NCBI GenBank assembly: GCA_016209015.1
Contig: JACQWY010000037.1
Location: 19,770-83,769, forward strand
Length of the DNA stretch: 64,000 nt
Direction of reading: 5' to 3'
From: Gammaproteobacteria bacterium
GTDB lineage: Bacteria > Pseudomonadota > Gammaproteobacteria > Ga0077536
Shown: positions 1 through 64,000 of the stretch, piece after piece
How positions within the stretch are numbered: the first letter of the stretch is position 1
How the letters are laid out: each line of letters opens with the position of its first letter
Translations under genes and position numbers: made by a program
Notes under the pieces: model-generated
Database searches by the model: none
What the model was told of the DNA's origin: nothing
What the model saw: only the letters and a program-made list of their open reading frames with translations

Positions 1-2
1 CC

Positions 3-584
3 GCGAGCGGCGGCGGGGCGACCGCGCGGCACGACGGCCTGCCGCACATGTTCGGCGCGTGCATCATGGGCAACATGGGCTACGAGTCGATCGAGCTCGT
101 GGAGCTCGCGCGGCCGCTGCTGGTGTGGGAAACGGCGGCGGTGACGGATTCCGGCGGCGCCGGACGGCAGCGCGGCGCAGTCGGTGTCCGCCAGCGGATC
201 CAGCCGGTCGGGCACACGATGCACTTGAGCTTCTGCGGCTCGGGACACACCTGCGCGGCCTTCGGTCTCGCGGGCGGCAGCGCCGGGGCCGGCGCGGATC
301 ACTGGGTCGTCGCACCGGACTCCGGCCGCGAGTTGAGGCATCTGCCGAACGCGGGCGAAGCGGACATCGCGCCGGAGGAAGCCTGGGTCGCGAGCACCGG
401 CGGCGGCGGGGGTCTCGGCGATCCGCGCACACGCCCCGCGAATGTCGTCCTCGAAGACGTGCGCGACGGCTTCGTGAGCCGCGTCGCGGCGCGTGAGGTC
501 TACGGCGTCGTCCTCGTCGAACGCGAGGGCCGGCTCGAGATCGATGCGGCGGCGACGCACGCGCTGCGCGGGCGCACGTCATGA
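3..584 (+). CDS. Hydantoinase B/oxoprolinase-family subunit, C-terminal part (5' end outside window)
   Basis: DSGGAGRQRG, TGGGGGLGDP, VLEDVRDGFVS and AREVYGV motifs typical of the HyuB/OplB C-terminus; overlaps next gene at ATGA. Confidence 0.88.
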   Translation, partial: ASGGGATARHDGLPHMFGACIMGNMGYESIELVELARPLLVWETAAVTDSGGAGRQRGAVGVRQRIQPVGHTMHLSFCGSGHTCAAFGLAGGSAGAGADHWVVAPDSGRELRHLPNAGEADIAPEEAWVASTGGGGGLGDPRTRPANVVLEDVRDGFVSRVAAREVYGVVLVEREGRLEIDAAATHALRGRTS

Positions 585-2647
585 GCTTTCGCATCGGCAC
601 CGACATCGGCGGCACGTTCACCGATCTCACGCTGTCCCGCGACGGCGTGCTGTGCGGGCGCTTCAAGTCGCCGACGACCCCGCGCAAGCTCTCGCTCGGC
701 GTGCTCGACTGCGTCGCGCTCGCCGCGGAATCGCTCGGCCTGTCGACGCAGACGCTGCTCGGCGCGACCGGCATCTTCGTGCACGGCTCGACGGTCGCGA
801 CGAATGCGGTGCTCGAAGGCAAGGTGGCGAAGACCGGCGTGCTCTGCACGGCCGGCACGAAGTACACCCTGTGGCGCGGCGAAGGACGCCGCAAAGCGAT
901 TTTCGATTTCACCGCGCCGCCGCGCACCCCGCTCGTGCGGCCGAGCCTCTGTCTCGAGCTCGACGAGCGGATCACGCGCGACGGCACGGTGCTCCGCCCG
1001 CTCCGCGATGCCGAGGTCGAAGCGGCGCTCGCGGAGCTGCGCGCGCTCGGCTGCAGCGCGGTCGCGGTCTGCCTGCTGTGGTCCGTGCGCAATCCCGCAC
1101 ACGAGCGCCGCATCGCCGAGATCGCGGCCAGGGCATGGCCGGAAGCGACGCTGAGTCTGAGCAGCGAAGTGCAGCCGGTCGTGCGCGAGTACACGCGGAT
1201 GTCGTGCACCACGCTCAACGCGATGCTGAAGCCCGGCGTCGCGCGCTATCTGCAGGATCTCGAAGGCGAGCTGCGCGCCCACGGGCTGCGGGGCGAGGTG
1301 CTCGTCGTGGCGTCCGACGGCGGCGTGCAGCCCATCGCCGAAGTCGCCGAGCGCCCCGTGTACATGCTGTTCTCGGGACCGGCCACCGGCCCCTCGGCCG
1401 CGCGCCACTTCGCCGCGAAGGAGGGTCACGAGAGCTGCCTGCTGATCGACATGGGCGGGACGAGCTTCGACGTGAGCACGGTCATCGACGGTCAGATCGG
1501 CATGACCGTCGACGGCCGCATCGACAATCATCCGACCGGCGTCTCGGCAGTGCAGATCCTCACGCTCGGCGCCGGCGGCGGCAGCATCGCGCGCGTCGAC
1601 GAGGGCGGGCTGCTGCGTGTCGGGCCGGACAGCGCAGGCGCGGAGCCGGGCCCCGTCTGCTACGGGCGCGGCGGATCCGAACCGACCGTGACGGACGCGT
1701 ATCTCGCGCTCGGCTGGCTCATGCCCGAGCGCTTTCTCGGCGGGCGCATGCAGCTCGGCCGCGAAGCGGCCCGACGCGCCATCGCCGAGCGCATCGCCGC
1801 GCCGCTCGGCATCACGACGGAAGAGGCCGCGCTCGGCATCTGCCGCGTGGTGAACGAGCGCATGGTGAACGGCATCCTCGAGATGACGGTGCGCAAGGGC
1901 ATCGATCCGCGCCAGCTCGTGCTCGTCACGGGCGGCGGCGCGACCGGCATCGCCGCCATGGAGCTCGCGCGCGAGCTCGGCATGCCGAAGGCGATCGTCC
2001 CGGCGGAGACGTCCGTCCTCTGCGCGTTCGGCGCGATGAACGCGGATCTCTCGTGGTCCTGCGTGTCGAGTTATCCGACCTCGACGCGCGCCTTCGCCTT
2101 CGACGCCGTGAACGCCGAGCTCGCGGGACTGCTGGCGCGCGGCGCGGCCTTCCTCGACAGGCTCGCGGTGCCGGCGGAGGAGCGGCGTCAGGAGGTATTC
2201 GCCGCGGCACGCTATCCGATGCAGGTCACGGAGCTCGTCGTCGCGTGCCCGCAACCACCGTTCGACGCCGCCGACGTCGCGGCGCTCGGCACGGAGTTCC
2301 ATCGCCAGTATCGCGCGCGCTACGCAGTCTCCGAGCCCGGCAGCGAGGTGGAGCTCGTGATGTGGTACGCGACGGCGCGCGGTCTCACGGCAGCGGCGCG
2401 TCCCGCGCCCGACACGTCTGCGACGCGAGCCCTTACTAGTGCGCGCCTCGGCACGACGCCGCTCTACGATGCAGCGGCCGCCGCCTACCGCGAGGCGCTG
2501 CTGCTCGATCCCGCATACCTGCCCTACGACACGGCAGTACCCGGACCGGCATTGATCGTCGCGCCGGACACGACGGTCGTGGTGCCCGGCGACGCCAGCG
2601 TCACGGCGCGCCGCGGGGGCTATCTCGTCATCGAATTCAACGGCTGA
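581..2647 (+). CDS. Hydantoinase A/oxoprolinase-family ATP-dependent subunit
   Basis: GTDIGGTFTD, HGSTVATNA, DMGGTSFDV, GAGGGSIA, SAGAEPGPVCYGRGG and PTVTDA motifs. Confidence 0.93.
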   Translation: MSFRIGTDIGGTFTDLTLSRDGVLCGRFKSPTTPRKLSLGVLDCVALAAESLGLSTQTLLGATGIFVHGSTVATNAVLEGKVAKTGVLCTAGTKYTLWRGEGRRKAIFDFTAPPRTPLVRPSLCLELDERITRDGTVLRPLRDAEVEAALAELRALGCSAVAVCLLWSVRNPAHERRIAEIAARAWPEATLSLSSEVQPVVREYTRMSCTTLNAMLKPGVARYLQDLEGELRAHGLRGEVLVVASDGGVQPIAEVAERPVYMLFSGPATGPSAARHFAAKEGHESCLLIDMGGTSFDVSTVIDGQIGMTVDGRIDNHPTGVSAVQILTLGAGGGSIARVDEGGLLRVGPDSAGAEPGPVCYGRGGSEPTVTDAYLALGWLMPERFLGGRMQLGREAARRAIAERIAAPLGITTEEAALGICRVVNERMVNGILEMTVRKGIDPRQLVLVTGGGATGIAAMELARELGMPKAIVPAETSVLCAFGAMNADLSWSCVSSYPTSTRAFAFDAVNAELAGLLARGAAFLDRLAVPAEERRQEVFAAARYPMQVTELVVACPQPPFDAADVAALGTEFHRQYRARYAVSEPGSEVELVMWYATARGLTAAARPAPDTSATRALTSARLGTTPLYDAAAAAYREALLLDPAYLPYDTAVPGPALIVAPDTTVVVPGDASVTARRGGYLVIEFNG

Positions 2648-2661
2648 GCAAGGGGGAGCAC

Positions 2662-3837
2662 ATGAGAATCGGGATCGTCGGCGCCGGGGCGATGGGCGCG
2701 TTCGTCGCCAGGGAAATCGTGCGCAGTGCGCCCGGCACGGAGCTCGCGATCGTGGATGCCGACGGCGAACGTGCCGCGCGGCTCGCCGCGCTCTGCGCGC
2801 AGCCCACGAGCGCGGTGCAGGTCTGCGACGCCGCGGACGTCGGCGCCCTGGCGGGCGCTTTGCGCGGCTGCGCCGTGGTCGCGAATGCCGCGCAGTACGA
2901 GATCAATCTCGAAGTCATGCAGGCCGCGCTGCGCGCCGGTGCGCACTACCTCGACCTCGGCGGCATGTTCCACATGACACGGCGCCAGCTCGCGCTCGCG
3001 CCCGAGTTCGAACGCGCCGGCCTCACGGCCATACTCGGGATCGGCGCTGCGCCCGGTCTCAGCAACGTGCTCGCGCGGCATGCCTGCCAGGCGCTCGAGC
3101 GCGTCGAATCGATCGCCGCGAGCTTCGCCGCCGCGGCGCCCGACGCGCCGCCGACCGAAGTCTTCGCGCCGCCCTATTCGATCCGCACCATCATGCAGGA
3201 ATTCTGCGAGGACTCGATGCAGTTCCTGGAGGGTGAAATCACCGCGCAGCCGCCGCTCGCGGGTCGGCGCACGATCGAATTTCCCGCGCCGATCGGGGCC
3301 GTGGACTGCGTCTACACACTCCATTCGGAGCCGGCCACGCTGCCGCTCACGTTCCGCGACAAGGGCGTGCGCGAAGTGACCTGGCGTCTCGGTCTGCCGC
3401 CGGCGCTCGAAGCGCAGATCGCGGCGTTCGCCGCCGCCGGCCTCGGCCGCAGCCGCCCGCTCGCCGTCGCCGGAACCGCGATCGCTCCCGTCGAATTCCT
3501 GGCCGCCTGCATCGACGACAATGCCCGCGGCCAGCGTCGCGACGGCGTCCGTTTCTCGGAGTTCGGCTGCGTGCGCGTCGAAGCGCGGGGCGTGATCGGC
3601 GAACGGGCCACCGAGGTCGCGATCGACTGCCTGTACCGCGACGAAGGCGCACCGCCCGAAGTCGCCGGCGTCATGACCGGCACGCCCGCGGCGATCGCGG
3701 CGCTGATGCTCGCGCGCGGCGAAGCGACGCGCCCCGGCGCTCACGGCGCCGAGGCGGTCGTCCCGAGCGAGTCGATGATCCGCGAGCTCAGGCAGCGCGC
3801 CTTCAGCATCGTGCGCACGGTGCGCACGGCGCTGTGA
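2662..3837 (+). CDS. Saccharopine dehydrogenase-like NAD(P)-dependent oxidoreductase
   Basis: N-terminal GAGAMG Rossmann motif, HYLDLGG, GIGAAPGLSN, HSEPATLP; GGGGAG RBS. Confidence 0.85.
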   Translation: MRIGIVGAGAMGAFVAREIVRSAPGTELAIVDADGERAARLAALCAQPTSAVQVCDAADVGALAGALRGCAVVANAAQYEINLEVMQAALRAGAHYLDLGGMFHMTRRQLALAPEFERAGLTAILGIGAAPGLSNVLARHACQALERVESIAASFAAAAPDAPPTEVFAPPYSIRTIMQEFCEDSMQFLEGEITAQPPLAGRRTIEFPAPIGAVDCVYTLHSEPATLPLTFRDKGVREVTWRLGLPPALEAQIAAFAAAGLGRSRPLAVAGTAIAPVEFLAACIDDNARGQRRDGVRFSEFGCVRVEARGVIGERATEVAIDCLYRDEGAPPEVAGVMTGTPAAIAALMLARGEATRPGAHGAEAVVPSESMIRELRQRAFSIVRTVRTAL

Positions 3838-3842
3838 GCGGC

Positions 3843-4470
3843 GGAGCTGATGCCGACGTTCGCGGCGAGCTGTGCGAGGTCTGCTTGGGGCCTGGAAGCG
3901 GCATGCTCACGCGGATCTCGTAGGTTGCCGTGAAAGAGGTGCTGCCTCTGGAGCCGGAGATCCATCAGAGCCGTCGTCCCGGCGAAGGGACCCTCCCGGC
4001 GGAGGCCGGGACCGGGACCCAGTCGGTCACCCTCGGCACCGCGAGCGAACGCCGGGGATTTCCAGAGCGTGTCCGGTCATCGCAACACCCCGAGGTTCCA
4101 CCACGACGAGGCTGTGGTGCGCTCGCCTCTTTCATCACTCCGGGCGACGGCATGTATTCATGACCGATGGGCTGACGAAGGAAGCCCAACAACAGGCGCA
4201 CGAAGAACACCGGCTTGAAAGAAGTAACGCCGTCTCTGGCTACCGATGCATCGCCGCGTCAGTGAACCTGAAACGTTGGGCTTCCTTCGTCAACCCAACC
4301 TGCGCTTGCTAAGGAGGCGCATCGAACGCGGAGGCTCAAGGCCAGTGTTCGAAAGTCCGTTATCGGAGCCGATGCCGACGTTCGCGGCGAGCAGCGCGAT
4401 GTCTGGTTGCGGCCAGGAAGCGACTTCGTATGCGGATTTTGTAGGTTGGGCTGACGAAGGAAGCCCAACG
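3843..4470. repeat. REP cluster (family 1, GTAGGTTGGGCTGACGAAGGAAGCCCAAC) with a duplicated ~80-bp leader
   Basis: Intact REP at 4441-4469, inverted REP at 4275-4303, split REP at 3920-3927 plus 4168-4190; 3843-3927 and 4365-4448 are imperfect direct repeats. Confidence 0.88.
3928..4167. mobile_element. Non-autonomous 240-bp element (MITE-like) inserted into a REP
   Basis: Separates GTAGGTTG from TGGGCTGACGAAGGAAGCCCAAC with TG repeated at both junctions; second copy at 53381-53545. Confidence 0.75.
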
Positions 4471-4472
4471 CG

Positions 4473-5000
4473 TCACTCACCGTAACTCGGCAGATCTCTG
4501 GCCGCATCGACGCACCAATCGTCTGGAAGCACCCCGCGCGCAACGTACCGATGAAACGTGGAGTAGGGCCACTCGCTGGGTCGTTGGGAGTAGCCATGCT
4601 TGACGGGATTAAAATGGATGTAGTCCACGTGCCGTTCAAGATCGGCATCGTCCCGAATTTGGTGCTCCCAATAGCGCCTCTGCCAAACGCCGCGCTCGCG
4701 CTTGGCGTTGCGCGAATCGGCAATCGGCTCGCCGCTCGCGAGCGCGCGGGAGAAGCAGGATTTGATTAACGACCATCGAACGGGATAGTCCGCGTCATCC
4801 GGCGGGAGCCTCCAAACGGAATGTAGATGATCCGGTAGAACTACCAAGGCAACGATGTCGAAGGGATGATTGGCTTTAACCTTGCGTACCGCTTCGCGCA
4901 AGTTGCCAATGTGGCGAATGAGCGTATCTAGTCGCCGGTCGGCGAGGTTCACGGTGAAGAAGTAAGTCCCGCCCGGGAATACCGAACGTCGATAACGCAT
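4473..5000 (-). mobile_element. REP-associated tyrosine transposase (RAYT/TnpA-REP, IS200/IS605 superfamily HUH Y1)
   Basis: GGTYFFTVNL, LPDHLH (HUH), WQRRYWEHQIRD, YIHFNPVKHG, WPYSTF; flanked by inverted GTAG-REPs. Confidence 0.95.
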
Positions 5001-5070
5001 GCAACGGTCCTTGTGATTTTCGCGTTGGGCTTCCTGCACCAACGAACTAACTTCGCGACACGCCCCGAGA

Positions 5071-5099
5071 GTTGGGCTTCCTTCGTCAGCCCAACCTAC
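5071..5099 (-). repeat. REP family 1, inverted copy upstream of RAYT
   Basis: GTTGGGCTTCCTTCGTCAGCCCAACCTAC is the exact reverse complement of 4441-4469. Confidence 0.92.
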
Positions 5100-5429
5100 G
5101 CTTGCTGAGACCGGGCGAATCACGATGCTTTCCTATGGCGCCAAAGTTTTAAAGAGTCTTCCGTATTGACCAAGCTGCACCCAGGCGCGCTCCTAAATGA
5201 CGAAATGAGTTTCCGGCACTTAGGACGAAATATTCAACGGTCCGCCCCGCAATGTCTCTGTCTCTTGTGGGTCGAAACCGACCTTTTCAAGACTGGCATC
5301 ATAGGTCCGTTTACCGGCCGCCTGCGAACCCAGAATACTCTTAATGCGGGCGTCGCCGCCGACCCTGCCGGTTCTCGATCACGAAGTTGCCGCGAAGACG
5401 ACTACCTTATGAGGCACCACGGCGCACGC

Positions 5430-6059
5430 TCAGGGCGCACCTCCCGACGTACGGCTGCCAGTCGCTTTCGAGCGAAGTGCATTCAGGTAGTCGACGATGT
5501 CCGAGCCGTAAACCCAGACCGGGTCCGCATAGGTCGGAATGCGCATTACAAGGCCGTGCGGTCGAATTGAAACCCCTGGCCCGGACGGTAGCTCGATGAA
5601 CTGCGACGGGATTTCGATCCAGTCTTCCCAGGATTGCGATGACATCAGCATCGCACCCGCAAATCCTTGCATGATTGAGTAAACGGTCCACTTCGAGTGG
5701 CACTTCTCGTACCTCTGGCGTTCAAGTGACCTGGAGATGGAATTGGTGGAAGCAAGTTCGCGGTATTCGCGTTCGGGCTTGGTAAGAAATAAGAGGTAGC
5801 GTCCTCCGAGTTCCAGACCGTCGATTCGCCCGAAATTTACCTCTGTTCCAGCGTCTCCCTTGAACGACTCTTCGATCTTTCCTTTGTATTGCCATCCGCA
5901 TTCGAGGTCCGTCGGATCGATTGGCTCACCGTTCATTACTTGTACAGAGACCACGAGGTCGGCTTGCTCGAATAACCGCTCCATGGGCACACGATCGAGC
6001 CTTGTTCCGTGCGCACAGGTGGCATATACCAGCAGCGCGACTAGGCACGTACGACGCAT
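5430..6059 (-). CDS. Hypothetical exported protein (209 aa)
   Basis: Signal-peptide-like N-terminus, AAGGAGAG RBS, lower GC than the core genes. Confidence 0.75.
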   Translation of the reverse strand: MRRTCLVALLVYATCAHGTRLDRVPMERLFEQADLVVSVQVMNGEPIDPTDLECGWQYKGKIEESFKGDAGTEVNFGRIDGLELGGRYLLFLTKPEREYRELASTNSISRSLERQRYEKCHSKWTVYSIMQGFAGAMLMSSQSWEDWIEIPSQFIELPSGPGVSIRPHGLVMRIPTYADPVWVYGSDIVDYLNALRSKATGSRTSGGAP

Positions 6060-6212
6060 GTCGGCTCTCCTTCTCCGAAAGCGACGCTCGTCGCAACGGG
6101 GGAAATATCAATAAACGTCTCTTGTGGGTCGAGAACGGTATTCCCCGCCAAAGTGTAGGTGGTGCATCGGCCGCATAGCTGCCGTCGGAACCGGCGAAGA
6201 ATTTAACCCGAC

Positions 6213-6596
6213 TCAGATCTCAGATGCCCAAGGAAGCTTGTGGCGGCGGTATACGGCTTGAGTAGGTGGGAACTGGCCGGGATCGTCGAGGCTTCCGATT
6301 GTCACATCGATCCTCCCAGGCTGCATACTTCCAACCCACGAAATCGACGTTCCGCAGGTGCCACAGAAGGATCGCGTGACCCCTGGTGAGGAGACATAGC
6401 AAGCAAGCTCTCCGCGGGTAACGCGGAAATCTTCAATTGGAAGAAAAATCCAAGCGACAGACTGGGCGCCCGTGGCGCGGCGGCAATCGGGGCAATGACA
6501 TACCAGTGCCTTCTCGGGCGCTGCAAGAACCTCGTACCTGATGGCTCCGCACATACAACCGCCTGTTGTAGGAGGCTCAATTCTCCGCTCTGGCAT
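6213..6596 (-). CDS. GFA/CENP-V family Zn-binding protein
   Basis: GGCMCGAIRY, CHCPDCRRATG, RSFCGTCG, GSLDDP motifs. Confidence 0.92.
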   Translation of the reverse strand: MPERRIEPPTTGGCMCGAIRYEVLAAPEKALVCHCPDCRRATGAQSVAWIFLPIEDFRVTRGELACYVSSPGVTRSFCGTCGTSISWVGSMQPGRIDVTIGSLDDPGQFPPTQAVYRRHKLPWASEI

Positions 6597-7067
6597 GCAA
6601 TCTTGACCTCGATCCCAAACAGAGCCCAGAACGACCGCGAGACCCCCAACGCTTTGCACAGGCCGCCTTCGGGTCGAAAACGGTATTCCCTGTTGCAGTC
6701 TAGGCGGTCCGTTCTTCGGCGCATAGCTGCCATCCGACTCTTCCCCATGCACATGCCTGGACCTGATTTGTACGCGCAGTCTCGTAGGTCCGGTGACGAG
6801 CACGGAAGAGCCCAACGTCGTGCGCCGTCACCCGCTGCCGCCCACTTCGTCATTCCCGCGAACCAGGTTCTGCGTCAGCACGGGAGCGCTTTCACGACAC
6901 CTCATGACGCATGTCGTCCTTCGCTCGCCCGACGTTCACCTCTCCCCGAAAATCCACCCCTCCAGGCTCAGCGCCACCGAGTCGGCACCACGATCAGCGC
7001 CATCGGAATGCACGACTTCGCCGTGACTTCCATCAACGCGATGTGTTGTCGCCTTCGGATCGCGAGT

Positions 7068-7098
7068 GTCCGATTACGCCTGCGGCTGATCGGCCTAC
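7068..7098 (-). repeat. REP family 2 (GTAGG-CCGATCAGCCGCAGGCGTAATCGGAC)
   Basis: Near-identical to 48518-48549 and 48694-48724; GTAG head plus hairpin. Confidence 0.8.
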
Positions 7099-7370
7099 AT
7101 TCGACGCCTCGCTCCGTTACGAGTCATAGGATCCATTGACGAAGGAAATGCATCAGCCGACGCCGGGATACGGGCGATCGTGCGGCGAGAGCGGACCGGA
7201 ACAGTCAATGCCGAAATAGATCCCGATATCGCTCATGCCGCAGTGTCCGATGCGGAAAACGGGTGCGCGCGTATCGTGGCCGGAAGAGCAGGCAGCGGTG
7301 GGAATCATGCGGCGCGCCGGCGACGCCGAGCGCGCCGGGCGCGGGCGGGAGGCGGAGCGCGGGGGCCGGA

Positions 7371-7619
7371 TCAGAAACCCATTTCCTGGCGCATCTTGTC
7401 TTCCGCCGCCTTCAATTCCGCTTCCTTGCGCTTCGCGCGGCGCACACCGAGCGCATCGGCACGATCGAGAGACTTCGCGATCGCCGAGAATGCGGCATCC
7501 TGTTCCGGGCCTGCTTCCATCTGCGCGGCGGTCTCGAGATTGGACATGTACTCGGGACGCTTCTTCGCCGGCTGCTTCCAGATCCTGAGTTTCAATTCAT
7601 GAATGACTGTCTTGCTCAT
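7371..7619 (-). CDS. Small basic hypothetical protein (82 aa)
   Basis: MSKTVIHELKLRIWKQ... open frame with host-like codon use. Confidence 0.65.
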   Translation of the reverse strand: MSKTVIHELKLRIWKQPAKKRPEYMSNLETAAQMEAGPEQDAAFSAIAKSLDRADALGVRRAKRKEAELKAAEDKMRQEMGF

Positions 7620-7858
7620 GATGCTTCCAGATTGAATGAGTAAGGGCGCCGTTGCCGGCATTCGAATCAAGTGGGAGAACGCGAGGTCCGATTGGAAACC
7701 GCACGGTCGGTGCGGGTGGGGAACGGGATCTTGATTCGAAGTTTCGGCCCGGGCGGGCAACGAACTGCGCCACCCGGATCCGATTATCCGCTATTTGGCC
7801 CGAATTGGAGAGACCCTTCTGTCAGTCCCTTCGCATTTCGTACGCCGGGCGAATGCGC

Positions 7859-8185
7859 TCACGGATGCGGGCCCCAGGGCGCGGCATTCAGGAGCTTCAC
7901 TTCCTGCGCGACGAGCAGCGGCCGGATCTTCGGCGCGAACTCGCCGGTGAACTCGGCGTTGCCGTAGAGCGCCGCCCAGTGCGCGCGGCGATCCGCGTCG
8001 TCGTCGAACTTCCAGAGATGCACGAGCTGGTTGATCGTGCCGGTGTCTGCGACGAAGTAGCCGACGAGCTTCTTCGCTGCACCGCCGCGCTCCATGATCG
8101 GATAGCCCAGTTCCGAGTAGACCTTGACGACGTCGGCCATCTTGCCGACCTGAACGGTATAGGTGCGTAGCTCGTAGAGCGCCAT
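7859..8185 (-). CDS. NIPSNAP family protein
   Basis: YELRTYT, GYF, GTINQLVHLW, DRRAHWAAL; GGAGGAG RBS. Confidence 0.9.
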   Translation of the reverse strand: MALYELRTYTVQVGKMADVVKVYSELGYPIMERGGAAKKLVGYFVADTGTINQLVHLWKFDDDADRRAHWAALYGNAEFTGEFAPKIRPLLVAQEVKLLNAAPWGPHP

Positions 8186-8240
8186 GGGGATCTCCTCCGT
8201 TACGGCTTGGGTGGGCGAAGCGCCGCGGGTCGCGCGGGTT

Positions 8241-9332
8241 TCAGACGTTGAACCTGAAATGCATGACGTCGCCGTCCTTGACGACGTATTCCTTGCCTTC
8301 GAGCCGGAGCTTGCCGGCATCGCGTGCGCCGGACTCGCCGCCGCAGGCGACGAAGTCCTCGTAAGCGATGACCTCGGCGCGGATGAAGCCGCGCTCGAAG
8401 TCGGTGTGGATGACGCCGGCCGCCTGCGGCGCGGTCGCGTTCGCCGGAATCGTCCAGGCGCGGCATTCCTTCGGACCCGCCGTGAAGTAGGTCTGCAGGC
8501 CGAGCAGCTCGTAGCCGGCGCGGATGACGCGATCGAGACCCGGCTCCTCCAGACCCATCTCCTTCAGGAACTGCTCGCGCTCGTCGTCGGCGAGCGCCGC
8601 GAGCTCGGCTTCGAGCTGCGCGCAGATGACGACGCTCTCCGAGCCCTGAGCGTGCGCGTAATCCGCGACGCGCTTCGTCAATTCGTTGCCTTCGAGATCG
8701 TGCTCGCTCACGTTTGCGATGTAGAGCACGGGCTTCGCCGTCAGCAGCGTGAGCTGCTTCACCGTGTTCCAGCCGAGCTCGTCGAGCTCGAGCGAGCGCA
8801 CGGGCTTCACCTCGTCGAGCGCCTTCTGCACGACGTCGAGTGCGGCGAGCCGGAGCTTGATGTCCTTGTCGCCGGATTTCGCCTGCTTCGCGTAGCGATC
8901 GATGGCGCGCGCGACCGTGTCGAGATCCGCGAGCGCGAGCTCGGTCTCGATCACCTCGATGTCGGAGAGCGGATCGATGCGGCCCGCGACGTGCACGATG
9001 TTCTCGTCCTCGAAGCAGCGCACGACATGCGCGATGGCGTGCGTCTCGCGGATGTGCGCGAGGAACTGGTTGCCGAGACCTTCACCCTTCGAAGCACCGG
9101 CGACGAGCCCCGCGATGTCGACGAACTCCATCGTCGTCGGCACCACCTGTTTGGAGCCGGCGAGCTTCGCGACCTTCTCCTGGCGCGGATCGGGGACCGG
9201 CACCACACCGACGTTCGGATCGATCGTGCAGAACGGATAGTTCTCCGCGGCGATGGCGGCGCGCGTCAGCGCGTTGAAGAGCGAGGACTTGCCGACGTTC
9301 GGCAGTCCGACGATTCCGCATTTGAAACCCAT
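8241..9332 (-). CDS. ychF: Redox-regulated ATPase YchF
   Basis: [28 protein letters not shown]-terminal TGS domain ([15 protein letters not shown]). Confidence 0.98.
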
Positions 9333-9363
9333 GGGGACCTCGGGATGCTGGCCGCGTGCTGCG

Positions 9364-9945
9364 TCAGGACGCGCGGCGGTTCAAAGTGTTCATGACGATG
9401 TCGAATTCGCCGGAAACGATACGGGCGATTTCGGCGAGCGCGCGATCGATCGCGTCGTCGATCGGATCGCGCTCTTCGGCACGCGGCGGCTCGAGCACGT
9501 AGTTCACGACTTCGCGGGCATGGCCCGGATGGCCGATGCCGAGTCTGAGCCGCGCGAATTCCGCGCCTATCTGGCCCGTGATGTCGCGCAGCCCGTTGTG
9601 CCCGCCGTGACCGCCGCCGCGTTTGAGCCGCGCGGTGCCGGGCGGGAGATCGAGATCGTCGTGCACGACGAGGATCGCTGCCGGCTCGATCTTGAGATAG
9701 CGCGAGGCCGCCGCGACCGCCGTGCCGCTGCGGTTCATGAACGTCGACGGCTTCAGCAGATGCAGCGTGCCGCCGGCGAGCTTCGTCTGGCAGGCGTGGC
9801 CGTGGAACTTCGCTTCACGGCGGAACGCGGTGCCGGCCTGCGCGGCGAGACGATCGACGAGCCAGAAGCCGACGTTGTGCCGGGTGCGTTCGTATTCCGC
9901 ACCCGGATTGCCGAGACCGACGATGAGATCGATGCGCTCCGCCAC
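9364..9945 (-). CDS. pth: Peptidyl-tRNA hydrolase
   Basis: [28 protein letters not shown]. Confidence 0.98.
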
Positions 9946-9995
9946 GACTTCCGAGTCGCGTCAGTCGTGGCGGGCGCGCAGGCCTGGTCGGACGA

Positions 9996-10634
9996 TCAGG
10001 CGGCCGGGGCCGGGGTCGCGCCCGGCGCCGGCTCGGCGCCGTCGCCTTCCGCGGCGACGCGCGGGGCGTGGACGGAAACGACCGGCTGCGAGGCGTCGCC
10101 GTGATGGACGAGCACCGCGGCACGGACGCCCGCGGGCATCGCGAGATCGGAGAGGTGCAGCGTGTCGCCGACGTCCATGTTCGCGAGGTCGACCGTGATG
10201 TACTCCGGCAGATCCTTCGGCAGGCAGACGATTTCGACGTCGCTCATCATGTGGCTGATGACGCCGCCGCTCTGCTTCACGCCGATGCAGTTCTCTTCGT
10301 TGATGAAGTGGATCGGCACGCGCATCTCGAGCTCTTCGTTCTCGTTGATGCGCTGGAAGTCCATGTGGATGACGAGCGGACGATAGGGGTGGCGCTGCAG
10401 GTCCTTCAGCACGACGCGCTCGGCACCTGCGGCCATGTTCAGCGTCAGGATGTGCGAATAGAAGGCCTCGTGCTCCGAGCGGCGCAGCACGTCATTGTGA
10501 TCGACCTGGATTGCGGCAGGTTCCTTGTCGCCACCGTAGACGATGGCGGGGATCTTGCCGGCGCGACGCAGGCGGCGGCTCGCACCCTTGCCCTGCAGGT
10601 CTCGCGCTTGGGCGCTGAGTTCGAAAACGTTCAT
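9996..10634 (-). CDS. rplY: 50S ribosomal protein L25/Ctc
   Basis: GKGASRRLRRAGKIPAIVYG, HMDFQR; two-domain Ctc form. Confidence 0.97.
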   Translation of the reverse strand: MNVFELSAQARDLQGKGASRRLRRAGKIPAIVYGGDKEPAAIQVDHNDVLRRSEHEAFYSHILTLNMAAGAERVVLKDLQRHPYRPLVIHMDFQRINENEELEMRVPIHFINEENCIGVKQSGGVISHMMSDVEIVCLPKDLPEYITVDLANMDVGDTLHLSDLAMPAGVRAAVLVHHGDASQPVVSVHAPRVAAEGDGAEPAPGATPAPAA

Positions 10635-10716
10635 TTTGATATCTCCTGTTGATGTCTCTCTGACACGCGCTCCGGACCGGCCGCGACCAGTCGGCCCGTG
10701 ACGCGATTCGGTGTGC

Positions 10717-11676
10717 TCAGTCGATGAACATGGAGCTCAGCGACTGGCCGGAACTGATGCGGTTGATGCTCTCGCCCAAGAGGCCGGCCACGGAGAGCTG
10801 ACGGATGCGCGGACACTGCGCGGCTTCCTCGGTCAGCGGAATCGTGTCGGTGACGACGAGCTCGTCGAGCTCCGATTTCTGGATGTTCTCGAGGGCCTTG
10901 CCCGACAGCACCGGGTGCGTGCAGTACGAGAAGACCTGGCGGGCGCCGTGCTCTTTCAGCGCCTTCGCGGCCTGGCACAGGGTGCCGGCGGTATCGACCA
11001 TGTCGTCGACGAGCACGCAGGTGCGGTCGCGAACGTCGCCGATGATGTTCATGACCTGCGCCTCGTTCGCACGCGGACGGCGCTTGTCGATGATGGCGAG
11101 ATCCGCGTTGTCGAGACGCCGCGCGACCGCGCGGGCGCGGACCACGCCGCCGACGTCCGGCGAGACCACCATCAGGTCCGAATGCTCGCGCTTCCAGATG
11201 TCGCCGAGCAGGACGGGCGAGGCATAGACGTTGTCCATGGGCATGTCGAAGAAGCCCTGGATCTGATCGGCGTGGAGATCGACCGTCAGCACGCGGTCCG
11301 TGCCGACGCTCGCGATCATGTTCGCGACGACCTTCGCCGTGATCGGCACGCGCGCCGAGCGCGGGCGGCGATCCTGGCGGGCGTAGCCGAGATAGGGAAT
11401 GACGGCGGTGATGCTCGCCGCCGAAGCGCGCCGCAGGGCATCGATCAGCACCAGCAGCTCCATCAGGTTGTCGTTCGTCGGCCGGCAGATCGACTGCAGC
11501 ACGAAGACGTCGCGCGCGCGGACGTTCTCGGCGATCTCGATCATGATCTCGCCGTCGCTGAAACGGCCGACGGTGGCCTTGCCGAGCGGGATCTGCAGGT
11601 GCGCGGCGATCGCACGCGACAGCGCGGGATTGGAATTGCCCGCGAACAGCATCATGGCGGAGCGGCTGGAGATCAT
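10717..11676 (-). CDS. prs: Ribose-phosphate pyrophosphokinase
   Basis: [33 protein letters not shown]; start codon approximate. Confidence 0.97.
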
Positions 11677-11828
11677 GCCTGATAACGTCCCAAATCTAAT
11701 GAGCCCACCCACGGGCCGTCGCACACATCACCGCGCGGGACGCTGGTCTGGCCCGGGCCTTCACGGGCCCGGCGGAGCGGCGCCGGCTGCGGTCTTCGTC
11801 TTCTCACCCGGCCGCGAGGCGCAGGGTT

Positions 11829-11903
11829 TGGCTGGGGAGCCAGGATTCGAACCTGGGAATGCCGGGATCAAAACCCGGTGCCTTACCGCTTGGCGACTCC
11901 CCA
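11829..11903 (-). tRNA. tRNA-Gln (TTG)
   Basis: TGGGGAGTCGCCAAGCGGTAAGGCACCGGGT-TTG-ATCCCGGCATTCCCAGGTTCGAATCCTGGCTCCCCAGCCA; usual ispE-prs location. Confidence 0.97.
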
Positions 11904-11918
11904 ATGTATCGTCGCTGT

Positions 11919-12806
11919 TCAGCGTGGCGGCTCACCGTCGCGGGCGCGGTGCTCGGCCTCGAGCCTGTCCAGGAGCGGCGAACGGTTGCGCCGTCCGGCG
12001 GTGAACCACTGCCAGGCCGCGGGGAGCTCCCGTCCGGCGGCCTCGGCGGCCTCCCGGGTCGCGAAACAGGCGAAGACGCAGGCGCCGGTCCCGCTCATCC
12101 GGGTCGGCGCGTAGCGCGACAACCGGTCCAGGGCCTCGCCCACCGCGGGGTAGAGCCGCCGCGTAACGGGCTCGCAGTCATTATGACTCTCGGCCAGCGA
12201 AAAGCGCTGAATTTTGATGGCGGGCGTATTCCGTGTCAAATCAGGGTGTGTGAACACGGCCGCGGTCGGAACCTGGCAGCCCGGGAAGACGACGAGCACC
12301 GGCAACTCTTCCTGGTCGCAGGGCGTCAGCAGTTCCCCGACGCCCTCGGCCCAGGCCGCGACCCCGTGGACGAAGACGGGCACGTCGGCGCCGAGACCGA
12401 GGCCGAGCTGCGCGAGCGCGGCGGTGTCGAGGCCCGTTCCCCACAGCGCGTTCAGGCCGACGAGCACGGTCGCCGCATTCGAGCTGCCGCCGCCGAGGCC
12501 GCCGCCCATGGGCAGGACCTTCGCGACGTCGATGTCGGCACCCCAGCGGGTGCCGGTTGCCTCCTTCAGCACGCGCGCGGCGCGGACCACGAGGTCGCTG
12601 TCGGCGGGCACGCCCGCGAGCTCGTTCAGGCGGCCGATCGTGCCGTCTTGGCGCAGGCGGAAAGAGATTTCGTCCCCGTAATCGAGGAACTGGAACAGCG
12701 TCTGCAGCAGGTGGTAGCCATCCGGACGCCGGCCGACGACATGCAGGAAGAGGTTGATCTTCGCGGGCGCGGGCCAGCCGCGGCTCAGGGTTTCACGGGC
12801 GTCCAT
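11919..12806 (-). CDS. ispE: 4-(CDP)-2-C-methyl-D-erythritol kinase
   Basis: PAPAKINLFL, PMGGGLGGGSSNAA, GADVP, MSGTG. Confidence 0.97.
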   Translation of the reverse strand: MDARETLSRGWPAPAKINLFLHVVGRRPDGYHLLQTLFQFLDYGDEISFRLRQDGTIGRLNELAGVPADSDLVVRAARVLKEATGTRWGADIDVAKVLPMGGGLGGGSSNAATVLVGLNALWGTGLDTAALAQLGLGLGADVPVFVHGVAAWAEGVGELLTPCDQEELPVLVVFPGCQVPTAAVFTHPDLTRNTPAIKIQRFSLAESHNDCEPVTRRLYPAVGEALDRLSRYAPTRMSGTGACVFACFATREAAEAAGRELPAAWQWFTAGRRNRSPLLDRLEAEHRARDGEPPR

Positions 12807-13387
12807 TGGGCGATCACCATCCTCAATTGCAGTTCACCGCGGGTGAGATAGAGCTTCGCCGGCAGGTCGAGGTCCGCGGCCCGGGTGTAATCGAGCACGC
12901 TCACGCGCCAGCCCGATTGCTCCATGTCCCTCAGCCGCCCGGTCGCGTCCGTGTGCAAGCCCTGCACCGGCGCGTCCGGCGCCGGCACGCCGCGCACCCA
13001 GTAACGCGCGCCGGCGACCGGCAGTGCCCAGCGCAAGTGCTCGGCCATGAGCGTCTCGACGTCGCGCGAGACGTAGCGGGCGCCGTCCGGGGTGAGCAGG
13101 GAGACCTGATCGGCGTCGCCGGCGAGTACGGCCGTGCCGCGGCCGAGCGGGGCGATGATGCGGAGCTCGAAGCGCGGGCCGTCCTGGTGCCAGCGGACCT
13201 GGGCGCTGCCGCCCTCGCCGCCGCGCTGGATGGCGATGCGGCCCTCGACGTCGAAGCGTTCGACGGCCGCGACCGCCGTGCGGTGGAGCGTCCAGGCGTC
13301 GGTGCCGGGTGCCGGGCGGTTCGGGATCGTGCCGGGAGTGGCGCAGGCCGCGAGGACCGCGCAGAGCACCAGGGCCGCGCGCCTCAC
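12785..13387 (-). CDS. lolB: Outer-membrane lipoprotein insertase LolB
   Basis: Lipobox LAAC, GRIAIQ, APLGRG, WALPV, EQSGWRV; synteny with ispE; GTG start overlaps upstream stop. Confidence 0.9.
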   Translation of the reverse strand: MRRAALVLCAVLAACATPGTIPNRPAPGTDAWTLHRTAVAAVERFDVEGRIAIQRGGEGGSAQVRWHQDGPRFELRIIAPLGRGTAVLAGDADQVSLLTPDGARYVSRDVETLMAEHLRWALPVAGARYWVRGVPAPDAPVQGLHTDATGRLRDMEQSGWRVSVLDYTRAADLDLPAKLYLTRGELQLRMVIAQWTPVKP

Positions 13388-15201
13388 TGCGCGAGCCGCT
13401 CGATGACCTTGCGTAGCGCCTTGTCGTCGGGCTTGACCTTGAGCGCGGCGTCCCAGATCTCGCGGGCCTCGACCTTCTTGCCGAGCACCCACAGCACCTC
13501 GCCGAGATGGGCGGCGACTTCCGGGTCGTTCTTCTGATCGTGCGCCTTCTGCAGATAGGGCACGGCATCCTCGGCCTTGCCGAGGCGATAGAGCACCCAG
13601 CCCATGCTGTCGAGCACGTAGAAATCGTCGGGCGTGATCGCGAGCGCCTGCTTGATGAAGCCGTAGGCCTCCTCGTAGCGGTTCGTGTGCTCGACGAGGG
13701 AATAGCCGAGCGCATTCAGCGCCTGCGCGTTCTCGGGCTCGCGCTTGATGATCGCGCGCAAATCGGATTCGAGGATGTCCATCTTGCCGAGCTTCTCGGC
13801 GAGCATGGCGCGCGTGTACAGGAGCTCCATGTTGTACGTGCCGTTCAGCGCGGCATCGTAGAGCCCGATCGCCTCCTGGTAGCGCTCGTGATCGGAGAGG
13901 ATCTCCGCTTCCGCGCGCACGACCTGCAGCTTCTGCTCGTCGGTCTCCGGCGCGATGGTCTTGAGGAAGGCGCGGGCCTCGTCGACCTTGTCCTGCGCGG
14001 AGAGGAGGAAGGCGATGCGCACCTGGGCGAAGAAGCGGTTCGAGCCGTCCTTCACCGCCCGGTATTGCGTCAGCGCCGCGCCGAGCTGCTTGCGGGATTC
14101 CGCGATCTGGCCGAGGTAGTAGTGCGCGTCGGCGGCGCGCTCGTCGAACTTCAGCAGACCCTTGAAATCGCGCTCCGCCTCGTCGACGCGGTTCGCCTGC
14201 AGGTTCAGCAGGCCGAGCGCGAACGCGACGTCCGTATTGTCCGGCGCCTTCTTCGCGAGCAGCTCGAACTGCAGCCTTGCCCGTTCGTACTGGTGGGCAT
14301 CGGCGAGCATGCGTGCGTAGAGCATGCGCAGACCGAATTCGTCGGGCGTGCGCGCGAGCGCCTTCTCGAGCCAGGTCACGCCCTCGGCCTGCAGGCCCTG
14401 CTTCTGCAGGAGCGCGACATAGCTCATGGCGATATTCGTATTCACGTCGGCCTTCGCGACGAGCTTGTCCATCGCGGTGCGCGCCTGCTCGAAGTGATCC
14501 GCGCGGATCGCGAGCAGCGCATAGGCGAGCAGCGCATCGGCATCGCCGTCGTGGCGCGCGACGAGCTTCTCCATCACCGCGAGCGCGGTCTGCTTGTCCT
14601 CCTCGCGGCTCAGCAGCGTCGCGACCATGCGCAGGCTGTTGTTGCCCGAGGGGCTCTTGCCCTTGGCGAGCACGACCTCGAGATTCTCGAGCGCAGGGTC
14701 CGCTTCGCCGTGACGGATATACATGGCGGCGAGGATCTGCCGGGCTTCGAGGTTCGTCGGCGCGGCGGCGACCCAGATCTTCGCGGCCTCGAGCGCTGCG
14801 TCGTTGTTGTGGCCGAACACGGCGATCTTCGTCGCGCGTTCCGCGATGCCCGCACTGTGCTGCTGGCGGGCGAGCGAGAGATAGTGTTCGACCGCGACGT
14901 CGAGACGGCCGCGCAGGCCGGCGAACTCGGCGACCATGAGATGGAACATCGGATCGTCGTTCACGTCCACGAGGTCGGCGGGCCCGGGCTTGCGGACCTG
15001 GACGTCGGCCTCGGGCACGTAGAGCTCGCCCTCGGCGGCGGGCGCGGCAGCGGCGGGCGTCCGGGACGCGTCGGCCTGGTCGGGCTTCACGGGCGCCTGC
15101 GCCGCACAGCCGGCGAGCAGCCACAACGCGATCGCGAACGCGCGGCGGGCCGCGCGGGGCTGCGGCGCATGCGCGGTGGGGATCCGGGGCCTGACGTTCA
15201 T
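13384..15201 (-). CDS. TPR-repeat lipoprotein (PA4667/LbcA-like)
   Basis: LAGC lipobox, repeated TPRs, ALNALGYSL, LDSMGWVLYRLG, AAHLGEVLW; lies between hemA and lolB. Confidence 0.9.
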   Translation of the reverse strand: MNVRPRIPTAHAPQPRAARRAFAIALWLLAGCAAQAPVKPDQADASRTPAAAAPAAEGELYVPEADVQVRKPGPADLVDVNDDPMFHLMVAEFAGLRGRLDVAVEHYLSLARQQHSAGIAERATKIAVFGHNNDAALEAAKIWVAAAPTNLEARQILAAMYIRHGEADPALENLEVVLAKGKSPSGNNSLRMVATLLSREEDKQTALAVMEKLVARHDGDADALLAYALLAIRADHFEQARTAMDKLVAKADVNTNIAMSYVALLQKQGLQAEGVTWLEKALARTPDEFGLRMLYARMLADAHQYERARLQFELLAKKAPDNTDVAFALGLLNLQANRVDEAERDFKGLLKFDERAADAHYYLGQIAESRKQLGAALTQYRAVKDGSNRFFAQVRIAFLLSAQDKVDEARAFLKTIAPETDEQKLQVVRAEAEILSDHERYQEAIGLYDAALNGTYNMELLYTRAMLAEKLGKMDILESDLRAIIKREPENAQALNALGYSLVEHTNRYEEAYGFIKQALAITPDDFYVLDSMGWVLYRLGKAEDAVPYLQKAHDQKNDPEVAAHLGEVLWVLGKKVEAREIWDAALKVKPDDKALRKVIERLAQ

Positions 15202-15346
15202 ACTGCCGCTACATCGACGATCATGGTTTAAACTATACCGCAGTTGGATTTCGAACATATCCTGGGTCTTCCACCGCCACTTCCATCGCGCTCGGCGGAC
15301 GAGTCGAAGCCAAGGCTTGCCGCAACCGGGAAAATCACGCAACCGC

Positions 15347-16615
15347 ATGTCCATCGTTATATTTGGTGTGAGCCACAAGACCGCGCCGATCGACGTGCGG
15401 GAGCGCGTTGCGCTGGACGGGGAGCAACTGCCCGAGGCGCTGCGGGCGCTGCTGCAGTACCAGGGGGTGAACGAGGCGCTGATCCTGTCGACCTGCAATC
15501 GCACCGAGCTCTACTGCGCAGTCGACGACAAGCTCAACAGACCGCTCGCCGATTGGTTGGTTCAGTACAAGGCGCTGGAACCCGGAGTCATCGACTCGCA
15601 TTTCTACACGCTCGAGAACGAATACGCCATTCGTCACACCCTGAAAGTCGCGTGCGGTCTCGATTCCATGGTGCTCGGCGAGCCGCAGATCCTCGGCCAG
15701 CTCAAACAGGCCTACGCGGCCGCGGTGGACGGCAAGGCCGCCGGCAAGCAGCTCAACAAGCTCCTGCAGTATTCCTTTTCGGTGGCGAAGAAAGTCCGCA
15801 CCGAAACCGCGGTCGGCGCGACGCCCGTCTCCGTCGCCTACGCGGCGGTGCGCCTCGCGCGCCAGATCCACGGCGATCTCGACGCCAAGACGGCGCTCTT
15901 GATCGGCGCGGGCGAGACGATCGCGCTCGTCGCGACGCATCTCAAATCCCAGCACATCCAGCGCCTGGTCGTCGCGAACCGCACGCTCGCACGCGCCGAG
16001 GAGCTCGCCGCGGAAGTCGGCGGGACCGCCATCGCGCTGGAGGATCTGCCGGCGCACCTCGCGGCCGCCGACATCATCGTCACCTCGACCGCGAGCCGGC
16101 TGCCGATCATCACGAAGGGCGCCGTTGCGAACGCGATCAAGGCGCGGCGCTTCGAGCCCATGTTCATCGTCGATCTCGCCGTGCCGCGCGACGTCGAGCC
16201 CGAGGTCGCGGAGATCGACGACGCGTATCTCTATACCGTCGACGATTTGAACAACGTCATCACCGAGAACATGGAGCTGCGCAGCGCCGCGGCGGCGCAG
16301 GCCGAGGAAATCGTCAACCTTCACACCCAGGGCTACATGGACTGGCTGCAAGCGCAGGACGGCAATACGGTAATAGTCGAGTACCGCCGGCAGGCCGAGA
16401 GCATCAAGGACGAGCTGCTCTCGAAGGCGCAGCGCCGGCTCGCCGCCGGCGAGGATGCCTCGTCCGTCATGACCGCGCTCGCCCACACGCTCGTCAACAA
16501 GCTCATCCACCATCCGACTGCGAAGATCCGCGAGGCGACCGTCGAAGGCCGCAGCGATCTCGTCGCCGTCGCCCGCGAGCTCTTCGCGCTGAACGAGAAA
16601 ACCCTTCCCGAATGA
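15347..16615 (+). CDS. hemA: Glutamyl-tRNA reductase
   Basis: [33 protein letters not shown]. Confidence 0.98.
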
Positions 16616-17697
16616 AGGACTCGCTCGCCCGCAAGCTCCGCGGCCTGCTCGACCGCCGCGACGAGCTCGATGCCCTGCTCGCCTCGCCGGACGTGATCAA
16701 CCAGCAGGAGCGCTATCGCAGCTACGCGCGCGAACGCGCCGAGATCGATCCGGTCGTGCAGTGCTATCGCGAGTACCTGCGCACCGAGGAAGGTCTCGCG
16801 AACGCCGAGGCGATGCTCGCCGAGGACGATGCCGGGATGCGCGCACTCGCCCAGGACGAGATCGGCGCGGCGAAGGCCAGGCTCGAGACGCTCGAGCTCG
16901 ACATCAACCGGCTGCTCATCCCGAAGGACCCCGCCGACGACGCGAACATCTTCCTCGAGGTGCGCGCGGGTACGGGCGGCGACGAGGCCGCGATCTTCGC
17001 GGGTGATCTCCTGCGCATGTACCTGAAGTACGCCGAGCGGCGCGGCTGGCAGGTCGAGATCATCAGCTCGAACCAGGGCGAGCACGGCGGCTACAAAGAA
17101 GTGATCGCGCGCGTCGTCGGCCAGGGCGCGTACTCGAGCCTCAAATTCGAATCGGGCGCGCACCGCGTGCAGCGCGTGCCGGCGACGGACTCACAGGGCC
17201 GCATCCACACCTCGGCGTGCACGGTCGCGATCCTGCCCGAGCTCGACGAGGTCACCGACATCCAGATCAATCCGGCGGATCTGAAGGTGGACACGTATCG
17301 CGCGTCCGGCGCAGGCGGTCAGCACGTCAACAAGACGGACTCGGCAATCCGCATCACCCACCTGCCGACCGGCGTCGTCGTCGAATGCCAGGACGAGCGC
17401 TCGCAGCACAAGAACCGGTCGCGCGCGATGAGCCTCCTGAAAGCGCGCCTGCTGCAGAGCGAGCGCGATCGCCAGACCGCGGAGCAGGCGCAGACGCGCC
17501 GCAACCTCGTCGGCAGCGGCGATCGCTCGGAGCGCATCCGCACCTACAACTATCCGCAGGGCCGCGTCACGGATCACCGCATCAACCTCACGCTCTACAA
17601 GCTCGAGGACGTGCTCGAAGGCGGGCTCGAGGCGGTGATCGATCCGCTCGTGCAGGAGCACCAGGCGGATCTGATGGCGCAGCTCGGCGACGTCTGA
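16612..17697 (+). CDS. prfA: Peptide chain release factor 1
   Basis: GTGGDEA, PAT tripeptide, [17 protein letters not shown]. Confidence 0.98.
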
Positions 17698-17704
17698 GGC
17701 GCCG

Positions 17705-18541
17705 GTGCCGACGCGCGGCGAGCTCGTGCGCTGGGGCGGCGGCCAGCTCGGCGCCAGCGACACGCCGCGCCTCGACGCCGAGCTGCTGCTCATGGCCGTG
17801 CTCGGCCTCGATCGCAGCGCGCTCTTCCGTGACGCCGACCGCCTCGTCGCCGCGGCGGATGACGCGCGCTATCGCGGGCTCGTCGCGGCGCGGGCCGAAG
17901 GCCGGCCGGTCGCGCAACTGCTCGGCGTGCGGGAATTCTGGTCGCTCGAATTCGAGGTCGACGAACACTGCCTCGTCCCGCGGCCCGAGACGGAGCTGCT
18001 CGTCGAGCGCGCACTCGCGGCCATCCCGTCGGGGGCGGCCGTCCGGATCGCGGATCTCGGCACCGGCAGCGGCGCCATCGCGGTCGCCATCGCCCGCGAA
18101 CGCCCGCAGTCTCGCGTCGTCGCCGTCGACGCGAGCCCGGCGGCACTCGCGGTCGCCGCCCGCAACGCCGCCCGGCTCGCCCCGGGGCGGGTCGCGCTCG
18201 TCCGCGGCGACTGGCTCGCCGCGTTCGCGCCGGGCAGCTTCGAGGTCATCGTGTCGAACCCGCCCTACGTGGCCGCCGACGATCCCTTGCTCACGACGAC
18301 CGAAATCCGCTTCGAGCCGCGGGCAGCGCTCGCCGCCGGCCCCGACGGCCTCAGCGATCTCGGCGCGCTCGCGCGGCAGGCGGCGGCGGCGCTCGTCGCG
18401 GGCGGCCGCGTCTTCCTGGAGCACGGCACGACGCAGGGACCGGCCGTGCGGGCACTGCTCACCGCCGCGCGCTTCGCGGACATCGCGACCGCGCGCGATC
18501 TCGCCGGCCACGAGCGCGTGACCTCCGGCCGGCGGCCCTGA
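17705..18541 (+). CDS. prmC: Release factor glutamine methyltransferase
   Basis: PRPETE, DLGTGSGAI, SNPPY. Confidence 0.96.
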   Translation: MPTRGELVRWGGGQLGASDTPRLDAELLLMAVLGLDRSALFRDADRLVAAADDARYRGLVAARAEGRPVAQLLGVREFWSLEFEVDEHCLVPRPETELLVERALAAIPSGAAVRIADLGTGSGAIAVAIARERPQSRVVAVDASPAALAVAARNAARLAPGRVALVRGDWLAAFAPGSFEVIVSNPPYVAADDPLLTTTEIRFEPRAALAAGPDGLSDLGALARQAAAALVAGGRVFLEHGTTQGPAVRALLTAARFADIATARDLAGHERVTSGRRP

Positions 18542-18608
18542 GCACGCGCCGGCTGTCATAATGCGGACGAGGCCGCCGGTGCGGCCGCCCGACAGATCGA
18601 GGTGCCCC

Positions 18609-19382
18609 GTGGACGACCAGCGACTTCTGCGCTACAGCCGACAGATCCTCCTGCCCGAAATCGACATCACGGGTCAGCAGCGCCTGCTCGACGCGACGGT
18701 CGCAATCTTCGGCCTCGGCGGCCTCGGCTCGCCGGTCGCGCTCTACCTCGCGGCGGCGGGCGTCGGCCGGCTCGTGCTCGTCGATTTCGACGCCGTCGAG
18801 CTCTCGAACCTGCAGCGTCAGATCATCCACTCCACGGCCGACCTCAAACGCCCGAAGGTCGAATCGGCGCGGGACAAGCTGCGGGCGCTGAACCCGGAAG
18901 TGAAGGTCGAGATCATCGGCCGCGCGCTCGAAGGCGCCGACCTCTTCGAGCTCGCCGACCGCGTCGACGTCGTCGTCGACTGCACGGACAACTTCACGAC
19001 GCGCTTCGCGCTGAACGAGGCCTGCCGCGACGCCCGCAAGCCCCTGGTCTCGGGCGCGGCGATCCGTTTCGAAGGTCAGGTGAGCGTTTACTATCCCGGC
19101 CGTGCGGACAGTCCCTGCTACCGCTGCCTGTATCACAACGTGGACGGGGACAATGAAACCTGTGTCCAGACCGGTGTCGCGGCACCCCTGCTCGGCATCG
19201 TGGGCAGCGTACAGGCACTCGAAACCCTGAAAGTGCTCGTCGGGGCCGGCGAGACGCTGACGGGCAGGCTGCTCGTGCTCGACGGCCTGAGCATGGAATG
19301 GCGGACGCTGAAGCTGCCGCGGGACCCCGCCTGTCCGACGTGCGGCGCGGCCGGCGTCGGGGAAACCGCCCCGCCGCGCTGA
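18609..19382 (+). CDS. moeB: MoeB/ThiF-family adenylyltransferase
   Basis: RYSRQI, GLGGLG, SNLQRQ, DCTDN, CYRC and CPTC. Confidence 0.88.
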   Translation: MDDQRLLRYSRQILLPEIDITGQQRLLDATVAIFGLGGLGSPVALYLAAAGVGRLVLVDFDAVELSNLQRQIIHSTADLKRPKVESARDKLRALNPEVKVEIIGRALEGADLFELADRVDVVVDCTDNFTTRFALNEACRDARKPLVSGAAIRFEGQVSVYYPGRADSPCYRCLYHNVDGDNETCVQTGVAAPLLGIVGSVQALETLKVLVGAGETLTGRLLVLDGLSMEWRTLKLPRDPACPTCGAAGVGETAPPR

Positions 19383-19556
19383 CGGCGTGTGCGGACGTCT
19401 TCAGCAGGCGTTCGTGCGCGTCGATAACCTCAGCCCGCCCTGCAGGAAACCCGGTCGGTACACCGGGCTGCGGGACAGCGCCGCGTCCACGTTCAGGGGG
19501 CGCGTGGAGCGGATTGCGGACCAACGGGTGCCCACGCGCACCGCAGGAGCGAACTC

Positions 19557-20129
19557 ATGACCACCGGAACGTTCATCGTGCTCGTCCTCGTCGCCGTCGT
19601 GGCGCTGTATGCCGTGGCGATCTACAACGGGCTCGTCGCGCTGAAGCACAACCTCGCGAAAGCCTGGTCGAACATCGACGTGCTCCTCAAGCAGCGCCAC
19701 GACGAGCTCCCGAAGCTCGTCGAGGTCTGCAAGCAGTACATGGCCTTCGAGAAGGAGACGCTCGAGAAGGTCATCGCGGCGCGCAGCGCCGTCTCGGTCG
19801 CGCGCGAGGCCGGCGACGTCGCGAAGGTCGGCGCGGCGGAGAGCCTGCTGCGGCAGGGCCTCGGCGGCCTGTTCGCGGTCGCCGAGAGCTATCCGGATCT
19901 GAAGGCGAACGAGAATTTCCAGCAACTCCGCCAGCGCATCAGCGCGCTCGAGAACGCGATCGCCGATCGCCGCGAGTTCTACAACGAGTCGGTCAACGCG
20001 AACAACGTGCGCATCGAGCAGTTCCCGGACGTGCTGATCGCGCGCCGCTTCGGCTTCGCGGCTGCGCCGCTGCTCGAGTTCAGCGCCGACGAGAAGCGCG
20101 ACGTCGATCTGAAAGCCCTCTTCAGCTGA
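19557..20129 (+). CDS. lemA: LemA family protein
   Basis: N-terminal TM helix, YNGLV, AWSNIDVLLKQRHD, ESYPDLKAN. Confidence 0.93.
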   Translation: MTTGTFIVLVLVAVVALYAVAIYNGLVALKHNLAKAWSNIDVLLKQRHDELPKLVEVCKQYMAFEKETLEKVIAARSAVSVAREAGDVAKVGAAESLLRQGLGGLFAVAESYPDLKANENFQQLRQRISALENAIADRREFYNESVNANNVRIEQFPDVLIARRFGFAAAPLLEFSADEKRDVDLKALFS

Positions 20130-20144
20130 GCGGGCCGCGGCGCG

Positions 20145-21095
20145 ATGCAGGAGCAGCTCGTCGCGACGATTGCGCAGGCCTCGCCGGCGCACTTCTGGAT
20201 CGCGACGCTGATCGGCAGTGCCGTCATCGCCTGGTGCTGCTACGCCGCGTTCGCGAACTTCAAACGCAAGCGGCTCATCGAGGACCTGCCGACCTCGCTG
20301 CTGCGCTCGGCCGCTCAGGGCTACGTCGAACTGAAGGGGCGGGCCGAGCTCATCGACGGCGAGCGGATCAGCGGCCCTCTCACCGGCTTTCCCTGCACCT
20401 GGTTCCGCTATCGCGTCGAGGAGCGTCAGCAGCGCACGAGCCGCGGGCGCAGCGAAGCGAGCTGGCGGACGGTCGACGAGGGCACGAGCGCCAGTCTCTT
20501 CTATCTCGTCGACCCGACGGGACGCTGCGCCGTCGACCCCGACGGCGCGATCGTCACGCCTTCGCACAAGGTGAGCTGGTACGGCCGCCATCGCCAGCCC
20601 GATCGCCCCCCGAACGGCGGCGCGCTGCGCGTCTGGTTCCAGCAGCTCGGCTGCAGTTACCGTTACACCGAGGAGCGTATCGCGGTGAGCTCGCCGCTCT
20701 ATGCGCTCGGCACGTTCACGACGCACGGCGGCGTCGACGGCGGCATGGAGACGAATGCCGAGGTCGGCGTGCTGCTGCGCGAATGGAAGAAGGATCAGAC
20801 CGAGCTCCTGCGCCGCTTCGATCGCAATCGCGACGGCTGCATCGATGCCGACGAATGGCAGGCCGTGCGCGCCGCGGCCGCCGAGGAAGTGCTGCGCGCA
20901 CGCACGGACACCGCGCCGCTGGCCGTCGACCTGCTGCACAAATCGGATAACCTCGACCGGCCCTACGTGCTCTCGGCCGTCCCCGAAGAGGATCTGCTGC
21001 GCCGGCTCACCGGCGCGGCATTCGCGCAATTGCTGTTCGGCGTCGTCGGACTCACCGGACTGTTCTGGGTGTTGAGTCAGCGTCTCGCCGCCTGA
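20145..21095 (+). CDS. GIDE-like membrane protein with an EF-hand loop
   Basis: TM helices at both ends, IEDLPTS..RSAAQGYVELKG, RYTEERI, EF-hand DRNRDGCIDADE. Confidence 0.7.
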   Translation: MQEQLVATIAQASPAHFWIATLIGSAVIAWCCYAAFANFKRKRLIEDLPTSLLRSAAQGYVELKGRAELIDGERISGPLTGFPCTWFRYRVEERQQRTSRGRSEASWRTVDEGTSASLFYLVDPTGRCAVDPDGAIVTPSHKVSWYGRHRQPDRPPNGGALRVWFQQLGCSYRYTEERIAVSSPLYALGTFTTHGGVDGGMETNAEVGVLLREWKKDQTELLRRFDRNRDGCIDADEWQAVRAAAAEEVLRARTDTAPLAVDLLHKSDNLDRPYVLSAVPEEDLLRRLTGAAFAQLLFGVVGLTGLFWVLSQRLAA

Positions 21096-21186
21096 TTTGC
21101 CGCGCCCCGGGCCGACGCACCGCGCCCGACGCTTCGTGCTACTCTCCGGTCCCTCCGATTTCCCGTCACAGCCCGGAACGCACCGC

Positions 21187-23223
21187 ATGGACACCGATCT
21201 CGAACGCACCCGCGCGCAACTGCCGCGCTTCGCCACGTTCAACCCCGCCGAGGTCCAGCCCGCCGTCGATGCGTTGCTCGCCCGCAACCGCGCGGCGCTG
21301 GCCGCGCTCGGTGCGCTCGACGGCGCACCGGGCTGGGATAATTTCGTCGAGCCGCTCGACGATCTGAACGACGCGCTGAGCCGCTGCTGGTCGCCGGTGC
21401 GGCATCTGCACGGCGTGCTCGACAGCGAGGCGCTGCGCGAGGCCTATAACGCGGCGCTGCCCGCGATCTCCGCCTACGGCACGGAGCTCTTGCAGAACGA
21501 CGGCCTGTACCGCGGCTTCGCGGCGCTCGAGGCGGCGCCGGATTTCGCCGTGCTGTCGCCGGCGCGCCGCCAGGTCGTCCTGCAGTCGCTGCGCGATTTC
21601 CGGCTCGGCGGCATCGCGCTCGATCCCGCGCGGCGCGTGCGCTTCTCCGAAGTGCAGCAGGAGCTCGCGAAGCTCGGTGCGCGCTTCGAGGAGAACGTCC
21701 TCGATGCGACACGTGCGTTCGAGTACCACACGACGGACGCCGCGGAGCTCGCCGGCCTGCCCGACCCGATCCTCGGCCTGACCGCGCAGAACGCGCAACA
21801 GGCGGGACGCGAGGGGTGGCTGCTCACGCTCGATCTGCCCTGCTACCAGGCGGTGCTGATGTACGCCGACGATCGCACGCTCCGGCACACGCTCTACGAC
21901 GCCTACGTCACGCGTGCCTCGGAGCTCTCCGCCGAGGGGCGCTTCGACAACTCCGAGGTCATCTCGCGCATCCTCGCGCTGCGCCAGGAGAGCGCGCGAT
22001 TGCTGGATTTCGCGGACTACGCGGCGCTCTCGCTCGCGACGAAGATGGCCGGCTCGCCGGCCGAGGTGCTCGGTTTCCTGCGCGATCTCGCACGCCGCTC
22101 GCGACCCGTGGCGCTCCGCGAGCTCGGCGAGCTCGAGGCCTTCGCGGCACGCGAGCTCGGCATGGCGCAGCTCGAAGCCTGGGACGTGCCGTATGCGTCG
22201 GAGAAGCTCCGCCAGCACAGCTATGCGATCTCCCAGGAGACGCTGCGGCCCTACTTCCCCGTCGCGCGCGTGCTGTCGGGTCTGTTCGAGATCATCCGTC
22301 GCCTGTTCGGCGTGCGCATTGCGAAGCTCGACGGCATCGACGTCTGGCATCCGGACGTCGCGTGCTACGAAGTGCGCGGCGAAGCGGACGCCGAACTGCG
22401 CGGCGTGTTCTATCTCGACATCTTCGCGCGCGCCCACAAGCGCGGCGGCGCGTGGATGGACGACTGCCTCGGCCGGCGCCGCGTCGGCGGCGAGGTGCGG
22501 CATCCCGCGGCGTATCTCACCTGCAACTTCACGCCGCCGGTCGAAGGCCGGCCCTCGCTGCTGACGCACGACGAGGTGATCACGCTCTTCCACGAGTTCG
22601 GCCACGGCCTGCACCACCTGCTGACGCGCATCGACGAGCCCGGCGTAGCCGGCATCAACGGCGTGGCCTGGGATGCGGTCGAGCTGCCGAGCCAGTTCAT
22701 GGAGAACTGGTGCTGGGAGCGCGAGGCACTCGATCTGCTGAGCGCGCATCACGAGACCGGCGAACCGCTGAGCGACGATCTGCTCTCCCGGCTGCGCGCG
22801 GCGAAAAACTTCCAGGCCGGGCTGAAATCGCTGCGCCAGATCGAGTTCGCGCTGTTCGACTTCCGGCTGCACGCGGAATTCACGCGGGGCCTCGACGTCC
22901 AGACGCTGCTCGACGAGGTCCGCAACGAAGTCGCCGTGCTCATCCCGCCGCGGCACAACCGCTTCCAGCACAGCTTCTCGCACATCTTCGCGGGCGGTTA
23001 TGCGGCGGGCTACTACAGCTACAAGTGGGCCGAGGTGCTCGCGGCCGATGCGTTCTCGCGCTTCGAGGAAGCGGGCGTATTCGACCCGCAGGCGGGCGCG
23101 GACTTTCTGCATGCGATCCTCGAACGCGGAGGATCCGAGGACGCCGCCGTGCTGTTCCGGCGCTTCCGCGGTCGCGATCCGAGCATCGAAGCCCTGATCC
23201 GGCGCTCTGGACTAACCGCGTGA
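21187..23223 (+). CDS. prlC: Oligopeptidase A (M3A)
   Basis: KRGGAWM, HEFGHGLH, VELPSQFMEN, GYAAGYYSYKWAE. Confidence 0.95.
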   Translation: MDTDLERTRAQLPRFATFNPAEVQPAVDALLARNRAALAALGALDGAPGWDNFVEPLDDLNDALSRCWSPVRHLHGVLDSEALREAYNAALPAISAYGTELLQNDGLYRGFAALEAAPDFAVLSPARRQVVLQSLRDFRLGGIALDPARRVRFSEVQQELAKLGARFEENVLDATRAFEYHTTDAAELAGLPDPILGLTAQNAQQAGREGWLLTLDLPCYQAVLMYADDRTLRHTLYDAYVTRASELSAEGRFDNSEVISRILALRQESARLLDFADYAALSLATKMAGSPAEVLGFLRDLARRSRPVALRELGELEAFAARELGMAQLEAWDVPYASEKLRQHSYAISQETLRPYFPVARVLSGLFEIIRRLFGVRIAKLDGIDVWHPDVACYEVRGEADAELRGVFYLDIFARAHKRGGAWMDDCLGRRRVGGEVRHPAAYLTCNFTPPVEGRPSLLTHDEVITLFHEFGHGLHHLLTRIDEPGVAGINGVAWDAVELPSQFMENWCWEREALDLLSAHHETGEPLSDDLLSRLRAAKNFQAGLKSLRQIEFALFDFRLHAEFTRGLDVQTLLDEVRNEVAVLIPPRHNRFQHSFSHIFAGGYAAGYYSYKWAEVLAADAFSRFEEAGVFDPQAGADFLHAILERGGSEDAAVLFRRFRGRDPSIEALIRRSGLTA

Positions 23224-23244
23224 ATGAGGTTACAACGTGGCCCC

Positions 23245-24024
23245 ATGACGCTCGTCAAGCCGTTCTGCCTTTTCCTCTGCGCGCTCTTCGTTCCTGCCGC
23301 CATGGCCGCCGACACGGCATACGTGGTCGACAAGCTGCTCATGGGCGTGCACGAGGACAAGGATCTCAACAGCAAGATCATCAAGGTCCTCTCCACCGGC
23401 ACGAAGCTCGAGGTGCTCAAGCGCGACGGTGAGGTCGCACAGGTCAAGGATCAGGACGGCGCGACGGGTTGGGTCGACGCGGCTTACCTGATGAAGGATC
23501 CGCCGGCCTCGACGCTGCTCGATCAGCTCAAGCACGACAAGGAGACGCTCACCGCGCGCGTGAAGGATCTCGAGTCCGTGCCGAGGGCGAAGCCCGCGGT
23601 CATTCCCGACGGCACGCCCGCGCAGGTCGCGGAGATCGATTCGCTGACGAAGGAGAATACGGCGCTCAAGGTGCAGCTCTCCGCGGCGAAGCTGAAGATC
23701 GGCGAGTACGAAACGCAGATCGCGGCACTGAAGACCACGCTGCAGAACACGAGCAGCGGCAGCGGCACGGTGGCCGGCGAGCTCGAGAAGGCGAACCACA
23801 GCCTCAAGCGTCAGCTCGAGGAACTGCAGCAACAGAACAAGGATCTCGTCGCGAAGCTCGGCGCCGAGAAACCGCTCGCGGCGGCCCCCGCCGCGTGGCG
23901 CCAGATCCTCACGTCCGCACCGGTCATCATCGGCATCGTCGCGCTCGTGGTCGTCGGCTTCGGCGCGGGGGTGTGGCTGATGGACCTGCAGCAACGTCGC
24001 CGGCACGGCGGGTTCCGCATCTGA
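23245..24024 (+). CDS. SH3-domain coiled-coil membrane-anchored protein (YgiM/TIGR04211-like)
   Basis: Signal peptide, SH3b (GWV..YL), long coiled coil, C-terminal TM and RRRHGG tail. Confidence 0.8.
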   Translation: MTLVKPFCLFLCALFVPAAMAADTAYVVDKLLMGVHEDKDLNSKIIKVLSTGTKLEVLKRDGEVAQVKDQDGATGWVDAAYLMKDPPASTLLDQLKHDKETLTARVKDLESVPRAKPAVIPDGTPAQVAEIDSLTKENTALKVQLSAAKLKIGEYETQIAALKTTLQNTSSGSGTVAGELEKANHSLKRQLEELQQQNKDLVAKLGAEKPLAAAPAAWRQILTSAPVIIGIVALVVVGFGAGVWLMDLQQRRRHGGFRI

Positions 24025-24034
24025 CGGCCTGCCC

Positions 24035-24805
24035 GTGATCACGATCGCGAGCTGGAACGTCAATTCCATCCGTGCACGGCTCGATCACCTGGGCCGCTGG
24101 CTCGACGACAATTCACCCGACCTGCTGGCGCTGCAGGAAACGAAGATCCAGGACGCCGATTTTCCGCGCGATGCGTTCGCGGAACGGGGCTATCACCTCA
24201 CGATCTCGGGTCAGCGCACGTACAACGGCGTCGCGGTGTTCAGCCGCAGCGCGCCGCTCGCCGTGCACACCGACATCCCGGGTCTCGAGGATCCGCAGCG
24301 CCGTGTGCTGGGCGTCGCGTTCCCGGATCTCTATCTGCTCGACCTCTACGTGCCGAACGGCTCGGCTGTCGGCACCGACAAGTACGCCTACAAGCTCGCC
24401 TGGCTCGACGCACTCGCGGCCTGGCTGCCGAAGCTGCTCGCCGAACATCCTTCGCTCGTAATCGTGGGCGACTTCAATATCGCACCGGAAGATCGCGACG
24501 TGCACGATCCCGAAGCGTGGCGCGGTCAGGTTTTGTGCAGCGAGCCCGAGCGCGCGCGGCTCAAGGCGATCCTCGATCTCGGCTTCGTGGATACGTATCG
24601 CCAGTTCCACCCTACGGCGGGCAATTACTCGTGGTGGGACTACCGCGCTGCGGCGTTTCGCCGCAATCTCGGTCTGCGCATCGACCTCATCCTCGCGAAC
24701 GGGCGCGCCGCGGAGAACTGCCGCGAAGCGGCGATCGATCGCACACCGCGCACCTGGGAACGGCCTTCGGATCACGCGCCGGTGATTTCGCGGTTCGAGC
24801 TCTGA
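24035..24805 (+). CDS. xthA: Exodeoxyribonuclease III
   Basis: SWNVNS, LQETK, GDFNIAP, WWDYR, GLRID, SDHAPV. Confidence 0.95.
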   Translation: MITIASWNVNSIRARLDHLGRWLDDNSPDLLALQETKIQDADFPRDAFAERGYHLTISGQRTYNGVAVFSRSAPLAVHTDIPGLEDPQRRVLGVAFPDLYLLDLYVPNGSAVGTDKYAYKLAWLDALAAWLPKLLAEHPSLVIVGDFNIAPEDRDVHDPEAWRGQVLCSEPERARLKAILDLGFVDTYRQFHPTAGNYSWWDYRAAAFRRNLGLRIDLILANGRAAENCREAAIDRTPRTWERPSDHAPVISRFEL

Positions 24806-25047
24806 TTTGTATGGTTCTTAACACTTCGGCGGGTTCACGCGTCGGCGGATTTGATCGAACATGGTCCGCAGCGACATGAAAGAGGGTACGCGCGTCGCAG
24901 CCGGTCCAGGACGCGGATGAGGAGCGCAATTTGCATGGATGTGAACGCGCAGCGCGGCGGGCGCGCATCACGCGGCCGCCGCCGCGGCGACGGGCCTCGG
25001 CTCGGAGGCGAGCGACGAATTCGGCTATTGCAGCGGGTTCAGGAGTT

Positions 25048-25395
25048 ATGAAGAAGAAGGGCGGTGAATTCCAATTCGACTATTGGGCGAAGCTCGCCGT
25101 GTCCGATCCGGACGGCTTCGAGGACGCGCGCCGGCAGATGATCGAAAGTTTGATCGACTCGGCCCCGGAACACCACCGGCCGCGCTTGCGCGGGCTGCAA
25201 TGGCAGGTCGATCGCACGCGCGAACGGTCCTCGAGCGCGCTCGGATCCTGCGCCAGGATTTCCAATCTGATGTGGGACAAACTGCTCGGCGACGGCGGTC
25301 TCGTGCAGCAGATCGAGCGGTTGACCCACGATCGCGAGTCACCTTCGAGAAGGGTCAGACAGGCGACCGTCCTGCCCTTCCCGACGAGGAACTGA
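25048..25395 (+). CDS. DUF3135-like protein
   Basis: FDYWAKLA..DPDGFE..R, RLRGLQWQVD, C-terminal VLPF; AGGAG RBS. Confidence 0.78.
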   Translation: MKKKGGEFQFDYWAKLAVSDPDGFEDARRQMIESLIDSAPEHHRPRLRGLQWQVDRTRERSSSALGSCARISNLMWDKLLGDGGLVQQIERLTHDRESPSRRVRQATVLPFPTRN

Positions 25396-25406
25396 TTCCG
25401 CGGCGC

Positions 25407-25435
25407 TTGAAATCGGCGAGGGCCCGTCCTAGAAT
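25407..25435 (+). promoter_or_regulatory. sigma70 promoter of rpmE
   Basis: TTGAAA-N17-TAGAAT. Confidence 0.65.
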
Positions 25436-25470
25436 CGCTGGCCCTCTCAATCCTGCGCCCAGGCCTAGCC

Positions 25471-25674
25471 ATGAAGACCGACATCCATCCCAAGTATCAC
25501 GACATCACCGTGCAGTGCAGCTGCGGCAACTCGTTCACGACGCGTTCGACGATGAGCTCGGATACCCTGAACGTCGATGTGTGCTCCGCCTGCCACCCGT
25601 ACTACACGGGCCAGCAGAAGATCCTCGATACCGGCGGCCGCGTCGACAAGTTTCGCCGCAAGTACGGGATGTAA
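25471..25674 (+). CDS. rpmE: 50S ribosomal protein L31 (Zn-binding type)
   Basis: [23 protein letters not shown]. Confidence 0.98.
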
Positions 25675-25813
25675 TCCGGTCCGGCCGCCGCGGCGGCCGG
25701 CAATGTTCTGGGTTCGCCGGCCGGCCGGCGCCCCCGCTCTCCCGCCTCACCGTTCACCGTAGTCCGTTCCTCCCGGGCCGCTCAGGCGAGCACCGGAAGC
25801 CGGCCGCGCGCGT

Positions 25814-26440
25814 TCATTCCTCGACGGCGAGCCAGTCGCCGAGCACGGCCAGCGCCTCCGGCACGCCGATCTTCTGGGTCGCCGAGAACAACTGCGGCGT
25901 GACCAGGCCGGCCGCACCCATCTCGTTCAGCACGCGCCGCGCAGCGTGGACGGCGTTCGCGCCCTCGTTGCGACTCAGCTTGTCGCTCTTGTTCAGCACC
26001 AGCAGCACCGGCAGGTCCGCATCGCGGCACCAGCGCAGGAGCTCGACCTCCGCATCCTTCAGCGCGTGACGGCAGTCGGTGATGAGGACGAGGCCGACCA
26101 GCGAGCGCCGCCGTTCGAGGTAGCGCGGGATCTCGCCGTGCCAATGCTCGCGCACGCTCTTCGCGACTCGCGCGTAGCCGAAGCCGGGCAGATCGATGAG
26201 CCGGCGCCCCGCATCGAGATCGAAAACGACGAAGTGCTGCGTGCGGCCCGGCGTCGCGCTCGTCCGCGCGAGGCCACGGTGATTGCAGAGCGCGTTGAGG
26301 GTGCTCGACTTGCCGACGTTCGATCTGCCGGCGAACGCGATTTCGAGCCCATCGTCGGGCGGCAGCCCGGCGAGTGTGGGCACGCTCAGCGCGAAGCGGG
26401 CGGCGTTGAACAGGAGCTTCTCGGGATGGTCTTCGATCAT
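25814..26440 (-). CDS. engB: Ribosome biogenesis GTPase YihA/EngB
   Basis: GRSNVGKS, TPGRT, DLPGFG, NKSD. Confidence 0.95.
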   Translation of the reverse strand: MIEDHPEKLLFNAARFALSVPTLAGLPPDDGLEIAFAGRSNVGKSSTLNALCNHRGLARTSATPGRTQHFVVFDLDAGRRLIDLPGFGYARVAKSVREHWHGEIPRYLERRRSLVGLVLITDCRHALKDAEVELLRWCRDADLPVLLVLNKSDKLSRNEGANAVHAARRVLNEMGAAGLVTPQLFSATQKIGVPEALAVLGDWLAVEE

Positions 26441-26576
26441 GCTGAAGTCGGTCTGCGGGGCCGGGCGAAGGGCCCGCCGGGAGGTCCTCGCGACGCGTCG
26501 TCCGGGCCGTGAAAAGGGGGCGACAAATGAATGGGCCGTACTATAATGCGCGCTCGTTTGCGGAGTTTATAGAGCG

Positions 26577-27179
26577 ATGTATCGAGCTACAAGAATCCTG
26601 ATCGTGGGATGTTTCATCGGGGGCGCAATCTCGGTTCCGGCAGTGGCCGAGGATGGTTCGGCGAAAGCGCAGGTCTGCGCGGCGTGCCACGGCGCGGACG
26701 GCAACAGCATCAATCCCGACTGGCCGAACCTCGCGGCTCAGCACCCGACCTACCTCGAGGCGCAACTCCACGCCTTCAAGAGCGGCGCCCGCAAGAACCC
26801 GAACATGACTGCGATGGCCGCGCCGCTGTCCGATCAGGACATCACGGATCTCGCCGCCTACTTCAGCAAGCAGACGCTCAAGGTCGAATCGGTCGAAGCC
26901 GCGCAGGTCGAAGCCGGAGCGAAGCTCTATCGCGGGGGCAACATGGGAACGGGCGTACCGGCCTGCATGGCCTGCCATGGCCCGAACGGCGCCGGCAACT
27001 ACGCCGCGAAGTTCCCGTCGCTGCGGGGACAGCGCGCCTCGTACACGACGATTCAGTTGAAGGCCTTTCGTGCCGGCGAGCGTACGACCGATCCGCAGGG
27101 CATGATGCGCGCGATCGCCGCACACCTGAGCGACGCGGAAATCGAGAACGTCGCGAAGTTCGTCTCCGCGCTGCACTGA
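26577..27179 (+). CDS. Di-heme cytochrome c4
   Basis: Signal peptide, CAACHG and CMACHG. Confidence 0.93.
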   Translation: MYRATRILIVGCFIGGAISVPAVAEDGSAKAQVCAACHGADGNSINPDWPNLAAQHPTYLEAQLHAFKSGARKNPNMTAMAAPLSDQDITDLAAYFSKQTLKVESVEAAQVEAGAKLYRGGNMGTGVPACMACHGPNGAGNYAAKFPSLRGQRASYTTIQLKAFRAGERTTDPQGMMRAIAAHLSDAEIENVAKFVSALH

Positions 27180-27361
27180 GCCCCTCTCCGTCCCGCGGCC
27201 CTGCCGCGGGCGCAGGCTCCCGAATCCGACGACGCACGCGATGGACCGATGCCGCGAGACGCCATGAATACCGGTTCGGCGGGGTCGCCGGACGGCGGGA
27301 ACCTTCGACGCCGGCCGTAGCCTACGCTGATGCAGTCCCAACCCAAGCGAGACCACCAGCC

Positions 27362-27982
27362 ATGACCCGACATCTCTTCGCCTTCCTCCTGGCCGCGCTC
27401 AGTTTCGGCGTCGGCGCGGAAGGCACCGAGCCGCCCGCCCAGCCCTACGAGATGATGAGCCCGGCCCAGCCGACGCAGAGCGGCGACAAGATCGAGGTCG
27501 TCGAGTTGTTCTGGTATGGCTGCCCGCACTGCTATCACTTCGAACCCGCACTCCAGGCGTGGCTGAAGAAGAAGCCGGACGACGTGATGTTCCGGCGCGT
27601 CCCCGCGCTCTTCAACGAAACCTGGGTCGTGCATGCCCGCGCCTATTACGCCGCGGAAGCGCTCGGCGTCGTCGACAAGCTGCACCAGCCGCTGTTCGAC
27701 GCCATCCACCAGGAAGGCAAGCGCATCATGGACGAGGAGACGATCATCAAATTCGCCGTGAGTCAGGGGATACCCGAGAAGGACTTCCGCGATGCGTACG
27801 ATTCTTTCGCCGTCGACAAGAAAGTGCGTCAGGCCATGATGGCGACCCGCGATTACGGCATCACCGGCGTACCGGCCGTCATCGTCAATGGCAAGTACCG
27901 CACCTCGCCCTCGCTCGCTGGCGGGCCGGACGACGTGTTAAAGGTAATAGATACGCTAGTCGCTAAAGAGAGAGCCAAGTAG
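27362..27982 (+). CDS. dsbA: Thiol:disulfide interchange protein DsbA
   Basis: WYGCPHCY, GVPA..VNGKY. Confidence 0.95.
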   Translation: MTRHLFAFLLAALSFGVGAEGTEPPAQPYEMMSPAQPTQSGDKIEVVELFWYGCPHCYHFEPALQAWLKKKPDDVMFRRVPALFNETWVVHARAYYAAEALGVVDKLHQPLFDAIHQEGKRIMDEETIIKFAVSQGIPEKDFRDAYDSFAVDKKVRQAMMATRDYGITGVPAVIVNGKYRTSPSLAGGPDDVLKVIDTLVAKERAK

Positions 27983-28225
27983 AGCCTCGATATTACAAGG
28001 GTTTGTGAACCGCACGTTCTTCCGGTTCGAGCATTTCGCCAAGCCCGGCACTCCTGCTCTCCCTGGCCAGCCGCCGCCCACGGCTGGGCAGTTTGATCCG
28101 CACGGAACTGCGGGTCGTCTTCCCGATGCCGGATGCACGGTGGCCGTGGTTCGAGGAAGCTCTGAACCTGATCGGAACTTCCTCGAGCGGACGGTCGTTC
28201 GCGAGCACTTCGAGAGTTCCACTGA

Positions 28226-29986
28226 ATGACGGTCAAGCCACCCAACAAGCCGCGCGAGCACCTCGAGGGCACCGCTGAGAGCGGTTCGAGCCAGTCCTTG
28301 CTCCGCCTGCAGCGCGCCGTGTTGAAGCTCGCCCTGTCCTTCCGGGGCCAGAACCCGCGCCTCGACGAACTCCTCAAGCGCCTCGGGAGCTTGATGAAGG
28401 GCGGGCGGCGCGATGCCGAAATCCAGATCCTCATCGACGATATCGTCGAGGTCATCGTCAGCAACGACGTCGCGCGTGACCCGCGGCAGCTCGCGGCCGG
28501 CATGATCGGCGAGATGCTCGAGCACCTCGCACCGAAGCCCGCGTGGCGGGACCAGACGCGGGCGCTGCAGCGCCGGCTCCAGGATCTGGAATCGGCTGAT
28601 GATCTGCCGCGCTACTTGAAGGAAGCGGCCGAGCTCGTCAACGCGCAGCTCCGTGCGCCGTTCAACGGCCACGACGAGCGCGATCCGAAAGCCCGCGCCG
28701 GCGAGGACAACCTCGCGCGCCTGCTGGCAAGGCTCGATGCTCCACCGGAGCTGCAGCACGAGCTGGCGCGCATCCGCACCCGCCTCGAACAACACGCGAG
28801 CCAGGCCCAGATCCTCGAATCCGTCGAGGAGACCGCGCGCCTCATATCGCAAGCGCTCGCCACGAACGTCACCGCGCCGGCCGCCCCCGCAACCGCGGCC
28901 TGGCACGGGGCACGCACGAGCCTCCTGCAGTTCCTCGACCAGGTGACGCTTCCGGAGAAGCTCGTGCCCGAACTCGCGGCGCTGAAATCGGGACTCGCGA
29001 GCGCCGCGGACGACGCGCAGGTCGGACAGTCGGTCGCTGCGATCGCGGGTCTGATTGCGAAGGCCCGAGCGCTGCTCGAGCACGAGATCACCGAGCTTCG
29101 CGAATTCCTGCGCGCCGTGCTGGAACGGCTCTCCGAGGTCAAGGACCGCATGGCGGAATCGGGCCTCGTGCATCTCGAGGCACTACAGAGCACCGTCGAC
29201 TTCGAACGCCTCATGGCCGCCCAGTTCGAAGACATGCGCGAAACGATCGCCGACGAACCGGATCTGAATGCCCTCAAGGACCAGATCGAAAATCACCTCT
29301 CGACGATCGACGCGGGCCTGAAGGATTTCGCGCAGCGCGAGAAGCACCGTCACAGCGAGGCGAAGACGCAGCTCGGCTCGGTGGTCGACAAGCTCAATGC
29401 ACTGGAAGAGGAGACGAAGAGCTTGCGCGAGAGCCTCGCCGAGCAGCGCAGCCGCTCGCTCATGGACTCTCTGACCGGCGTCCTCAATCGCATCGGTTAC
29501 GACGAGGCGATGGATCGCGAGTACGCGCGCTGGCAGCGTCACGGCGGCACGCTGTGCATCGCCGTCGTCGACGTCGATTACTTCAAGAGCGTCAACGACA
29601 GATTCGGGCACACCGCTGGCGACAAGGTGCTCTCGACGGTCGCGACGCTCGTCAAGCGCAGCATCCGCCAGAGTGACATCCTGTGTCGTTACGGCGGCGA
29701 GGAATTCTCCCTGATCCTGCCGCAGACCGAGCTCGGGGGCGGTATCGCCGCGATGGAGAAGATCCGCGCGATCGTCGCCGACAGCAATTTCCGCTTCCGC
29801 GAAACGCCGGTGCCCGTCACGATTTCGATCGGCATCGCGGAATTCCACATGGGGGACGAACCTGGGGAAGTCTTCGATCGCGCGGACCGCGCGATGTATC
29901 TCGCAAAGGAGCTCGGGCGCAACCGGTGCTGTTCGGAACGCGACGTTCCCTACGTCGCGGCGCCTGCCGCTGCGGCCACGAACTGA
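28226..29986 (+). CDS. Diguanylate cyclase with long helical N-terminus
   Basis: DSLTGVLNR, DVDYFK, RQSD I-site, GGEEF. Confidence 0.93.
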   Translation: MTVKPPNKPREHLEGTAESGSSQSLLRLQRAVLKLALSFRGQNPRLDELLKRLGSLMKGGRRDAEIQILIDDIVEVIVSNDVARDPRQLAAGMIGEMLEHLAPKPAWRDQTRALQRRLQDLESADDLPRYLKEAAELVNAQLRAPFNGHDERDPKARAGEDNLARLLARLDAPPELQHELARIRTRLEQHASQAQILESVEETARLISQALATNVTAPAAPATAAWHGARTSLLQFLDQVTLPEKLVPELAALKSGLASAADDAQVGQSVAAIAGLIAKARALLEHEITELREFLRAVLERLSEVKDRMAESGLVHLEALQSTVDFERLMAAQFEDMRETIADEPDLNALKDQIENHLSTIDAGLKDFAQREKHRHSEAKTQLGSVVDKLNALEEETKSLRESLAEQRSRSLMDSLTGVLNRIGYDEAMDREYARWQRHGGTLCIAVVDVDYFKSVNDRFGHTAGDKVLSTVATLVKRSIRQSDILCRYGGEEFSLILPQTELGGGIAAMEKIRAIVADSNFRFRETPVPVTISIGIAEFHMGDEPGEVFDRADRAMYLAKELGRNRCCSERDVPYVAAPAAAATN

Positions 29987-30000
29987 GCCCGGTCGAGCCT

Positions 30001-30369
30001 CTAGCCGAGCGTTTCGATGAAGCGCTCGAGCTGCACGTAGGCTGCCTCGTCCACTTCCACGAACTCGAGCCCGAGCAGCATGTTGCGGTTGCGGGCCTGC
30101 GTGCAGTATTTCACGCGGCAGCGGGCCTGGAAGCCGCGCACCAGCCCCGGCTGCGGCAGCGCGATCGAGACATCGAGCAGCCGGTTGGGCGACGGCGCGA
30201 TGTCCGCCCCCATGGGATGGATCAGCAGCGCATAGCGCGGGTCACATTCGACCTGCACAGCCGCGAGCGAGATGTTGCGCAGCGTGCAGCGGAACGTGAG
30301 GCGCTCGGTCAGCCTGAGCAGCGTGCTGCAGGCGAGATCGTAGCGCGGCGCGAGGCGGCGTTCGGACAT
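30001..30369 (-). CDS. Stand-alone PilZ domain protein
   Basis: RRLAPR (RxxxR), NISLAA, LGLEF. Confidence 0.82.
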   Translation of the reverse strand: MSERRLAPRYDLACSTLLRLTERLTFRCTLRNISLAAVQVECDPRYALLIHPMGADIAPSPNRLLDVSIALPQPGLVRGFQARCRVKYCTQARNRNMLLGLEFVEVDEAAYVQLERFIETLG

Positions 30370-30770
30370 GGTCGGGACCGGCCCGCCGAACGCGGCGCGG
30401 TCCGTGGTCTGACAAGTGCTCTTCATGTTCTTCGTTTTGATGGCGATAGACTCACGATTCACCCCAAGCAACCACCGCGCCCGAATCGGCCGCGGCTGCC
30501 CCCGACTCGAAGTATTGTGAACGGGCTCGCGAAATTGCAGGTCGCCCCCGCTTCCTGAAGGTGCATTTTGCGTTTGTTTACACGAGTCCTGCCGGGCATG
30601 CCCCGCGGCCGCTGAACGAAGGCACGTCGCGACGTCGTCACGCTGCGACAAACCCGCCACCCGCAGTTTGTTGCGGCGCCCGCCGCGGACTGCGGCCCGC
30701 GCCTACGGATCCACCCACGAACGTTCGCGCAGATCTTTGAACTGGCTGCGGATTTTCCGCACGGTCGATT

Positions 30771-30785
30771 TGGCACGCGGCTTGA
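30771..30785 (+). promoter_or_regulatory. Putative sigma54 -24/-12 promoter
   Basis: TGGCAC-GCGGC-TTGA about 100 bp upstream of the EF-hand gene. Confidence 0.55.
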
Positions 30786-30883
30786 AACGAGGTCGGAGCA
30801 GGCTGGCGCACGGCGCGCCCGCCGCGAACCGCGGGAACGCGAGCGCGCTCCCGCACCGACGACACATCGTGGAGGCTCACATC

Positions 30884-31225
30884 ATGAACAAGCTCGCCAT
30901 CGCTCTCGCCCTCGGTATCCTGTCCAGCACCGCAGCCGCCGACGGCTTCATGCCCTGGACCGACGTCTTCTCCAAGTTCGATACCGACACGGACGGCTCG
31001 GTCTCCATGCAGGAGGCCCAGAATCACGAAGTCGGCCAGGACTTCGTGGGCTTCTACCCGTTCATGAAGGATCATTTCGCGGACCTCGATGCGAATCACG
31101 ACGGCAAAGTCACGCGCGACGAGCTCGCCGCGATGATGCATACGAAGAAGTGGACCGATAAGGACCTCGTGAACCAGTTCTACAAGAACACCGGCTTCAT
31201 GGCGGCGAACCCGGAGAACCAGTAG
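30884..31225 (+). CDS. Secreted EF-hand protein
   Basis: Signal peptide; DTDTDGSVSMQE and DANHDGKVTRDE loops; GGAGG RBS. Confidence 0.88.
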   Translation: MNKLAIALALGILSSTAAADGFMPWTDVFSKFDTDTDGSVSMQEAQNHEVGQDFVGFYPFMKDHFADLDANHDGKVTRDELAAMMHTKKWTDKDLVNQFYKNTGFMAANPENQ

Positions 31226-31392
31226 CGGGCGCGCGAGCCCCCGCCGCGGCAGGCGCGGACGCGTTCGAAAACAGCCGCGCCGCAACGTTTGTTTGCGCTG
31301 GCCGGGCGGGGTGGGACTCACATCGCGGGCCGGGTCCTCTGCTAGGATGAGAGGGTGGCTCTGGGGCTCACCTTCTCCAGCGGGGATCGCTC

Positions 31393-32532
31393 ATGGAACG
31401 CATCAAGCAGGCGCTCGAACAGGCACGCGAAGAACGCGTGAAAGTGCTCGGCGAGCGGACTTCCGGCCCGCTGTTCCTCACTGACGAAGGCCCCGGTGCC
31501 GACGCCCGTCTGGCGCAGGCCATCCGGCGCCGCTCGCCCGTCAACCAGCTCCCGCCCGAACGGCAGACCGCGCTCATCAGCGCGGGTCAGGTCCTGTCGC
31601 TCGGCGCCGGCGAAACGCTCCTGACGGCCGGCGAATCGAACGACTACGTGCACTACCTCCTGGAGGGCGCGCTCGCGATCGCCACCGAATTCGAACGCAT
31701 CCAGACGCTCTACGCTTACCAGGACGCCGCCCTGCTGCCGGTCGACGAGCCCGGCACGAAGAGCCACACCGTGACGGCCGAGCTGCCCTCGCGGGTGTTC
31801 CGGATCACCCAGCAGGAGATCAACCGGCAGACCGAGGCAGCGGCCGCCGCGCCCGTGCCGACCGAACTCTACGCCGAGACGTTCACCGGCCAGCAGCTCG
31901 CCGAGCTGGTGAGCGAGATCAACGCCGATCACGAATCGCTCACGCCGCCCGTGGACCCCGCGCCCGCGGCCGCGCCGGTCGACGACGAGGTGAAGATCGG
32001 CGACCGCACGCTGAGTTTCCAGATCGACCCGGCATTCGTCGAACCGCCGTCCGAACCGCCGGAGTTCACGCCCGACGAGCTCGATCTCGTCGTCCGCCCC
32101 GCGACCGGTGACGAGCTCGCACAGATCATCCGCGATTTCGAGATCGAGCTGCGGCGTCAGTTCGAATCCATCAGGAATCAGGAACGGGCGCGCGCCCAGG
32201 CCCAGATGAAGTCGTACGCGGGGCGCGTGCACCGGCTCGCCGAGCAGCAGATGCGGGCGAAGATGGATATCGTGCGCGGCCGCTATCAGGTGGCCTATGC
32301 CGAGAAGGAGCGCAGGCTGCGCGAGCGCTACGAGCAGCTCATCACGCTCACGAACAAAGTGGCCCGGCAGAAAGCGGCCATCAACCAGGCGCGCCGCGAG
32401 CTCGAGGAGAAACTGCGGATCGCCGACCAGGTGCATCGCGATCTCAGCCGCATCGGACTGACGGTCACGAACCAGCTCGACGTGCTGGAAGACATGATCC
32501 CCGCGGGCGACGCCGGCACCGGCGCCGGCTGA
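31393..32532 (+). CDS. Cyclic-nucleotide-binding-domain protein with C-terminal coiled coil
   Basis: GETLLTAGESNDYVHYLLEG cNMP-like fold; heptad-rich C-terminus. Confidence 0.65.
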   Translation: MERIKQALEQAREERVKVLGERTSGPLFLTDEGPGADARLAQAIRRRSPVNQLPPERQTALISAGQVLSLGAGETLLTAGESNDYVHYLLEGALAIATEFERIQTLYAYQDAALLPVDEPGTKSHTVTAELPSRVFRITQQEINRQTEAAAAAPVPTELYAETFTGQQLAELVSEINADHESLTPPVDPAPAAAPVDDEVKIGDRTLSFQIDPAFVEPPSEPPEFTPDELDLVVRPATGDELAQIIRDFEIELRRQFESIRNQERARAQAQMKSYAGRVHRLAEQQMRAKMDIVRGRYQVAYAEKERRLRERYEQLITLTNKVARQKAAINQARRELEEKLRIADQVHRDLSRIGLTVTNQLDVLEDMIPAGDAGTGAG

Positions 32533-32550
32533 ACCCGGCGCCGCGCGTCT

Positions 32551-32817
32551 CTAGATCCCCATCCCGCTCAAGGTCACCATCAGGTCGTTCAGGATCGCGG
32601 TCAGCCGCGGATGCTCGACCTCGAAATGCTCGACGAGCGTCGGCAGCTCGGCGTTCAGCTCGGCGCCGCTCGCGCTGCCCTCGGGCGCGTCGATCTGGCG
32701 CTCGAGCGCGGCGATGAGCCCTTCGATGCGTGCCCGCTTCTCGGCATCGCCGCTGCCGAATTCGGCGAGCGCGGCGCGCAGCGCCTCGAGGGCTTGATGT
32801 AGTTGATCTCGACTCAT
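32551..32817 (-). CDS. DUF4404 family protein
   Basis: FEVEHPRLTAILNDLMVTLSGMGI C-terminus. Confidence 0.85.
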   Translation of the reverse strand: MSRDQLHQALEALRAALAEFGSGDAEKRARIEGLIAALERQIDAPEGSASGAELNAELPTLVEHFEVEHPRLTAILNDLMVTLSGMGI

Positions 32818-32914
32818 GACGGCCACCGGTTCCCGCTTGGAAAGAGCCGCGGTCCCGCACGCATCGCGCGTCGAGCCGCGTGCTCACAGTTTACCGCAGG
32901 CCGGCCCGCGTGCC

Positions 32915-34798
<1,884 letters not shown>

Positions 34799-34867
34799 GA
34801 CACCTCTCCCGCCAGCGACGCCGCGCCATTCTAACCCCGACATCGCGGGCGGCGCTGGCCCAGGTGC

Positions 34868-34883
34868 TGTCGCAAACCGTACA
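34868..34883 (+). promoter_or_regulatory. NifA-type upstream activator sequence
   Basis: TGT-CGCAAACCGT-ACA (TGT-N10-ACA) about 90 bp before the -24 box. Confidence 0.8.
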
Positions 34884-34969
34884 AATGTAGCATTTGCGCC
34901 CGCGCTCGCTCAGCAGGCGGGGTGCGTCAAAGCGCTGAGGCGCAAGCGGTAATTGACCACCGCCGCGTT

Positions 34970-34984
34970 TGGCACGGTGGTTGC
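34970..34984 (+). promoter_or_regulatory. sigma54 promoter of the nifV operon
   Basis: TGGCAC-GGTGG-TTGC, matches consensus. Confidence 0.9.
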
Positions 34985-35022
34985 CCTTACCGTCTCAGGC
35001 AGGCATTGCGGAGCGCGCGACC

Positions 35023-36144
35023 ATGACATCGAGCGTCGTCATCAACGACACCACGCTGCGCGACGGCGAGCAGACGGCGGGCGTCGCGTTCACCGTCGAG
35101 GAGAAGCTCGCGATCGCGGCCGCACTCGCGGCGGCCGGTGTGCCGGAAATGGAGGTCGGTATTCCAATCATGGGCCCGGAGGAGCAGGAGGTGATCCGGG
35201 CGATCGCCGATCTCCGCCTGCCCGCGAAGCTCATGGTGTGGGGCCGCATGCTGGAACCCGATCTGCAGACGATGGCGTCCTGCGGCGCGGACATCGTGAA
35301 TCTCTCGATCCCGGTCTCCGATCTGCACCTCCGGCACAAGGTGCAGCGATCGCGCGACTGGGTGCTCGGCCAGGTCACGCGCTGCGTCTCGATGGCGCGC
35401 GACCTCGGTTGCGAGGTCGCCGTCGGCGGCGAGGATTCCTCGCGCGCGGACCCCGATTTCCTGGCCCGCGTCGCGGAGACCGCCGCCCGCGCCGGCGCGC
35501 GCCGCTTCCGCTTCGCGGACACGCTCGGCGTACTCGATCCCTTCGGCACCGAGGCCCGCATCCGCCGCCTTCGCGCGGCCGTGGACCTCGAGATAGAAAT
35601 CCACTCGCACAACGACCTCGGACTCGCGACGGCGAACACGCTCGCGGCGATCCGCGGCGGCGCGACGCACGCGAACACGACCGTCAACGGCCTCGGCGAG
35701 CGCGCGGGCAACGCGCCGCTCGAAGAAGTCGTGATGGCGCTGCGTCACCTGTACGGCATCGAGGCCGGCATCGACACGCAGGTCTTCCCCGCGATTTCCG
35801 CGCTCGTCGCGCGAGCTTCGGGGCGGCCGGTTGCCGCGAACAAGAGCATCGTCGGCGAAGCGGTCTTCAATCACGAATCCGGCATTCATGTCGACGGCCT
35901 GCTCAAGCATCGCGACACTTACCAGGGCTTCGATCCCGGCGAGGTCGGGCGCCGCCATCGCGTCGTGCTCGGCAAGCATTCCGGCACGAAGTCCGTCGTG
36001 CAGGCGTATTCCGATCTGGGCATCACGCTGAACGGGCCGGAAGCCCGCGCGCTGCTCGGCCGCATCCGCGACTACGCCGTCGCCACGAAGCGCGTGCCGC
36101 GCGCCGTGGAGTTGCGCCGCTTCTATCGCGAGGCGAACGCATGA
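35023..36144 (+). CDS. nifV: Homocitrate synthase
   Basis: [40 protein letters not shown]; nif context. Confidence 0.95.
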
Positions 36145-36347
36145 GCCCGGACCTGTGCTGGACGGACGTCGCGGAGATCACGTTCCAGCTCGCGGAGGCC
36201 CATCCGGACGTCGATCCGAAGTACGTCAGCTTTCCGGAACTCTACCGCTGGATCCTCGCGCTGCCGGACTTCAGCGACGATCCCGCGCGCTGCAACGAAC
36301 GCGTGCTCGAAGCGATCCAGGGCGCCTGGCTCGCGGAGCTCGCCTGA
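36141..36347 (+). CDS. iscX: Fe-S assembly protein IscX
   Basis: [31 protein letters not shown]...[11 protein letters not shown]. Confidence 0.9.
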
Positions 36348-36357
36348 GGATCCGCCC

Positions 36358-36711
36358 ATGAGCCCATCGCCCGAAACTGCGTTGAATTCCCGGCTCGGCA
36401 CGCTCTCCGCCGCCGAAGAGTTCTTCGATTTCTTCGCCGTGCGCTACGAGCAGCACGTGGTGAACGTGAGCCGCCTGCACATTCTCAAGCGCTACCGGCA
36501 GTACCTCGACCGCGCCGGCGATCTCGCCGCGCTCGACGCCGACACGCTCGTCGCGACGCATCGCGAATGCCTCAGCCGGGCGCACGCGGATTTCACGCGA
36601 TCGAGCGGCGTGCAGGAGAAGGTGTTCAAGGTCTTCCAGCAGGCCGAGGGCCGCCAGCACGTCACGGTGGATGCGCTGCGCGCGAGCCTGTCTTCGCAGA
36701 AACGGGACTGA
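36358..36711 (+). CDS. nifW: Nitrogenase-stabilising protein NifW
   Basis: LSAAEEFFDFF, VVNVSRLHILKR, EKVFKVFQ. Confidence 0.93.
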   Translation: MSPSPETALNSRLGTLSAAEEFFDFFAVRYEQHVVNVSRLHILKRYRQYLDRAGDLAALDADTLVATHRECLSRAHADFTRSSGVQEKVFKVFQQAEGRQHVTVDALRASLSSQKRD

Positions 36712-36715
36712 GCCC

Positions 36716-37570
36716 ATGCACATCGTCGTCTGCATCAAGCAAGTCCCGGACAGTGCGCAAATCCGCGTCCATCCGGTGACGAACACCATCATGCGCCAGG
36801 GCGTGCCGGCCATCGTCAATCCCTACGACTTGTATGCGATTGAAGAGGCCCTGCGTCTGAAGGATCGCTGTCACGGCCGCGTCACGGTGCTTTCCATGGG
36901 TCCGCCGCAGGCCGAGACGGCGTTGCGCAAGGCGATCTCCTTCGGCGCCGACGAAGCGGTGCTGCTCACCGATCGATCCTTCGCGGGTGCGGACACGCTC
37001 GCGACGAGCTACGCGCTCGCCGCCGCCATCGGGAAAATCAACGAGGAGCTGCCGGTCGATCTCGTGTTCACCGGCAAGCAGACGATCGACGGCGACACCG
37101 CGCAAGTCGGCCCCGGCATCGCGAAGCGCCTGGGCCTCGAGCTCCTCACCTACGTCTCGCAGATCGACGCGCTCGATCTCGAGCGGCGCGAGATCGTCGT
37201 GCGCCGCCGCGCCGAGGGCGGCGTGCAGGTGCTGAAGACGCGCCTGCCCGCGCTCATCACCATGCTCGAGGGTACGAACGAAGTGCGCTTCGCGACGATG
37301 GCGAACATGTTCCGCGCCGCGCGCTACGACTTGAAAGTGTGGAGCAAGGAAGACGCCGGCATCACGGACGCGACGAAGATCGGCTTGAAAGGATCTCCTA
37401 CCGTCGTCGCGAAAGTGTTCGCACCGCAGCCGCGCTCGAAGCCCGCCGAGCTCGTCGGCAACGAGACGAGCTCACCGCAGGATCTCGCGGTGAATCTCAT
37501 CACGACGCTCTTCGCCCGCCATCCGAATCTCGAGAGCCAGTTCGCGAAGAACGCAGGAGTGAGCCCATGA
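36716..37570 (+). CDS. fixA: Electron transfer flavoprotein beta subunit FixA
   Basis: [43 protein letters not shown]. Confidence 0.95.
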
Positions 37571-38655
37571 GCGAGACCGCACCGAAGAAGGCCGGCGGCC
37601 GCCGCAAGGTCGAGCTCGACCCGCGCCTGCAGGCCTATCGCGGCGTGTGGGTGTTCGTCGAGCACGAGCGCGGCGGCATCCAGCCCGTGTCCTGGGAGCT
37701 GCTCGGCGAAGGCCGCAAGCTCGCCGACAAGCTCGGCGTCGAGCTCGCCGGCGTCGTGATGGGCGCGCCCGGCGAAACGGCCCGCCGCTTCTGCCGCGAA
37801 GCCTTCCACTACGGCGCCGACCTCTGCTATCTCGTCGAGGATCCGGTGCTCAGCGATTATCGCAATCAGCCGTACACGAAGGCGCTGACGGATCTCGTCG
37901 ATACCTACCAGCCCGAGATCCTCATGCTCGGCGCGACGACGCTCGGCCGCGATCTCGCGGGGAGTGTCGCGACGACCTTGAAGACGGGCCTGACCGCCGA
38001 CTGCACCGAGCTCAACATCGACATGGACAACCGCAGCCTCGCGGCGACGCGCCCGACGTTCGGCGGGCGGCTGCTGTGCACGATCCAGACGCTGAACTAC
38101 CGGCCGCAGATGGCGACCGTGCGGCCGCGCGTGATGTCGATGCCGGCGCCGGACAGGAGTCGCGAGGGCCGCATCGTCGAGCACGCACTGGGCATGATCG
38201 AGACGGACATCGTCACGAAGGTCCTCGACTACCTCCCGGACGCGAACACCGACGAGCCGCAGCTCGCGTTCGCCGACATCATCGTCGCCGCGGGCCGCGG
38301 GCTGAAGCGCGCGGAGAACTTCAAGATGATCTGTGACCTCGCGGCCGTGCTCGGCGCCGAGGTCGGCGCGACGCGTCCGCTCGTGCAGGCCGGCTGGGTC
38401 GGGCTCGAGCGCCAGGTCGGCCAGTCGGGCAAGACGGTCCGGCCCAAGCTCTACATCGCGGTCGGGATCTCCGGTGCGATCCAGCATCGCGTCGGCATGG
38501 AGAGCTCGGACGTCATCGTCGCGATCAACAACGACCCGCAGGCGCCTATTTTCGATTTCGCGCACTACGGTATCGTCGGCAACGCCATGACGGTGGTACC
38601 CGCATTGACCGAAGCGTTCCGCCAGCAGCTCGCCGTCGTGCGGCGCGCCGGCTGA
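37567..38655 (+). CDS. fixB: Electron transfer flavoprotein alpha subunit FixB
   Basis: [33 protein letters not shown]. Confidence 0.95.
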
Positions 38656-38674
38656 GCGGGGCAGGAGCAACAGC

Positions 38675-39973
38675 ATGGCCGAGAAATTCGACGTGATAGT
38701 GGTCGGCGCGGGACCTTCGGGCAACGCCGCCGCCTATACGCTCGCGAAAGCGGGCCTGTCGGTACTGCAGATCGAGCGCGGCGAATATCCCGGCTCGAAG
38801 AACGTGCAGGGTGCGATCCTCTATGCGGATGCGCTGGAGAAGATCATTCCCGACTTCCGCGACGACGCGCCGCTGGAACGCCATCTCATCGAGCAGCGCC
38901 TGTGGGTGCTCGACGACGAGAGCTACGTCGGCACGACCTACCGCTCGGACGATTTCGACAGGCCGCCGCACAATCGCTACACCATCATCCGCGCCCAGAT
39001 CGACAAGTGGTTCTCGGGCAAGGTGCAGGAAGCGGGTGCGCTCGTCATCTGCGAGACGACGGTCACGAACCTCATCATGGACGGCGAACGGGTGATCGGC
39101 GTGCAGACGGATCGCGAGGGCGGCTCGATCTACGCCGACGTCGTGATCCTCGCGGACGGCGTGAACTCGCTGCTCGCGAAACGCGCGGGTTTCCATGCCG
39201 AGATCAAGCCGACGGACGTCGCGCTCGCCGTGAAGGAAATCTTCTTCATGCCCGAGGAGACTATTTGCTCGCGCTTCAACCTGCAGGGCGAGCAGGGTGT
39301 CGCGATCGAAATGGTCGGCAAGATCACGAAGGGCATGGTCGGCACCGGTTTCCTGTATACGAATCGCGAGTCGCTCACGATCGGCGTCGGCTGTCTCGCG
39401 AGCGATTTCCGTTCGAGCGGCACGCCGGCCTATGCGCTCCTCGAAGAGATGAAGAAGCATCCGGCGATAGCGCCGCTGCTCGAAGGCGGCGAGATGAAGG
39501 AGTACACGGCGCATCTCATTCCCGAGGGCGGCTACGAGGCGATGCCGAAGATCTACGGCGAAGGTTGGGTGATCGTCGGCGACAGCGGGCAGTTCGTGAA
39601 TGCCGTGCATCGCGAGGGCTCGAATCTCGCGATGACGACGGGGCAGATCGCGGCGCAGACGATCGTCGAGCTCGAGACCGAGGGCAGGCCGATGACGGCG
39701 AAGAATCTCGCGCGCTACTCGTCCAGGCTCAACGCGAGCTTCGTCATCAAGGATCTGAAGAAGTACCGCGACCTGCCGGCGATCCTGCACAAGAACAAGC
39801 AGTTCGTGACTTCCTATCCCGAGCTCGTGAACCGCGCCGCACACACCATGATCCGCGTCGACGGTGTCGACAAGCGCAGCAAGGAACGCGAGATCCGCGG
39901 CAGCTTCGTGCGCGCGCGCTCGCTGTTCGGGCTCATGAGTGATGCATTCAAGCTCTGGAGGGCGTTCGAATGA
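38675..39973 (+). CDS. fixC: ETF:quinone oxidoreductase-like FixC
   Basis: [38 protein letters not shown]. Confidence 0.95.
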
Positions 39974-40257
39974 TCAAAATCGAGGAGAAACTCTTCCAGA
40001 ACCGCTACCGCGTCGACAGCGGCCGGCCGCACATCAGGATCAAGGATCCGGAGCTCTGTCTGAGCGCGTGCGAAACGAAGCCCTGCACGTACTGCTGTCC
40101 CGCGGCCTGCTACACGCGCGAAGGCGGCGGTCAGGTGGTGCTGATCACGGACGGCTGCCTCGAGTGCGGTACGTGTCGCGTGATCTGCAACGAGCTCGAG
40201 AACGTCGACTGGGATTATCCGCGCGGCGGCTTCGGCATACTGTTCAAGTTCGGTTAG
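39970..40257 (+). CDS. fixX: Ferredoxin-like FixX
   Basis: [22 protein letters not shown]. Confidence 0.95.
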
Positions 40258-40279
40258 GGGCGGAGCACCGGCTGCTGCG

Positions 40280-40774
40280 ATGAGGAAAGTACGCGCGGCC
40301 GTCCGTTTCGCCTGCCTCGCCGGTCTCCTGTCTCCGACCGCAACGCCGGCCGCCGACATCGGCCACGCCCTGCTCGCTCCCGATTCGAGCCACGATCTCC
40401 ACGATGCACGCGAGCCCGTGCGCATGCCGGCGCACATGGCCGCCCGTCAGAAGGCGAACATGCGCCACCATCTCGACATCGTGAGCACGGTCGTCGCGGC
40501 ACTCGGCCGCGAGGACTATCCGGCGATCGCCGCAGCAGCTTCGGACATGGGCACGACGCCGGAGACCACCGCGATGTGCAGGCACATGGGCGCCGGGGGC
40601 CCGGCGGATTTCACGACACGCGCGCTCGCATTCCACGCGAGCGCCGATCGCCTCGCGGCGGCTTCCGGGACGCAGGACCGCTCGAAAGTTCTGGCGGCGC
40701 TCGGTGAGACACTGCAGGCGTGTACCGAATGCCATGCACGCTTCCGGCAGGAGATCGTCGCGCCGCAGCCGTGA
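40280..40774 (+). CDS. Periplasmic class II (c'-like) cytochrome c
   Basis: Signal peptide, single C-terminal CTECH, helical body. Confidence 0.85.
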   Translation: MRKVRAAVRFACLAGLLSPTATPAADIGHALLAPDSSHDLHDAREPVRMPAHMAARQKANMRHHLDIVSTVVAALGREDYPAIAAAASDMGTTPETTAMCRHMGAGGPADFTTRALAFHASADRLAAASGTQDRSKVLAALGETLQACTECHARFRQEIVAPQP

Positions 40775-40820
40775 GCGGCAGGGCCCGGTCTGGCCCAGGA
40801 GGTAGCGACCGGCGCTCCGC

Positions 40821-41023
40821 GTCTTCGAAACTCGGCTCACGCCGTCGGCCCGCGAGCTCGAGTCGATACTCGTCGCGATCGGAGACTGCGCGGCACGCTG
40901 GATCGACAAGGGGCTCGACGCTCAGGAGCTCGCTACGGATGTACTGATGTGCGACATCCCGGTGAGCCTCGACACGGAGCGCCTGCGCAGTCCCCTTCGC
41001 GGCCGCCGTGCGCCGCCCGGCCT
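40821..41023 (+). pseudogene. Fragment of an HxlR-family regulator
   Basis: Frame reads RLTPSARELESILVAIGDCAARWIDKGLDAQELATDVLMCDI, like the HxlR C-terminal part; no start; runs into the repeat. Confidence 0.55.
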
Positions 41024-41151
41024 GACTTATCCACCGGGGTCGGAGGGACTTTTTTTCCCGACGGCGCGGTCGTGAAGGGAGGACGCTCGCTCCCGCCGGC
41101 GGTGAATGTCCGAGGCGCGAGGAAAGTCCCTCCGACCCCGGTGGATAAGTC
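41024..41151. repeat. Inverted repeat pair, family 3 (copy A)
   Basis: GACTTATCCACCGGGGTCGGAGGGACTTT at 41024-41052 and its exact complement at 41123-41151. Confidence 0.9.
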
Positions 41152-41247
41152 GCGGCTCCGGTCGCGGATTTGCCGGCATGAGGGACGGCGTGTAGGCTTC
41201 CGCCCGCGTCCAAGGGCGCTCCCCGCAATTCGAAAGAGGAACTCACG

Positions 41248-41793
41248 ATGCCGTTACGCCGCCTCGCTGCCGCGACTTGTCTCACGCTTTCCGCCGCCGC
41301 CATTCCGGCCGTGGCCGCAGATCCCGCGAACACCGTATGGATGGACGTCTCGACGGGCGGTCGCGTCGTCATCGAGTTGCTGCCGGAGCGCGCGCCGGGG
41401 CACGTCGCGCGGATGAAGACGCTCGCCCGCAAGGGTTTCTACGACGGCATCGTCTTCCACCGCGTGATCGATGGCTTCATGGCCCAGACCGGCGACCCGA
41501 CCGGCACCGGCCGCGGCGGCAGCGATCTGCCGGATCTCGAGGCCGAGTTCTCGGACTACAAATACAAGCGCGGCACGCTCGGCGCAGCACGCACGAACGA
41601 TCCGAACAGCGCGAACTCGCAGTTCTTCATCTGCTTCACGGACGACGGCTGCAGCTTCCTCACCGGCCAGTACACGGTGTTCGGCCAGGTCGTGGAAGGC
41701 ATGGAGTTCATCGACAAGGTCGCGAAGGGCGAGCCGCCCGCGCAGCCGGACAAGATCGTGAAGCTGCAGGTCGCGGCGGACGCGAAGAAGTAG
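41248..41793 (+). CDS. Cyclophilin-type peptidyl-prolyl isomerase (exported)
   Basis: FHRVIDGFMAQTGDP, SANSQFFI, YTVFGQV. Confidence 0.95.
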   Translation: MPLRRLAAATCLTLSAAAIPAVAADPANTVWMDVSTGGRVVIELLPERAPGHVARMKTLARKGFYDGIVFHRVIDGFMAQTGDPTGTGRGGSDLPDLEAEFSDYKYKRGTLGAARTNDPNSANSQFFICFTDDGCSFLTGQYTVFGQVVEGMEFIDKVAKGEPPAQPDKIVKLQVAADAKK

Positions 41794-41865
41794 GCTTGCG
41801 CTGCGGCGGCGTCCGAATACGCTGCGCTATTCGGATGCTCCTCTCCTGACCACCGGCCGGGCGCG

Positions 41866-43167
41866 TCACCCCGTGTCCCGCGGATAAATCCTCACCTGCA
41901 CGATCCGCGGGCCGTTCATTTTCATGATCACCGCGTCGAAGCGCTCGAACGGGATGCGCTGCGCCTCGACCGGCAGATCGCCCAGGCGCTGCAGAACGAG
42001 GCCGGCGATCGAGCCCGCGCCCTGGTCGTCGATGTCGAGACCGAGCGCGCGTTCGAGCGTGAAGATCGGCAGGCTGCCCTTGCCGACGAGCGAGCCGTCG
42101 TCGAGCTTCTTCCAGTCGTTCTCGGCCTGCCTGAACTCGTCGCGGATCTCGCCGACGAGCGCGCCGAGCAGATTGTCGAGCGTGATGAAGCCCAGCGGCG
42201 GATCGTCGTTCCAGCCGACGACCGCGAAATGCGGCGTGCCCTGCCGGAAACGCCGGAAGAGCTCAGCGGCGGACAGGATGGGCTCGACGCGCATGACGGG
42301 GCGGACGATCGCGTCGAGATTCTCCGGCCGTCTGCCTTTCTGCAGCGCGAAGAAGATGTCCTTCAAGTGCACGACGCCGCGCACGTGACCCGCAGCATCG
42401 AGCCAGGGATAGCGGCTGAAGCGGTGCTGCGCCATGCGTTCGAGATTGACGTCGAGCGGGTCCGCCGCCGACAGCGGCACCGCCTCGTGGAAAGGCCGCA
42501 TGAGGTCGCCGACTTCGAGCGCCCGGAAGTCGAGCGCATGTGCGAGCACGCGCCATTCGTCGGCCGTGAAATCCGCATCCGCGCGCGACGAGCGCAGGAT
42601 GAGCTTGAGCTCGTCGGCGGAATAATGACTGTCGTGCTTGTGCGCGACGTCGAGTCCGACGAGACGCAACACGCGGTTCGAGCTCGAATTCAGGATCCAG
42701 ATCGCCGGATACATCAGCCAGTAGAACGCGAAGAGCGGCGCGGCCGTCCACAGCCCGACCCGCTCCGTGAGCCTTATCGCCATCGACTTCGGCGCGAGCT
42801 CGCCGACGACGATGTGCAGGTAGGAGATTATGAAGAACGCGGTGGAGAACGCGATCGCGTGCACGATCTCCGGTTTCACGATGCCGAGGCGCGCGAGCAG
42901 CGGTTCGAGCAGATCCGCGAACGCCGGCTCGCCGATCCAGCCGAGACCGAGTGACGCGAGCGTGATGCCGAGCTGACAGGCCGAGAGATACGCGTCGAGC
43001 TGACGGTGCACCTTCTGCAGGATCCGTCCGCGCCAGCCGTGCTTGCGTGCGATGGCCTTCACCCGCGTCTGACGCAGCTTCACGAGCCCGAATTCCGCGG
43101 CGACGAAGAAGCCGTTCAGGAGCACGAGCGCGACGGCGACGATCATGTAGAAGAGATTGCTGGCCAT
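41866..43167 (-). CDS. Hemolysin/CNNM (DUF21-CBS-CorC) family protein
   Basis: NGFFVAAEF, CQLGITLASLGLG, GELAPK, FSRYP, GEIRDE. Confidence 0.92.
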   Translation of the reverse strand: MASNLFYMIVAVALVLLNGFFVAAEFGLVKLRQTRVKAIARKHGWRGRILQKVHRQLDAYLSACQLGITLASLGLGWIGEPAFADLLEPLLARLGIVKPEIVHAIAFSTAFFIISYLHIVVGELAPKSMAIRLTERVGLWTAAPLFAFYWLMYPAIWILNSSSNRVLRLVGLDVAHKHDSHYSADELKLILRSSRADADFTADEWRVLAHALDFRALEVGDLMRPFHEAVPLSAADPLDVNLERMAQHRFSRYPWLDAAGHVRGVVHLKDIFFALQKGRRPENLDAIVRPVMRVEPILSAAELFRRFRQGTPHFAVVGWNDDPPLGFITLDNLLGALVGEIRDEFRQAENDWKKLDDGSLVGKGSLPIFTLERALGLDIDDQGAGSIAGLVLQRLGDLPVEAQRIPFERFDAVIMKMNGPRIVQVRIYPRDTG

Positions 43168-43256
43168 GGTGGAAGAAATGCGCGATTTCCTGGGGGCAGA
43201 CACGCATTTTGCCCGAGGCGGACGGGCTTGTCCCGACGCCGCCCCATCCACGCCCG

Positions 43257-43634
43257 ACTTATGCACAGGGGTCGGAGGGACTTTTTTTCGCCAGATGTAA
43301 AGCCGGGCGGTGTACCGCACATTGCATGTGGTCAATAGAAAGGCATCTTCTCCAAACTGCGGGGGCGGTCGATCAGCACGCCGCGGAGCCCAGCTACCAC
43401 GCGTCGCCCTCGCGCAGGCGAGGGCCCAGTCGTTCCGCCTCGGCGCGCAATTCGAACCCCGCGTCCAACGCCGGCGCTCGGCATCACCGCGTGAGATGAC
43501 GGGATCCATGGCCCGAGGTTCACTGCTCGTGCCGCAGGCCACCGGCCACGCCCTGGTCTGCACGAGGGCGACAGGGATCAGCCACGGTCTGGAGAAGAAC
43601 CGACAAAAAGTCCCTCCGACCCCTGTGGATAAGT
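43257..43634. repeat. Inverted repeat pair, family 3 (copy B) with ~320-bp interior
   Basis: ACTTATGCACAGGGGTCGGAGGGACTTTTT ... AAAAAGTCCCTCCGACCCCTGTGGATAAGT. Confidence 0.88.
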
Positions 43635-43639
43635 TCTGC

Positions 43640-44390
43640 TGCCGTTTCCTGCTGGCTCAGATAGCGTCCGAGGAACGTCCCGACGCGCCGCTCGTACTCG
43701 CCGGGCGCAAAGGCGTGCAGATCGACGTGCGCCGCGCCCTCCACGACCCAGAGATCCTTCGGCACGACGGCGGCGTCGAACAGGCGTCGCGCTTCCGGCA
43801 GCGTCGTGTGGCGATCCGCGGCGCCGGCGACGAGCAGCAGCGGTGCGTTCAGCGAGCGCAGATGATCGGCCGGGCGCAGCTCCCCGACGCCGATGCCGAG
43901 GCGCAGGCGAAGCTGGGTGAGCAGCAGCGGCGTCGCGAGCCGGACGACGGAGCCGAGATGCAGAGCGAAGCGGTCGGCCACGGCCTCGGTGATCGTCGGG
44001 TACATGGATTCGGGCACGACCGCTGCGACGGCCGGGCGCCGACTCGCGAGCAATTCACGCCGCGCCGCGCGAGACCCCGCTCATCCCGACACGCTCGCCG
44101 GGCAGTTCACGCCGTAACCACGTTAGCGCCGGCGCCACCCCGGCCGCTTCGCGCACCCCGAACGTGATCCGCTCGCCGCGGCTCTCGCCGTGGGCCTGGA
44201 GACCGACGAGCAGCACGGCGCAGCCCGCCGCAGGGAGAAAGCGCGCCCGGCCGAGCATCGCCCGCCGATCGCTGCGCACGCCGTGGAGCAGCCGCACCGC
44301 ACCCTGCCCCACCGTGCCCGGCGCGAATCAGCCCGCGATCGTGCCGCCCGCGGCGGTCTGCATGCTGACCGGGTTTGCAACGAGCTCCGC
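43640..44390 (-). pseudogene. Disrupted alpha/beta hydrolase
   Basis: LLHGVR, AHGESRG, GVSRGAA followed by a stop and frame change at ~44055, then AGAADRHT and GAAHVDL in another frame. Confidence 0.75.
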
Positions 44391-44397
44391 GGGTGGC

Positions 44398-44454
44398 GCA
44401 CCGAACTTCGCCGGCACCGAACTTCGCCGGCACCGAACTTCGCCGGCACCGAAC
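44398..44454 (+). repeat. Tandem repeat, 3.5 x GCACCGAACTTCGCCG
   Basis: Three exact 16-mers plus GCACCGAAC. Confidence 0.9.
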
Positions 44455-44540
44455 GCGGCGACGGCGATCGTCAGCACGATCGTGAAGGTGATGATGCCGA
44501 ACCGCCGCCGGGTGAGGATCCCCGTGCGAAGTATCGAGTA

Positions 44541-45950
44541 TCAGGAGGCCGTGAATTGTGCGCAGGCCCGGAATCGAGGACCCGCCCAGCGAATCGCTTG
44601 CACGCGCAGGACGTCGGCGGCGGCGGCGGCGGGCCCACAGTAGGCGTCCTTGAAAGAGCCGCGTGAGCATGCGGGCCGTGCACCGCGAGCGCTCAGATAG
44701 TCTGCATTGCTCTTCATGCCGTTCTGTTCAGCGTAATCGATGGCCCCGAACCCCTTGCCGTCGACAGCGTCCAGCTTCGCGCCGTGCTCGAGGAGCAGCG
44801 CGAGAATATCCGTACCTGCGTGCTGGGCGGCATGCATCAACGGCGTTCTGCCCGGGTGCACGATGAAGTACGAACACTGGATCTCGCTCAGTGCCTCGGC
44901 ACTCTTGTATTCGTGATTGGGATCGGCGCCCCGGCCGAGCAGGAATTCGACCGCGGCTTTGTCGTCTTTCTCTATGGCGTAGTACAGCGCCGTCTTGCCG
45001 AATCCGTTTTGATGATTGACGTCGGCACCGGCGGCGAGCAGCGCGCTCATGTCGCCGGGATCGTCCAGGGCGAAGAAGAGCGGGGTCTCGTCCTCTCGTT
45101 CATCCGGCTGCCACCCCGCGAGCAGCGCATCGACGATTTCACGAGATTTGTGTTCGAGCAGAGCGACCTTGAGTGCAGCTGCGCGCTCGGATGCAGCCGC
45201 CTTGGCTATCGCCGCGTCGAGATCGTCGGGCCGGGTCTCCGCAACAAGGACGGCTTTAGCGAGCGGCGGCATTGCCCACCAGGGAGGCTCGGCGCCTTCC
45301 GGTGCGGAGAACGAACCCGCGGCGCGAGTCCGGACAATGTCGACGACCTGCCGAGCCGCGGTATCCGCGACGCGTTCGGAGAAGCCGAAGCGTGCCTTGA
45401 AATGAGCCTGCAGTTGAGGCCGGATTTGCTCTTCCGTGGCCAGGAACTCATGCGCCAGACGGAAGTTCGACGGACTCCTGTGCGACCAGGCGGAGAAGTA
45501 GGTGTCCCAGTCCTCGCGCAGCCCTGTACCGGGGCTTTGCACACCAGGGGCGAGCCCGGCTCCCAGCAATGCGAACCTGTAGTATCGGTCCCATGCGTAG
45601 ACTATCGACCCGCTGCATTCGGACGATTGCTCCTCGCTGCGTATGGCCTCGGCGAGTCGCAGATACGGCTGTACGAACGGCAGCGAGCGGATGCCCCCCT
45701 CGCAGTCGAAGTCAATGGTGACGGGTGAGCCATGACCGGAACCGAGGTCTATAGCGCCGACGCCGAAGACGGCGAAGGGGTCGGCCTTCATTTCCTCGCA
45801 AGTGACGACGTTGTCGGCATAGGGCCCGGAAGGCGTCTCGGGTTCAGTCACTGTCGCCTCGTCTTCGGCAAGGCTGCCGAGGCTCCAGCAGCAGCAACAC
45901 AAGAGCAGGCCGGACAACAGCCGGCGACGCCGTTTCACGGTACCAATCAT
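44541..45950 (-). CDS. Exported ankyrin-repeat protein
   Basis: Signal peptide; ETPLFFA, GKTALYYA, GRTPLMHAA, GADVN and GADPN repeats. Confidence 0.85.
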   Translation of the reverse strand: MIGTVKRRRRLLSGLLLCCCCWSLGSLAEDEATVTEPETPSGPYADNVVTCEEMKADPFAVFGVGAIDLGSGHGSPVTIDFDCEGGIRSLPFVQPYLRLAEAIRSEEQSSECSGSIVYAWDRYYRFALLGAGLAPGVQSPGTGLREDWDTYFSAWSHRSPSNFRLAHEFLATEEQIRPQLQAHFKARFGFSERVADTAARQVVDIVRTRAAGSFSAPEGAEPPWWAMPPLAKAVLVAETRPDDLDAAIAKAAASERAAALKVALLEHKSREIVDALLAGWQPDEREDETPLFFALDDPGDMSALLAAGADVNHQNGFGKTALYYAIEKDDKAAVEFLLGRGADPNHEYKSAEALSEIQCSYFIVHPGRTPLMHAAQHAGTDILALLLEHGAKLDAVDGKGFGAIDYAEQNGMKSNADYLSARGARPACSRGSFKDAYCGPAAAAADVLRVQAIRWAGPRFRACAQFTAS

Positions 45951-46050
45951 TGGTGCGGGTCTCTTCCTGTGACAACCGGGGATGTAGCGCGATGTGCGCC
46001 ACCATAGCTTGCAGCCCGGGCGCGCGCCAGATCCGGAAATCTCAGCTCCA

Positions 46051-46181
46051 CACAGGGGTCTATCCACAGGGGTCGGAGGGACTTTTCATTGACCGGATGT
46101 AAAGGCCAGGACGGCGCCACGGTTTACATCTGGCCAAAAGAAAGTCCCTCCGACCCCTGTGGATAGACCCCTGTGGATAAG
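46051..46181. repeat. Inverted repeat pair, family 3 (copy C) with doubled ends
   Basis: CACAGGGGTCTATCCACAGGGGTCGGAGGGACTTT ... AAAGTCCCTCCGACCCCTGTGGATAGACCCCTGTGGATAAG. Confidence 0.9.
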
Positions 46182-46183
46182 CG

Positions 46184-46780
46184 CTAGCGCGCTGTGGCGG
46201 CCTGAATCTGCTGCGCCGCTTCGAGGGGCATCAGCACGGCCGGCGACGTCTGGCGGGAGTACGCGAGCAACTTGTCGTTCTGGCCCGTCGAGAGTTCCCG
46301 GAACAGCAGGTTCGCGGCTTTCTGAGGGTCCGTAATCTCCGTCGCGACATACTCGCGATCCGGATCTTCGTGCTTCTCGACGGCTTTCCGCGCGGTGCCG
46401 TGCTCCTTGTCCGCGGGCGCCGGACGTTCGAGCTTCAGATCGTCGCGGATTGCCGCGAGCTGGCCGTTCGCGCGCGTGTGGTCCTCGATCATCATCGCGG
46501 CGAACTTACCGACGCTCTCGTCCTGCGTGCGCTGCTGCGCGCGCTTCGCGAGCTCGGACATCAGCACGCCGGCGAGCGGCGCGTCGGAGGGGTCGCAACG
46601 CGCCTCGAGCAACGCTTTCTGCCGTGCCATCACGCCGGCCTTCGCGGCTTCGTCGATCGCGCGCATGACGTCGAAGGGCACGGTCGGCAGCGGCCGGTAC
46701 GTCGCATCGGGCGAAGGGGATCCGCGCCTGCGAGCGCCGCGACGAGACCGAGGGACGGCATTACCGGTTTCGATTTCATC
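46184..46780 (-). pseudogene. Degenerate DUF4142-domain gene joined to an unrelated N-terminal fragment
   Basis: FAAMMIEDHTRAN..L and DREYV are DUF4142-like; the signal-peptide-like start lies in another frame. Confidence 0.55.
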
Positions 46781-47033
46781 GCGGGCCCCTTTGGAACGTC
46801 GCCGGACTCTGCGGCCCGGTGGCGGGTCCGGTTCGTCGGACAGGCGCGCGAGCCCGTGTCGGGCGCCGGCGGACAGCGCGCCGCCAGCGCAGACGAAACA
46901 GGGCATATTTCGCAGCGCGCGGCACGCGCCCTTTGCGACACTCCGGGCGCACGCCGCTGCGCGTCGCACCCGTCCGGAGGTGGGCGGGTCAGGGATTCAA
47001 TGCATTCGAACGACTCGAAGAAAGGACATAGCC

Positions 47034-47687
47034 ATGTGCAAATCGAAGAGGATCGGCTTCCTCGCCGGCGCGCTGCTCGCCGCGGGCGTCATCCAGCAGG
47101 CGGACGCCGCGAGCTACACCGCCGTCGCGACCGGCAGTCAGACACCCCTCCTGGCGCCGAGCAGCGCGACCGTGACGAACGGTGATTTCCAGATCGGCCC
47201 GAATCCGGGGGCGAGCACGACGGGCGACGGCTGGGATGAATGGACGACCTGGTCGTTCGACTTCAATGCCGCCGGCGGCTATCCCGTTCTCGGCTTCGGC
47301 GCGCCGCTCATTTCCGCGACGCTCACGCTGTCGCTGCGCACGCCCTGGTTCCCCGGCCCGCCGACGGACGTCGTGACGCCGAACGGCGGCGGTTTCAACG
47401 GCATCGTCATCCCGACGTTCATCACCGCGGCCGATCCGGGCGGCAACTACGGCACGGGCACGATGAGCTTCGAGCTGCTGAACCGCGATTCGACCTACAC
47501 GTCGGACAGTCTCCTGAGCTTCCTGAACCTCCACGAAGGCCTGTTACCGATGATCTACGGCGACGACGCCATTGTGTACCACGCGACGCTCGAGCTCTCG
47601 ACGGATCCCTTGCCGCTGCCGGGCGCGGTCTGGCTGCTCGCCGCACCGCTCGCCGCGATCGCGCGACGCAAACGGCCCGCCGCGTGA
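47034..47687 (+). CDS. Secreted protein with a VPLPA/PEP-CTERM-like sorting signal
   Basis: Signal peptide; C-terminal LPLPGAVWLL...RRKR; AAGGA RBS. Confidence 0.8.
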   Translation: MCKSKRIGFLAGALLAAGVIQQADAASYTAVATGSQTPLLAPSSATVTNGDFQIGPNPGASTTGDGWDEWTTWSFDFNAAGGYPVLGFGAPLISATLTLSLRTPWFPGPPTDVVTPNGGGFNGIVIPTFITAADPGGNYGTGTMSFELLNRDSTYTSDSLLSFLNLHEGLLPMIYGDDAIVYHATLELSTDPLPLPGAVWLLAAPLAAIARRKRPAA

Positions 47688-47763
47688 CTTCCAGCGGCGC
47701 GGATCGCGAGATCCGCGCCGCCCCGGGCTTCATCCGCGCCGCGTGCTGTGGCATCTTCCCGCC

Positions 47764-48423
47764 ATGCGCTGCGACGATCTCCTGAAGCACCACATCACCG
47801 CCCGCCTCACGGCGTTCGAGCGCCAGCACGCGATCGCGGAAGGCGCGCGCGCCGCCGCCGTCGCGGTGACGGTCACCGACGAAGGCCACGGCGCGGCGCT
47901 GCCGGGCATGCCGCAGTACGCGCGATGGCAGGCGAACGCAGCGCTCGTCCTCACGCGCCGCTCGATGCGGCTCGCGAATCACGCGGGCCAGTGGGCGCTG
48001 CCCGGCGGGCGCATCGATCCCGGCGAGACGCCGGAGGACACCGCGCTGCGCGAGCTCGAGGAAGAGGTCGGACTCTCGCTCGGCCACGACGCCATCCTCG
48101 GCCGGCTCGACGATTTCGTGACGCGCTCGGGCTTCATCATGACGCCGGTCGTAATCTGGGCGGGCCCGCATCCCGAGTTCCATCCGAACGAGCACGAGGT
48201 CGAATCCGTGCATCGCATCGCGGTCACGGAATTCATGCGCGAGGATGCGCCGCTGCTCGACGACGGTCCGGAGCCCGGCCGCCCGGTGCTGCGCATGCCG
48301 GTCGGCTCCGACTGGATCGCGGCCCCCACTGCCGCAATCCTCTATCAGTTCAGCGAGGTATGTCTGCGCGGCCGCCGCACGCGCGTCGCCCATTTCGATC
48401 AGCCGGCGTTCGCGTGGCGATGA
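47764..48423 (+). CDS. CoA pyrophosphatase-type NUDIX hydrolase
   Basis: HAGQWALPGGR, ALRELEEEVG Nudix box. Confidence 0.9.
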   Translation: MRCDDLLKHHITARLTAFERQHAIAEGARAAAVAVTVTDEGHGAALPGMPQYARWQANAALVLTRRSMRLANHAGQWALPGGRIDPGETPEDTALRELEEEVGLSLGHDAILGRLDDFVTRSGFIMTPVVIWAGPHPEFHPNEHEVESVHRIAVTEFMREDAPLLDDGPEPGRPVLRMPVGSDWIAAPTAAILYQFSEVCLRGRRTRVAHFDQPAFAWR

Positions 48424-48425
48424 GA

Positions 48426-48513
48426 AATTACGGGGACACGACACTCAATTCGGTTCCGAAATGCTCATCCGCCCCGGCGGCTTGCGGCAATTGAGTGTCG
48501 TGTCCCCGTAATT
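48426..48513. repeat. Perfect 25-bp inverted repeat (family 4)
   Basis: AATTACGGGGACACGACACTCAATT ... AATTGAGTGTCGTGTCCCCGTAATT. Confidence 0.88.
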
Positions 48514-48517
48514 CTCC

Positions 48518-48724
48518 GTAGGACCGATCAGCCGCAGGCGTAATCGGACGCTCGCGATCCTGCGAACCGGCGCGTCGCCGCGGGTCGAGCGAACGTCCGA
48601 TTACGCTGCGCTAATCAATGCACCTACCGCCTGCGAACGCGAAGACCGCGATCGATGCGCCTCCTTCGGCGGCGCATCCTATGACGAAGCTCCGTAGGAC
48701 CGATCAGTCGCAGGCGTAATCGGA
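48518..48724. repeat. BIME-like cluster of family 2 REPs
   Basis: Copies at 48518-48549 (+), 48595-48627 (-, degenerate) and 48694-48724 (+). Confidence 0.82.
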
Positions 48725-48750
48725 ATGGACCTGCGAGTCTCTGCGTGATC

Positions 48751-50697
48751 TCACTTGCGGAGCTCGGCCGTCGCAGCCTCGTCGACGACGAGCCCTTCCG
48801 GGTCGTAATACGGGTCGCCCGTGATGACGACCCCATAAGCCTCGCGCGCCATCTCGAGACTCACGTAGCCGTTGCGCACGTCGCGCAGCACGCGCTCGAC
48901 AGGCCGCTGCTTCGGCTTGCCCCAGCCGCCGCCGCCGTTCGTGATGTAGCGCGAGGTCGCGCCGGGCTGGGTGCGCCACACCGGCTCGCGGCCGAAGTAG
49001 AAGTACTCGCCTTTCGCGTCGAGCGCCTTCGTCTCGGAATTGAGCACGCCGCAGATCGGCGTCGAGTGCGCATAGGCCGAATCCTCGAGTCCGATCAGCG
49101 CGAGCTTGCCGTCCGCTCGCGGCGGGAACAGCCACGCCGCGCCCATGCCGCCATGCATGCCGCCGTAGACGCCGTTGCCGGTCGGCGTCTTCACGCGCAG
49201 ATAGCTGCTGTAGTGATCGGCAGAGGTCTGCCACAGGGCGTCCTTGATGACGGCTGCACCACCGCGGTTGAAGCCGGGCCCCCCGGAATCGATCGCGTAT
49301 TCCTTGCGCATCATGAGCACGGGCGAATCCTGCTCCATCGCTTCCGTCGAGGGATCGAGGCCGTTCACCATGTAGGTCACGGTGTAGGAATCGCCGTCCG
49401 CTGATTTGTCCGCGCCCCACGGGCCGTGCTCGCTGCCGACGGTCGCGACGTTCGCCCAGGCCGAACCGTCGGCGCGCAGCCCGTGCGCGTTGTGCACGCC
49501 GAGCGAGCCGAAATCGCCGCCGAACGCCTCCTCGCCCATCACCCGCCCGAGCTCGCGGAGCACCGCCGTCAGCAGCGTCTGCGTCATCTCCCAGTAGAGG
49601 AAGATCGCGCCGTCCGGCGGCATCGCCGAGAGCACCGTGCCGGGCGGCAGCACGATGTCGATGTCGCGATACGCGCCCGAGGTGAACGGCGTGTCGTGAT
49701 CGAGCAGGAGCTTGAAGGCCGCGCCGATCGCCGTCTTCGTGTCGAGCGGCCCGGCGTTGATGCAGGTCCGCGCCTGCGGCGAGGAGCCGCTCAGGTCGAC
49801 TTCGACGCGCCCGCCCGTCTTCGTGATCTTCGCGCGCACGACGATCTCCTCGTCGTCGCCGGCCCCGTCCGCGTCCATGCGGTCCTCGGCGTGATACACG
49901 CCGTCCGGCAGGCGCTGCAGCGCATCGCGCATCGCTTCCGCCGAGACGTCGCAGCAGTAGCGCGCCGTACCGCGGAACGCATCGGCGCCGTAGCGCTGGA
50001 TCGACTCCAGCAGCAGGCGCTCGCCCAACTGCAGTTGCTGGAACATGGTCATGAAGTCGGGCTGCAGCACGGCGGCGAAGCGCGTGTTGTCGAACACGAG
50101 GCTGAACGTCGACTTCACGGGCTTGTTGTTCTCGAACAGCAGCATCGGCCCGAGCACGAGACCGTTGACGTAGACGTTCTCCTTCGTCGCCGAGAAGCCG
50201 CCGGGCGCGACGCCGCCCATGTCGAGCTGATGCGCCCGCACGTTCACGTAGGCAATCGGTTTGCCCTCGAAGAACACCGGGCGGATGAAGCACACGTCGT
50301 TGACGTGCGTGCCGGCGCGGTAGGGATCGTTGCACATCAGGACGTCGCCGGGCTTCAGGTTATCGACGCCGTATTCCTCGACGATGTTGCGGATCGCATC
50401 CTCCATCGTGCCGAGGAAGACGACGAGCGAGCTCGAGACGGCGCACATCGGGTAGTCGAGATCCGTGGGCCCCGAGATCGTGATCGCGAAGTCGTACCAG
50501 TCGCGGATGATGGGCGAGAAGGCGCTGAACATGAGACCGGTGCTCATGTGATCGACGATGTAGCGCAGCCGGTTGCCGAACACCATCGCGGTGAAGCGCT
50601 CGCAGCCGTAGATGTCGCGGAACTGCTCCTCGGTCCAGTCGCGCAGGCGGCCGCTCGTCGCGGCGGATTCCATCGTGCGGGTGGCGGGTGTGCTCAT
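48751..50697 (-). CDS. Hydantoinase B/oxoprolinase-family subunit
   Basis: FSPIIRDWYD, NDPYRAGTHVND, AHQLDMGG, DSGGPG..RGG, GGGGWG. Confidence 0.93.
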   Translation of the reverse strand: MSTPATRTMESAATSGRLRDWTEEQFRDIYGCERFTAMVFGNRLRYIVDHMSTGLMFSAFSPIIRDWYDFAITISGPTDLDYPMCAVSSSLVVFLGTMEDAIRNIVEEYGVDNLKPGDVLMCNDPYRAGTHVNDVCFIRPVFFEGKPIAYVNVRAHQLDMGGVAPGGFSATKENVYVNGLVLGPMLLFENNKPVKSTFSLVFDNTRFAAVLQPDFMTMFQQLQLGERLLLESIQRYGADAFRGTARYCCDVSAEAMRDALQRLPDGVYHAEDRMDADGAGDDEEIVVRAKITKTGGRVEVDLSGSSPQARTCINAGPLDTKTAIGAAFKLLLDHDTPFTSGAYRDIDIVLPPGTVLSAMPPDGAIFLYWEMTQTLLTAVLRELGRVMGEEAFGGDFGSLGVHNAHGLRADGSAWANVATVGSEHGPWGADKSADGDSYTVTYMVNGLDPSTEAMEQDSPVLMMRKEYAIDSGGPGFNRGGAAVIKDALWQTSADHYSSYLRVKTPTGNGVYGGMHGGMGAAWLFPPRADGKLALIGLEDSAYAHSTPICGVLNSETKALDAKGEYFYFGREPVWRTQPGATSRYITNGGGGWGKPKQRPVERVLRDVRNGYVSLEMAREAYGVVITGDPYYDPEGLVVDEAATAELRK

Positions 50698-50709
50698 GTG
50701 TGTCCCCCC

Positions 50710-52734
50710 TTACGCTTTCCGCTCGATGCGGAGTTCACCGAACCGCCCGACGCGGGCGATCTGGTTCTGGGTGATGTAGGTCGTCGACAGCGCCTCGCGC
50801 ACGATCGCCGGCCCCGCTATCTCGTCGCCGGACCGCAGATCGTCGCGCGCATAGATCTGCGCGAGCTGCTCGGCATCGGAGAGATAGCGCAACACGCTCG
50901 TGCCGATGCTCTTCAGCGCCGCGCCGCGGCGTTCGGCGAGCGGCTCGTAGGCGACCTTGTCGGTATGCACGACGGCGCGCACGCGATACGTCACGCCCTG
51001 CACCGGGATTGATTCGAAGCGGTTGCCGTTGCGCTCGAAGTAGGCGTCGTGGAAGTTGCGGATCATGGTCTGGATGGTCTCGACCGTGAACGGTCCACCC
51101 GGCACGGCGACGAACGGCGTCTCCCAGGTCTGGCCGACGAGCTGGCCGTCGAAGGCGCGCACGAATTCGACGTCCTTGCCCGGCCCGAGGCGCTTGCGGA
51201 GCTTCTCCTCCATCGCCTCGAACACACGGCCGATGTGCTCGACGGAATCCGTCGACAGCACGCGATACGCGCTCTGACTGATGGAATACACCTGATCGGC
51301 GGACAAGAGCCCGAGCGCCGAGAAGAGGCCCGGATGCGGCGGCACGATCACGCGCTTGACGTGGATGAGATCGGCGATCGCCGGCAGCAGCAGCGGCCCG
51401 GCCGCCCCGTAGGCGACGAGCGAGTAGTCGCGCGGATCGATGCCGTTCTTCACCGCGATGTTGAAGATGCCTTCCGCGATGTTGTTGAGCCCGATGTCGT
51501 AGGCATAGCGCACGCGATGCTCGAAGGACAGCGGCGTGTCGAGATTCTCGAAGGACTTGCGCGCGAGATCCGCGTCGAGCTTCATCTTGCCGCCGGCGAA
51601 GCCGTTCGGATCGATGAGGCCCGCGAGCACGCAGAGATCGGACATCGTCGGCTGCGTGCCGCCGCGGCCGTAGCACGCCGGGCCGGGATCCGCACCCGCG
51701 CTCTTCGGACCGACGGTGATGTCGCCGGCGGGCGAGATCGCGATGATGCTGCCGCCGCCCGCGCCGATCGAGGAGATGTCGTTCGACAGCGCGTTGACGA
51801 TCAGATCGTGCTCGAGCTGGAACGTCGTGTTCACGAACGGCTTGCCGTGCGTGACGAGGCTGATGTCGCAGGACGTGCCGCCGATGTCCGCGCAGAGCAG
51901 ATTCGGCTCCTCGATCATCGAGCCGAAGTGCGCGCAGCCGACGGTACCCGCGGCGGGGCCGGCGAAGACGATCTTGAAGGGTGCGGCCATCGCGTCCTGC
52001 GCCGGCACGAGGCTCGCCGTGCAGTCCGCGAAATTCAACTGGCCGCTGAAGCCGCTCTCGCGGAGCCCCGCGTCGAGGCGCTGCGTGTACTGCTCGTAGA
52101 TGATCTTCATGAACACGTCGACGAGGCTCGTCGAGGCCCGCGCGTATTCCTTCGCGAGCGGGGAGATCTCGCTCGACACCGAGCACGGCACGTCGCCGAG
52201 CTCCTCGCGCACGAGCTCGCGCAGGCGCAGCTCGTGGGCATTGTTCGTGTAGGCGTTCAGGAGACAGATCGCGACGCCCTCCACCTTGCAGCGGCCGAGC
52301 ACGCGGATTTCCTCGCGCGCCTGCGCCTCGTCGAGTGCGATCAGCACTGCGCCGGAGGCCGCGATGCGTTCGACGATGCCGCGGCGCAGATAGCGCTGCA
52401 CGAGCGGCCGCGCGGCATCGCCGAAGGAGCGCCGCCAGCCCGGGTTCGTGAGCGCGGACGAGGGCCGCCAGGTGCGGCCGATGTCGGGGATGTCGCGATG
52501 GCCCTGCGTCGTGAGGAAGCCGATCTTCGGGAGCGAGCGCGTGATGATCGCGTTCAACCCGTGCGTGCTCGCGTGATTGAAGACCTTCGCCCGTTCCACG
52601 CCGAGCTCGCGCGCGCCGGTCACGACGCCGGCATGAACCTGTTTGTAGTCGGTCGAGACCTTCGCGGTGCGGATCTCGCCGTCGCGGACCGCGACCACGT
52701 CGGTGAACGTGCCGCCTACGTCGACTGCCATCAT
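50710..52734 (-). CDS. Hydantoinase A/oxoprolinase-family subunit
   Basis: VDVGGTFTD, DIGGTSCD, GAGGGS, SAGADPGPACYGRGG. Confidence 0.93.
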   Translation of the reverse strand: MMAVDVGGTFTDVVAVRDGEIRTAKVSTDYKQVHAGVVTGARELGVERAKVFNHASTHGLNAIITRSLPKIGFLTTQGHRDIPDIGRTWRPSSALTNPGWRRSFGDAARPLVQRYLRRGIVERIAASGAVLIALDEAQAREEIRVLGRCKVEGVAICLLNAYTNNAHELRLRELVREELGDVPCSVSSEISPLAKEYARASTSLVDVFMKIIYEQYTQRLDAGLRESGFSGQLNFADCTASLVPAQDAMAAPFKIVFAGPAAGTVGCAHFGSMIEEPNLLCADIGGTSCDISLVTHGKPFVNTTFQLEHDLIVNALSNDISSIGAGGGSIIAISPAGDITVGPKSAGADPGPACYGRGGTQPTMSDLCVLAGLIDPNGFAGGKMKLDADLARKSFENLDTPLSFEHRVRYAYDIGLNNIAEGIFNIAVKNGIDPRDYSLVAYGAAGPLLLPAIADLIHVKRVIVPPHPGLFSALGLLSADQVYSISQSAYRVLSTDSVEHIGRVFEAMEEKLRKRLGPGKDVEFVRAFDGQLVGQTWETPFVAVPGGPFTVETIQTMIRNFHDAYFERNGNRFESIPVQGVTYRVRAVVHTDKVAYEPLAERRGAALKSIGTSVLRYLSDAEQLAQIYARDDLRSGDEIAGPAIVREALSTTYITQNQIARVGRFGELRIERKA

Positions 52735-52738
52735 GGGT

Positions 52739-52969
52739 CTATCCTCCGATCGCGTCGGTCATGAGACGCACGTGTCCGAGCCGCGTCCACTTCTCGCGAC
52801 TCACGGAATGCAGGCATTGCTGACACTTCACGGCCACGAACCAGCCGCGCTCGGACAGCACGGGATAGCGCATCAGCGATTCGGCATTGCATTCCGGACA
52901 ACGGCCCTCGACGGGCTCGCGCGCCTGCACCGGCGGCGCCTTCGGCCGCGGGAACGAGAAATTGCTCAT
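52739..52969 (-). CDS. Small Zn-ribbon protein (76 aa) leading the hydantoinase operon
   Basis: CPEC...YPVLSERGW...KCQQC; GAGGTG RBS; 4 bp from the next gene. Confidence 0.8.
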   Translation of the reverse strand: MSNFSFPRPKAPPVQAREPVEGRCPECNAESLMRYPVLSERGWFVAVKCQQCLHSVSREKWTRLGHVRLMTDAIGG

Positions 52970-53380
52970 GACTGGACACACCTCGCGAACTCGAATGAAC
53001 GGGAAAGCACTGCCGGCCGCGCGCGGCGGCAGCGGAACGGAAGCGGGCAAGGATCGCGGACCCGGATCGCCCCGACCGGCGACCCGTCTTCGCGGGGCCG
53101 TCCGTGGCGTGCGCAACCGCGGCTGAGTATATCAACCTGCCCTCGGGGCGCGAGGCTCCGCGTGGTCGCGAGGATAGTGTTGCATGGCAGCATCCGGGAC
53201 GCGTGCGTCGAACCCAGACGCAGGTCGGATCGGCGCCGGCGTAATCCGACGGATTCTTCGCGTCCGTCCCCGCCGTGCAATCCGACGCAGGAACCCGGCG
53301 AAGAATACGTACGGTCCGCTGCGCCGACCGTCCCTGCGGATCCGGCGGCCTGCTACGGGCTCGAAATCGATTCTTCTCCA

Positions 53381-53545
53381 TCGGTCATGAAGACATGCCG
53401 TCGCCCGGAGTGATGAAAGAGGCGAGCGCACCACAGCCTCGTCGTCCCGGCGAAGGGACCCTCCCGGCCTCCGCCGGGAGGGTCCCTTCGCCGGGACGAC
53501 GGCTCTGAAGGATCTCCGGCTCCAGGGGCAGCACTTCTTTCACGG
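53381..53545. mobile_element. Second copy (165 bp, inverted) of the MITE-like element at 3928-4167
   Basis: Both ends near-identical to copy 1; CA on both flanks; perfect 29-bp internal stem at 53440-53501. Confidence 0.75.
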
Positions 53546-53725
53546 CAACCTGCGGGATCGTTCGACGCAGTGTGCTCCGGCTGATTCCTGTCACCCTCGT
53601 GCAAGCGAGGGCGACAGGGTGACTTGCGCGCCCCGGTGCGCGGGTCGACGGCCCGCGCGCTTCGCGGAAGAACCGTAGAATTCCGGTCCCGAATCCGACC
53701 CACGAGAATCTGCGAGGACCCACCC

Positions 53726-54205
53726 ATGACCGAACGTCCCCCCATCGCCGTCGCGGCCCTCGACGTGCCGCTGCGCCTGAAAGCCTCGAACTATCCCGAG
53801 CCCTTCGCGAGCCTCATGGCCGGGCGCGTGAAGCGTCAGCTCGGCGAAGTGTTCGGGCTCGCGAATTTCGGCGTGAATCTCGTGCGGCTCGCGTCCGGCA
53901 GCCGCTCGGCGCTGCGTCACGCGCACTCGCGTCAGGACGAATTCGTCTACGTGCTCGAGGGCGAGGCCGTGCTCGTGACGGATCGCGGCGAGACCGCGCT
54001 CGGGGCCGGCATGTGCGCGGGTTTCAGGGCGGGCTCCGGCGACGCGCACTACCTGCTGAACCGCAGCGCCGGGGATGCGCTCTATCTCGAGATCGGCGAT
54101 CGCACGCCGGGCGACGAGGTCAGCTATCCCGACGACGACATCGAGGCGCGGCTCGGGGGAGATGGCCGCTGGCAGTTCGTGCGGAAGAACGGCGAGCCGT
54201 ACTGA
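53726..54205 (+). CDS. Cupin domain protein
   Basis: SNYPEPF, FGVNL, RHAHSRQDEFVYVLEG, AH. Confidence 0.9.
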   Translation: MTERPPIAVAALDVPLRLKASNYPEPFASLMAGRVKRQLGEVFGLANFGVNLVRLASGSRSALRHAHSRQDEFVYVLEGEAVLVTDRGETALGAGMCAGFRAGSGDAHYLLNRSAGDALYLEIGDRTPGDEVSYPDDDIEARLGGDGRWQFVRKNGEPY

Positions 54206-54209
54206 GCGC

Positions 54210-55388
54210 TCAGGGCAGGAGGAGCTGGGCGTACTGGCGCCAGGCGGCGCTCCAGGTGTACTTCGCACGGACGTCGGCATTGAGCTGCACCGCAAGACGC
54301 TCGCGCAGTTCCGCGTCGTTCAGCAGCCGGCCAATGCGCCCCGCCATCGCATCGACGTCCTCGGAGCCGACGAGCAGCGCGTTCGTCCCGTCGTTCAGGA
54401 ATTCGACGACGCCGCCCACCGACGTCGCGACGACGGGCAGGCCGGCAGCGCCGGCTTCGAGTATCGCGATGCCGAACGGCTCCTCGCGTGAAGCGGAGAC
54501 GAACACGTGCGCGGCGCGGCAGTGCTCGAGCGTCTGGGCGTGCGAGACGTCGCACAGGAACTCGACGCGCTCCGCAATGCGCAGCTCCCCGGCGAGCGCG
54601 CGCAGGGAGTCGAGCGCCGGCGCGGTACGTCCGATCAAGCGCAGCCGCAGGTTCGACGCGGCGAGGCGCGCGAACGCGCGCAGCAGCACGTCCTGGCCCT
54701 TCTTGTTCTCGTACGTCCCGACGTTCAGCACGATGCGCACCGGCGCGCGCGCGCGTTCGCGCACGAGCGCGGGCTCGACGCAGCTCGCCGCGTCCGTGCC
54801 GTTGTGGACGGCGGTCGCGCGCTCGGCGGCGCTGCCGAGCGCCTGCACGAGGCGCCGCTTCAGCGCGAACGAGCAGGTCGTGATCGCGTCCGCGTGTTCG
54901 AGCGCCTCGAGATAGCGCGTGCGCTCGCCGCCCGCGAGCTTCGCCGCGGCGTCGATGTCGAGACCGTGATAGGACAGGACGAGCCGTCCGCGCCAGAGAC
55001 CGAGGCGCCGCGCAAGCACGAAGAACCATGCGCTCGACGACGGATAGTGGATGTTCACCGCGCTCACGCGCTCGTGCGCGAGCAAGCGCAGCAGCGCCCG
55101 GCCGTGACGGAGGAACCACCAGAGATATTTCGCGAGTCCCGCGCCGTCGGCCGGCGCGGGCGGGATCCGCGCGCGGAACACGCGCAGTGCCGCATGTTCG
55201 TCCCACGCCGGGGTCACGGCGTTCCAGTCGTTCACGCCGATGAGCGGCGCGATCGCGCCTTCCCGCGCGGCCTCGCCGTAGAGCGCCTTGACGACGGTGT
55301 TCACGCCGCCGGCGTGATCCGGAGACCAGGGCAGGAGGAACAGGACGGTGCTGGGTGCGGGCGCGCCGCCCGCTGCGTCGTTCGACAC
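54210..55388 (-). CDS. Glycosyltransferase family 4
   Basis: KKGQDVLL, EPFGIAILEA, PVVATSVGG. Confidence 0.9.
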   Translation of the reverse strand: MSNDAAGGAPAPSTVLFLLPWSPDHAGGVNTVVKALYGEAAREGAIAPLIGVNDWNAVTPAWDEHAALRVFRARIPPAPADGAGLAKYLWWFLRHGRALLRLLAHERVSAVNIHYPSSSAWFFVLARRLGLWRGRLVLSYHGLDIDAAAKLAGGERTRYLEALEHADAITTCSFALKRRLVQALGSAAERATAVHNGTDAASCVEPALVRERARAPVRIVLNVGTYENKKGQDVLLRAFARLAASNLRLRLIGRTAPALDSLRALAGELRIAERVEFLCDVSHAQTLEHCRAAHVFVSASREEPFGIAILEAGAAGLPVVATSVGGVVEFLNDGTNALLVGSEDVDAMAGRIGRLLNDAELRERLAVQLNADVRAKYTWSAAWRQYAQLLLP

Positions 55389-55415
55389 GGCATCCTTTTC
55401 TTTTCGGGCTCGCTG

Positions 55416-56273
55416 TTACGTCCGGCAGAGTGCCATGAGATCGAGCGAGGCGTCGAGGTTCTCCGTCACGTACCCGAGCTCGCCCGTCCCGAGCCGGGGA
55501 CTGACGACGTGGCGGCGTGCCGGCGCGCCCGTCTGCGGCCCGCGCTGACGCAGACGGCGCAGCCAGGCGAGCGCCGCGCCCGGGATCAGCGCCTTGAGGG
55601 CGTCGTTGATCGCGGCCTGGCGTTCGAGCGCGCGGGCGCGCGCCGCGGCGGCTTCCGCGGAGTCGCGGGCGCGCGTCACGCGGGCGCGCTCCAGCGCGTC
55701 CACCTCGCCCGAGCCGAACATGCCGTACACCTCGACGTGCGGGAACACGCCCCGCAGCGCCGTGCCGAGCTCGGCGGCGGAGAACTCGCGGAGGTGGTGC
55801 GGGTTCCAGGGCTTCTGGCCCGGATGGAGCCGCAGCACGCCGTTCGGCGTCGTGAACATCGCCGTGCCGCCGGGCTTCAGCACGCGCGCGATCTCGCGCA
55901 GGTAAGCGGGTATGTCCGGCACGTGCTCGATCACCTGGAAGCTCACGACGGCGTCGAACTCCGCGTCCGCAAAGGGGCTGCGTCCCCCGTCGTAGAGCGT
56001 GACCTCGATGCCGCGCGGCGCGAGGCGCTCGCGCGCGACCTGGACGGCGCGCGGCGAGACGTCGATGGCCTTGATGGTGCGCGCGACGTCCGCCAGCAGC
56101 TCCGTGCCGTAGCCGGTGTTGCAACCCCAGTCGCACAGCGCGAGCCCGGCGAACCGGCGCATGGCTTCTTCATAGGCCCGCTTGTGGATGAGATACGAGG
56201 CATACTCTTCGTCGGACTCGAAGTCCTGGTCGACGATGAGCGGGTGTTCGACTGTGAAGGCTGGCGATGACAT
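55416..56273 (-). CDS. Class I SAM-dependent methyltransferase
   Basis: DWGCNTGYG, FQVIEHV, RVLKPGG, TTPN, NPHHLREF. Confidence 0.9.
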   Translation of the reverse strand: MSSPAFTVEHPLIVDQDFESDEEYASYLIHKRAYEEAMRRFAGLALCDWGCNTGYGTELLADVARTIKAIDVSPRAVQVARERLAPRGIEVTLYDGGRSPFADAEFDAVVSFQVIEHVPDIPAYLREIARVLKPGGTAMFTTPNGVLRLHPGQKPWNPHHLREFSAAELGTALRGVFPHVEVYGMFGSGEVDALERARVTRARDSAEAAAARARALERQAAINDALKALIPGAALAWLRRLRQRGPQTGAPARRHVVSPRLGTGELGYVTENLDASLDLMALCRT

Positions 56274-56427
56274 CGGGGATCCTCTCCGGCGGGCACTCGG
56301 GGCGACATGGGCGTCGCGTCCTCGCGGCTCGCGTGCGGCCGTCCGAACTTTCGGCTAGCCTGACACGACGGTCAAGACGGCCGGCGCCCGTGCCGCGCGG
56401 GCACCCGTCACAAGCTGGGATATTGAC

Positions 56428-57420
56428 ATGCTCCATGCGCCCGCGCGCCGTCTGCCGTGCCTCGCCGCGCTGCTCTGCCTCGCCGTCACGGCCCGCAGCG
56501 ACGATCTCGCCGCGACGGCCGCCGTGCTGCCCGAGCGCAGCTTCGCGAAGCTCGCGCCGCGCGCCGATCTGAAACGCCTGCCGCTGCCCTACAGCCTCTG
56601 GTACTGGATGGACTCCGCGGTCTGGGATCCGCTACACGCCCGTGTGCTCGCCGTCGGCGGGCCCGGCACGTGCTGCGCGAATCCTGCCGAGTACCAGCTC
56701 GTGACGTCGGACGCCGAGGGCTGGCACATGACGCGCGCGCCGTTCACCGGTGCGGGCCACGGCTACGACGCGAACGCGCTCGATCCGCGCACGGGCACGC
56801 TCTACTTCGCCCCCCAGCACGTGAAGGCCGTGTCGCGCTACGACGGGACGCAGTGGACGACGCTGCCCGAGCTGCCGTGGCCCGGCAGCACGACGCCGAG
56901 CCTCACCTGGTTTCCCGAGCTCGCGGGCGGTCGCGGCGGTCTCGTGTACGTCAATCAGAACGGACGCGTCGCCTGGTTCGACGGCACGGCCTGGCACGCG
57001 CTGCCCGTGCCGGCGCACGAGCCCTGGGCCGGCTACAACCAGTTCTCCGAATACGACCCCGTACACCGGCGCGTGCTGCTCGGCGGCGGCAACGGCTCAG
57101 GCAGCGTGCTCTACGCGCTCGACGCCGCGGGCATGCTCACCCGCCTGAAGCCGGCGCCGATCGAGCTCGGTGTCGGCCGGACGCTCGTCGCCAGCGATCC
57201 GCTCACCGGCACGTTCCTCGTCACCGTGCTCGCGACGCAGGAGTACTGGGCCTACGACATCGAACGCGATGCGTGGACGAACGTCACGGGCACCTTGCAC
57301 GGCCGGCCGCGCCTCGCGAGCGCGTTCCAGGTCGCGATCCCGGAGCACGGCGTAATCCTCTACTTCTCGCACTATCACGAATTTCGCGACGTGTGGCTGT
57401 TCCGTTACGCGCCGCGCTGA
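56428..57420 (+). CDS. Secreted Kelch-like beta-propeller protein
   Basis: Signal peptide; repeated WDP/YDP..LLGGG and YD...W blades. Confidence 0.65.
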   Translation: MLHAPARRLPCLAALLCLAVTARSDDLAATAAVLPERSFAKLAPRADLKRLPLPYSLWYWMDSAVWDPLHARVLAVGGPGTCCANPAEYQLVTSDAEGWHMTRAPFTGAGHGYDANALDPRTGTLYFAPQHVKAVSRYDGTQWTTLPELPWPGSTTPSLTWFPELAGGRGGLVYVNQNGRVAWFDGTAWHALPVPAHEPWAGYNQFSEYDPVHRRVLLGGGNGSGSVLYALDAAGMLTRLKPAPIELGVGRTLVASDPLTGTFLVTVLATQEYWAYDIERDAWTNVTGTLHGRPRLASAFQVAIPEHGVILYFSHYHEFRDVWLFRYAPR

Positions 57421-57552
57421 GCACGCGCGACGTGAAGCCCGACGCGGACGTGTAAACGTTTGTCACGCGCGGGGCGAACGCGCGCGTTTGCGGCTTGAGG
57501 CCCTTGCGAAGCTCGGCGAGCATTGCAGCTCGAACAACCCCGAGAGGTCGCC

Positions 57553-58353
57553 ATGCTTCGCCGTGTCCTGTATCCGCTCGCGCTCGCGAGCCAGCTCGTC
57601 GCCCCCCACGCTTACGCGCTCACGATCAGCGACGGGATGAACGAGTCGCCGAGCCACGGCAACGGCGGCGTCTACAACGCCTACCCGTGGACGAGCGTCG
57701 TCTTCGGTGGCACCGGCATGACCGCGAACGACGGCGTCGTGACATTGCAGACCGGCCCCGGCCTCGGCGTGTGGTTCGGCAACGGCGGCATGATCGGCTA
57801 CAACCCGGGCTGGTCGCTCGCGAGCAACGCGGACGGCAATTATCTGAATATTTCGCTGAAGCTCGGGCCGCACACGGCACAGGGTCCGGAGGACTGGAAC
57901 CTCTACTTCTACGACGGCAGCGGCTACGAGGCCTCGATGTCGCTGAACCCGGGCACCGCAGCCGGCTATGTCGCCGGCGATACGCAGTACGGATTCAGCG
58001 TCTTCCATGCCGATGCGAATGGCGCGCCGGCGAGCGAGTTCGTGCCGTTCGATTTCTCGGATGCCTTCCACAGCGTCGAAGTGCTGATGAAGGGCGGCCT
58101 CGTGCAGTACCGCGTCGACGGTCACGCCTACTTCACCGGCGCGGCCTACCTCGCCGGGCCGGCGAACCTGCTCGTCATCGGTGACGGCTCGGGCTCGACA
58201 CCCACGGGCACGGGCACGATGCAGATCGATCGCGTGGTGTTCGAAGCGGGCACCGCGCGCGTCGCCGCCGTCCCGCTGCCGGCGGGCGCATTGCTTTTCC
58301 TGGGCGGGCTGGCGGGGCTGGGCGCGACGACGCGCCGCATCCGCACGGTCTGA
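57553..58353 (+). CDS. Secreted protein with VPLPA-CTERM sorting signal
   Basis: Signal peptide; C-terminal VPLPAGALLFLGGLAGL...RR. Confidence 0.85.
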   Translation: MLRRVLYPLALASQLVAPHAYALTISDGMNESPSHGNGGVYNAYPWTSVVFGGTGMTANDGVVTLQTGPGLGVWFGNGGMIGYNPGWSLASNADGNYLNISLKLGPHTAQGPEDWNLYFYDGSGYEASMSLNPGTAAGYVAGDTQYGFSVFHADANGAPASEFVPFDFSDAFHSVEVLMKGGLVQYRVDGHAYFTGAAYLAGPANLLVIGDGSGSTPTGTGTMQIDRVVFEAGTARVAAVPLPAGALLFLGGLAGLGATTRRIRTV

Positions 58354-58459
58354 TCCTCGACCCCGACGCGGACCCAGAAGCCGCCGTCACCGGCCGACGT
58401 TGCAAGGCCCGTTCGCGCCGCCGATGCGGGATGCATCGGCGGCGGCCGGACGATTCCGC

Positions 58460-59119
58460 TCAGGGGGATTCGCGGCGGCTCCAGGCCGCGGTGTCGGGCG
58501 TCTCGGGCCCGAAGCACTTCGCATAGTCCACGCACTCCGTGCAGATCGGCGCGCGACAGAGATTCAGTCCCTCGCGATCGCAGAGCTGCTTGTAGAAGAA
58601 CTTCTTCCAGCGCATGTCGTTCGTGTTCTTCGCCGCGAGCGCCGGGAAGCCGCCCGCGATCAGCAGCGACAACTCGCCGCGATGCGCGAGGCCCATGTCC
58701 TCCCAGAGATGATGCTCGCCCATGCAGCACATCGCGATGATCCGGGCGAGCCACTTCGTCTCTGGACTCGTGTCGGCGCGATGGTCCTCGAGCAGCGCCA
58801 GCAGATCGTGGTACTCGTCGGCGTCGAACTCGGAGCCCGGCACCGGTCCGGCTGCGGCATCGCCGAGCGTGAAGCGCGCGAGCACCCCGGGCAGGAAATA
58901 ATCGAGCGCCGCGCGGAATTCCTCCGATGAGGCGCCGAGCGGCGGGGTGAGCGTGCCGGCGTAGCAATGGAAGCGGGCGAGCGCGGCACAGAACGCGCGC
59001 GCCAGCGCGTCGGCCGGATCGCGCGCGAACGCGAGCAGCTCGGCGAGCGCCGGCATGTTCCGCAGGGCCTGCGGTACGCACCTCCACGCCGGCTGCATCA
59101 TCTCGCTCACCGCTTGCAT
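58460..59119 (-). CDS. nifQ: Molybdenum-processing protein NifQ
   Basis: HLWEDMGL, FPALAAKN..DMRWKKFFYKQLC, C-x4-C-x2-C-x5-C. Confidence 0.93.
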   Translation of the reverse strand: MQAVSEMMQPAWRCVPQALRNMPALAELLAFARDPADALARAFCAALARFHCYAGTLTPPLGASSEEFRAALDYFLPGVLARFTLGDAAAGPVPGSEFDADEYHDLLALLEDHRADTSPETKWLARIIAMCCMGEHHLWEDMGLAHRGELSLLIAGGFPALAAKNTNDMRWKKFFYKQLCDREGLNLCRAPICTECVDYAKCFGPETPDTAAWSRRESP

Positions 59120-59135
59120 CCCCGTCGGTCCCGGC

Positions 59136-59342
59136 TCATTCCTTCTCGACGAACACCGCCGTCGATTTCATGCCGACCGTCACCTTGTCGCCCTTCTTCA
59201 GCGCGAGCTCCTTCAGTGAGCGGGTGGTGATCGCCGCGGAAATGATGCCGGCCTTCGTCTTCACGTCGATCTCCGACATCGCCTCACCGGCGATGATGTC
59301 GACGATCTTGCCCGCGAGCTTGTTGCGGATACTGGATTTCAT
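59136..59342 (-). CDS. Molybdate-binding Mop/TOBE protein
   Basis: SIRNKLAGKI, AITTRS..EL.LK.GDKV...KST. Confidence 0.9.
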   Translation of the reverse strand: MKSSIRNKLAGKIVDIIAGEAMSEIDVKTKAGIISAAITTRSLKELALKKGDKVTVGMKSTAVFVEKE

Positions 59343-59399
59343 CGCGTCCTCTCCGTATGCGCACGGCGCATCCGCGCGCGCGTGTCCCGTTACGGCGAA

Positions 59400-59414
59400 G
59401 CACAAGTCGTGCCG
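59400..59414 (-). promoter_or_regulatory. Putative sigma54 promoter of mop-nifQ
   Basis: CGGCAC-GACTT-GTGC (GG-N10-GC) on the minus strand. Confidence 0.6.
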
Positions 59415-59564
59415 GGCAGCAGGGCGCCTTACGGGCGGGATCGAGGGGGGGGACGGGATCAAATTCGCGCGCCGCAGGCTCCAACTGCGCTGCAGCGGTG
59501 CATGCGGAAACGTGCGTCCGGCCGGTCGCGCGTTGCGGGCGGACCGGCCGGAAGCCTCTGGCGG

Positions 59565-59840
59565 CTATCTCACCTGGCGGCGCAACGGATAAGCGCCGAC
59601 GGGATTGTAGATCCCTTCGACCCTCCGGCCGTCCGCGGTTTCCATGACGACCCGGTAGCAGTGCTCCCGGGTCGTGACGGCGACGGCCTTGTTGCCGTCC
59701 GCGACGAGCTGGGCACGGAGCTCGTTGGGGGGCGTCCAGTGCGCCTCGTCGAGCGTCGTGCATTCGAACGTGCGTGCGTAGAGCGATGTCGACGCGGCGA
59801 GCGCGCCGGTGAGTAGCAGGAGCCTGGTGCAGCAGTGCAT
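59565..59840 (-). CDS. PepSY-domain small secreted protein
   Basis: Signal peptide, CT..W, CYRV...DGRRVEGIYNP. Confidence 0.75.
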   Translation of the reverse strand: MHCCTRLLLLTGALAASTSLYARTFECTTLDEAHWTPPNELRAQLVADGNKAVAVTTREHCYRVVMETADGRRVEGIYNPVGAYPLRRQVR

Positions 59841-60104
59841 AGCGTAATCCTCGCCAGTGAACGAAATCCTTTGCGCGCACGCTACGCCGCAATGCAGCAG
59901 AAATCATTAAGGAAATGCAAAATTTCGCGGCGCGTCGGCATTCTCACAGGCACCCACGGGTGAACGGAGAAACGTTCGCGGTGCCCGCCGGCGTGACGCG
60001 GACGGACGAACGGGCCGGGGCCGGCCGGCCCTCAGCCGGTGACCGGCCACTCTTTCCCGGCGTGATGCAGCGCGAGCCAGCGCCCGAGCTCAGCGACGCC
60101 GGAT

Positions 60105-60146
60105 TTCGCAGGTCCGATTACGCCTTCGGCTAATCGGACCTGCGAA
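60105..60146. repeat. Family 2 REP-derived hairpin right after fdxB
   Basis: TTCGCAGGTCCGATTA ... TAATCGGACCTGCGAA 16-bp stem. Confidence 0.75.
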
Positions 60147-60171
60147 TGGCGCAGGAGGCGCATCGATCGCG

Positions 60172-60492
60172 TCACAGCGCCGACGGCCCGTTCGTGTAGC
60201 ACTTCTTCGGACAGATCTTCGAGCAGGCTTCGCAACCGACGCAGTTCTCGGGATGCGCGATCGTCATGACCTTCTTTTCGTATTCCTCGTCGTCGTCGTC
60301 GTCTTCGTCACCGAGCACGACGGGAATGAAGTTGCCGTCCTCGTCGACGCCCGCCATCTGCAGGACGTCGCGGCCGCAGACCCGATAGCAACGGCCGCAG
60401 CCGATGCATTTCGTCTGATCGATTTGCTGTGCGAACTTCGGGGTCCAGATCTCACCGCTCGGCAGAGTGACCGTGAATACCGCTGCGTCCAT
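60172..60492 (-). CDS. fdxB: nif-specific ferredoxin III
   Basis: WTPKF, CIGCGRCYRVC, acidic insert, CVGCEACSKIC. Confidence 0.93.
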   Translation of the reverse strand: MDAAVFTVTLPSGEIWTPKFAQQIDQTKCIGCGRCYRVCGRDVLQMAGVDEDGNFIPVVLGDEDDDDDEEYEKKVMTIAHPENCVGCEACSKICPKKCYTNGPSAL

Positions 60493-60508
60493 TCGTTCTC
60501 TCCTCGTC

Positions 60509-60703
60509 TCAGGATGCGGCCGCGAGCGCTTTGCGCGCGGCGTCGAGTTTCTGGTAGGCCTCGAAGGTCTTCGCCGCGATCTCGGGGATGCGCTCCCACT
60601 GCCGGGGCAGCTCCTCGGAGAGATCGTGCAGGTCCATCTTGAGCGTGGTGGCCTGGGCGTTCAGCTTCTTCACTTCCGCTTTGAGCGCTTCGATGTCGGC
60701 CAT
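60509..60703 (-). CDS. CCE_0567/DUF683 (Rop-like) nif-associated protein
   Basis: VKKLNAQATTLKMDLHDLSEELP..W. Confidence 0.9.
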   Translation of the reverse strand: MADIEALKAEVKKLNAQATTLKMDLHDLSEELPRQWERIPEIAAKTFEAYQKLDAARKALAAAS

Positions 60704-60717
60704 GGTGCTCTCCGCGC

Positions 60718-61182
60718 TCAACCGTAGTGCGCGACTTCGGGGAACTTGCGGATCATCTCGACCGCGGAGTCGACGAGCTTCCCGCCTTCGGCCGCGAGCT
60801 TCTCGCAGGTCGGGAAGCCGAAGCGATGCACGTCGCGCAGATGCTTGTTCACGACCACGAGCCGGCCCGCGGTCAGCACCATGCGGCCGAAGCCCTCGTG
60901 ATGCATTTTCATGATCGGCGAGACCATGACGCCGGTCGCGCGCTCGACGGCGAGGCCGACGGCGTTGTAGAAGAGCTCGAGCCGCCACAGCGTCTCGGGA
61001 TCCGGATCGCCCAGCAGCGGGATCGCCGCGCGCTTCGCCTTGTCGAGCACGTAAGGTTCGAGCAGCTCGGCGTCGCTCTTGCCTTCCCAGCTCCCGTAAG
61101 TGTCCTGGGCCCGCCATTGCTTCACGAGCTCGCGCACGAATTCCGAAGTCATCGGATCCGCGGCCACTGCTGCTTCAACCAT
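60718..61182 (-). CDS. NifX-associated protein (DUF269)
   Basis: [29 protein letters not shown]. Confidence 0.93.
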
Positions 61183-61591
61183 TGCTCCCTTCCTCCTCGT
61201 CGTCGAACGACGCCGTCCGGTTCGCGCCCTTGGCGAGCGCCTTGCGCAGCCACGGCGGAGGCGTGCCCTTCAGCACGTCGCGGAGCTTCACCAGGATCTC
61301 GTCGATGGGCTCCGGGCCCTGCACCTTGATGGGATGAATCTTGTGGGCGACGACGCGCGCCGCACCCGAACCGCCGATCGCCGCGACGTAGAGGATCGCG
61401 CAGTCCTTGATCGCCTCGATCTTCAGGCCGAGCTTGTCCTCGTTGCCGTCTTCCTCGAGATCCCCGTCGAACTGGATCGTCTCGACGAACTGGTGGCCTT
61501 CCGGCGAAATCTCGTAGACGGCGAGATTCTTCGCCCAGCCGAAATGCGCATCGACGCGCTTCAAGTCCTGGGTGGCGAAAGCGACTTTCAT
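61175..61591 (-). CDS. nifX: FeMo-co precursor carrier NifX
   Basis: [36 protein letters not shown]. Confidence 0.95.
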
Positions 61592-61607
61592 GCCTCTGAC
61601 TCCTTGG

Positions 61608-62987
61608 TCATCGATGAGCTTCAAGCGGCGGCGCGGCTTCATGGCGGGGCAATGTCCAGGTGTCCGGATGATTGTCGTGCTGGTTCGCGATGAAGACATT
61701 GCCGATCTCGAAGATGAGATCCCGCGTGCCGCGGTAGCCGATCGAGAGCTTCTGGGCCGCGCCGAGGCGGTCGAACATCGGCAGTCCCATGCGCACGAAG
61801 GGAATGCCGAGCCGCTCCGCCGCCTGGCGGCCGTGCGAATGGGTAATCAACAGATCGCAGCCGTCCGCACCGCGCTCGAGATCCTCGAGGTCGCCGATCG
61901 TGACGGTCTCCGTCGGAAGCTGCTCGAGCAGCGTGCTGTGCGCGGGCGTCGTGACGGCGCAGGCGATCTCCGCGCCCATTTCCGTGAGGAAATTGCCGAT
62001 CGCCCACAACAGATCCGGCTCCGCGCCGATCGCGACGCGCTTGCCGCCGAAGAAGAAGTGGCCGTCGAGCATCGCGTCGACGAGCTGGCTGCGCTGGCGG
62101 CGATACTTCGCGGGTACGGGGCGGCCGCTCCATTCCGCGAGCAGCCCGTGGAGCCGGTCCGAGGCCTCGAGTCCCGTGAGGCGATCGGCCAGCACGTAGG
62201 GCACGCCCGCCGCCATCTCGAGCGCCATCGCGGCACCGCGCATCTGCTCGCCGATCGCGAGCGTGACGCGCGCACTGCCCATGGCCTCGATCGCTTCCAC
62301 CGTCGTGCCGCCGAGCGTCGTCGGCAGGAAGGTCTCCGGGACGTGGCCGTCGAGCGAGCCCGAGAGATCGGGGAGGAAGTTCGGATGCAGCCCGAAGTCC
62401 TGGATGATTTCGCGCAGCTCCTCGAGATCCGCGGGCGTGAGATGGCAACCCGGCAGCACGTTGATCATCTGCGGGTTCTCGAGGTGCGCGACCGGCGCGT
62501 TGTGACTGCCGATGACGACCGCGTCGATCACCGCCGTCACCGCCTTCGCCCAGCCTTCCTGGAAGGAATCGAGGAAGTCCGGCGTCGAGACGTAGACGAT
62601 CGGCAGATCGCCGAGCTCGGGATGGCGGGCGCGGATGAGCTTCAGAAAGCCCTTCACGTCGTCGCCCTTCGTCTCGGTGAGGCCGGTGGACGCGATGCAG
62701 ATGATCTTCGGGTTCGCGCGCTTGACGATGTTGAGTATCGCCTGCTCGAGATTCTCCATACCGCCGAGGATCGTCGTGACCTCGTTCATGGCCGTAGTCT
62801 GCAGCGGAATCGTCTCGCGGAAGTGGCGGACGAACAGCACGAGCCCGAAAGACGTGCAGCCCTGCGCGCCGTGCAGCACGGGCATGCAGCCGTCGAGGCC
62901 GAGGAAGGCGAGCGCGGCGCCGATCGGCTGGCTCATCTTCAGCGGGTTGACGGTGCAGGCCTTGCGGCTCGTGACGACGTTCGCCAT
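61608..62987 (-). CDS. nifN: FeMo-cofactor scaffold NifN
   Basis: NPLKMSQPIGAA, HGAQGCTSF, RHFRETIPLQTTAM, QLVDAMLDGHF. Confidence 0.97.
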   Translation of the reverse strand: MANVVTSRKACTVNPLKMSQPIGAALAFLGLDGCMPVLHGAQGCTSFGLVLFVRHFRETIPLQTTAMNEVTTILGGMENLEQAILNIVKRANPKIICIASTGLTETKGDDVKGFLKLIRARHPELGDLPIVYVSTPDFLDSFQEGWAKAVTAVIDAVVIGSHNAPVAHLENPQMINVLPGCHLTPADLEELREIIQDFGLHPNFLPDLSGSLDGHVPETFLPTTLGGTTVEAIEAMGSARVTLAIGEQMRGAAMALEMAAGVPYVLADRLTGLEASDRLHGLLAEWSGRPVPAKYRRQRSQLVDAMLDGHFFFGGKRVAIGAEPDLLWAIGNFLTEMGAEIACAVTTPAHSTLLEQLPTETVTIGDLEDLERGADGCDLLITHSHGRQAAERLGIPFVRMGLPMFDRLGAAQKLSIGYRGTRDLIFEIGNVFIANQHDNHPDTWTLPRHEAAPPLEAHR

Positions 62988-62988
62988 G

Positions 62989-64000
62989 TCAGGCTCCTTT
63001 CGCCAGCGCCGGCGCGGTCGTCGTCTCTTCCCAGGGCGCGGGCTTCCTCAACTGCGCCCAGATCGGGTTGTGGAGCGCGCGGTCGATCTCGGCGCAGAGC
63101 TCGACCATGCCGACGTAGCCGGCGTAGGCATGGTGACGCTCCTGGTTGATGTCGAGCCAGGGCATCTTCGCTTTGAGGGCGACGAACTGCGAGCGCCCGC
63201 CGGAGAGCATGATGTCGGCACGCGCCTCGCGCAGCATCCTGTACATCTCGCGCGGCGGCAGCTCGTCGATCATGTGTGCGTCGCCGCCCATGATCTCCTT
63301 GATGCGCTCCTTGTCCTCGTTCGTCGATTTCTTCACGCTCGTGCCGGCGATTTCGAGCCCGGCTTCCTGCAGCGCGGAGACGACGGACCAGGATTTCACG
63401 CCGCCGGTGATGAGCAGCACGCGCCTGCCGGCGAAGCGCGGCTCGAAGGACGCGATCGCCTCCCGGGCCCGCGCCTCCTCGCGTTCTATGAGGGCTTCCG
63501 TGCGCGCGACGAGGTCTTCGGGCGCACCGCGCGCGACGAGCAGCCGGCTGAGCTCGCGCAGCGAGTCGCTCGTGTCCGAGATGCCGTAGAACGAGCCCTC
63601 GAAGTACGGGATCCCCCAGCGCTCCTCCATCTTGCGCGCGACGTTGATCATCGCCTTCGAGCACACCATCATCGCGGCGCGCGCCCGGTGCGAGCGCGCG
63701 ACTTCGTGATAGCGCGCGTCGCCGCTGATGCAGGAGAGGATGCGGATCCCGAGCTCGTCGAGCAGCGGCTTGACCTGCCAGAGCTCGCCCGAGAGGTTGT
63801 ACTCGCCGATGATGTTGATGTCGCAAGGCGTCGTGTATTCCGGTTCTTCCGTCCCGATCACGTGGTCGAGCAGCGCTTCCCCCGCGAGCTTGTTGCCGAG
63901 ATTCTTCGAGCCGACGAAGCCCGGCGCGTTGATCGGCACGACGGGCTTGCCGAACTTCGCCGCCGCCGCCTTGCACACGGCTTCGAGATCATCGCCGATG
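62989..64000 (-). CDS. nifE: FeMo-cofactor scaffold NifE (3' part; start outside window)
   Basis: PGFVGSKNLGNKLAG, GEYNLSGE, TGGVKSWS, DINQERH. Confidence 0.96.
   Translation of the reverse strand, partial: IGDDLEAVCKAAAAKFGKPVVPINAPGFVGSKNLGNKLAGEALLDHVIGTEEPEYTTPCDINIIGEYNLSGELWQVKPLLDELGIRILSCISGDARYHEVARSHRARAAMMVCSKAMINVARKMEERWGIPYFEGSFYGISDTSDSLRELSRLLVARGAPEDLVARTEALIEREEARAREAIASFEPRFAGRRVLLITGGVKSWSVVSALQEAGLEIAGTSVKKSTNEDKERIKEIMGGDAHMIDELPPREMYRMLREARADIMLSGGRSQFVALKAKMPWLDINQERHHAYAGYVGMVELCAEIDRALHNPIWAQLRKPAPWEETTTAPALAKGA

Follow-up and report, generated by a model that had tools for sequence, protein, structure and literature searches.

The window, a 64,000-nt stretch of DNA (C13:19770-83769) from a 5.7-Mb assembly of 65 contigs with 67% G+C, carries a RAYT-like gene on its minus strand at 4473-5123. 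The product matches Y1_Tnp at residues 74-170 with an E value of 4.6e-5 (24 bits, cut-off 23). The longest reading frame crosses a REP copy that lies upstream of the gene on the minus strand (5071-5099), which probably places the true start near 5000. An intact REP, GTAGGTTGGGCTGACGAAGGAAGCCCAAC, is found on the plus strand at 4441-4469, and a third copy with two mismatches occupies the minus strand at 4275-4303. Searching the window with the REP pattern at up to three mismatches returned these three matches, against an expectation of 0 from 100 shuffles. The copies at 4441-4469 and 5071-5099 are short palindromes with a conserved 5' head, and they flank the Y1_Tnp reading frame on both sides, in agreement with a preliminary description of this DNA, which had assigned the REPs to the adjacent RAYT. 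Genome-wide there are 72 REP copies at up to six mismatches, a figure that counts in the right halves of occupied REPs. Their commonest form has C at position 7 and G at position 27 (GTCG...CGAC), and CG is the right-hand dinucleotide in three of six tails of this form. The T/A form (GTTG...CAAC), the source of the TG dinucleotide, is in the minority, yet it is the form that is mostly occupied. The genome contains five Y1_Tnp matches, and the four outside the window (C42:52199, C39:223612, C20:64605 and C13:95169) are RAYT or IS200-like.

A further REP, upstream of the intact one, is split. Its left part on the plus strand (3920-3927) consists of the head GTAGGT (3920-3925) and the dinucleotide TG (3926-3927), and is identical to the first eight nucleotides of the intact REP at 4441. 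There follows a 240-bp insert, CCGTGAAAGAGG...TTCATGACCGA (3928-4167, plus strand), and then a second TG (4168-4169) with the remainder of the REP and its hairpin GGCTGACGAAGGAAGCCCAAC (4170-4190). The insertion point thus falls within the 5' arm of the REP stem, after GTAGGT-TG and before GGCTGACG..., and duplication is limited to the 2-nt core TG present on both sides. The roughly 80 bp before the split REP (3840-3919) align with those before the intact REP at a mean column identity of 79%, which makes the intact REP a paralogous empty site. The insert has no terminal inverted repeats; its one inverted repeat, TGAAAGAGG/CCTCTTTCA, is real and subterminal. In all of these respects, the split by a 240-bp insert between two TGs, the resemblance of the upstream flanks and the restriction of inverted repeats to an internal pair, the locus is as the preliminary description had it. 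A related strain, represented by a 6850-nt contig from groundwater metagenome run X3, follows window positions 3300-3837 with two differences, has 195 other letters instead of 3838-4308, and continues at 4309-4422.

A second copy of the element, 165 bp long, lies on the minus strand at 53381-53545 and is bordered by CA (TG in the orientation of the element) at 53379-53380 and 53546-53547. Its flanks read GCAGGT-TG and TG-GAGAAG, so that the site is REP-like on the head side only. This had been described as the same element inverted; the position and the TG on both sides were upheld, while sameness was not, as the lengths (165 and 240 bp) and the middles differ. Copies 1 and 2 share their first 84 nt (96.4% identity) and last 65 nt (98.5%) around a divergent middle, which in copy 2 is a long palindrome of about 30 uninterrupted pairs, a feature absent from the preliminary description. 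A single strand of copy 2 is predicted to fold at -61.3 kcal/mol (z = -8.55), and none of 200 shuffles folds as well. One palindrome arm, the right one, is deleted in copy 1, and both arms are present in a 282-bp copy at C61:22155-22436. The middle of these elements, which we call family A, is a separate palindromic repeat with the foot GTCGTCCCGGCG, occupying 53421-53480 in copy 2 and 3972-4112 (end coordinate approximate) in copy 1. The same repeat occurs on its own across the genome, where we counted 440 matches to the foot and 47 inverted pairs, mostly of about 153 bp.

By blastn, family A has at least 12 copies or fragments of 127 to 282 bp in the genome, so the window copies are not a chance resemblance. 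Their arms are alike, their middles differ, and the flanks outside the REP vary from copy to copy. A scan for the left terminus demonstrated that its 10-12 nt, CCGTGAAAGAG, preceded by the REP head, also open a commoner 161-bp family and several rarer forms. These families have their last 40-50 nt in common as well (...CTTTCAT..GCGGGCG..TTCATGACCGN), although the palindromic repeats inside them are unrelated. The same termini bound three or more subfamilies in this genome and are all that these share.

We then tabulated the flanks with an arm profile search, which recovered 42 arms, 38 of them extending to the terminus. The dinucleotide following the terminus is TG in 29 of the 38, CG in 5 and another in 4. 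To the right of these arms lies a forward REP hairpin in 20 cases, an inverted REP in 3, a tandem next copy in 2 and other sequence, without a recognisable REP, in the remaining 13. For 24 arms the other terminus is found within 350 nt, giving complete copies of 124-317 bp (12 of them 161 bp). TG stands on both sides of 18 complete copies and the dinucleotides are unequal in the other 6; the left flank is REP-head-like in 17, and not in 7, and 10 copies have both the head and a forward hairpin. The flank counts fit the insertion site that had been proposed (TG on both sides in 18/24, head-like left flank in 17/24, forward hairpin in 20/38). Tandem copies, at C9:118094-118657, C42:65158-65364 and C33:16141, have the second copy placed exactly at the junction of the first with a single shared TG. 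No two of the compared copies are identical: 13 complete 161-bp copies are 81-98% identical in pairs (median 93%, maximum 98.1%), and the arms of eight family-A copies have a median pairwise identity of 94.4 and a maximum of 98.1. The 161-bp copies at C48:8966 and C57:252187 are without the usual left tip and are flanked by direct REP duplications of about 14-33 nt.

A fixed structured RNA or regulatory sequence beside REPs would account for the strong predicted fold and for the consistently intergenic position. Rfam, searched over window positions 3000-5500, returned no family at E values up to 1 except a chance microRNA match. The variable flanks outside the REP, the conservation of nothing but the termini around middles that vary, are deleted or are replaced, the paralogous empty site and the tandem copies all argue for a mobile element, and we consider a fixed sequence very improbable. 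The set can be called MITEs in a loose sense only: the copies are 124-317 bp long, lack genes and amount to 42 arms with ends that recur in an insertion sequence described below, and their termini are not inverted repeats of one another. Three traits are those of the IS110 family: terminal inverted repeats are lacking, only a short core is duplicated (TG flanks 18 of 24 complete copies on both sides), and insertion into repeats is sequence-specific and in one orientation.

The leading alternative at first was that the RAYT, which is an HUH Y1 enzyme, moves the element in an IS200/IS605-like way. Under this proposal the element would insert 3' of the head (after ..GGTTG) and end in a cleavage site of its own (after ..CCGATG), and TG would be shared because it belongs to both sites. 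The RAYT gene is only 300 bp from the element and is one of several Y1_Tnp matches in the genome. Conservation is stronger in the left flank, and at several non-REP sites only the head side is retained. The element folds as a long hairpin, the head forms part of long terminal inverted repeats in a diverged relative at C49:41626, and the tandem arrangement sets a second copy exactly at the right junction of the first. The termini, however, hold no REP-like hairpin of their own, and the proposal was dropped when the full-length insertion sequence was found.

The full-length form was sought by scanning metagenome contigs for the 18-nt left junction of the element, which yielded 20 loci. In three of them (L061, L059 and L054) a 406-435-aa reading frame on the opposite strand has its stop codon 81-87 nt before the junction. 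The products of these frames match both PF01548 DEDD_Tnp_IS110 (E = 9e-21, 8e-23 and 6e-20, respectively) and PF02371 Transposase_20 (E = 3e-18, 1e-20 and 9e-19), the domain pair of an IS110 recombinase; the window element itself is gene-less. L061 contains a complete insertion sequence of 1562 bp, encoding a recombinase of 406 aa between a left non-coding end of 257 nt and a right end of 84 nt. With slashes at the junctions, its flanks read GTAGGTTG/CCGTGAAAGAGG ... CTTCATGACCGT/TGGGCTGACGAAGGAAGCCCAAC, the right junction also being written GCTTCTTTCATCTTTGCGGGTGACGCACGCGCTTCATGACCGT/TGGGCTGACGAAGGAAGCCCAAC. The site is an identical REP, entered at the same position, with TG (CA in the orientation of the insertion sequence) on both sides.

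Comparison of the ends was made with copy 1 reversed, since its plus-strand reading in the window is opposite to the orientation of the parent and its apparent left tip corresponds to the right end of the insertion sequence. The terminus CCGTGAAAGAGG at 3928-3939 (plus strand) is the reverse complement of the last 12 nt of the L061 element (12/12). At the other side, the arm at 4122-4167 (plus strand), which contains TTCATGACCGA together with CCTCTTTCA, the partner in the internal inverted repeat, aligns with left-end nucleotides 1-46 of L061, and 31 of 49 alignment columns are invariant. The 161-bp family matches L061 over left-end nucleotides 1-51 (40/51) and at the right end (11/11). CCGTGAAAGA is invariant in seven of seven aligned elements. 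The termini, the target, the position within it and the core of the miniature element are thus those of a full-length insertion sequence with a DEDD/IS110 recombinase, in support of the preliminary description, which had proposed a non-autonomous IS110-type element that targets the REP at a 2-nt core. Its suggestion that a full-length copy with a DEDD transposase might be found held for the metagenome contig; in this genome no such copy was found.

Both termini of the miniature element belong to an insertion sequence that encodes a DEDD/IS110 recombinase and no Y1 enzyme, and this argues against mobilisation by the RAYT. Recombinase relatives with 51-54% amino acid identity and other targets still have TCTTTCACGT at the element end, with TCTTTCACG kept there (in L066 and L069 the junction is TCTTTCACGT/TAA), indicating that this terminus travels with the recombinase. 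We now judge the RAYT proposal to be improbable. One could also suppose that the termini became alike secondarily: in L061 an IS110 element would have entered, or recombined with, an older REP-associated shell, and the shells in this genome would always have been independent of any IS110 recombinase. The extent of the likeness to L061, about 12 nt at the right end and about 50 nt at the left, would allow this, as would the insides of the subfamilies, which are unrelated palindromic repeats that also stand free. Three differing recombinases, however, lie at the same 81-87 nt from the same terminus, the distant relatives with another target keep TCTTTCACG at that end, and the L061 ends of 257 and 84 nt have lengths typical of the IS110 group as described for IS621 (PMC11208160). 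A secondary likeness therefore appears, if anything, slightly harder to defend than the action of the RAYT.

Close homologues of the recombinase are rare, occurring in only 4 of 400 genomes of the class. Among the matches listed for the L061 recombinase in plasmid records, the best has 51% identity and the other 14 have less than 40%; of these 14, 9 are annotated as IS110 family transposase. We also searched L061 for the guide that such a recombinase would use. Nucleotides 162-171 of its left end (ACGGCAACCT) are identical to the junction of right end and flank and are a possible guide; a match of 10 nt was reached in 79 of 5000 shuffles. Neither word matches nor scans for pairing in the left end yielded a clear pair of bridge-RNA loops, and Rfam returned nothing on L061 positions 1-1700 but chance microRNA matches far below thresholds.

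A partner in this genome, in so far as the preliminary description implied one, is not supported: no cognate recombinase or bridge-RNA region was detected in the assembly. PF01548 and PF02371 gave no matches, tblastn with the three cognate recombinases gave a best E value of 0.36, and left-end nucleotides 50-257 of L061 have no homologue here. No recombinase reading frame accompanies those odd left-end contexts of this genome that were examined, and none of the 130 contig ends enters a cognate insertion sequence. Outside the assembly, no close homologue of the recombinase was found in 81 genomes of the order at an E value of 1e-30, and element DNA had no match in 40 relatives beyond this genome. 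The exact 19-nt left end gave only 15 single matches among 185,579 species genomes, in unrelated taxa, which we judge to be chance. Twelve IS110 loci, drawn from matches in 25 of 80 genomes of family relatives, share only chance words with the element, and a plasmid collection contained no match to 3.1 kb around the family-A copy on C21. Contigs of four groundwater metagenome runs likewise held neither the circle junction (...TTCATGACCG(A/T)-TG-CCGTGAAAGAG...), which the preliminary description had given as GACCGA-TG-CCGTGA, nor a clean empty site. The one joint in these data that goes back, by 242 nt, is the tandem copy on C9 and no circle junction.

The Pfam result needs a qualification, as 12 of the 130 contig ends enter one unassembled, multi-copy IS110-family element that is unrelated to the element under study. 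These ends lie outside the window, on C14, C47 (both ends), C49, C53, C8, C16, C30, C37, C42, C46 and C56. The element begins a reading frame, MKITTLGIDLAKNVFQLHGVDE, that resembles the start of a DEDD_Tnp_IS110 frame of a relative (57% over 21 residues), so for this element the Pfam null is an artefact. Its geometry is of the IS1111 type: a 14-nt inverted repeat is subterminal, with 6 nt beyond it at the left end and 3 nt at the right. It occupies a third type of REP (GTAGGTCCGATTAGCC...), and neither of its ends resembles those of the element under study. A stretch some 170-200 nt inward from its right end matches both halves of that REP target around a small hairpin and may be a guide RNA loop. 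Among the remaining contig ends, 14 (for example on C12, C17, C19, C29 and C44) share another palindromic repeat of about 130 bp, and the right ends of C24 and C55 finish in CRISPR-like repeats.

Collectively, these results make it very probable that the insert at 3928-4167 is a non-autonomous derivative of an IS110-group insertion sequence that was inserted in the same way as its parent. The derivative has retained the last 10-12 nt of the parent right end (CCGTGAAAGAGG on the plus strand of the window) and some 46-51 nt of the parent left end (...CCTCTTTCATCACTCCGGGCGACGGCATGT(A/C)TTCATGACCGA). It has lost the recombinase gene and the long non-coding left end, which is the site of the bridge RNA in the IS110 group, and its middle is now taken up by an unrelated palindromic repeat. 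A recombinase and a bridge RNA, both supplied in trans, would then excise the element as a circle and insert it, the RNA pairing with the element termini and with the REP. As no cognate partner, no identical copies among those compared, no circle junction and no clean empty site were seen, we infer this mobilisation in trans from the precedents of IS621 and ISPpu9. In the account of IS621, a bridge RNA from the left end guides the recombinase; its two loops pair with the target and with the joined ends of the circle, respectively, the 2-nt core being part of both pairings, and a donor of 22 bp is enough if the bridge RNA comes in trans (PMC11208160). For ISPpu9, the sRNA module alone is described as forming circles, circles also being reported with the transposase in trans, and a MITE-like companion, MITEPpu9, is found in REPs with AG at both ends (PMC12288879). 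Together these precedents suggest that a copy reduced to the tips could move by means of a recombinase and an RNA made elsewhere. Since a partner is not detectable and no two of the compared copies are identical, the present copies may be stranded, or else a partner exists that was not assembled or that is carried in and out by a mobile vector.

A broader reading, which we offer tentatively and think rather unlikely, joins three proposals. The shell of about 12 nt of right end and about 50 nt of left end would be a recurrent vehicle that has spread unrelated palindromic repeats into REPs, in a genome without a cognate recombinase or bridge RNA, both of which would enter from elsewhere only for a time. 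The left-end portion of about 50 nt, present in every subfamily, is much longer than the 22-bp minimal donor and may mark what natural excision requires in cis. Finally, copies at sites that match only the head side of the REP, including the second copy in the window, may be natural half-site insertions; insertions at half-matches have been reported for IS621 in vitro (PMC13626964 / bioRxiv 10.64898/2026.08.31.748434). The three subfamilies with unrelated insides and the same ends of 10-12 and about 50 nt amount to a natural deletion series for the donor site.

The finding should be of moderate interest to those who work on bridge recombinases and on REPs. Bridge (IS110) recombinases are under development as programmable genome editors, and because of this natural riders are informative about what the system needs in cis. 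The set also demonstrates that a REP family is open to large-scale colonisation, with about 40 insertions compared to 72 REP matches, a count that takes in the right halves of occupied sites. No transposase gene remains to mark the elements, and genome annotation would miss them. A Pfam search of a draft genome should be read with caution, having here reported no IS110 recombinase despite the 12 contig ends that enter one.

Several known systems resemble the elements described here. Members of the IS1111 group, such as IS4321/IS5075 and ISPa11, insert site-specifically and in one orientation into repeats, and their inverted repeats are not at the very tips. One-orientation insertion into repeats and subterminal inverted repeats are shared with the present elements; however, the long non-coding end of the L061 parent is the left one (257 versus 84 nt), which fits the layout of the IS110 group, and the ends of the IS1111-type element of this genome share nothing with those of the element under study. 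REPINs, the REP doublets mobilised by RAYTs, are likewise small, palindromic and associated with REPs and a RAYT gene, and they have the host REP family in common with the present elements. They differ in that the termini here derive from an IS110 element, for which the REP serves as target rather than as mobile unit. IS621, as described (PMC11208160), is similar in its REP target, 2-nt core, lack of terminal inverted repeats and long non-coding left end, while its core is CT instead of TG/CA and it is autonomous.

The closest precedent is MITEPpu9, the ssr9 module associated with ISPpu9 in Pseudomonas putida KT2440 (NAR 2025; PMC12288879), which we liken to the present elements by its description. 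Both are gene-less elements whose boundaries resemble the two ends of an IS110-group insertion sequence; both occupy a fixed position in the REP with one dinucleotide at both ends (AG there, TG here) and occur in tandem copies; and for both, action of the transposase of the insertion sequence in trans is proposed. MITEPpu9, as that report describes it, carries an sRNA gene and is present in 8 copies beside 7 copies of its insertion sequence, whereas the genome studied here has at least three subfamilies with palindromic insides and 42 arms, and no cognate insertion sequence detectable in the assembly. A word search of the literature found MITEPpu9 as the sole IS110-derived miniature element, and others may exist. 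The set thus departs from the precedent in copy number, in its tip-sharing subfamilies and in having no detectable partner, and the element in the window is a further, unusually numerous example of the kind first described in 2025 with MITEPpu9.

Follow-up and report, generated by a model that had tools for sequence, protein, structure and literature searches.

A genome-specific family of intergenic units beside REPs and RAYT genes in a groundwater bacterium, possibly junctions of cassette-like gene modules

The window analysed here, a stretch of 64,000 nucleotides, is part of contig C13 in the metagenome-assembled genome (5.7 Mb) of a groundwater bacterium, for which there are no close relatives. 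Near its left end lies a lower-GC islet containing REPs, a RAYT gene, an array of small genes and about 600 nt of non-coding DNA. On the window the array reads, all on the minus strand, unit A, a gene for a 209-aa protein, unit B, a GFA gene and unit C; the sequence at 5260-5330, 6117-6186 and 6662-6734 matches the one transcribed in the preliminary description of the locus. The features are as follows (the units with their matches to R1, a sequence-only covariance model of the family, and their contig coordinates).

3840..8200, no strand: lower-GC, repeat-rich islet; GC 0.53-0.64 against 0.70-0.75 leftward and 0.65-0.72 from about 8.2 kb on
4473..5000, minus strand: RAYT (REP-associated tyrosine transposase); NF047646, 196.9 bits (cut-off 80); PF01797
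5071..5099, no strand: REP copy upstream of RAYT; inverted repeat of 29 nt, 100% complementary to its partner at 4441-4469
5247..5366, minus strand: unit A (type 1); R1, C13:25016-25135, 68 bits; leave-one-out E 7.6e-11
5430..6059, minus strand: 209-aa orphan gene between units B and A; ORF with a signal-peptide-like N-terminus
6101..6215, minus strand: unit B (type-2 body, A-like tail); R1, C13:25870-25984, 45.5 bits; leave-one-out E 0.002
6213..6596, minus strand: GFA-family gene between units C and B; ORF list; PF04828, E 1.1e-25
6642..6746, minus strand: unit C (type 2); R1, C13:26411-26515, 60.8 bits; leave-one-out E 1.2e-10
7064..7089, no strand: second dispersed REP-like repeat; 26-mer with 44 genome copies at up to 3 mismatches

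Several traits of the locus noted in the preliminary description were confirmed. Both genes face the same way (6059->5430 for the 209-aa gene and 6596->6213 for the GFA gene, minus strand); the block, at 53-59% GC, is richer in AT than the first 3.8 kb of the window (70-75%) and the genome (67.4%); and the array sits beside a RAYT (5000->4473) with REPs on both sides. The GFA product comprises 127 aa when counted from M74 of the long ORF, with the ATG at 6596. The 209-aa protein matched no Pfam or NCBIfam family, and a single other homologue cluster (50% identity) was found for it among 5.8 billion protein clusters. The RAYT is apparently intact, lies downstream of the array in the same orientation and has additional REP copies in its surroundings (4168-4190 and 4275-4297). 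The second dispersed repeat and the REP-RAYT module enclose the array, the former at about 320 nt on the upstream side of unit C.

A distance of 65 nt separates unit C from the GFA start codon downstream of it; the unit has its TCGACCC box at 6671-6677 (GGGTCGA on the plus strand) and its tail at 6662-6670. Unit B extends from the GFA stop codon to a point 57 nt ahead of the start codon of the 209-aa gene, its box and tail occupying 6117-6132. Unit A follows 63 nt past the stop codon of the latter gene and precedes by about 150 nt the REP that stands before RAYT; its box and tail (5260-5275) are identical to those of unit B over 16 nt. The conserved unit is actually about 115-135 nt long (5247-5366, 6101-6215 and 6642-6746), not about 62 bp as had been supposed. 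The ends of the units are fuzzy.

That the repeats are real follows from their leave-one-out E values, given above, as the best non-family match has E 0.033 or weaker; unit B is the weakest member of the family in this test. A profile built from units A-C and scanned over the genome by iterated nhmmer, as had been suggested, expanded the family to 11 copies at 7 loci, and two copies that were not among the seeds, C60 and C41a, were picked up at E 1.7e-7 and 2e-6. Leave-one-out models recovered all 11 copies, with A, B and C each ranking directly after the 10 training copies, and the true members score 45-76 bits with R1. Pairwise identity of the units is 36-74%, with indels of 2, 4 and 11 nt; in addition, there are a partial copy (C48:102273-102305) and marginal copies on C61, C18 and C44. 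At five loci the most upstream unit stands at the border of lower-GC DNA, and REPs, a 140-nt repeat and further families of short repeats occur at the unit loci as well. No paralogy was detected among the cargo proteins of the unit loci, and RAYT is the only neighbouring protein family that they have in common. A coding reading was considered for a minus-strand K-R-T-Y ... (F/I)-D-P pattern seen in 4-6 copies and was rejected: there is no start codon, units C, C13b and C28 contain in-frame stops, and the indels measure 2, 4 and 11 nt.

Along the minus strand, i.e., in the direction of the flanking genes, each unit contains GC-rich sequence, then GGAAnnTTCC, then ACGGmC twice in direct orientation as half-sites with a spacing of 11 bp and, about 30 bp further on, the TCGACCC box with a semi-conserved tail of 9 nt. 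None of the 11 copies has lost the box (nine have exactly TCGACCC), and 18 of the 85 columns of the core show conservation in 10 or all 11 copies. These columns are clustered (permutation p 0.008) despite the overall identity of 36-74%, which speaks for functional blocks and against neutral decay; the half-sites and GGAAnnTTCC may be protein-binding elements. The unit can be described as a DNA site of about 125 nt that is non-palindromic, orientation-specific and, in the searches made, confined to this genome. No conserved secondary structure was revealed, the RNAalifold consensus fold of the 11 units reaching -0.9 kcal/mol with three pairs; z-scores of DNA folding are -1.6/-1.2 for A, +0.8/+0.4 for B and -2.6/-2.0 for C, and the structures differ between the units. 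A structured RNA or riboswitch was rejected on the same consensus fold and on the lack of a relevant Rfam match (E up to 1 in the window at 3500-8000, up to 0.1 at the six other loci). As to ends of MITEs or insertion sequences, no inverted partner copy of the unit was retrieved by profile search, and the copies, at 36-74% identity, are not near-identical. An operator of the type GTCCG-N15-CGGAC showed no enrichment at that spacing in the genome.

One might suppose that the units are functionless, decaying relics, either one end of an extinct family of mobile elements or old local duplications, and that they cluster merely as a junkyard of acquired repeat-rich DNA. The strong divergence of the copies with their indels, the partial and marginal copies, the REPs, 140-nt repeat and other short repeats at the same loci, and the failure to find a partner enzyme all agree with this, whereas the arrangement of the conserved columns in blocks and the retention of the box in every copy are not what uniform decay predicts. 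Moreover, the lower-GC setting suggests that the DNA may be too young for such a divergence to have arisen in place. We regard the relic explanation as improbable.

Direct-repeat units enclose one or two genes at three to four loci. On C41 a pair (26880-27002 and 27684-27805) encloses the gene of a 163-aa membrane protein; on C48 a full unit and the partial second copy (E 0.06-0.17) enclose the gene of a HAF-repeat protein; and the pair C13:92727-92857 and C13:94767-94871 encloses two genes of host-like composition on opposite strands. The proposal that units delimit variable single genes is upheld in its first half, by the direct repeats around single genes on C41 and C48 (the second copy on C48 being partial); no variation of gene content was seen in the contigs of four runs of one study. 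Three or four units of the family are single. Within 8 kb of the single units no second copy of box plus tail occurs beyond chance level, and when the far edges of low-GC segments were searched for sites consisting of the core only, one candidate emerged, C39:68727, at chance level.

Unit A belongs to another subtype than B and C. When unit B was used as a query against the 5.7-Mb genome, unit C was the sole other significant match (E 6.4e-5), and a repeat search aligned the two at 79% over 38 nt plus 89% over 18 nt. The bodies of B and C are identical at 49 of 73 positions as against 31 of 73 for B and A; over the 16 columns after the box the relation is reversed, with 10 of 16 identical between B and A and 6 of 16 between B and C. 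At the level of letters, B follows C up to and including the box (12 nt with one mismatch, plus the 7 nt of the box itself) and is identical to A over 16 nt from the box on to the right; a 21-nt left block is common to the three units, its first 16 nt being identical in A and B. The exchange of half-sites at GGGTCG proposed previously corresponds to this mosaic: unit B is a hybrid of a C-like body and an A-like tail, and the switch falls inside the TCGACCC/GGGTCGA box. Among the 55 pairs of units the longest exact runs are those of A/B (16 nt) and C13b/C13c (15 nt), in both cases neighbours of different subtype with the run at box and tail. The stretch common to C and B is the box plus 12 nt to its left, and C41a and C41b have only 6 nt in common. 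Tail identity of neighbouring pairs (9, 4, 6 and 5 of 9) compares with a mean of 4.4 for other pairs (permutation p 0.065), and one non-neighbour pair likewise has a common run of 15 nt.

The main rival to a recombinational role, which we hold to be somewhat less likely than that role, takes the unit for a regulatory or intergenic module that has been propagated ahead of small accessory genes, be it a putative mobile promoter/operator or a BIME/ERIC-like extra-REP mosaic motif. Its blocks would bind a regulator or a nucleoid protein, and the look of an array would arise from successive islet genes each having its own copy, with no part played by recombination. Palindromes like GGAAnnTTCC and direct half-sites at a spacing of 11 bp are arrangements typical of sites that proteins bind, a co-oriented gene begins 35-270 nt downstream of 8 of the 11 units, a TATnAT hexamer with a weak -35 element at 18-19 nt is present in four, and the units co-localise with REPs and other dispersed repeats. 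However, a consensus promoter scan found no sites in the window at 4900-7000 and seven of the 11 units failed a lenient scan; between the two subtypes the hexamer is shifted by 3 nt; the distance to the start codon varies within the range given; the genes on either side of C13b converge on it, and downstream of C60 there is no clear gene. The hybrid nature of B and the bracketing of single genes by direct repeats are not explained by regulation in itself. Homologous non-coding DNA ahead of unrelated genes of one genome has already been described as putative mobile promoters, for which the definition requires 50 nt or more of sequence with an identity of 80% or higher, ahead of genes that are not paralogues (PMC3575422). 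The units resemble these in preceding genes of unrelated proteins, but at 36-74% identity they fall far short of that definition, their promoter signals are weak, and they are arranged in brackets. Should the regulatory explanation hold, they would provide a clean example of homologous non-coding DNA ahead of unrelated genes.

The best-known general system by which bacteria capture single genes is the integron, characterised by the folded attC site with its terminal boxes R'' and R' (RYYYAAC ... GTTRRRY). The genome does encode a bona fide integron integrase (C57:109468-110412; TIGR02249, 479.6 bits, cut-off 265) with a cassette array, so the earlier statement that there is no integrase applies to the surroundings of the units and not to the genome: the IntI gene lies on another contig and is linked to no unit. 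The genome's own attC sites carry the boxes GCCTAAC ... GTTAGGC, while the R''/R' pair is absent from A, B, C and their flanks on both strands. A covariance model (R2) built from five attC sites of this genome detected four further attC sites in the C57 array (15.1-27.2 bits), used as a positive control, but gave no match with E below 1 at any of the 11 units; conversely, the unit model reached at most 7.9 bits in the integron array. With neither R boxes nor a palindromic fold, and unseen by the genome's own attC model, the units are not attC, as had been claimed from the outset. That they are unusual attC sites, and the block a CALIN served in trans by the C57 integrase, is hardly credible in view of these results, although the genome possesses the enzyme and a cassette array, and small co-oriented genes between repeats resemble the CALIN in the portion of PMC4889954 available to us. 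The same portion describes integration into integrons as yielding chimeric sites, and neighbouring units look chimeric too; a further likeness to integron arrays is the row of small, mostly orphan, co-oriented genes with a repeated site between them. The differences, apart from boxes, hairpin, model match and the remote intI, are that the units are scattered over seven loci instead of forming one array and that the true integron elsewhere in the genome has ordinary attC sites.

The genome contains 88 REP-like copies, and a REP occurs within 3 kb at five of the seven unit loci as compared with 5.6% of the genome (binomial P 1e-5). A RAYT paralogue, 88% identical at the protein level, is also preceded by a unit; these are the only two copies of this RAYT clade, and a type-1 unit stands ahead of both, even though the two loci have unrelated sequences between unit and REP. 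Two of the three arrays stop about 100-150 nt upstream of these RAYT copies, and the C39 unit has a REP about 60 nt downstream. At 29 loci of RAYT homologues in other genomes no unit was found (best E 0.61); two of these loci come from genomes flagged as unpublished, and the negative result is independent of them. The unit itself is not a REP or REPIN, i.e., a short palindrome in inverted copies on both sides of RAYT: it is about 125 nt long, unstructured and present only upstream of RAYT, the inverted flanking of RAYT being the work of the REPs.

RAYTs recognise REP hairpins. The preliminary description named the neighbouring HUH enzyme as a possible catalyst, which is unsupported because the units lack a conserved hairpin. 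That RAYT, an HUH Y1 enzyme, itself moves the modules by single-strand transposition, the units serving as its ends or targets, seems very unlikely to us. In its favour are the position of two array ends and of the C39 unit just described and a short hairpin, GGnCG-N4-CGACC, that can be read in 6 of the 11 units with the box as its 3' arm; but the family consensus folds at only -0.9 kcal/mol, B folds no better than shuffled sequences, the loop of the hairpin is deleted in four copies, the REPs here are unrelated to the unit, and RAYT homologues elsewhere lack it. The units share with REP/REPIN-RAYT systems and mosaic REP-associated elements, as far as these are covered by the available parts of PMC3116915 and PMC3337134, their extragenic position, restriction to a lineage, co-localisation with REPs and proximity to RAYT genes. 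They differ in being non-palindromic and fewer (11 copies against 88 REPs) and in lying on one side of RAYT only, 60-190 nt from a REP, with unrelated spacers.

The family was seen in this genome only and was not found in the 230 other genomes, plasmids and metagenome contigs searched; the concern that the unit might occur only here has been justified as regards these sequences, and within the genome it is answered by the 11 copies at seven loci. R1 gave no matches in 80 other genomes of the order and 150 of the class under Infernal's stricter filters. Blast of the whole array and of the C39 unit against plasmids returned no significant match, only chance matches inside genes; IS or Tn ends carried by plasmids could have shown up in this search, and the result agrees with the view that the unit is not a known IS end. 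No same-genus genome exists to compare, and DNA synteny in 40 relatives gave nothing usable for the array or the C13b locus. A 20-mer from the left half of B/C occurred exactly at three loci of 185,579 species genomes, none of which has the right half, and these were therefore taken as chance. A gapped 20-base pattern, which matches 6 of the 11 units and no place in the reversed genome, hit 47 loci in metagenome contigs; all score at most 28.8 bits with R1, below the true members, and this score is partly forced by the pattern, so that these too were taken as chance.

No serine recombinases are encoded in the genome. Tyrosine recombinases account for 14 matches, of which only one adjoins a unit, namely a 72-residue fragment at a distance of 1.3 kb from that on C28; other transposase-type matches comprise one rve and no DDE_Tnp_1, and no recombinase genes lie inside the inserts. 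An excised GFA circle with a C/B hybrid junction had been proposed as a product, but neither this or another excision junction nor variant gene content was found in the contigs of four runs of one study (contigs hide rare forms), and these contigs agree with the window at every array position covered. Contig joints 4331->7064 and 4331->7057, present in three runs, were discarded as evidence: their shorter side has just 21 letters, and the right side is the 44-copy repeat.

We suppose, with a probability somewhat below 0.4, that units A-C are junction sites of small cassette-like gene modules outside integrons. Conservative recombination between units would place segments of one unit and one or two genes in direct tandem, with exchange in or beside the TCGACCC box and an enzyme acting in trans; hybrid units like B and neighbours with the same box and tail would be left behind. 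In function the units would be double-stranded and would offer proteins repeated half-sites for binding, as attI or phage att do, and would not act as folded attC hairpins. Two direct repeats with a putative crossover box 3' of them may be an attI-like arrangement. In favour of such junctions are the recovery of all 11 copies by leave-one-out models, the clustered conserved columns, the direct-repeat arrays, hybrid B with the long exact runs of A/B and C13b/C13c at box and tail, the linkage to REPs and one RAYT clade, and the lower-GC borders at five loci. Against such junctions speak the lack of a linked recombinase, of excision junctions and of variant gene content in the contigs of the four runs, the neighbour-tail permutation p of only 0.065 with the non-neighbour pair that has 15 nt in common, the three or four single units, the opposite-strand genes of host-like composition in the C13 pair and the confinement of the family to one genome, although a wider spread would be expected of a shared cassette pool. 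A more specific version, namely an integron-independent cassette system with attI-like double-strand sites (two ACGGmC half-sites and a 7-bp TCGACCC overlap), genes stacked beside REP-RAYT and an orphan tyrosine recombinase or the RAYT as catalyst, is unlikely. If cassette-like junctions are real, they would constitute a second, sequence-defined junction family and another route for stacking accessory genes, and might hint at a function for RAYT/REP neighbourhoods; with an HUH transposase as the catalyst, RAYTs would gain a role in gene capture. All of this depends on a single metagenome-assembled genome.

Among known systems, gene modules bounded by short Xer-dependent sites (pdif/dif modules) are described for Acinetobacter plasmids in the accessible parts of PMC6449649 and PMC12907356. 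They are comparable to cassette-like modules as discrete gene modules between short recombination sites served by a host enzyme in trans; in contrast, our units are about 125 nt long, chromosomal and in direct, not alternating, orientation, and contain, by reading, no 28-bp dyad of the XerC-spacer-XerD type. From phage or island att sites with tandem accretion they differ in that no integrase lies in or beside the inserts, which are just 0.5-2 kb long, and in that they occupy several unrelated chromosomal places in the stead of one attB. The likeness to att sites consists in direct repeats around inserted DNA, in repeated half-sites in the arm and in the two neighbouring pairs that have an identical core of 15-16 nt between otherwise different arms.

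Units A, B and C, the three copies of the repeated site in the window, have the sequences assigned to them in the preliminary description, and the two genes that they bracket do lie in the same orientation. The genes of the locus, in window positions, are as follows.

Likely start ATG at 6596, minus strand: GFA-family protein gene (PF04828)
6059->5430, minus strand: 209-aa orphan protein gene, no Pfam or NCBIfam family
5000->4473, minus strand: RAYT, REP-associated tyrosine transposase (NF047646, 196.9 bits, cut-off 80)

The 209-aa protein has one homologue cluster outside this genome, and the RAYT has inverted REPs on both sides (I2, 29 nt, 100% complementary). In a repeat search of the window, B and C were 79% identical over 38 nt and 89% over 18 nt, and a 21-nt left block was common to all three units, its initial 16 nt being identical between A and B. 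The block is indeed more AT-rich than its host: GC is 0.53-0.59 across 4600-6800, whereas the initial 3.8 kb of the window have 0.70-0.75 and the 65 contigs of the genome as a whole 0.674 (G000, the window being C13:19770-83769). Upstream of unit C, about 600 nt (6760-7370) carry no convincing gene; REP remnants lie there at 6806-6819 and 7137-7163, as does a short stretch resembling the unit middle (6782-6797 vs 5299-5314, 81%).

A profile of A-C only gave three marginal full-length matches elsewhere in the genome (E 0.066-0.26). A nine-seed profile, made of A-C, those three and three weaker motif-bearing matches from the same list (E 3.6-18), recovered two further copies outside its seeds (E 1.7e-7 and 2e-6), and the third round yielded 11 copies, all at E 2e-14 or better, the next match being at E 0.1. 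In leave-one-out searches all 11 copies were recovered at rank 11 (E 1.5e-12 to 0.002, B being the weakest), with the best non-member at E 0.033 or weaker. Besides A, B and C in the window, the copies are:

C13:92727-92857, unit C13b
C13:94767-94871, unit C13c
C41:26880-27002, unit C41a
C41:27684-27805, unit C41b
C28:57974-58091, unit C28
C48:100834-100932, unit C48
C39:66369-66496, unit C39
C60:6764-6889, unit C60
C48:102273-102305, partial copy

Three marginal copies are found on C61, C18 and C44.

When the units are aligned in the reading direction of the genes beside them, their similarity extends over about 115-135 nt. A GC-rich stretch is followed by GGAAnnTTCC, GAGG-GTCGC and a direct pair of ACGGmC half-sites, 11 bp apart, of which the second, AACGGAC, is nearly invariant; then come a hexamer, the sequence G..GAAAAGG.CG, the TCGACCC box (9 of the 11 copies have it exactly, the remaining two as xxGACCC) and the tail RMAGCGGnC. 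The hexamer is TATnAT in type 1 (A, C13c, C41a, C48, C39, C60) and TAGACT in type 2 (B, C, C41b, C13b), C28 being intermediate. Pairwise identity is 36-74%, and the core keeps 18 of 85 columns in at least 10 of the 11 copies, these columns being clustered (p 0.008). A co-oriented gene begins 35-270 nt downstream of 8 of the 11 units, and C13b lies between convergent genes. A propagated regulatory module is a possible reading, nearly as good as that of junction sites, set out below, and compatible with it.

Units bracket genes as direct repeats at four loci:

Window: C-GFA-B-209aa-A, then REP-RAYT-REP
C41: b-163aa-a, then a 167-aa ORF
C13 (92-95 kb): b-(two opposite-strand genes)-c, then REP-RAYT2-REP
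C48: unit-HAF-repeat protein-partial unit

The cargo proteins showed no relatedness among themselves. Type 2 precedes type 1 in all three multi-unit loci. This is noted as an observation only; by chance it would be expected in 1 of 8 cases. At C39 the unit and a REP are directly followed by an apparently truncated gene (L018:3530-4099, or C39:66529-67098), encoding only the C-terminal part of a HlyD-family protein.

Unit B has the appearance of a hybrid. It equals C over 12 nt left of the box, from which one mismatch separates them, and equals A over the box and 9 nt rightwards, the bodies of A and B being identical at just 31 of 73 positions. Among the 55 unit pairs the longest exact runs, A/B (16 nt) and C13b/C13c (15 nt), both fall on the box and tail and belong to neighbouring pairs of different subtype; with 4 neighbouring pairs of 55, the chance of both leading pairs being neighbours is about 0.004, computed post hoc. 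The non-neighbours C48/C60 also share a 15-nt run, the neighbours C41a/b share 6 nt and no more, and the tail identity of neighbours gives a permutation p of 0.065. Near single units no partner copy of box and tail was found. Considering the blocky conservation, the way single genes are bracketed by direct repeats at several loci, the hybrid B and the lower-GC setting, we tentatively read the units, at a probability of roughly 0.4, as junction sites of small gene modules, which would be joined through unit-to-unit recombination close to the box. In their working, integron cassettes (PMC4889954) and phage-type att junctions come closest among known systems.

The stretch 5130-6900 (1,771 bases) is present in four groundwater-metagenome runs of one study, whose contigs show the sequence of the window at all array positions that they cover; one of them spans 4453-8288 with zero differences. 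These contigs, which cannot reveal rare forms, hold no C/B or B/A hybrid joint; their apparent joints 4331->7064 and 4331->7057 arise because 7064-7089 is a second dispersed REP-like repeat (44 genome copies at <=3 mismatches).

The preliminary description's view that the units are not attC is borne out. attC sites have R boxes and a palindromic fold, whereas the units have neither. The genome does encode an integron integrase, in a complete chromosomal integron (L009, C57:92000-111500):

L009 17400-18434, plus strand: intI (TIGR02249, 479.6 bits)
L009 ~9015-17290: cassette array, 54-64% GC, at least 9 canonical attC sites by model
Near L009 17290: attI-like junction

A covariance model from five of these attC sites found four more in the array and none of the 11 units, and the unit model scored at most 7.9 bits there, so that an attC or CALIN nature of the units is scarcely credible. 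As for recombinases, no serine recombinase was found in the genome, and none of its 14 tyrosine-recombinase matches adjoins a unit save a 72-residue fragment (C28:56540-56755); there are five Y1 transposase matches, one rve and no DDE_Tnp_1. The units matched no Rfam family or structured RNA and no REP, they do not fit the definition of putative mobile promoters (PMC3575422), and a protein-coding reading was rejected. Nor did they match MITE or IS ends; that they are relic ends, as the partial and marginal copies might suggest, seems rather improbable.

At 5 of the 7 unit loci a REP is present within 3 kb, a distance range that takes in 5.6% of the genome (P 1e-5). A second block is likewise preceded by a type-1 unit:

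L014:5966-6640 (C13:94966-95639), outside the window: REP-RAYT-REP

DNA identity between the two blocks is 89% (675 nt), and RAYT2, frameshifted after about residue 120, shares 88% protein identity with the window RAYT. Since A and C13c share only 57% identity and the stretches separating unit from REP are unrelated, these are two unit-RAYT associations rather than one duplicated block. Movement of the modules by the RAYT is very unlikely.

As to origin, the copies differ from one another far more than the RAYT duplicates do, yet lie in compositionally atypical DNA, and they probably diverged before arrival or are kept under selection on the blocks alone. Foreign origin is not thereby proven, since a lowered GC could come from relaxed selection too. 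Searches of 80 further genomes of the order, of 150 others of the class and of 29 RAYT-homologue loci found no member of the family, and neither did searches of 185,579 species genomes with the exact B/C 20-mer or of metagenome contigs with a gapped pattern matching 6 of the 11 known units; diverged copies are missed by such searches. The array and unit C39 had no plasmid matches, and a literature search, made by concept rather than sequence, turned up no account of a unit of this kind.

Other repeats were noted. A segment of about 60-86 nt is duplicated in the window (3842-3927 and 4364-4448, 82-88% identical) with a REP after each copy, parts recurring more weakly near 7034-7163. It appears that the REPs at this place travel together with a flanking module. 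A 140-nt repeat (98-100% identical; C48:100048-100187, C28:55579-55718 and 60462-60601, and the start of C60), with one copy at a contig end, may be an IS end or MITE; on C28 two copies in inverted orientation, separated by 4.7 kb, lie on either side of the C28 unit and the tyrosine-recombinase fragment. Palindromes GTCCG-N16/17/18-CGGAC number 43, 42 and 60 genome-wide, vs about 12-25 at other spacings, and may represent a further family of repeats or a set of operators.
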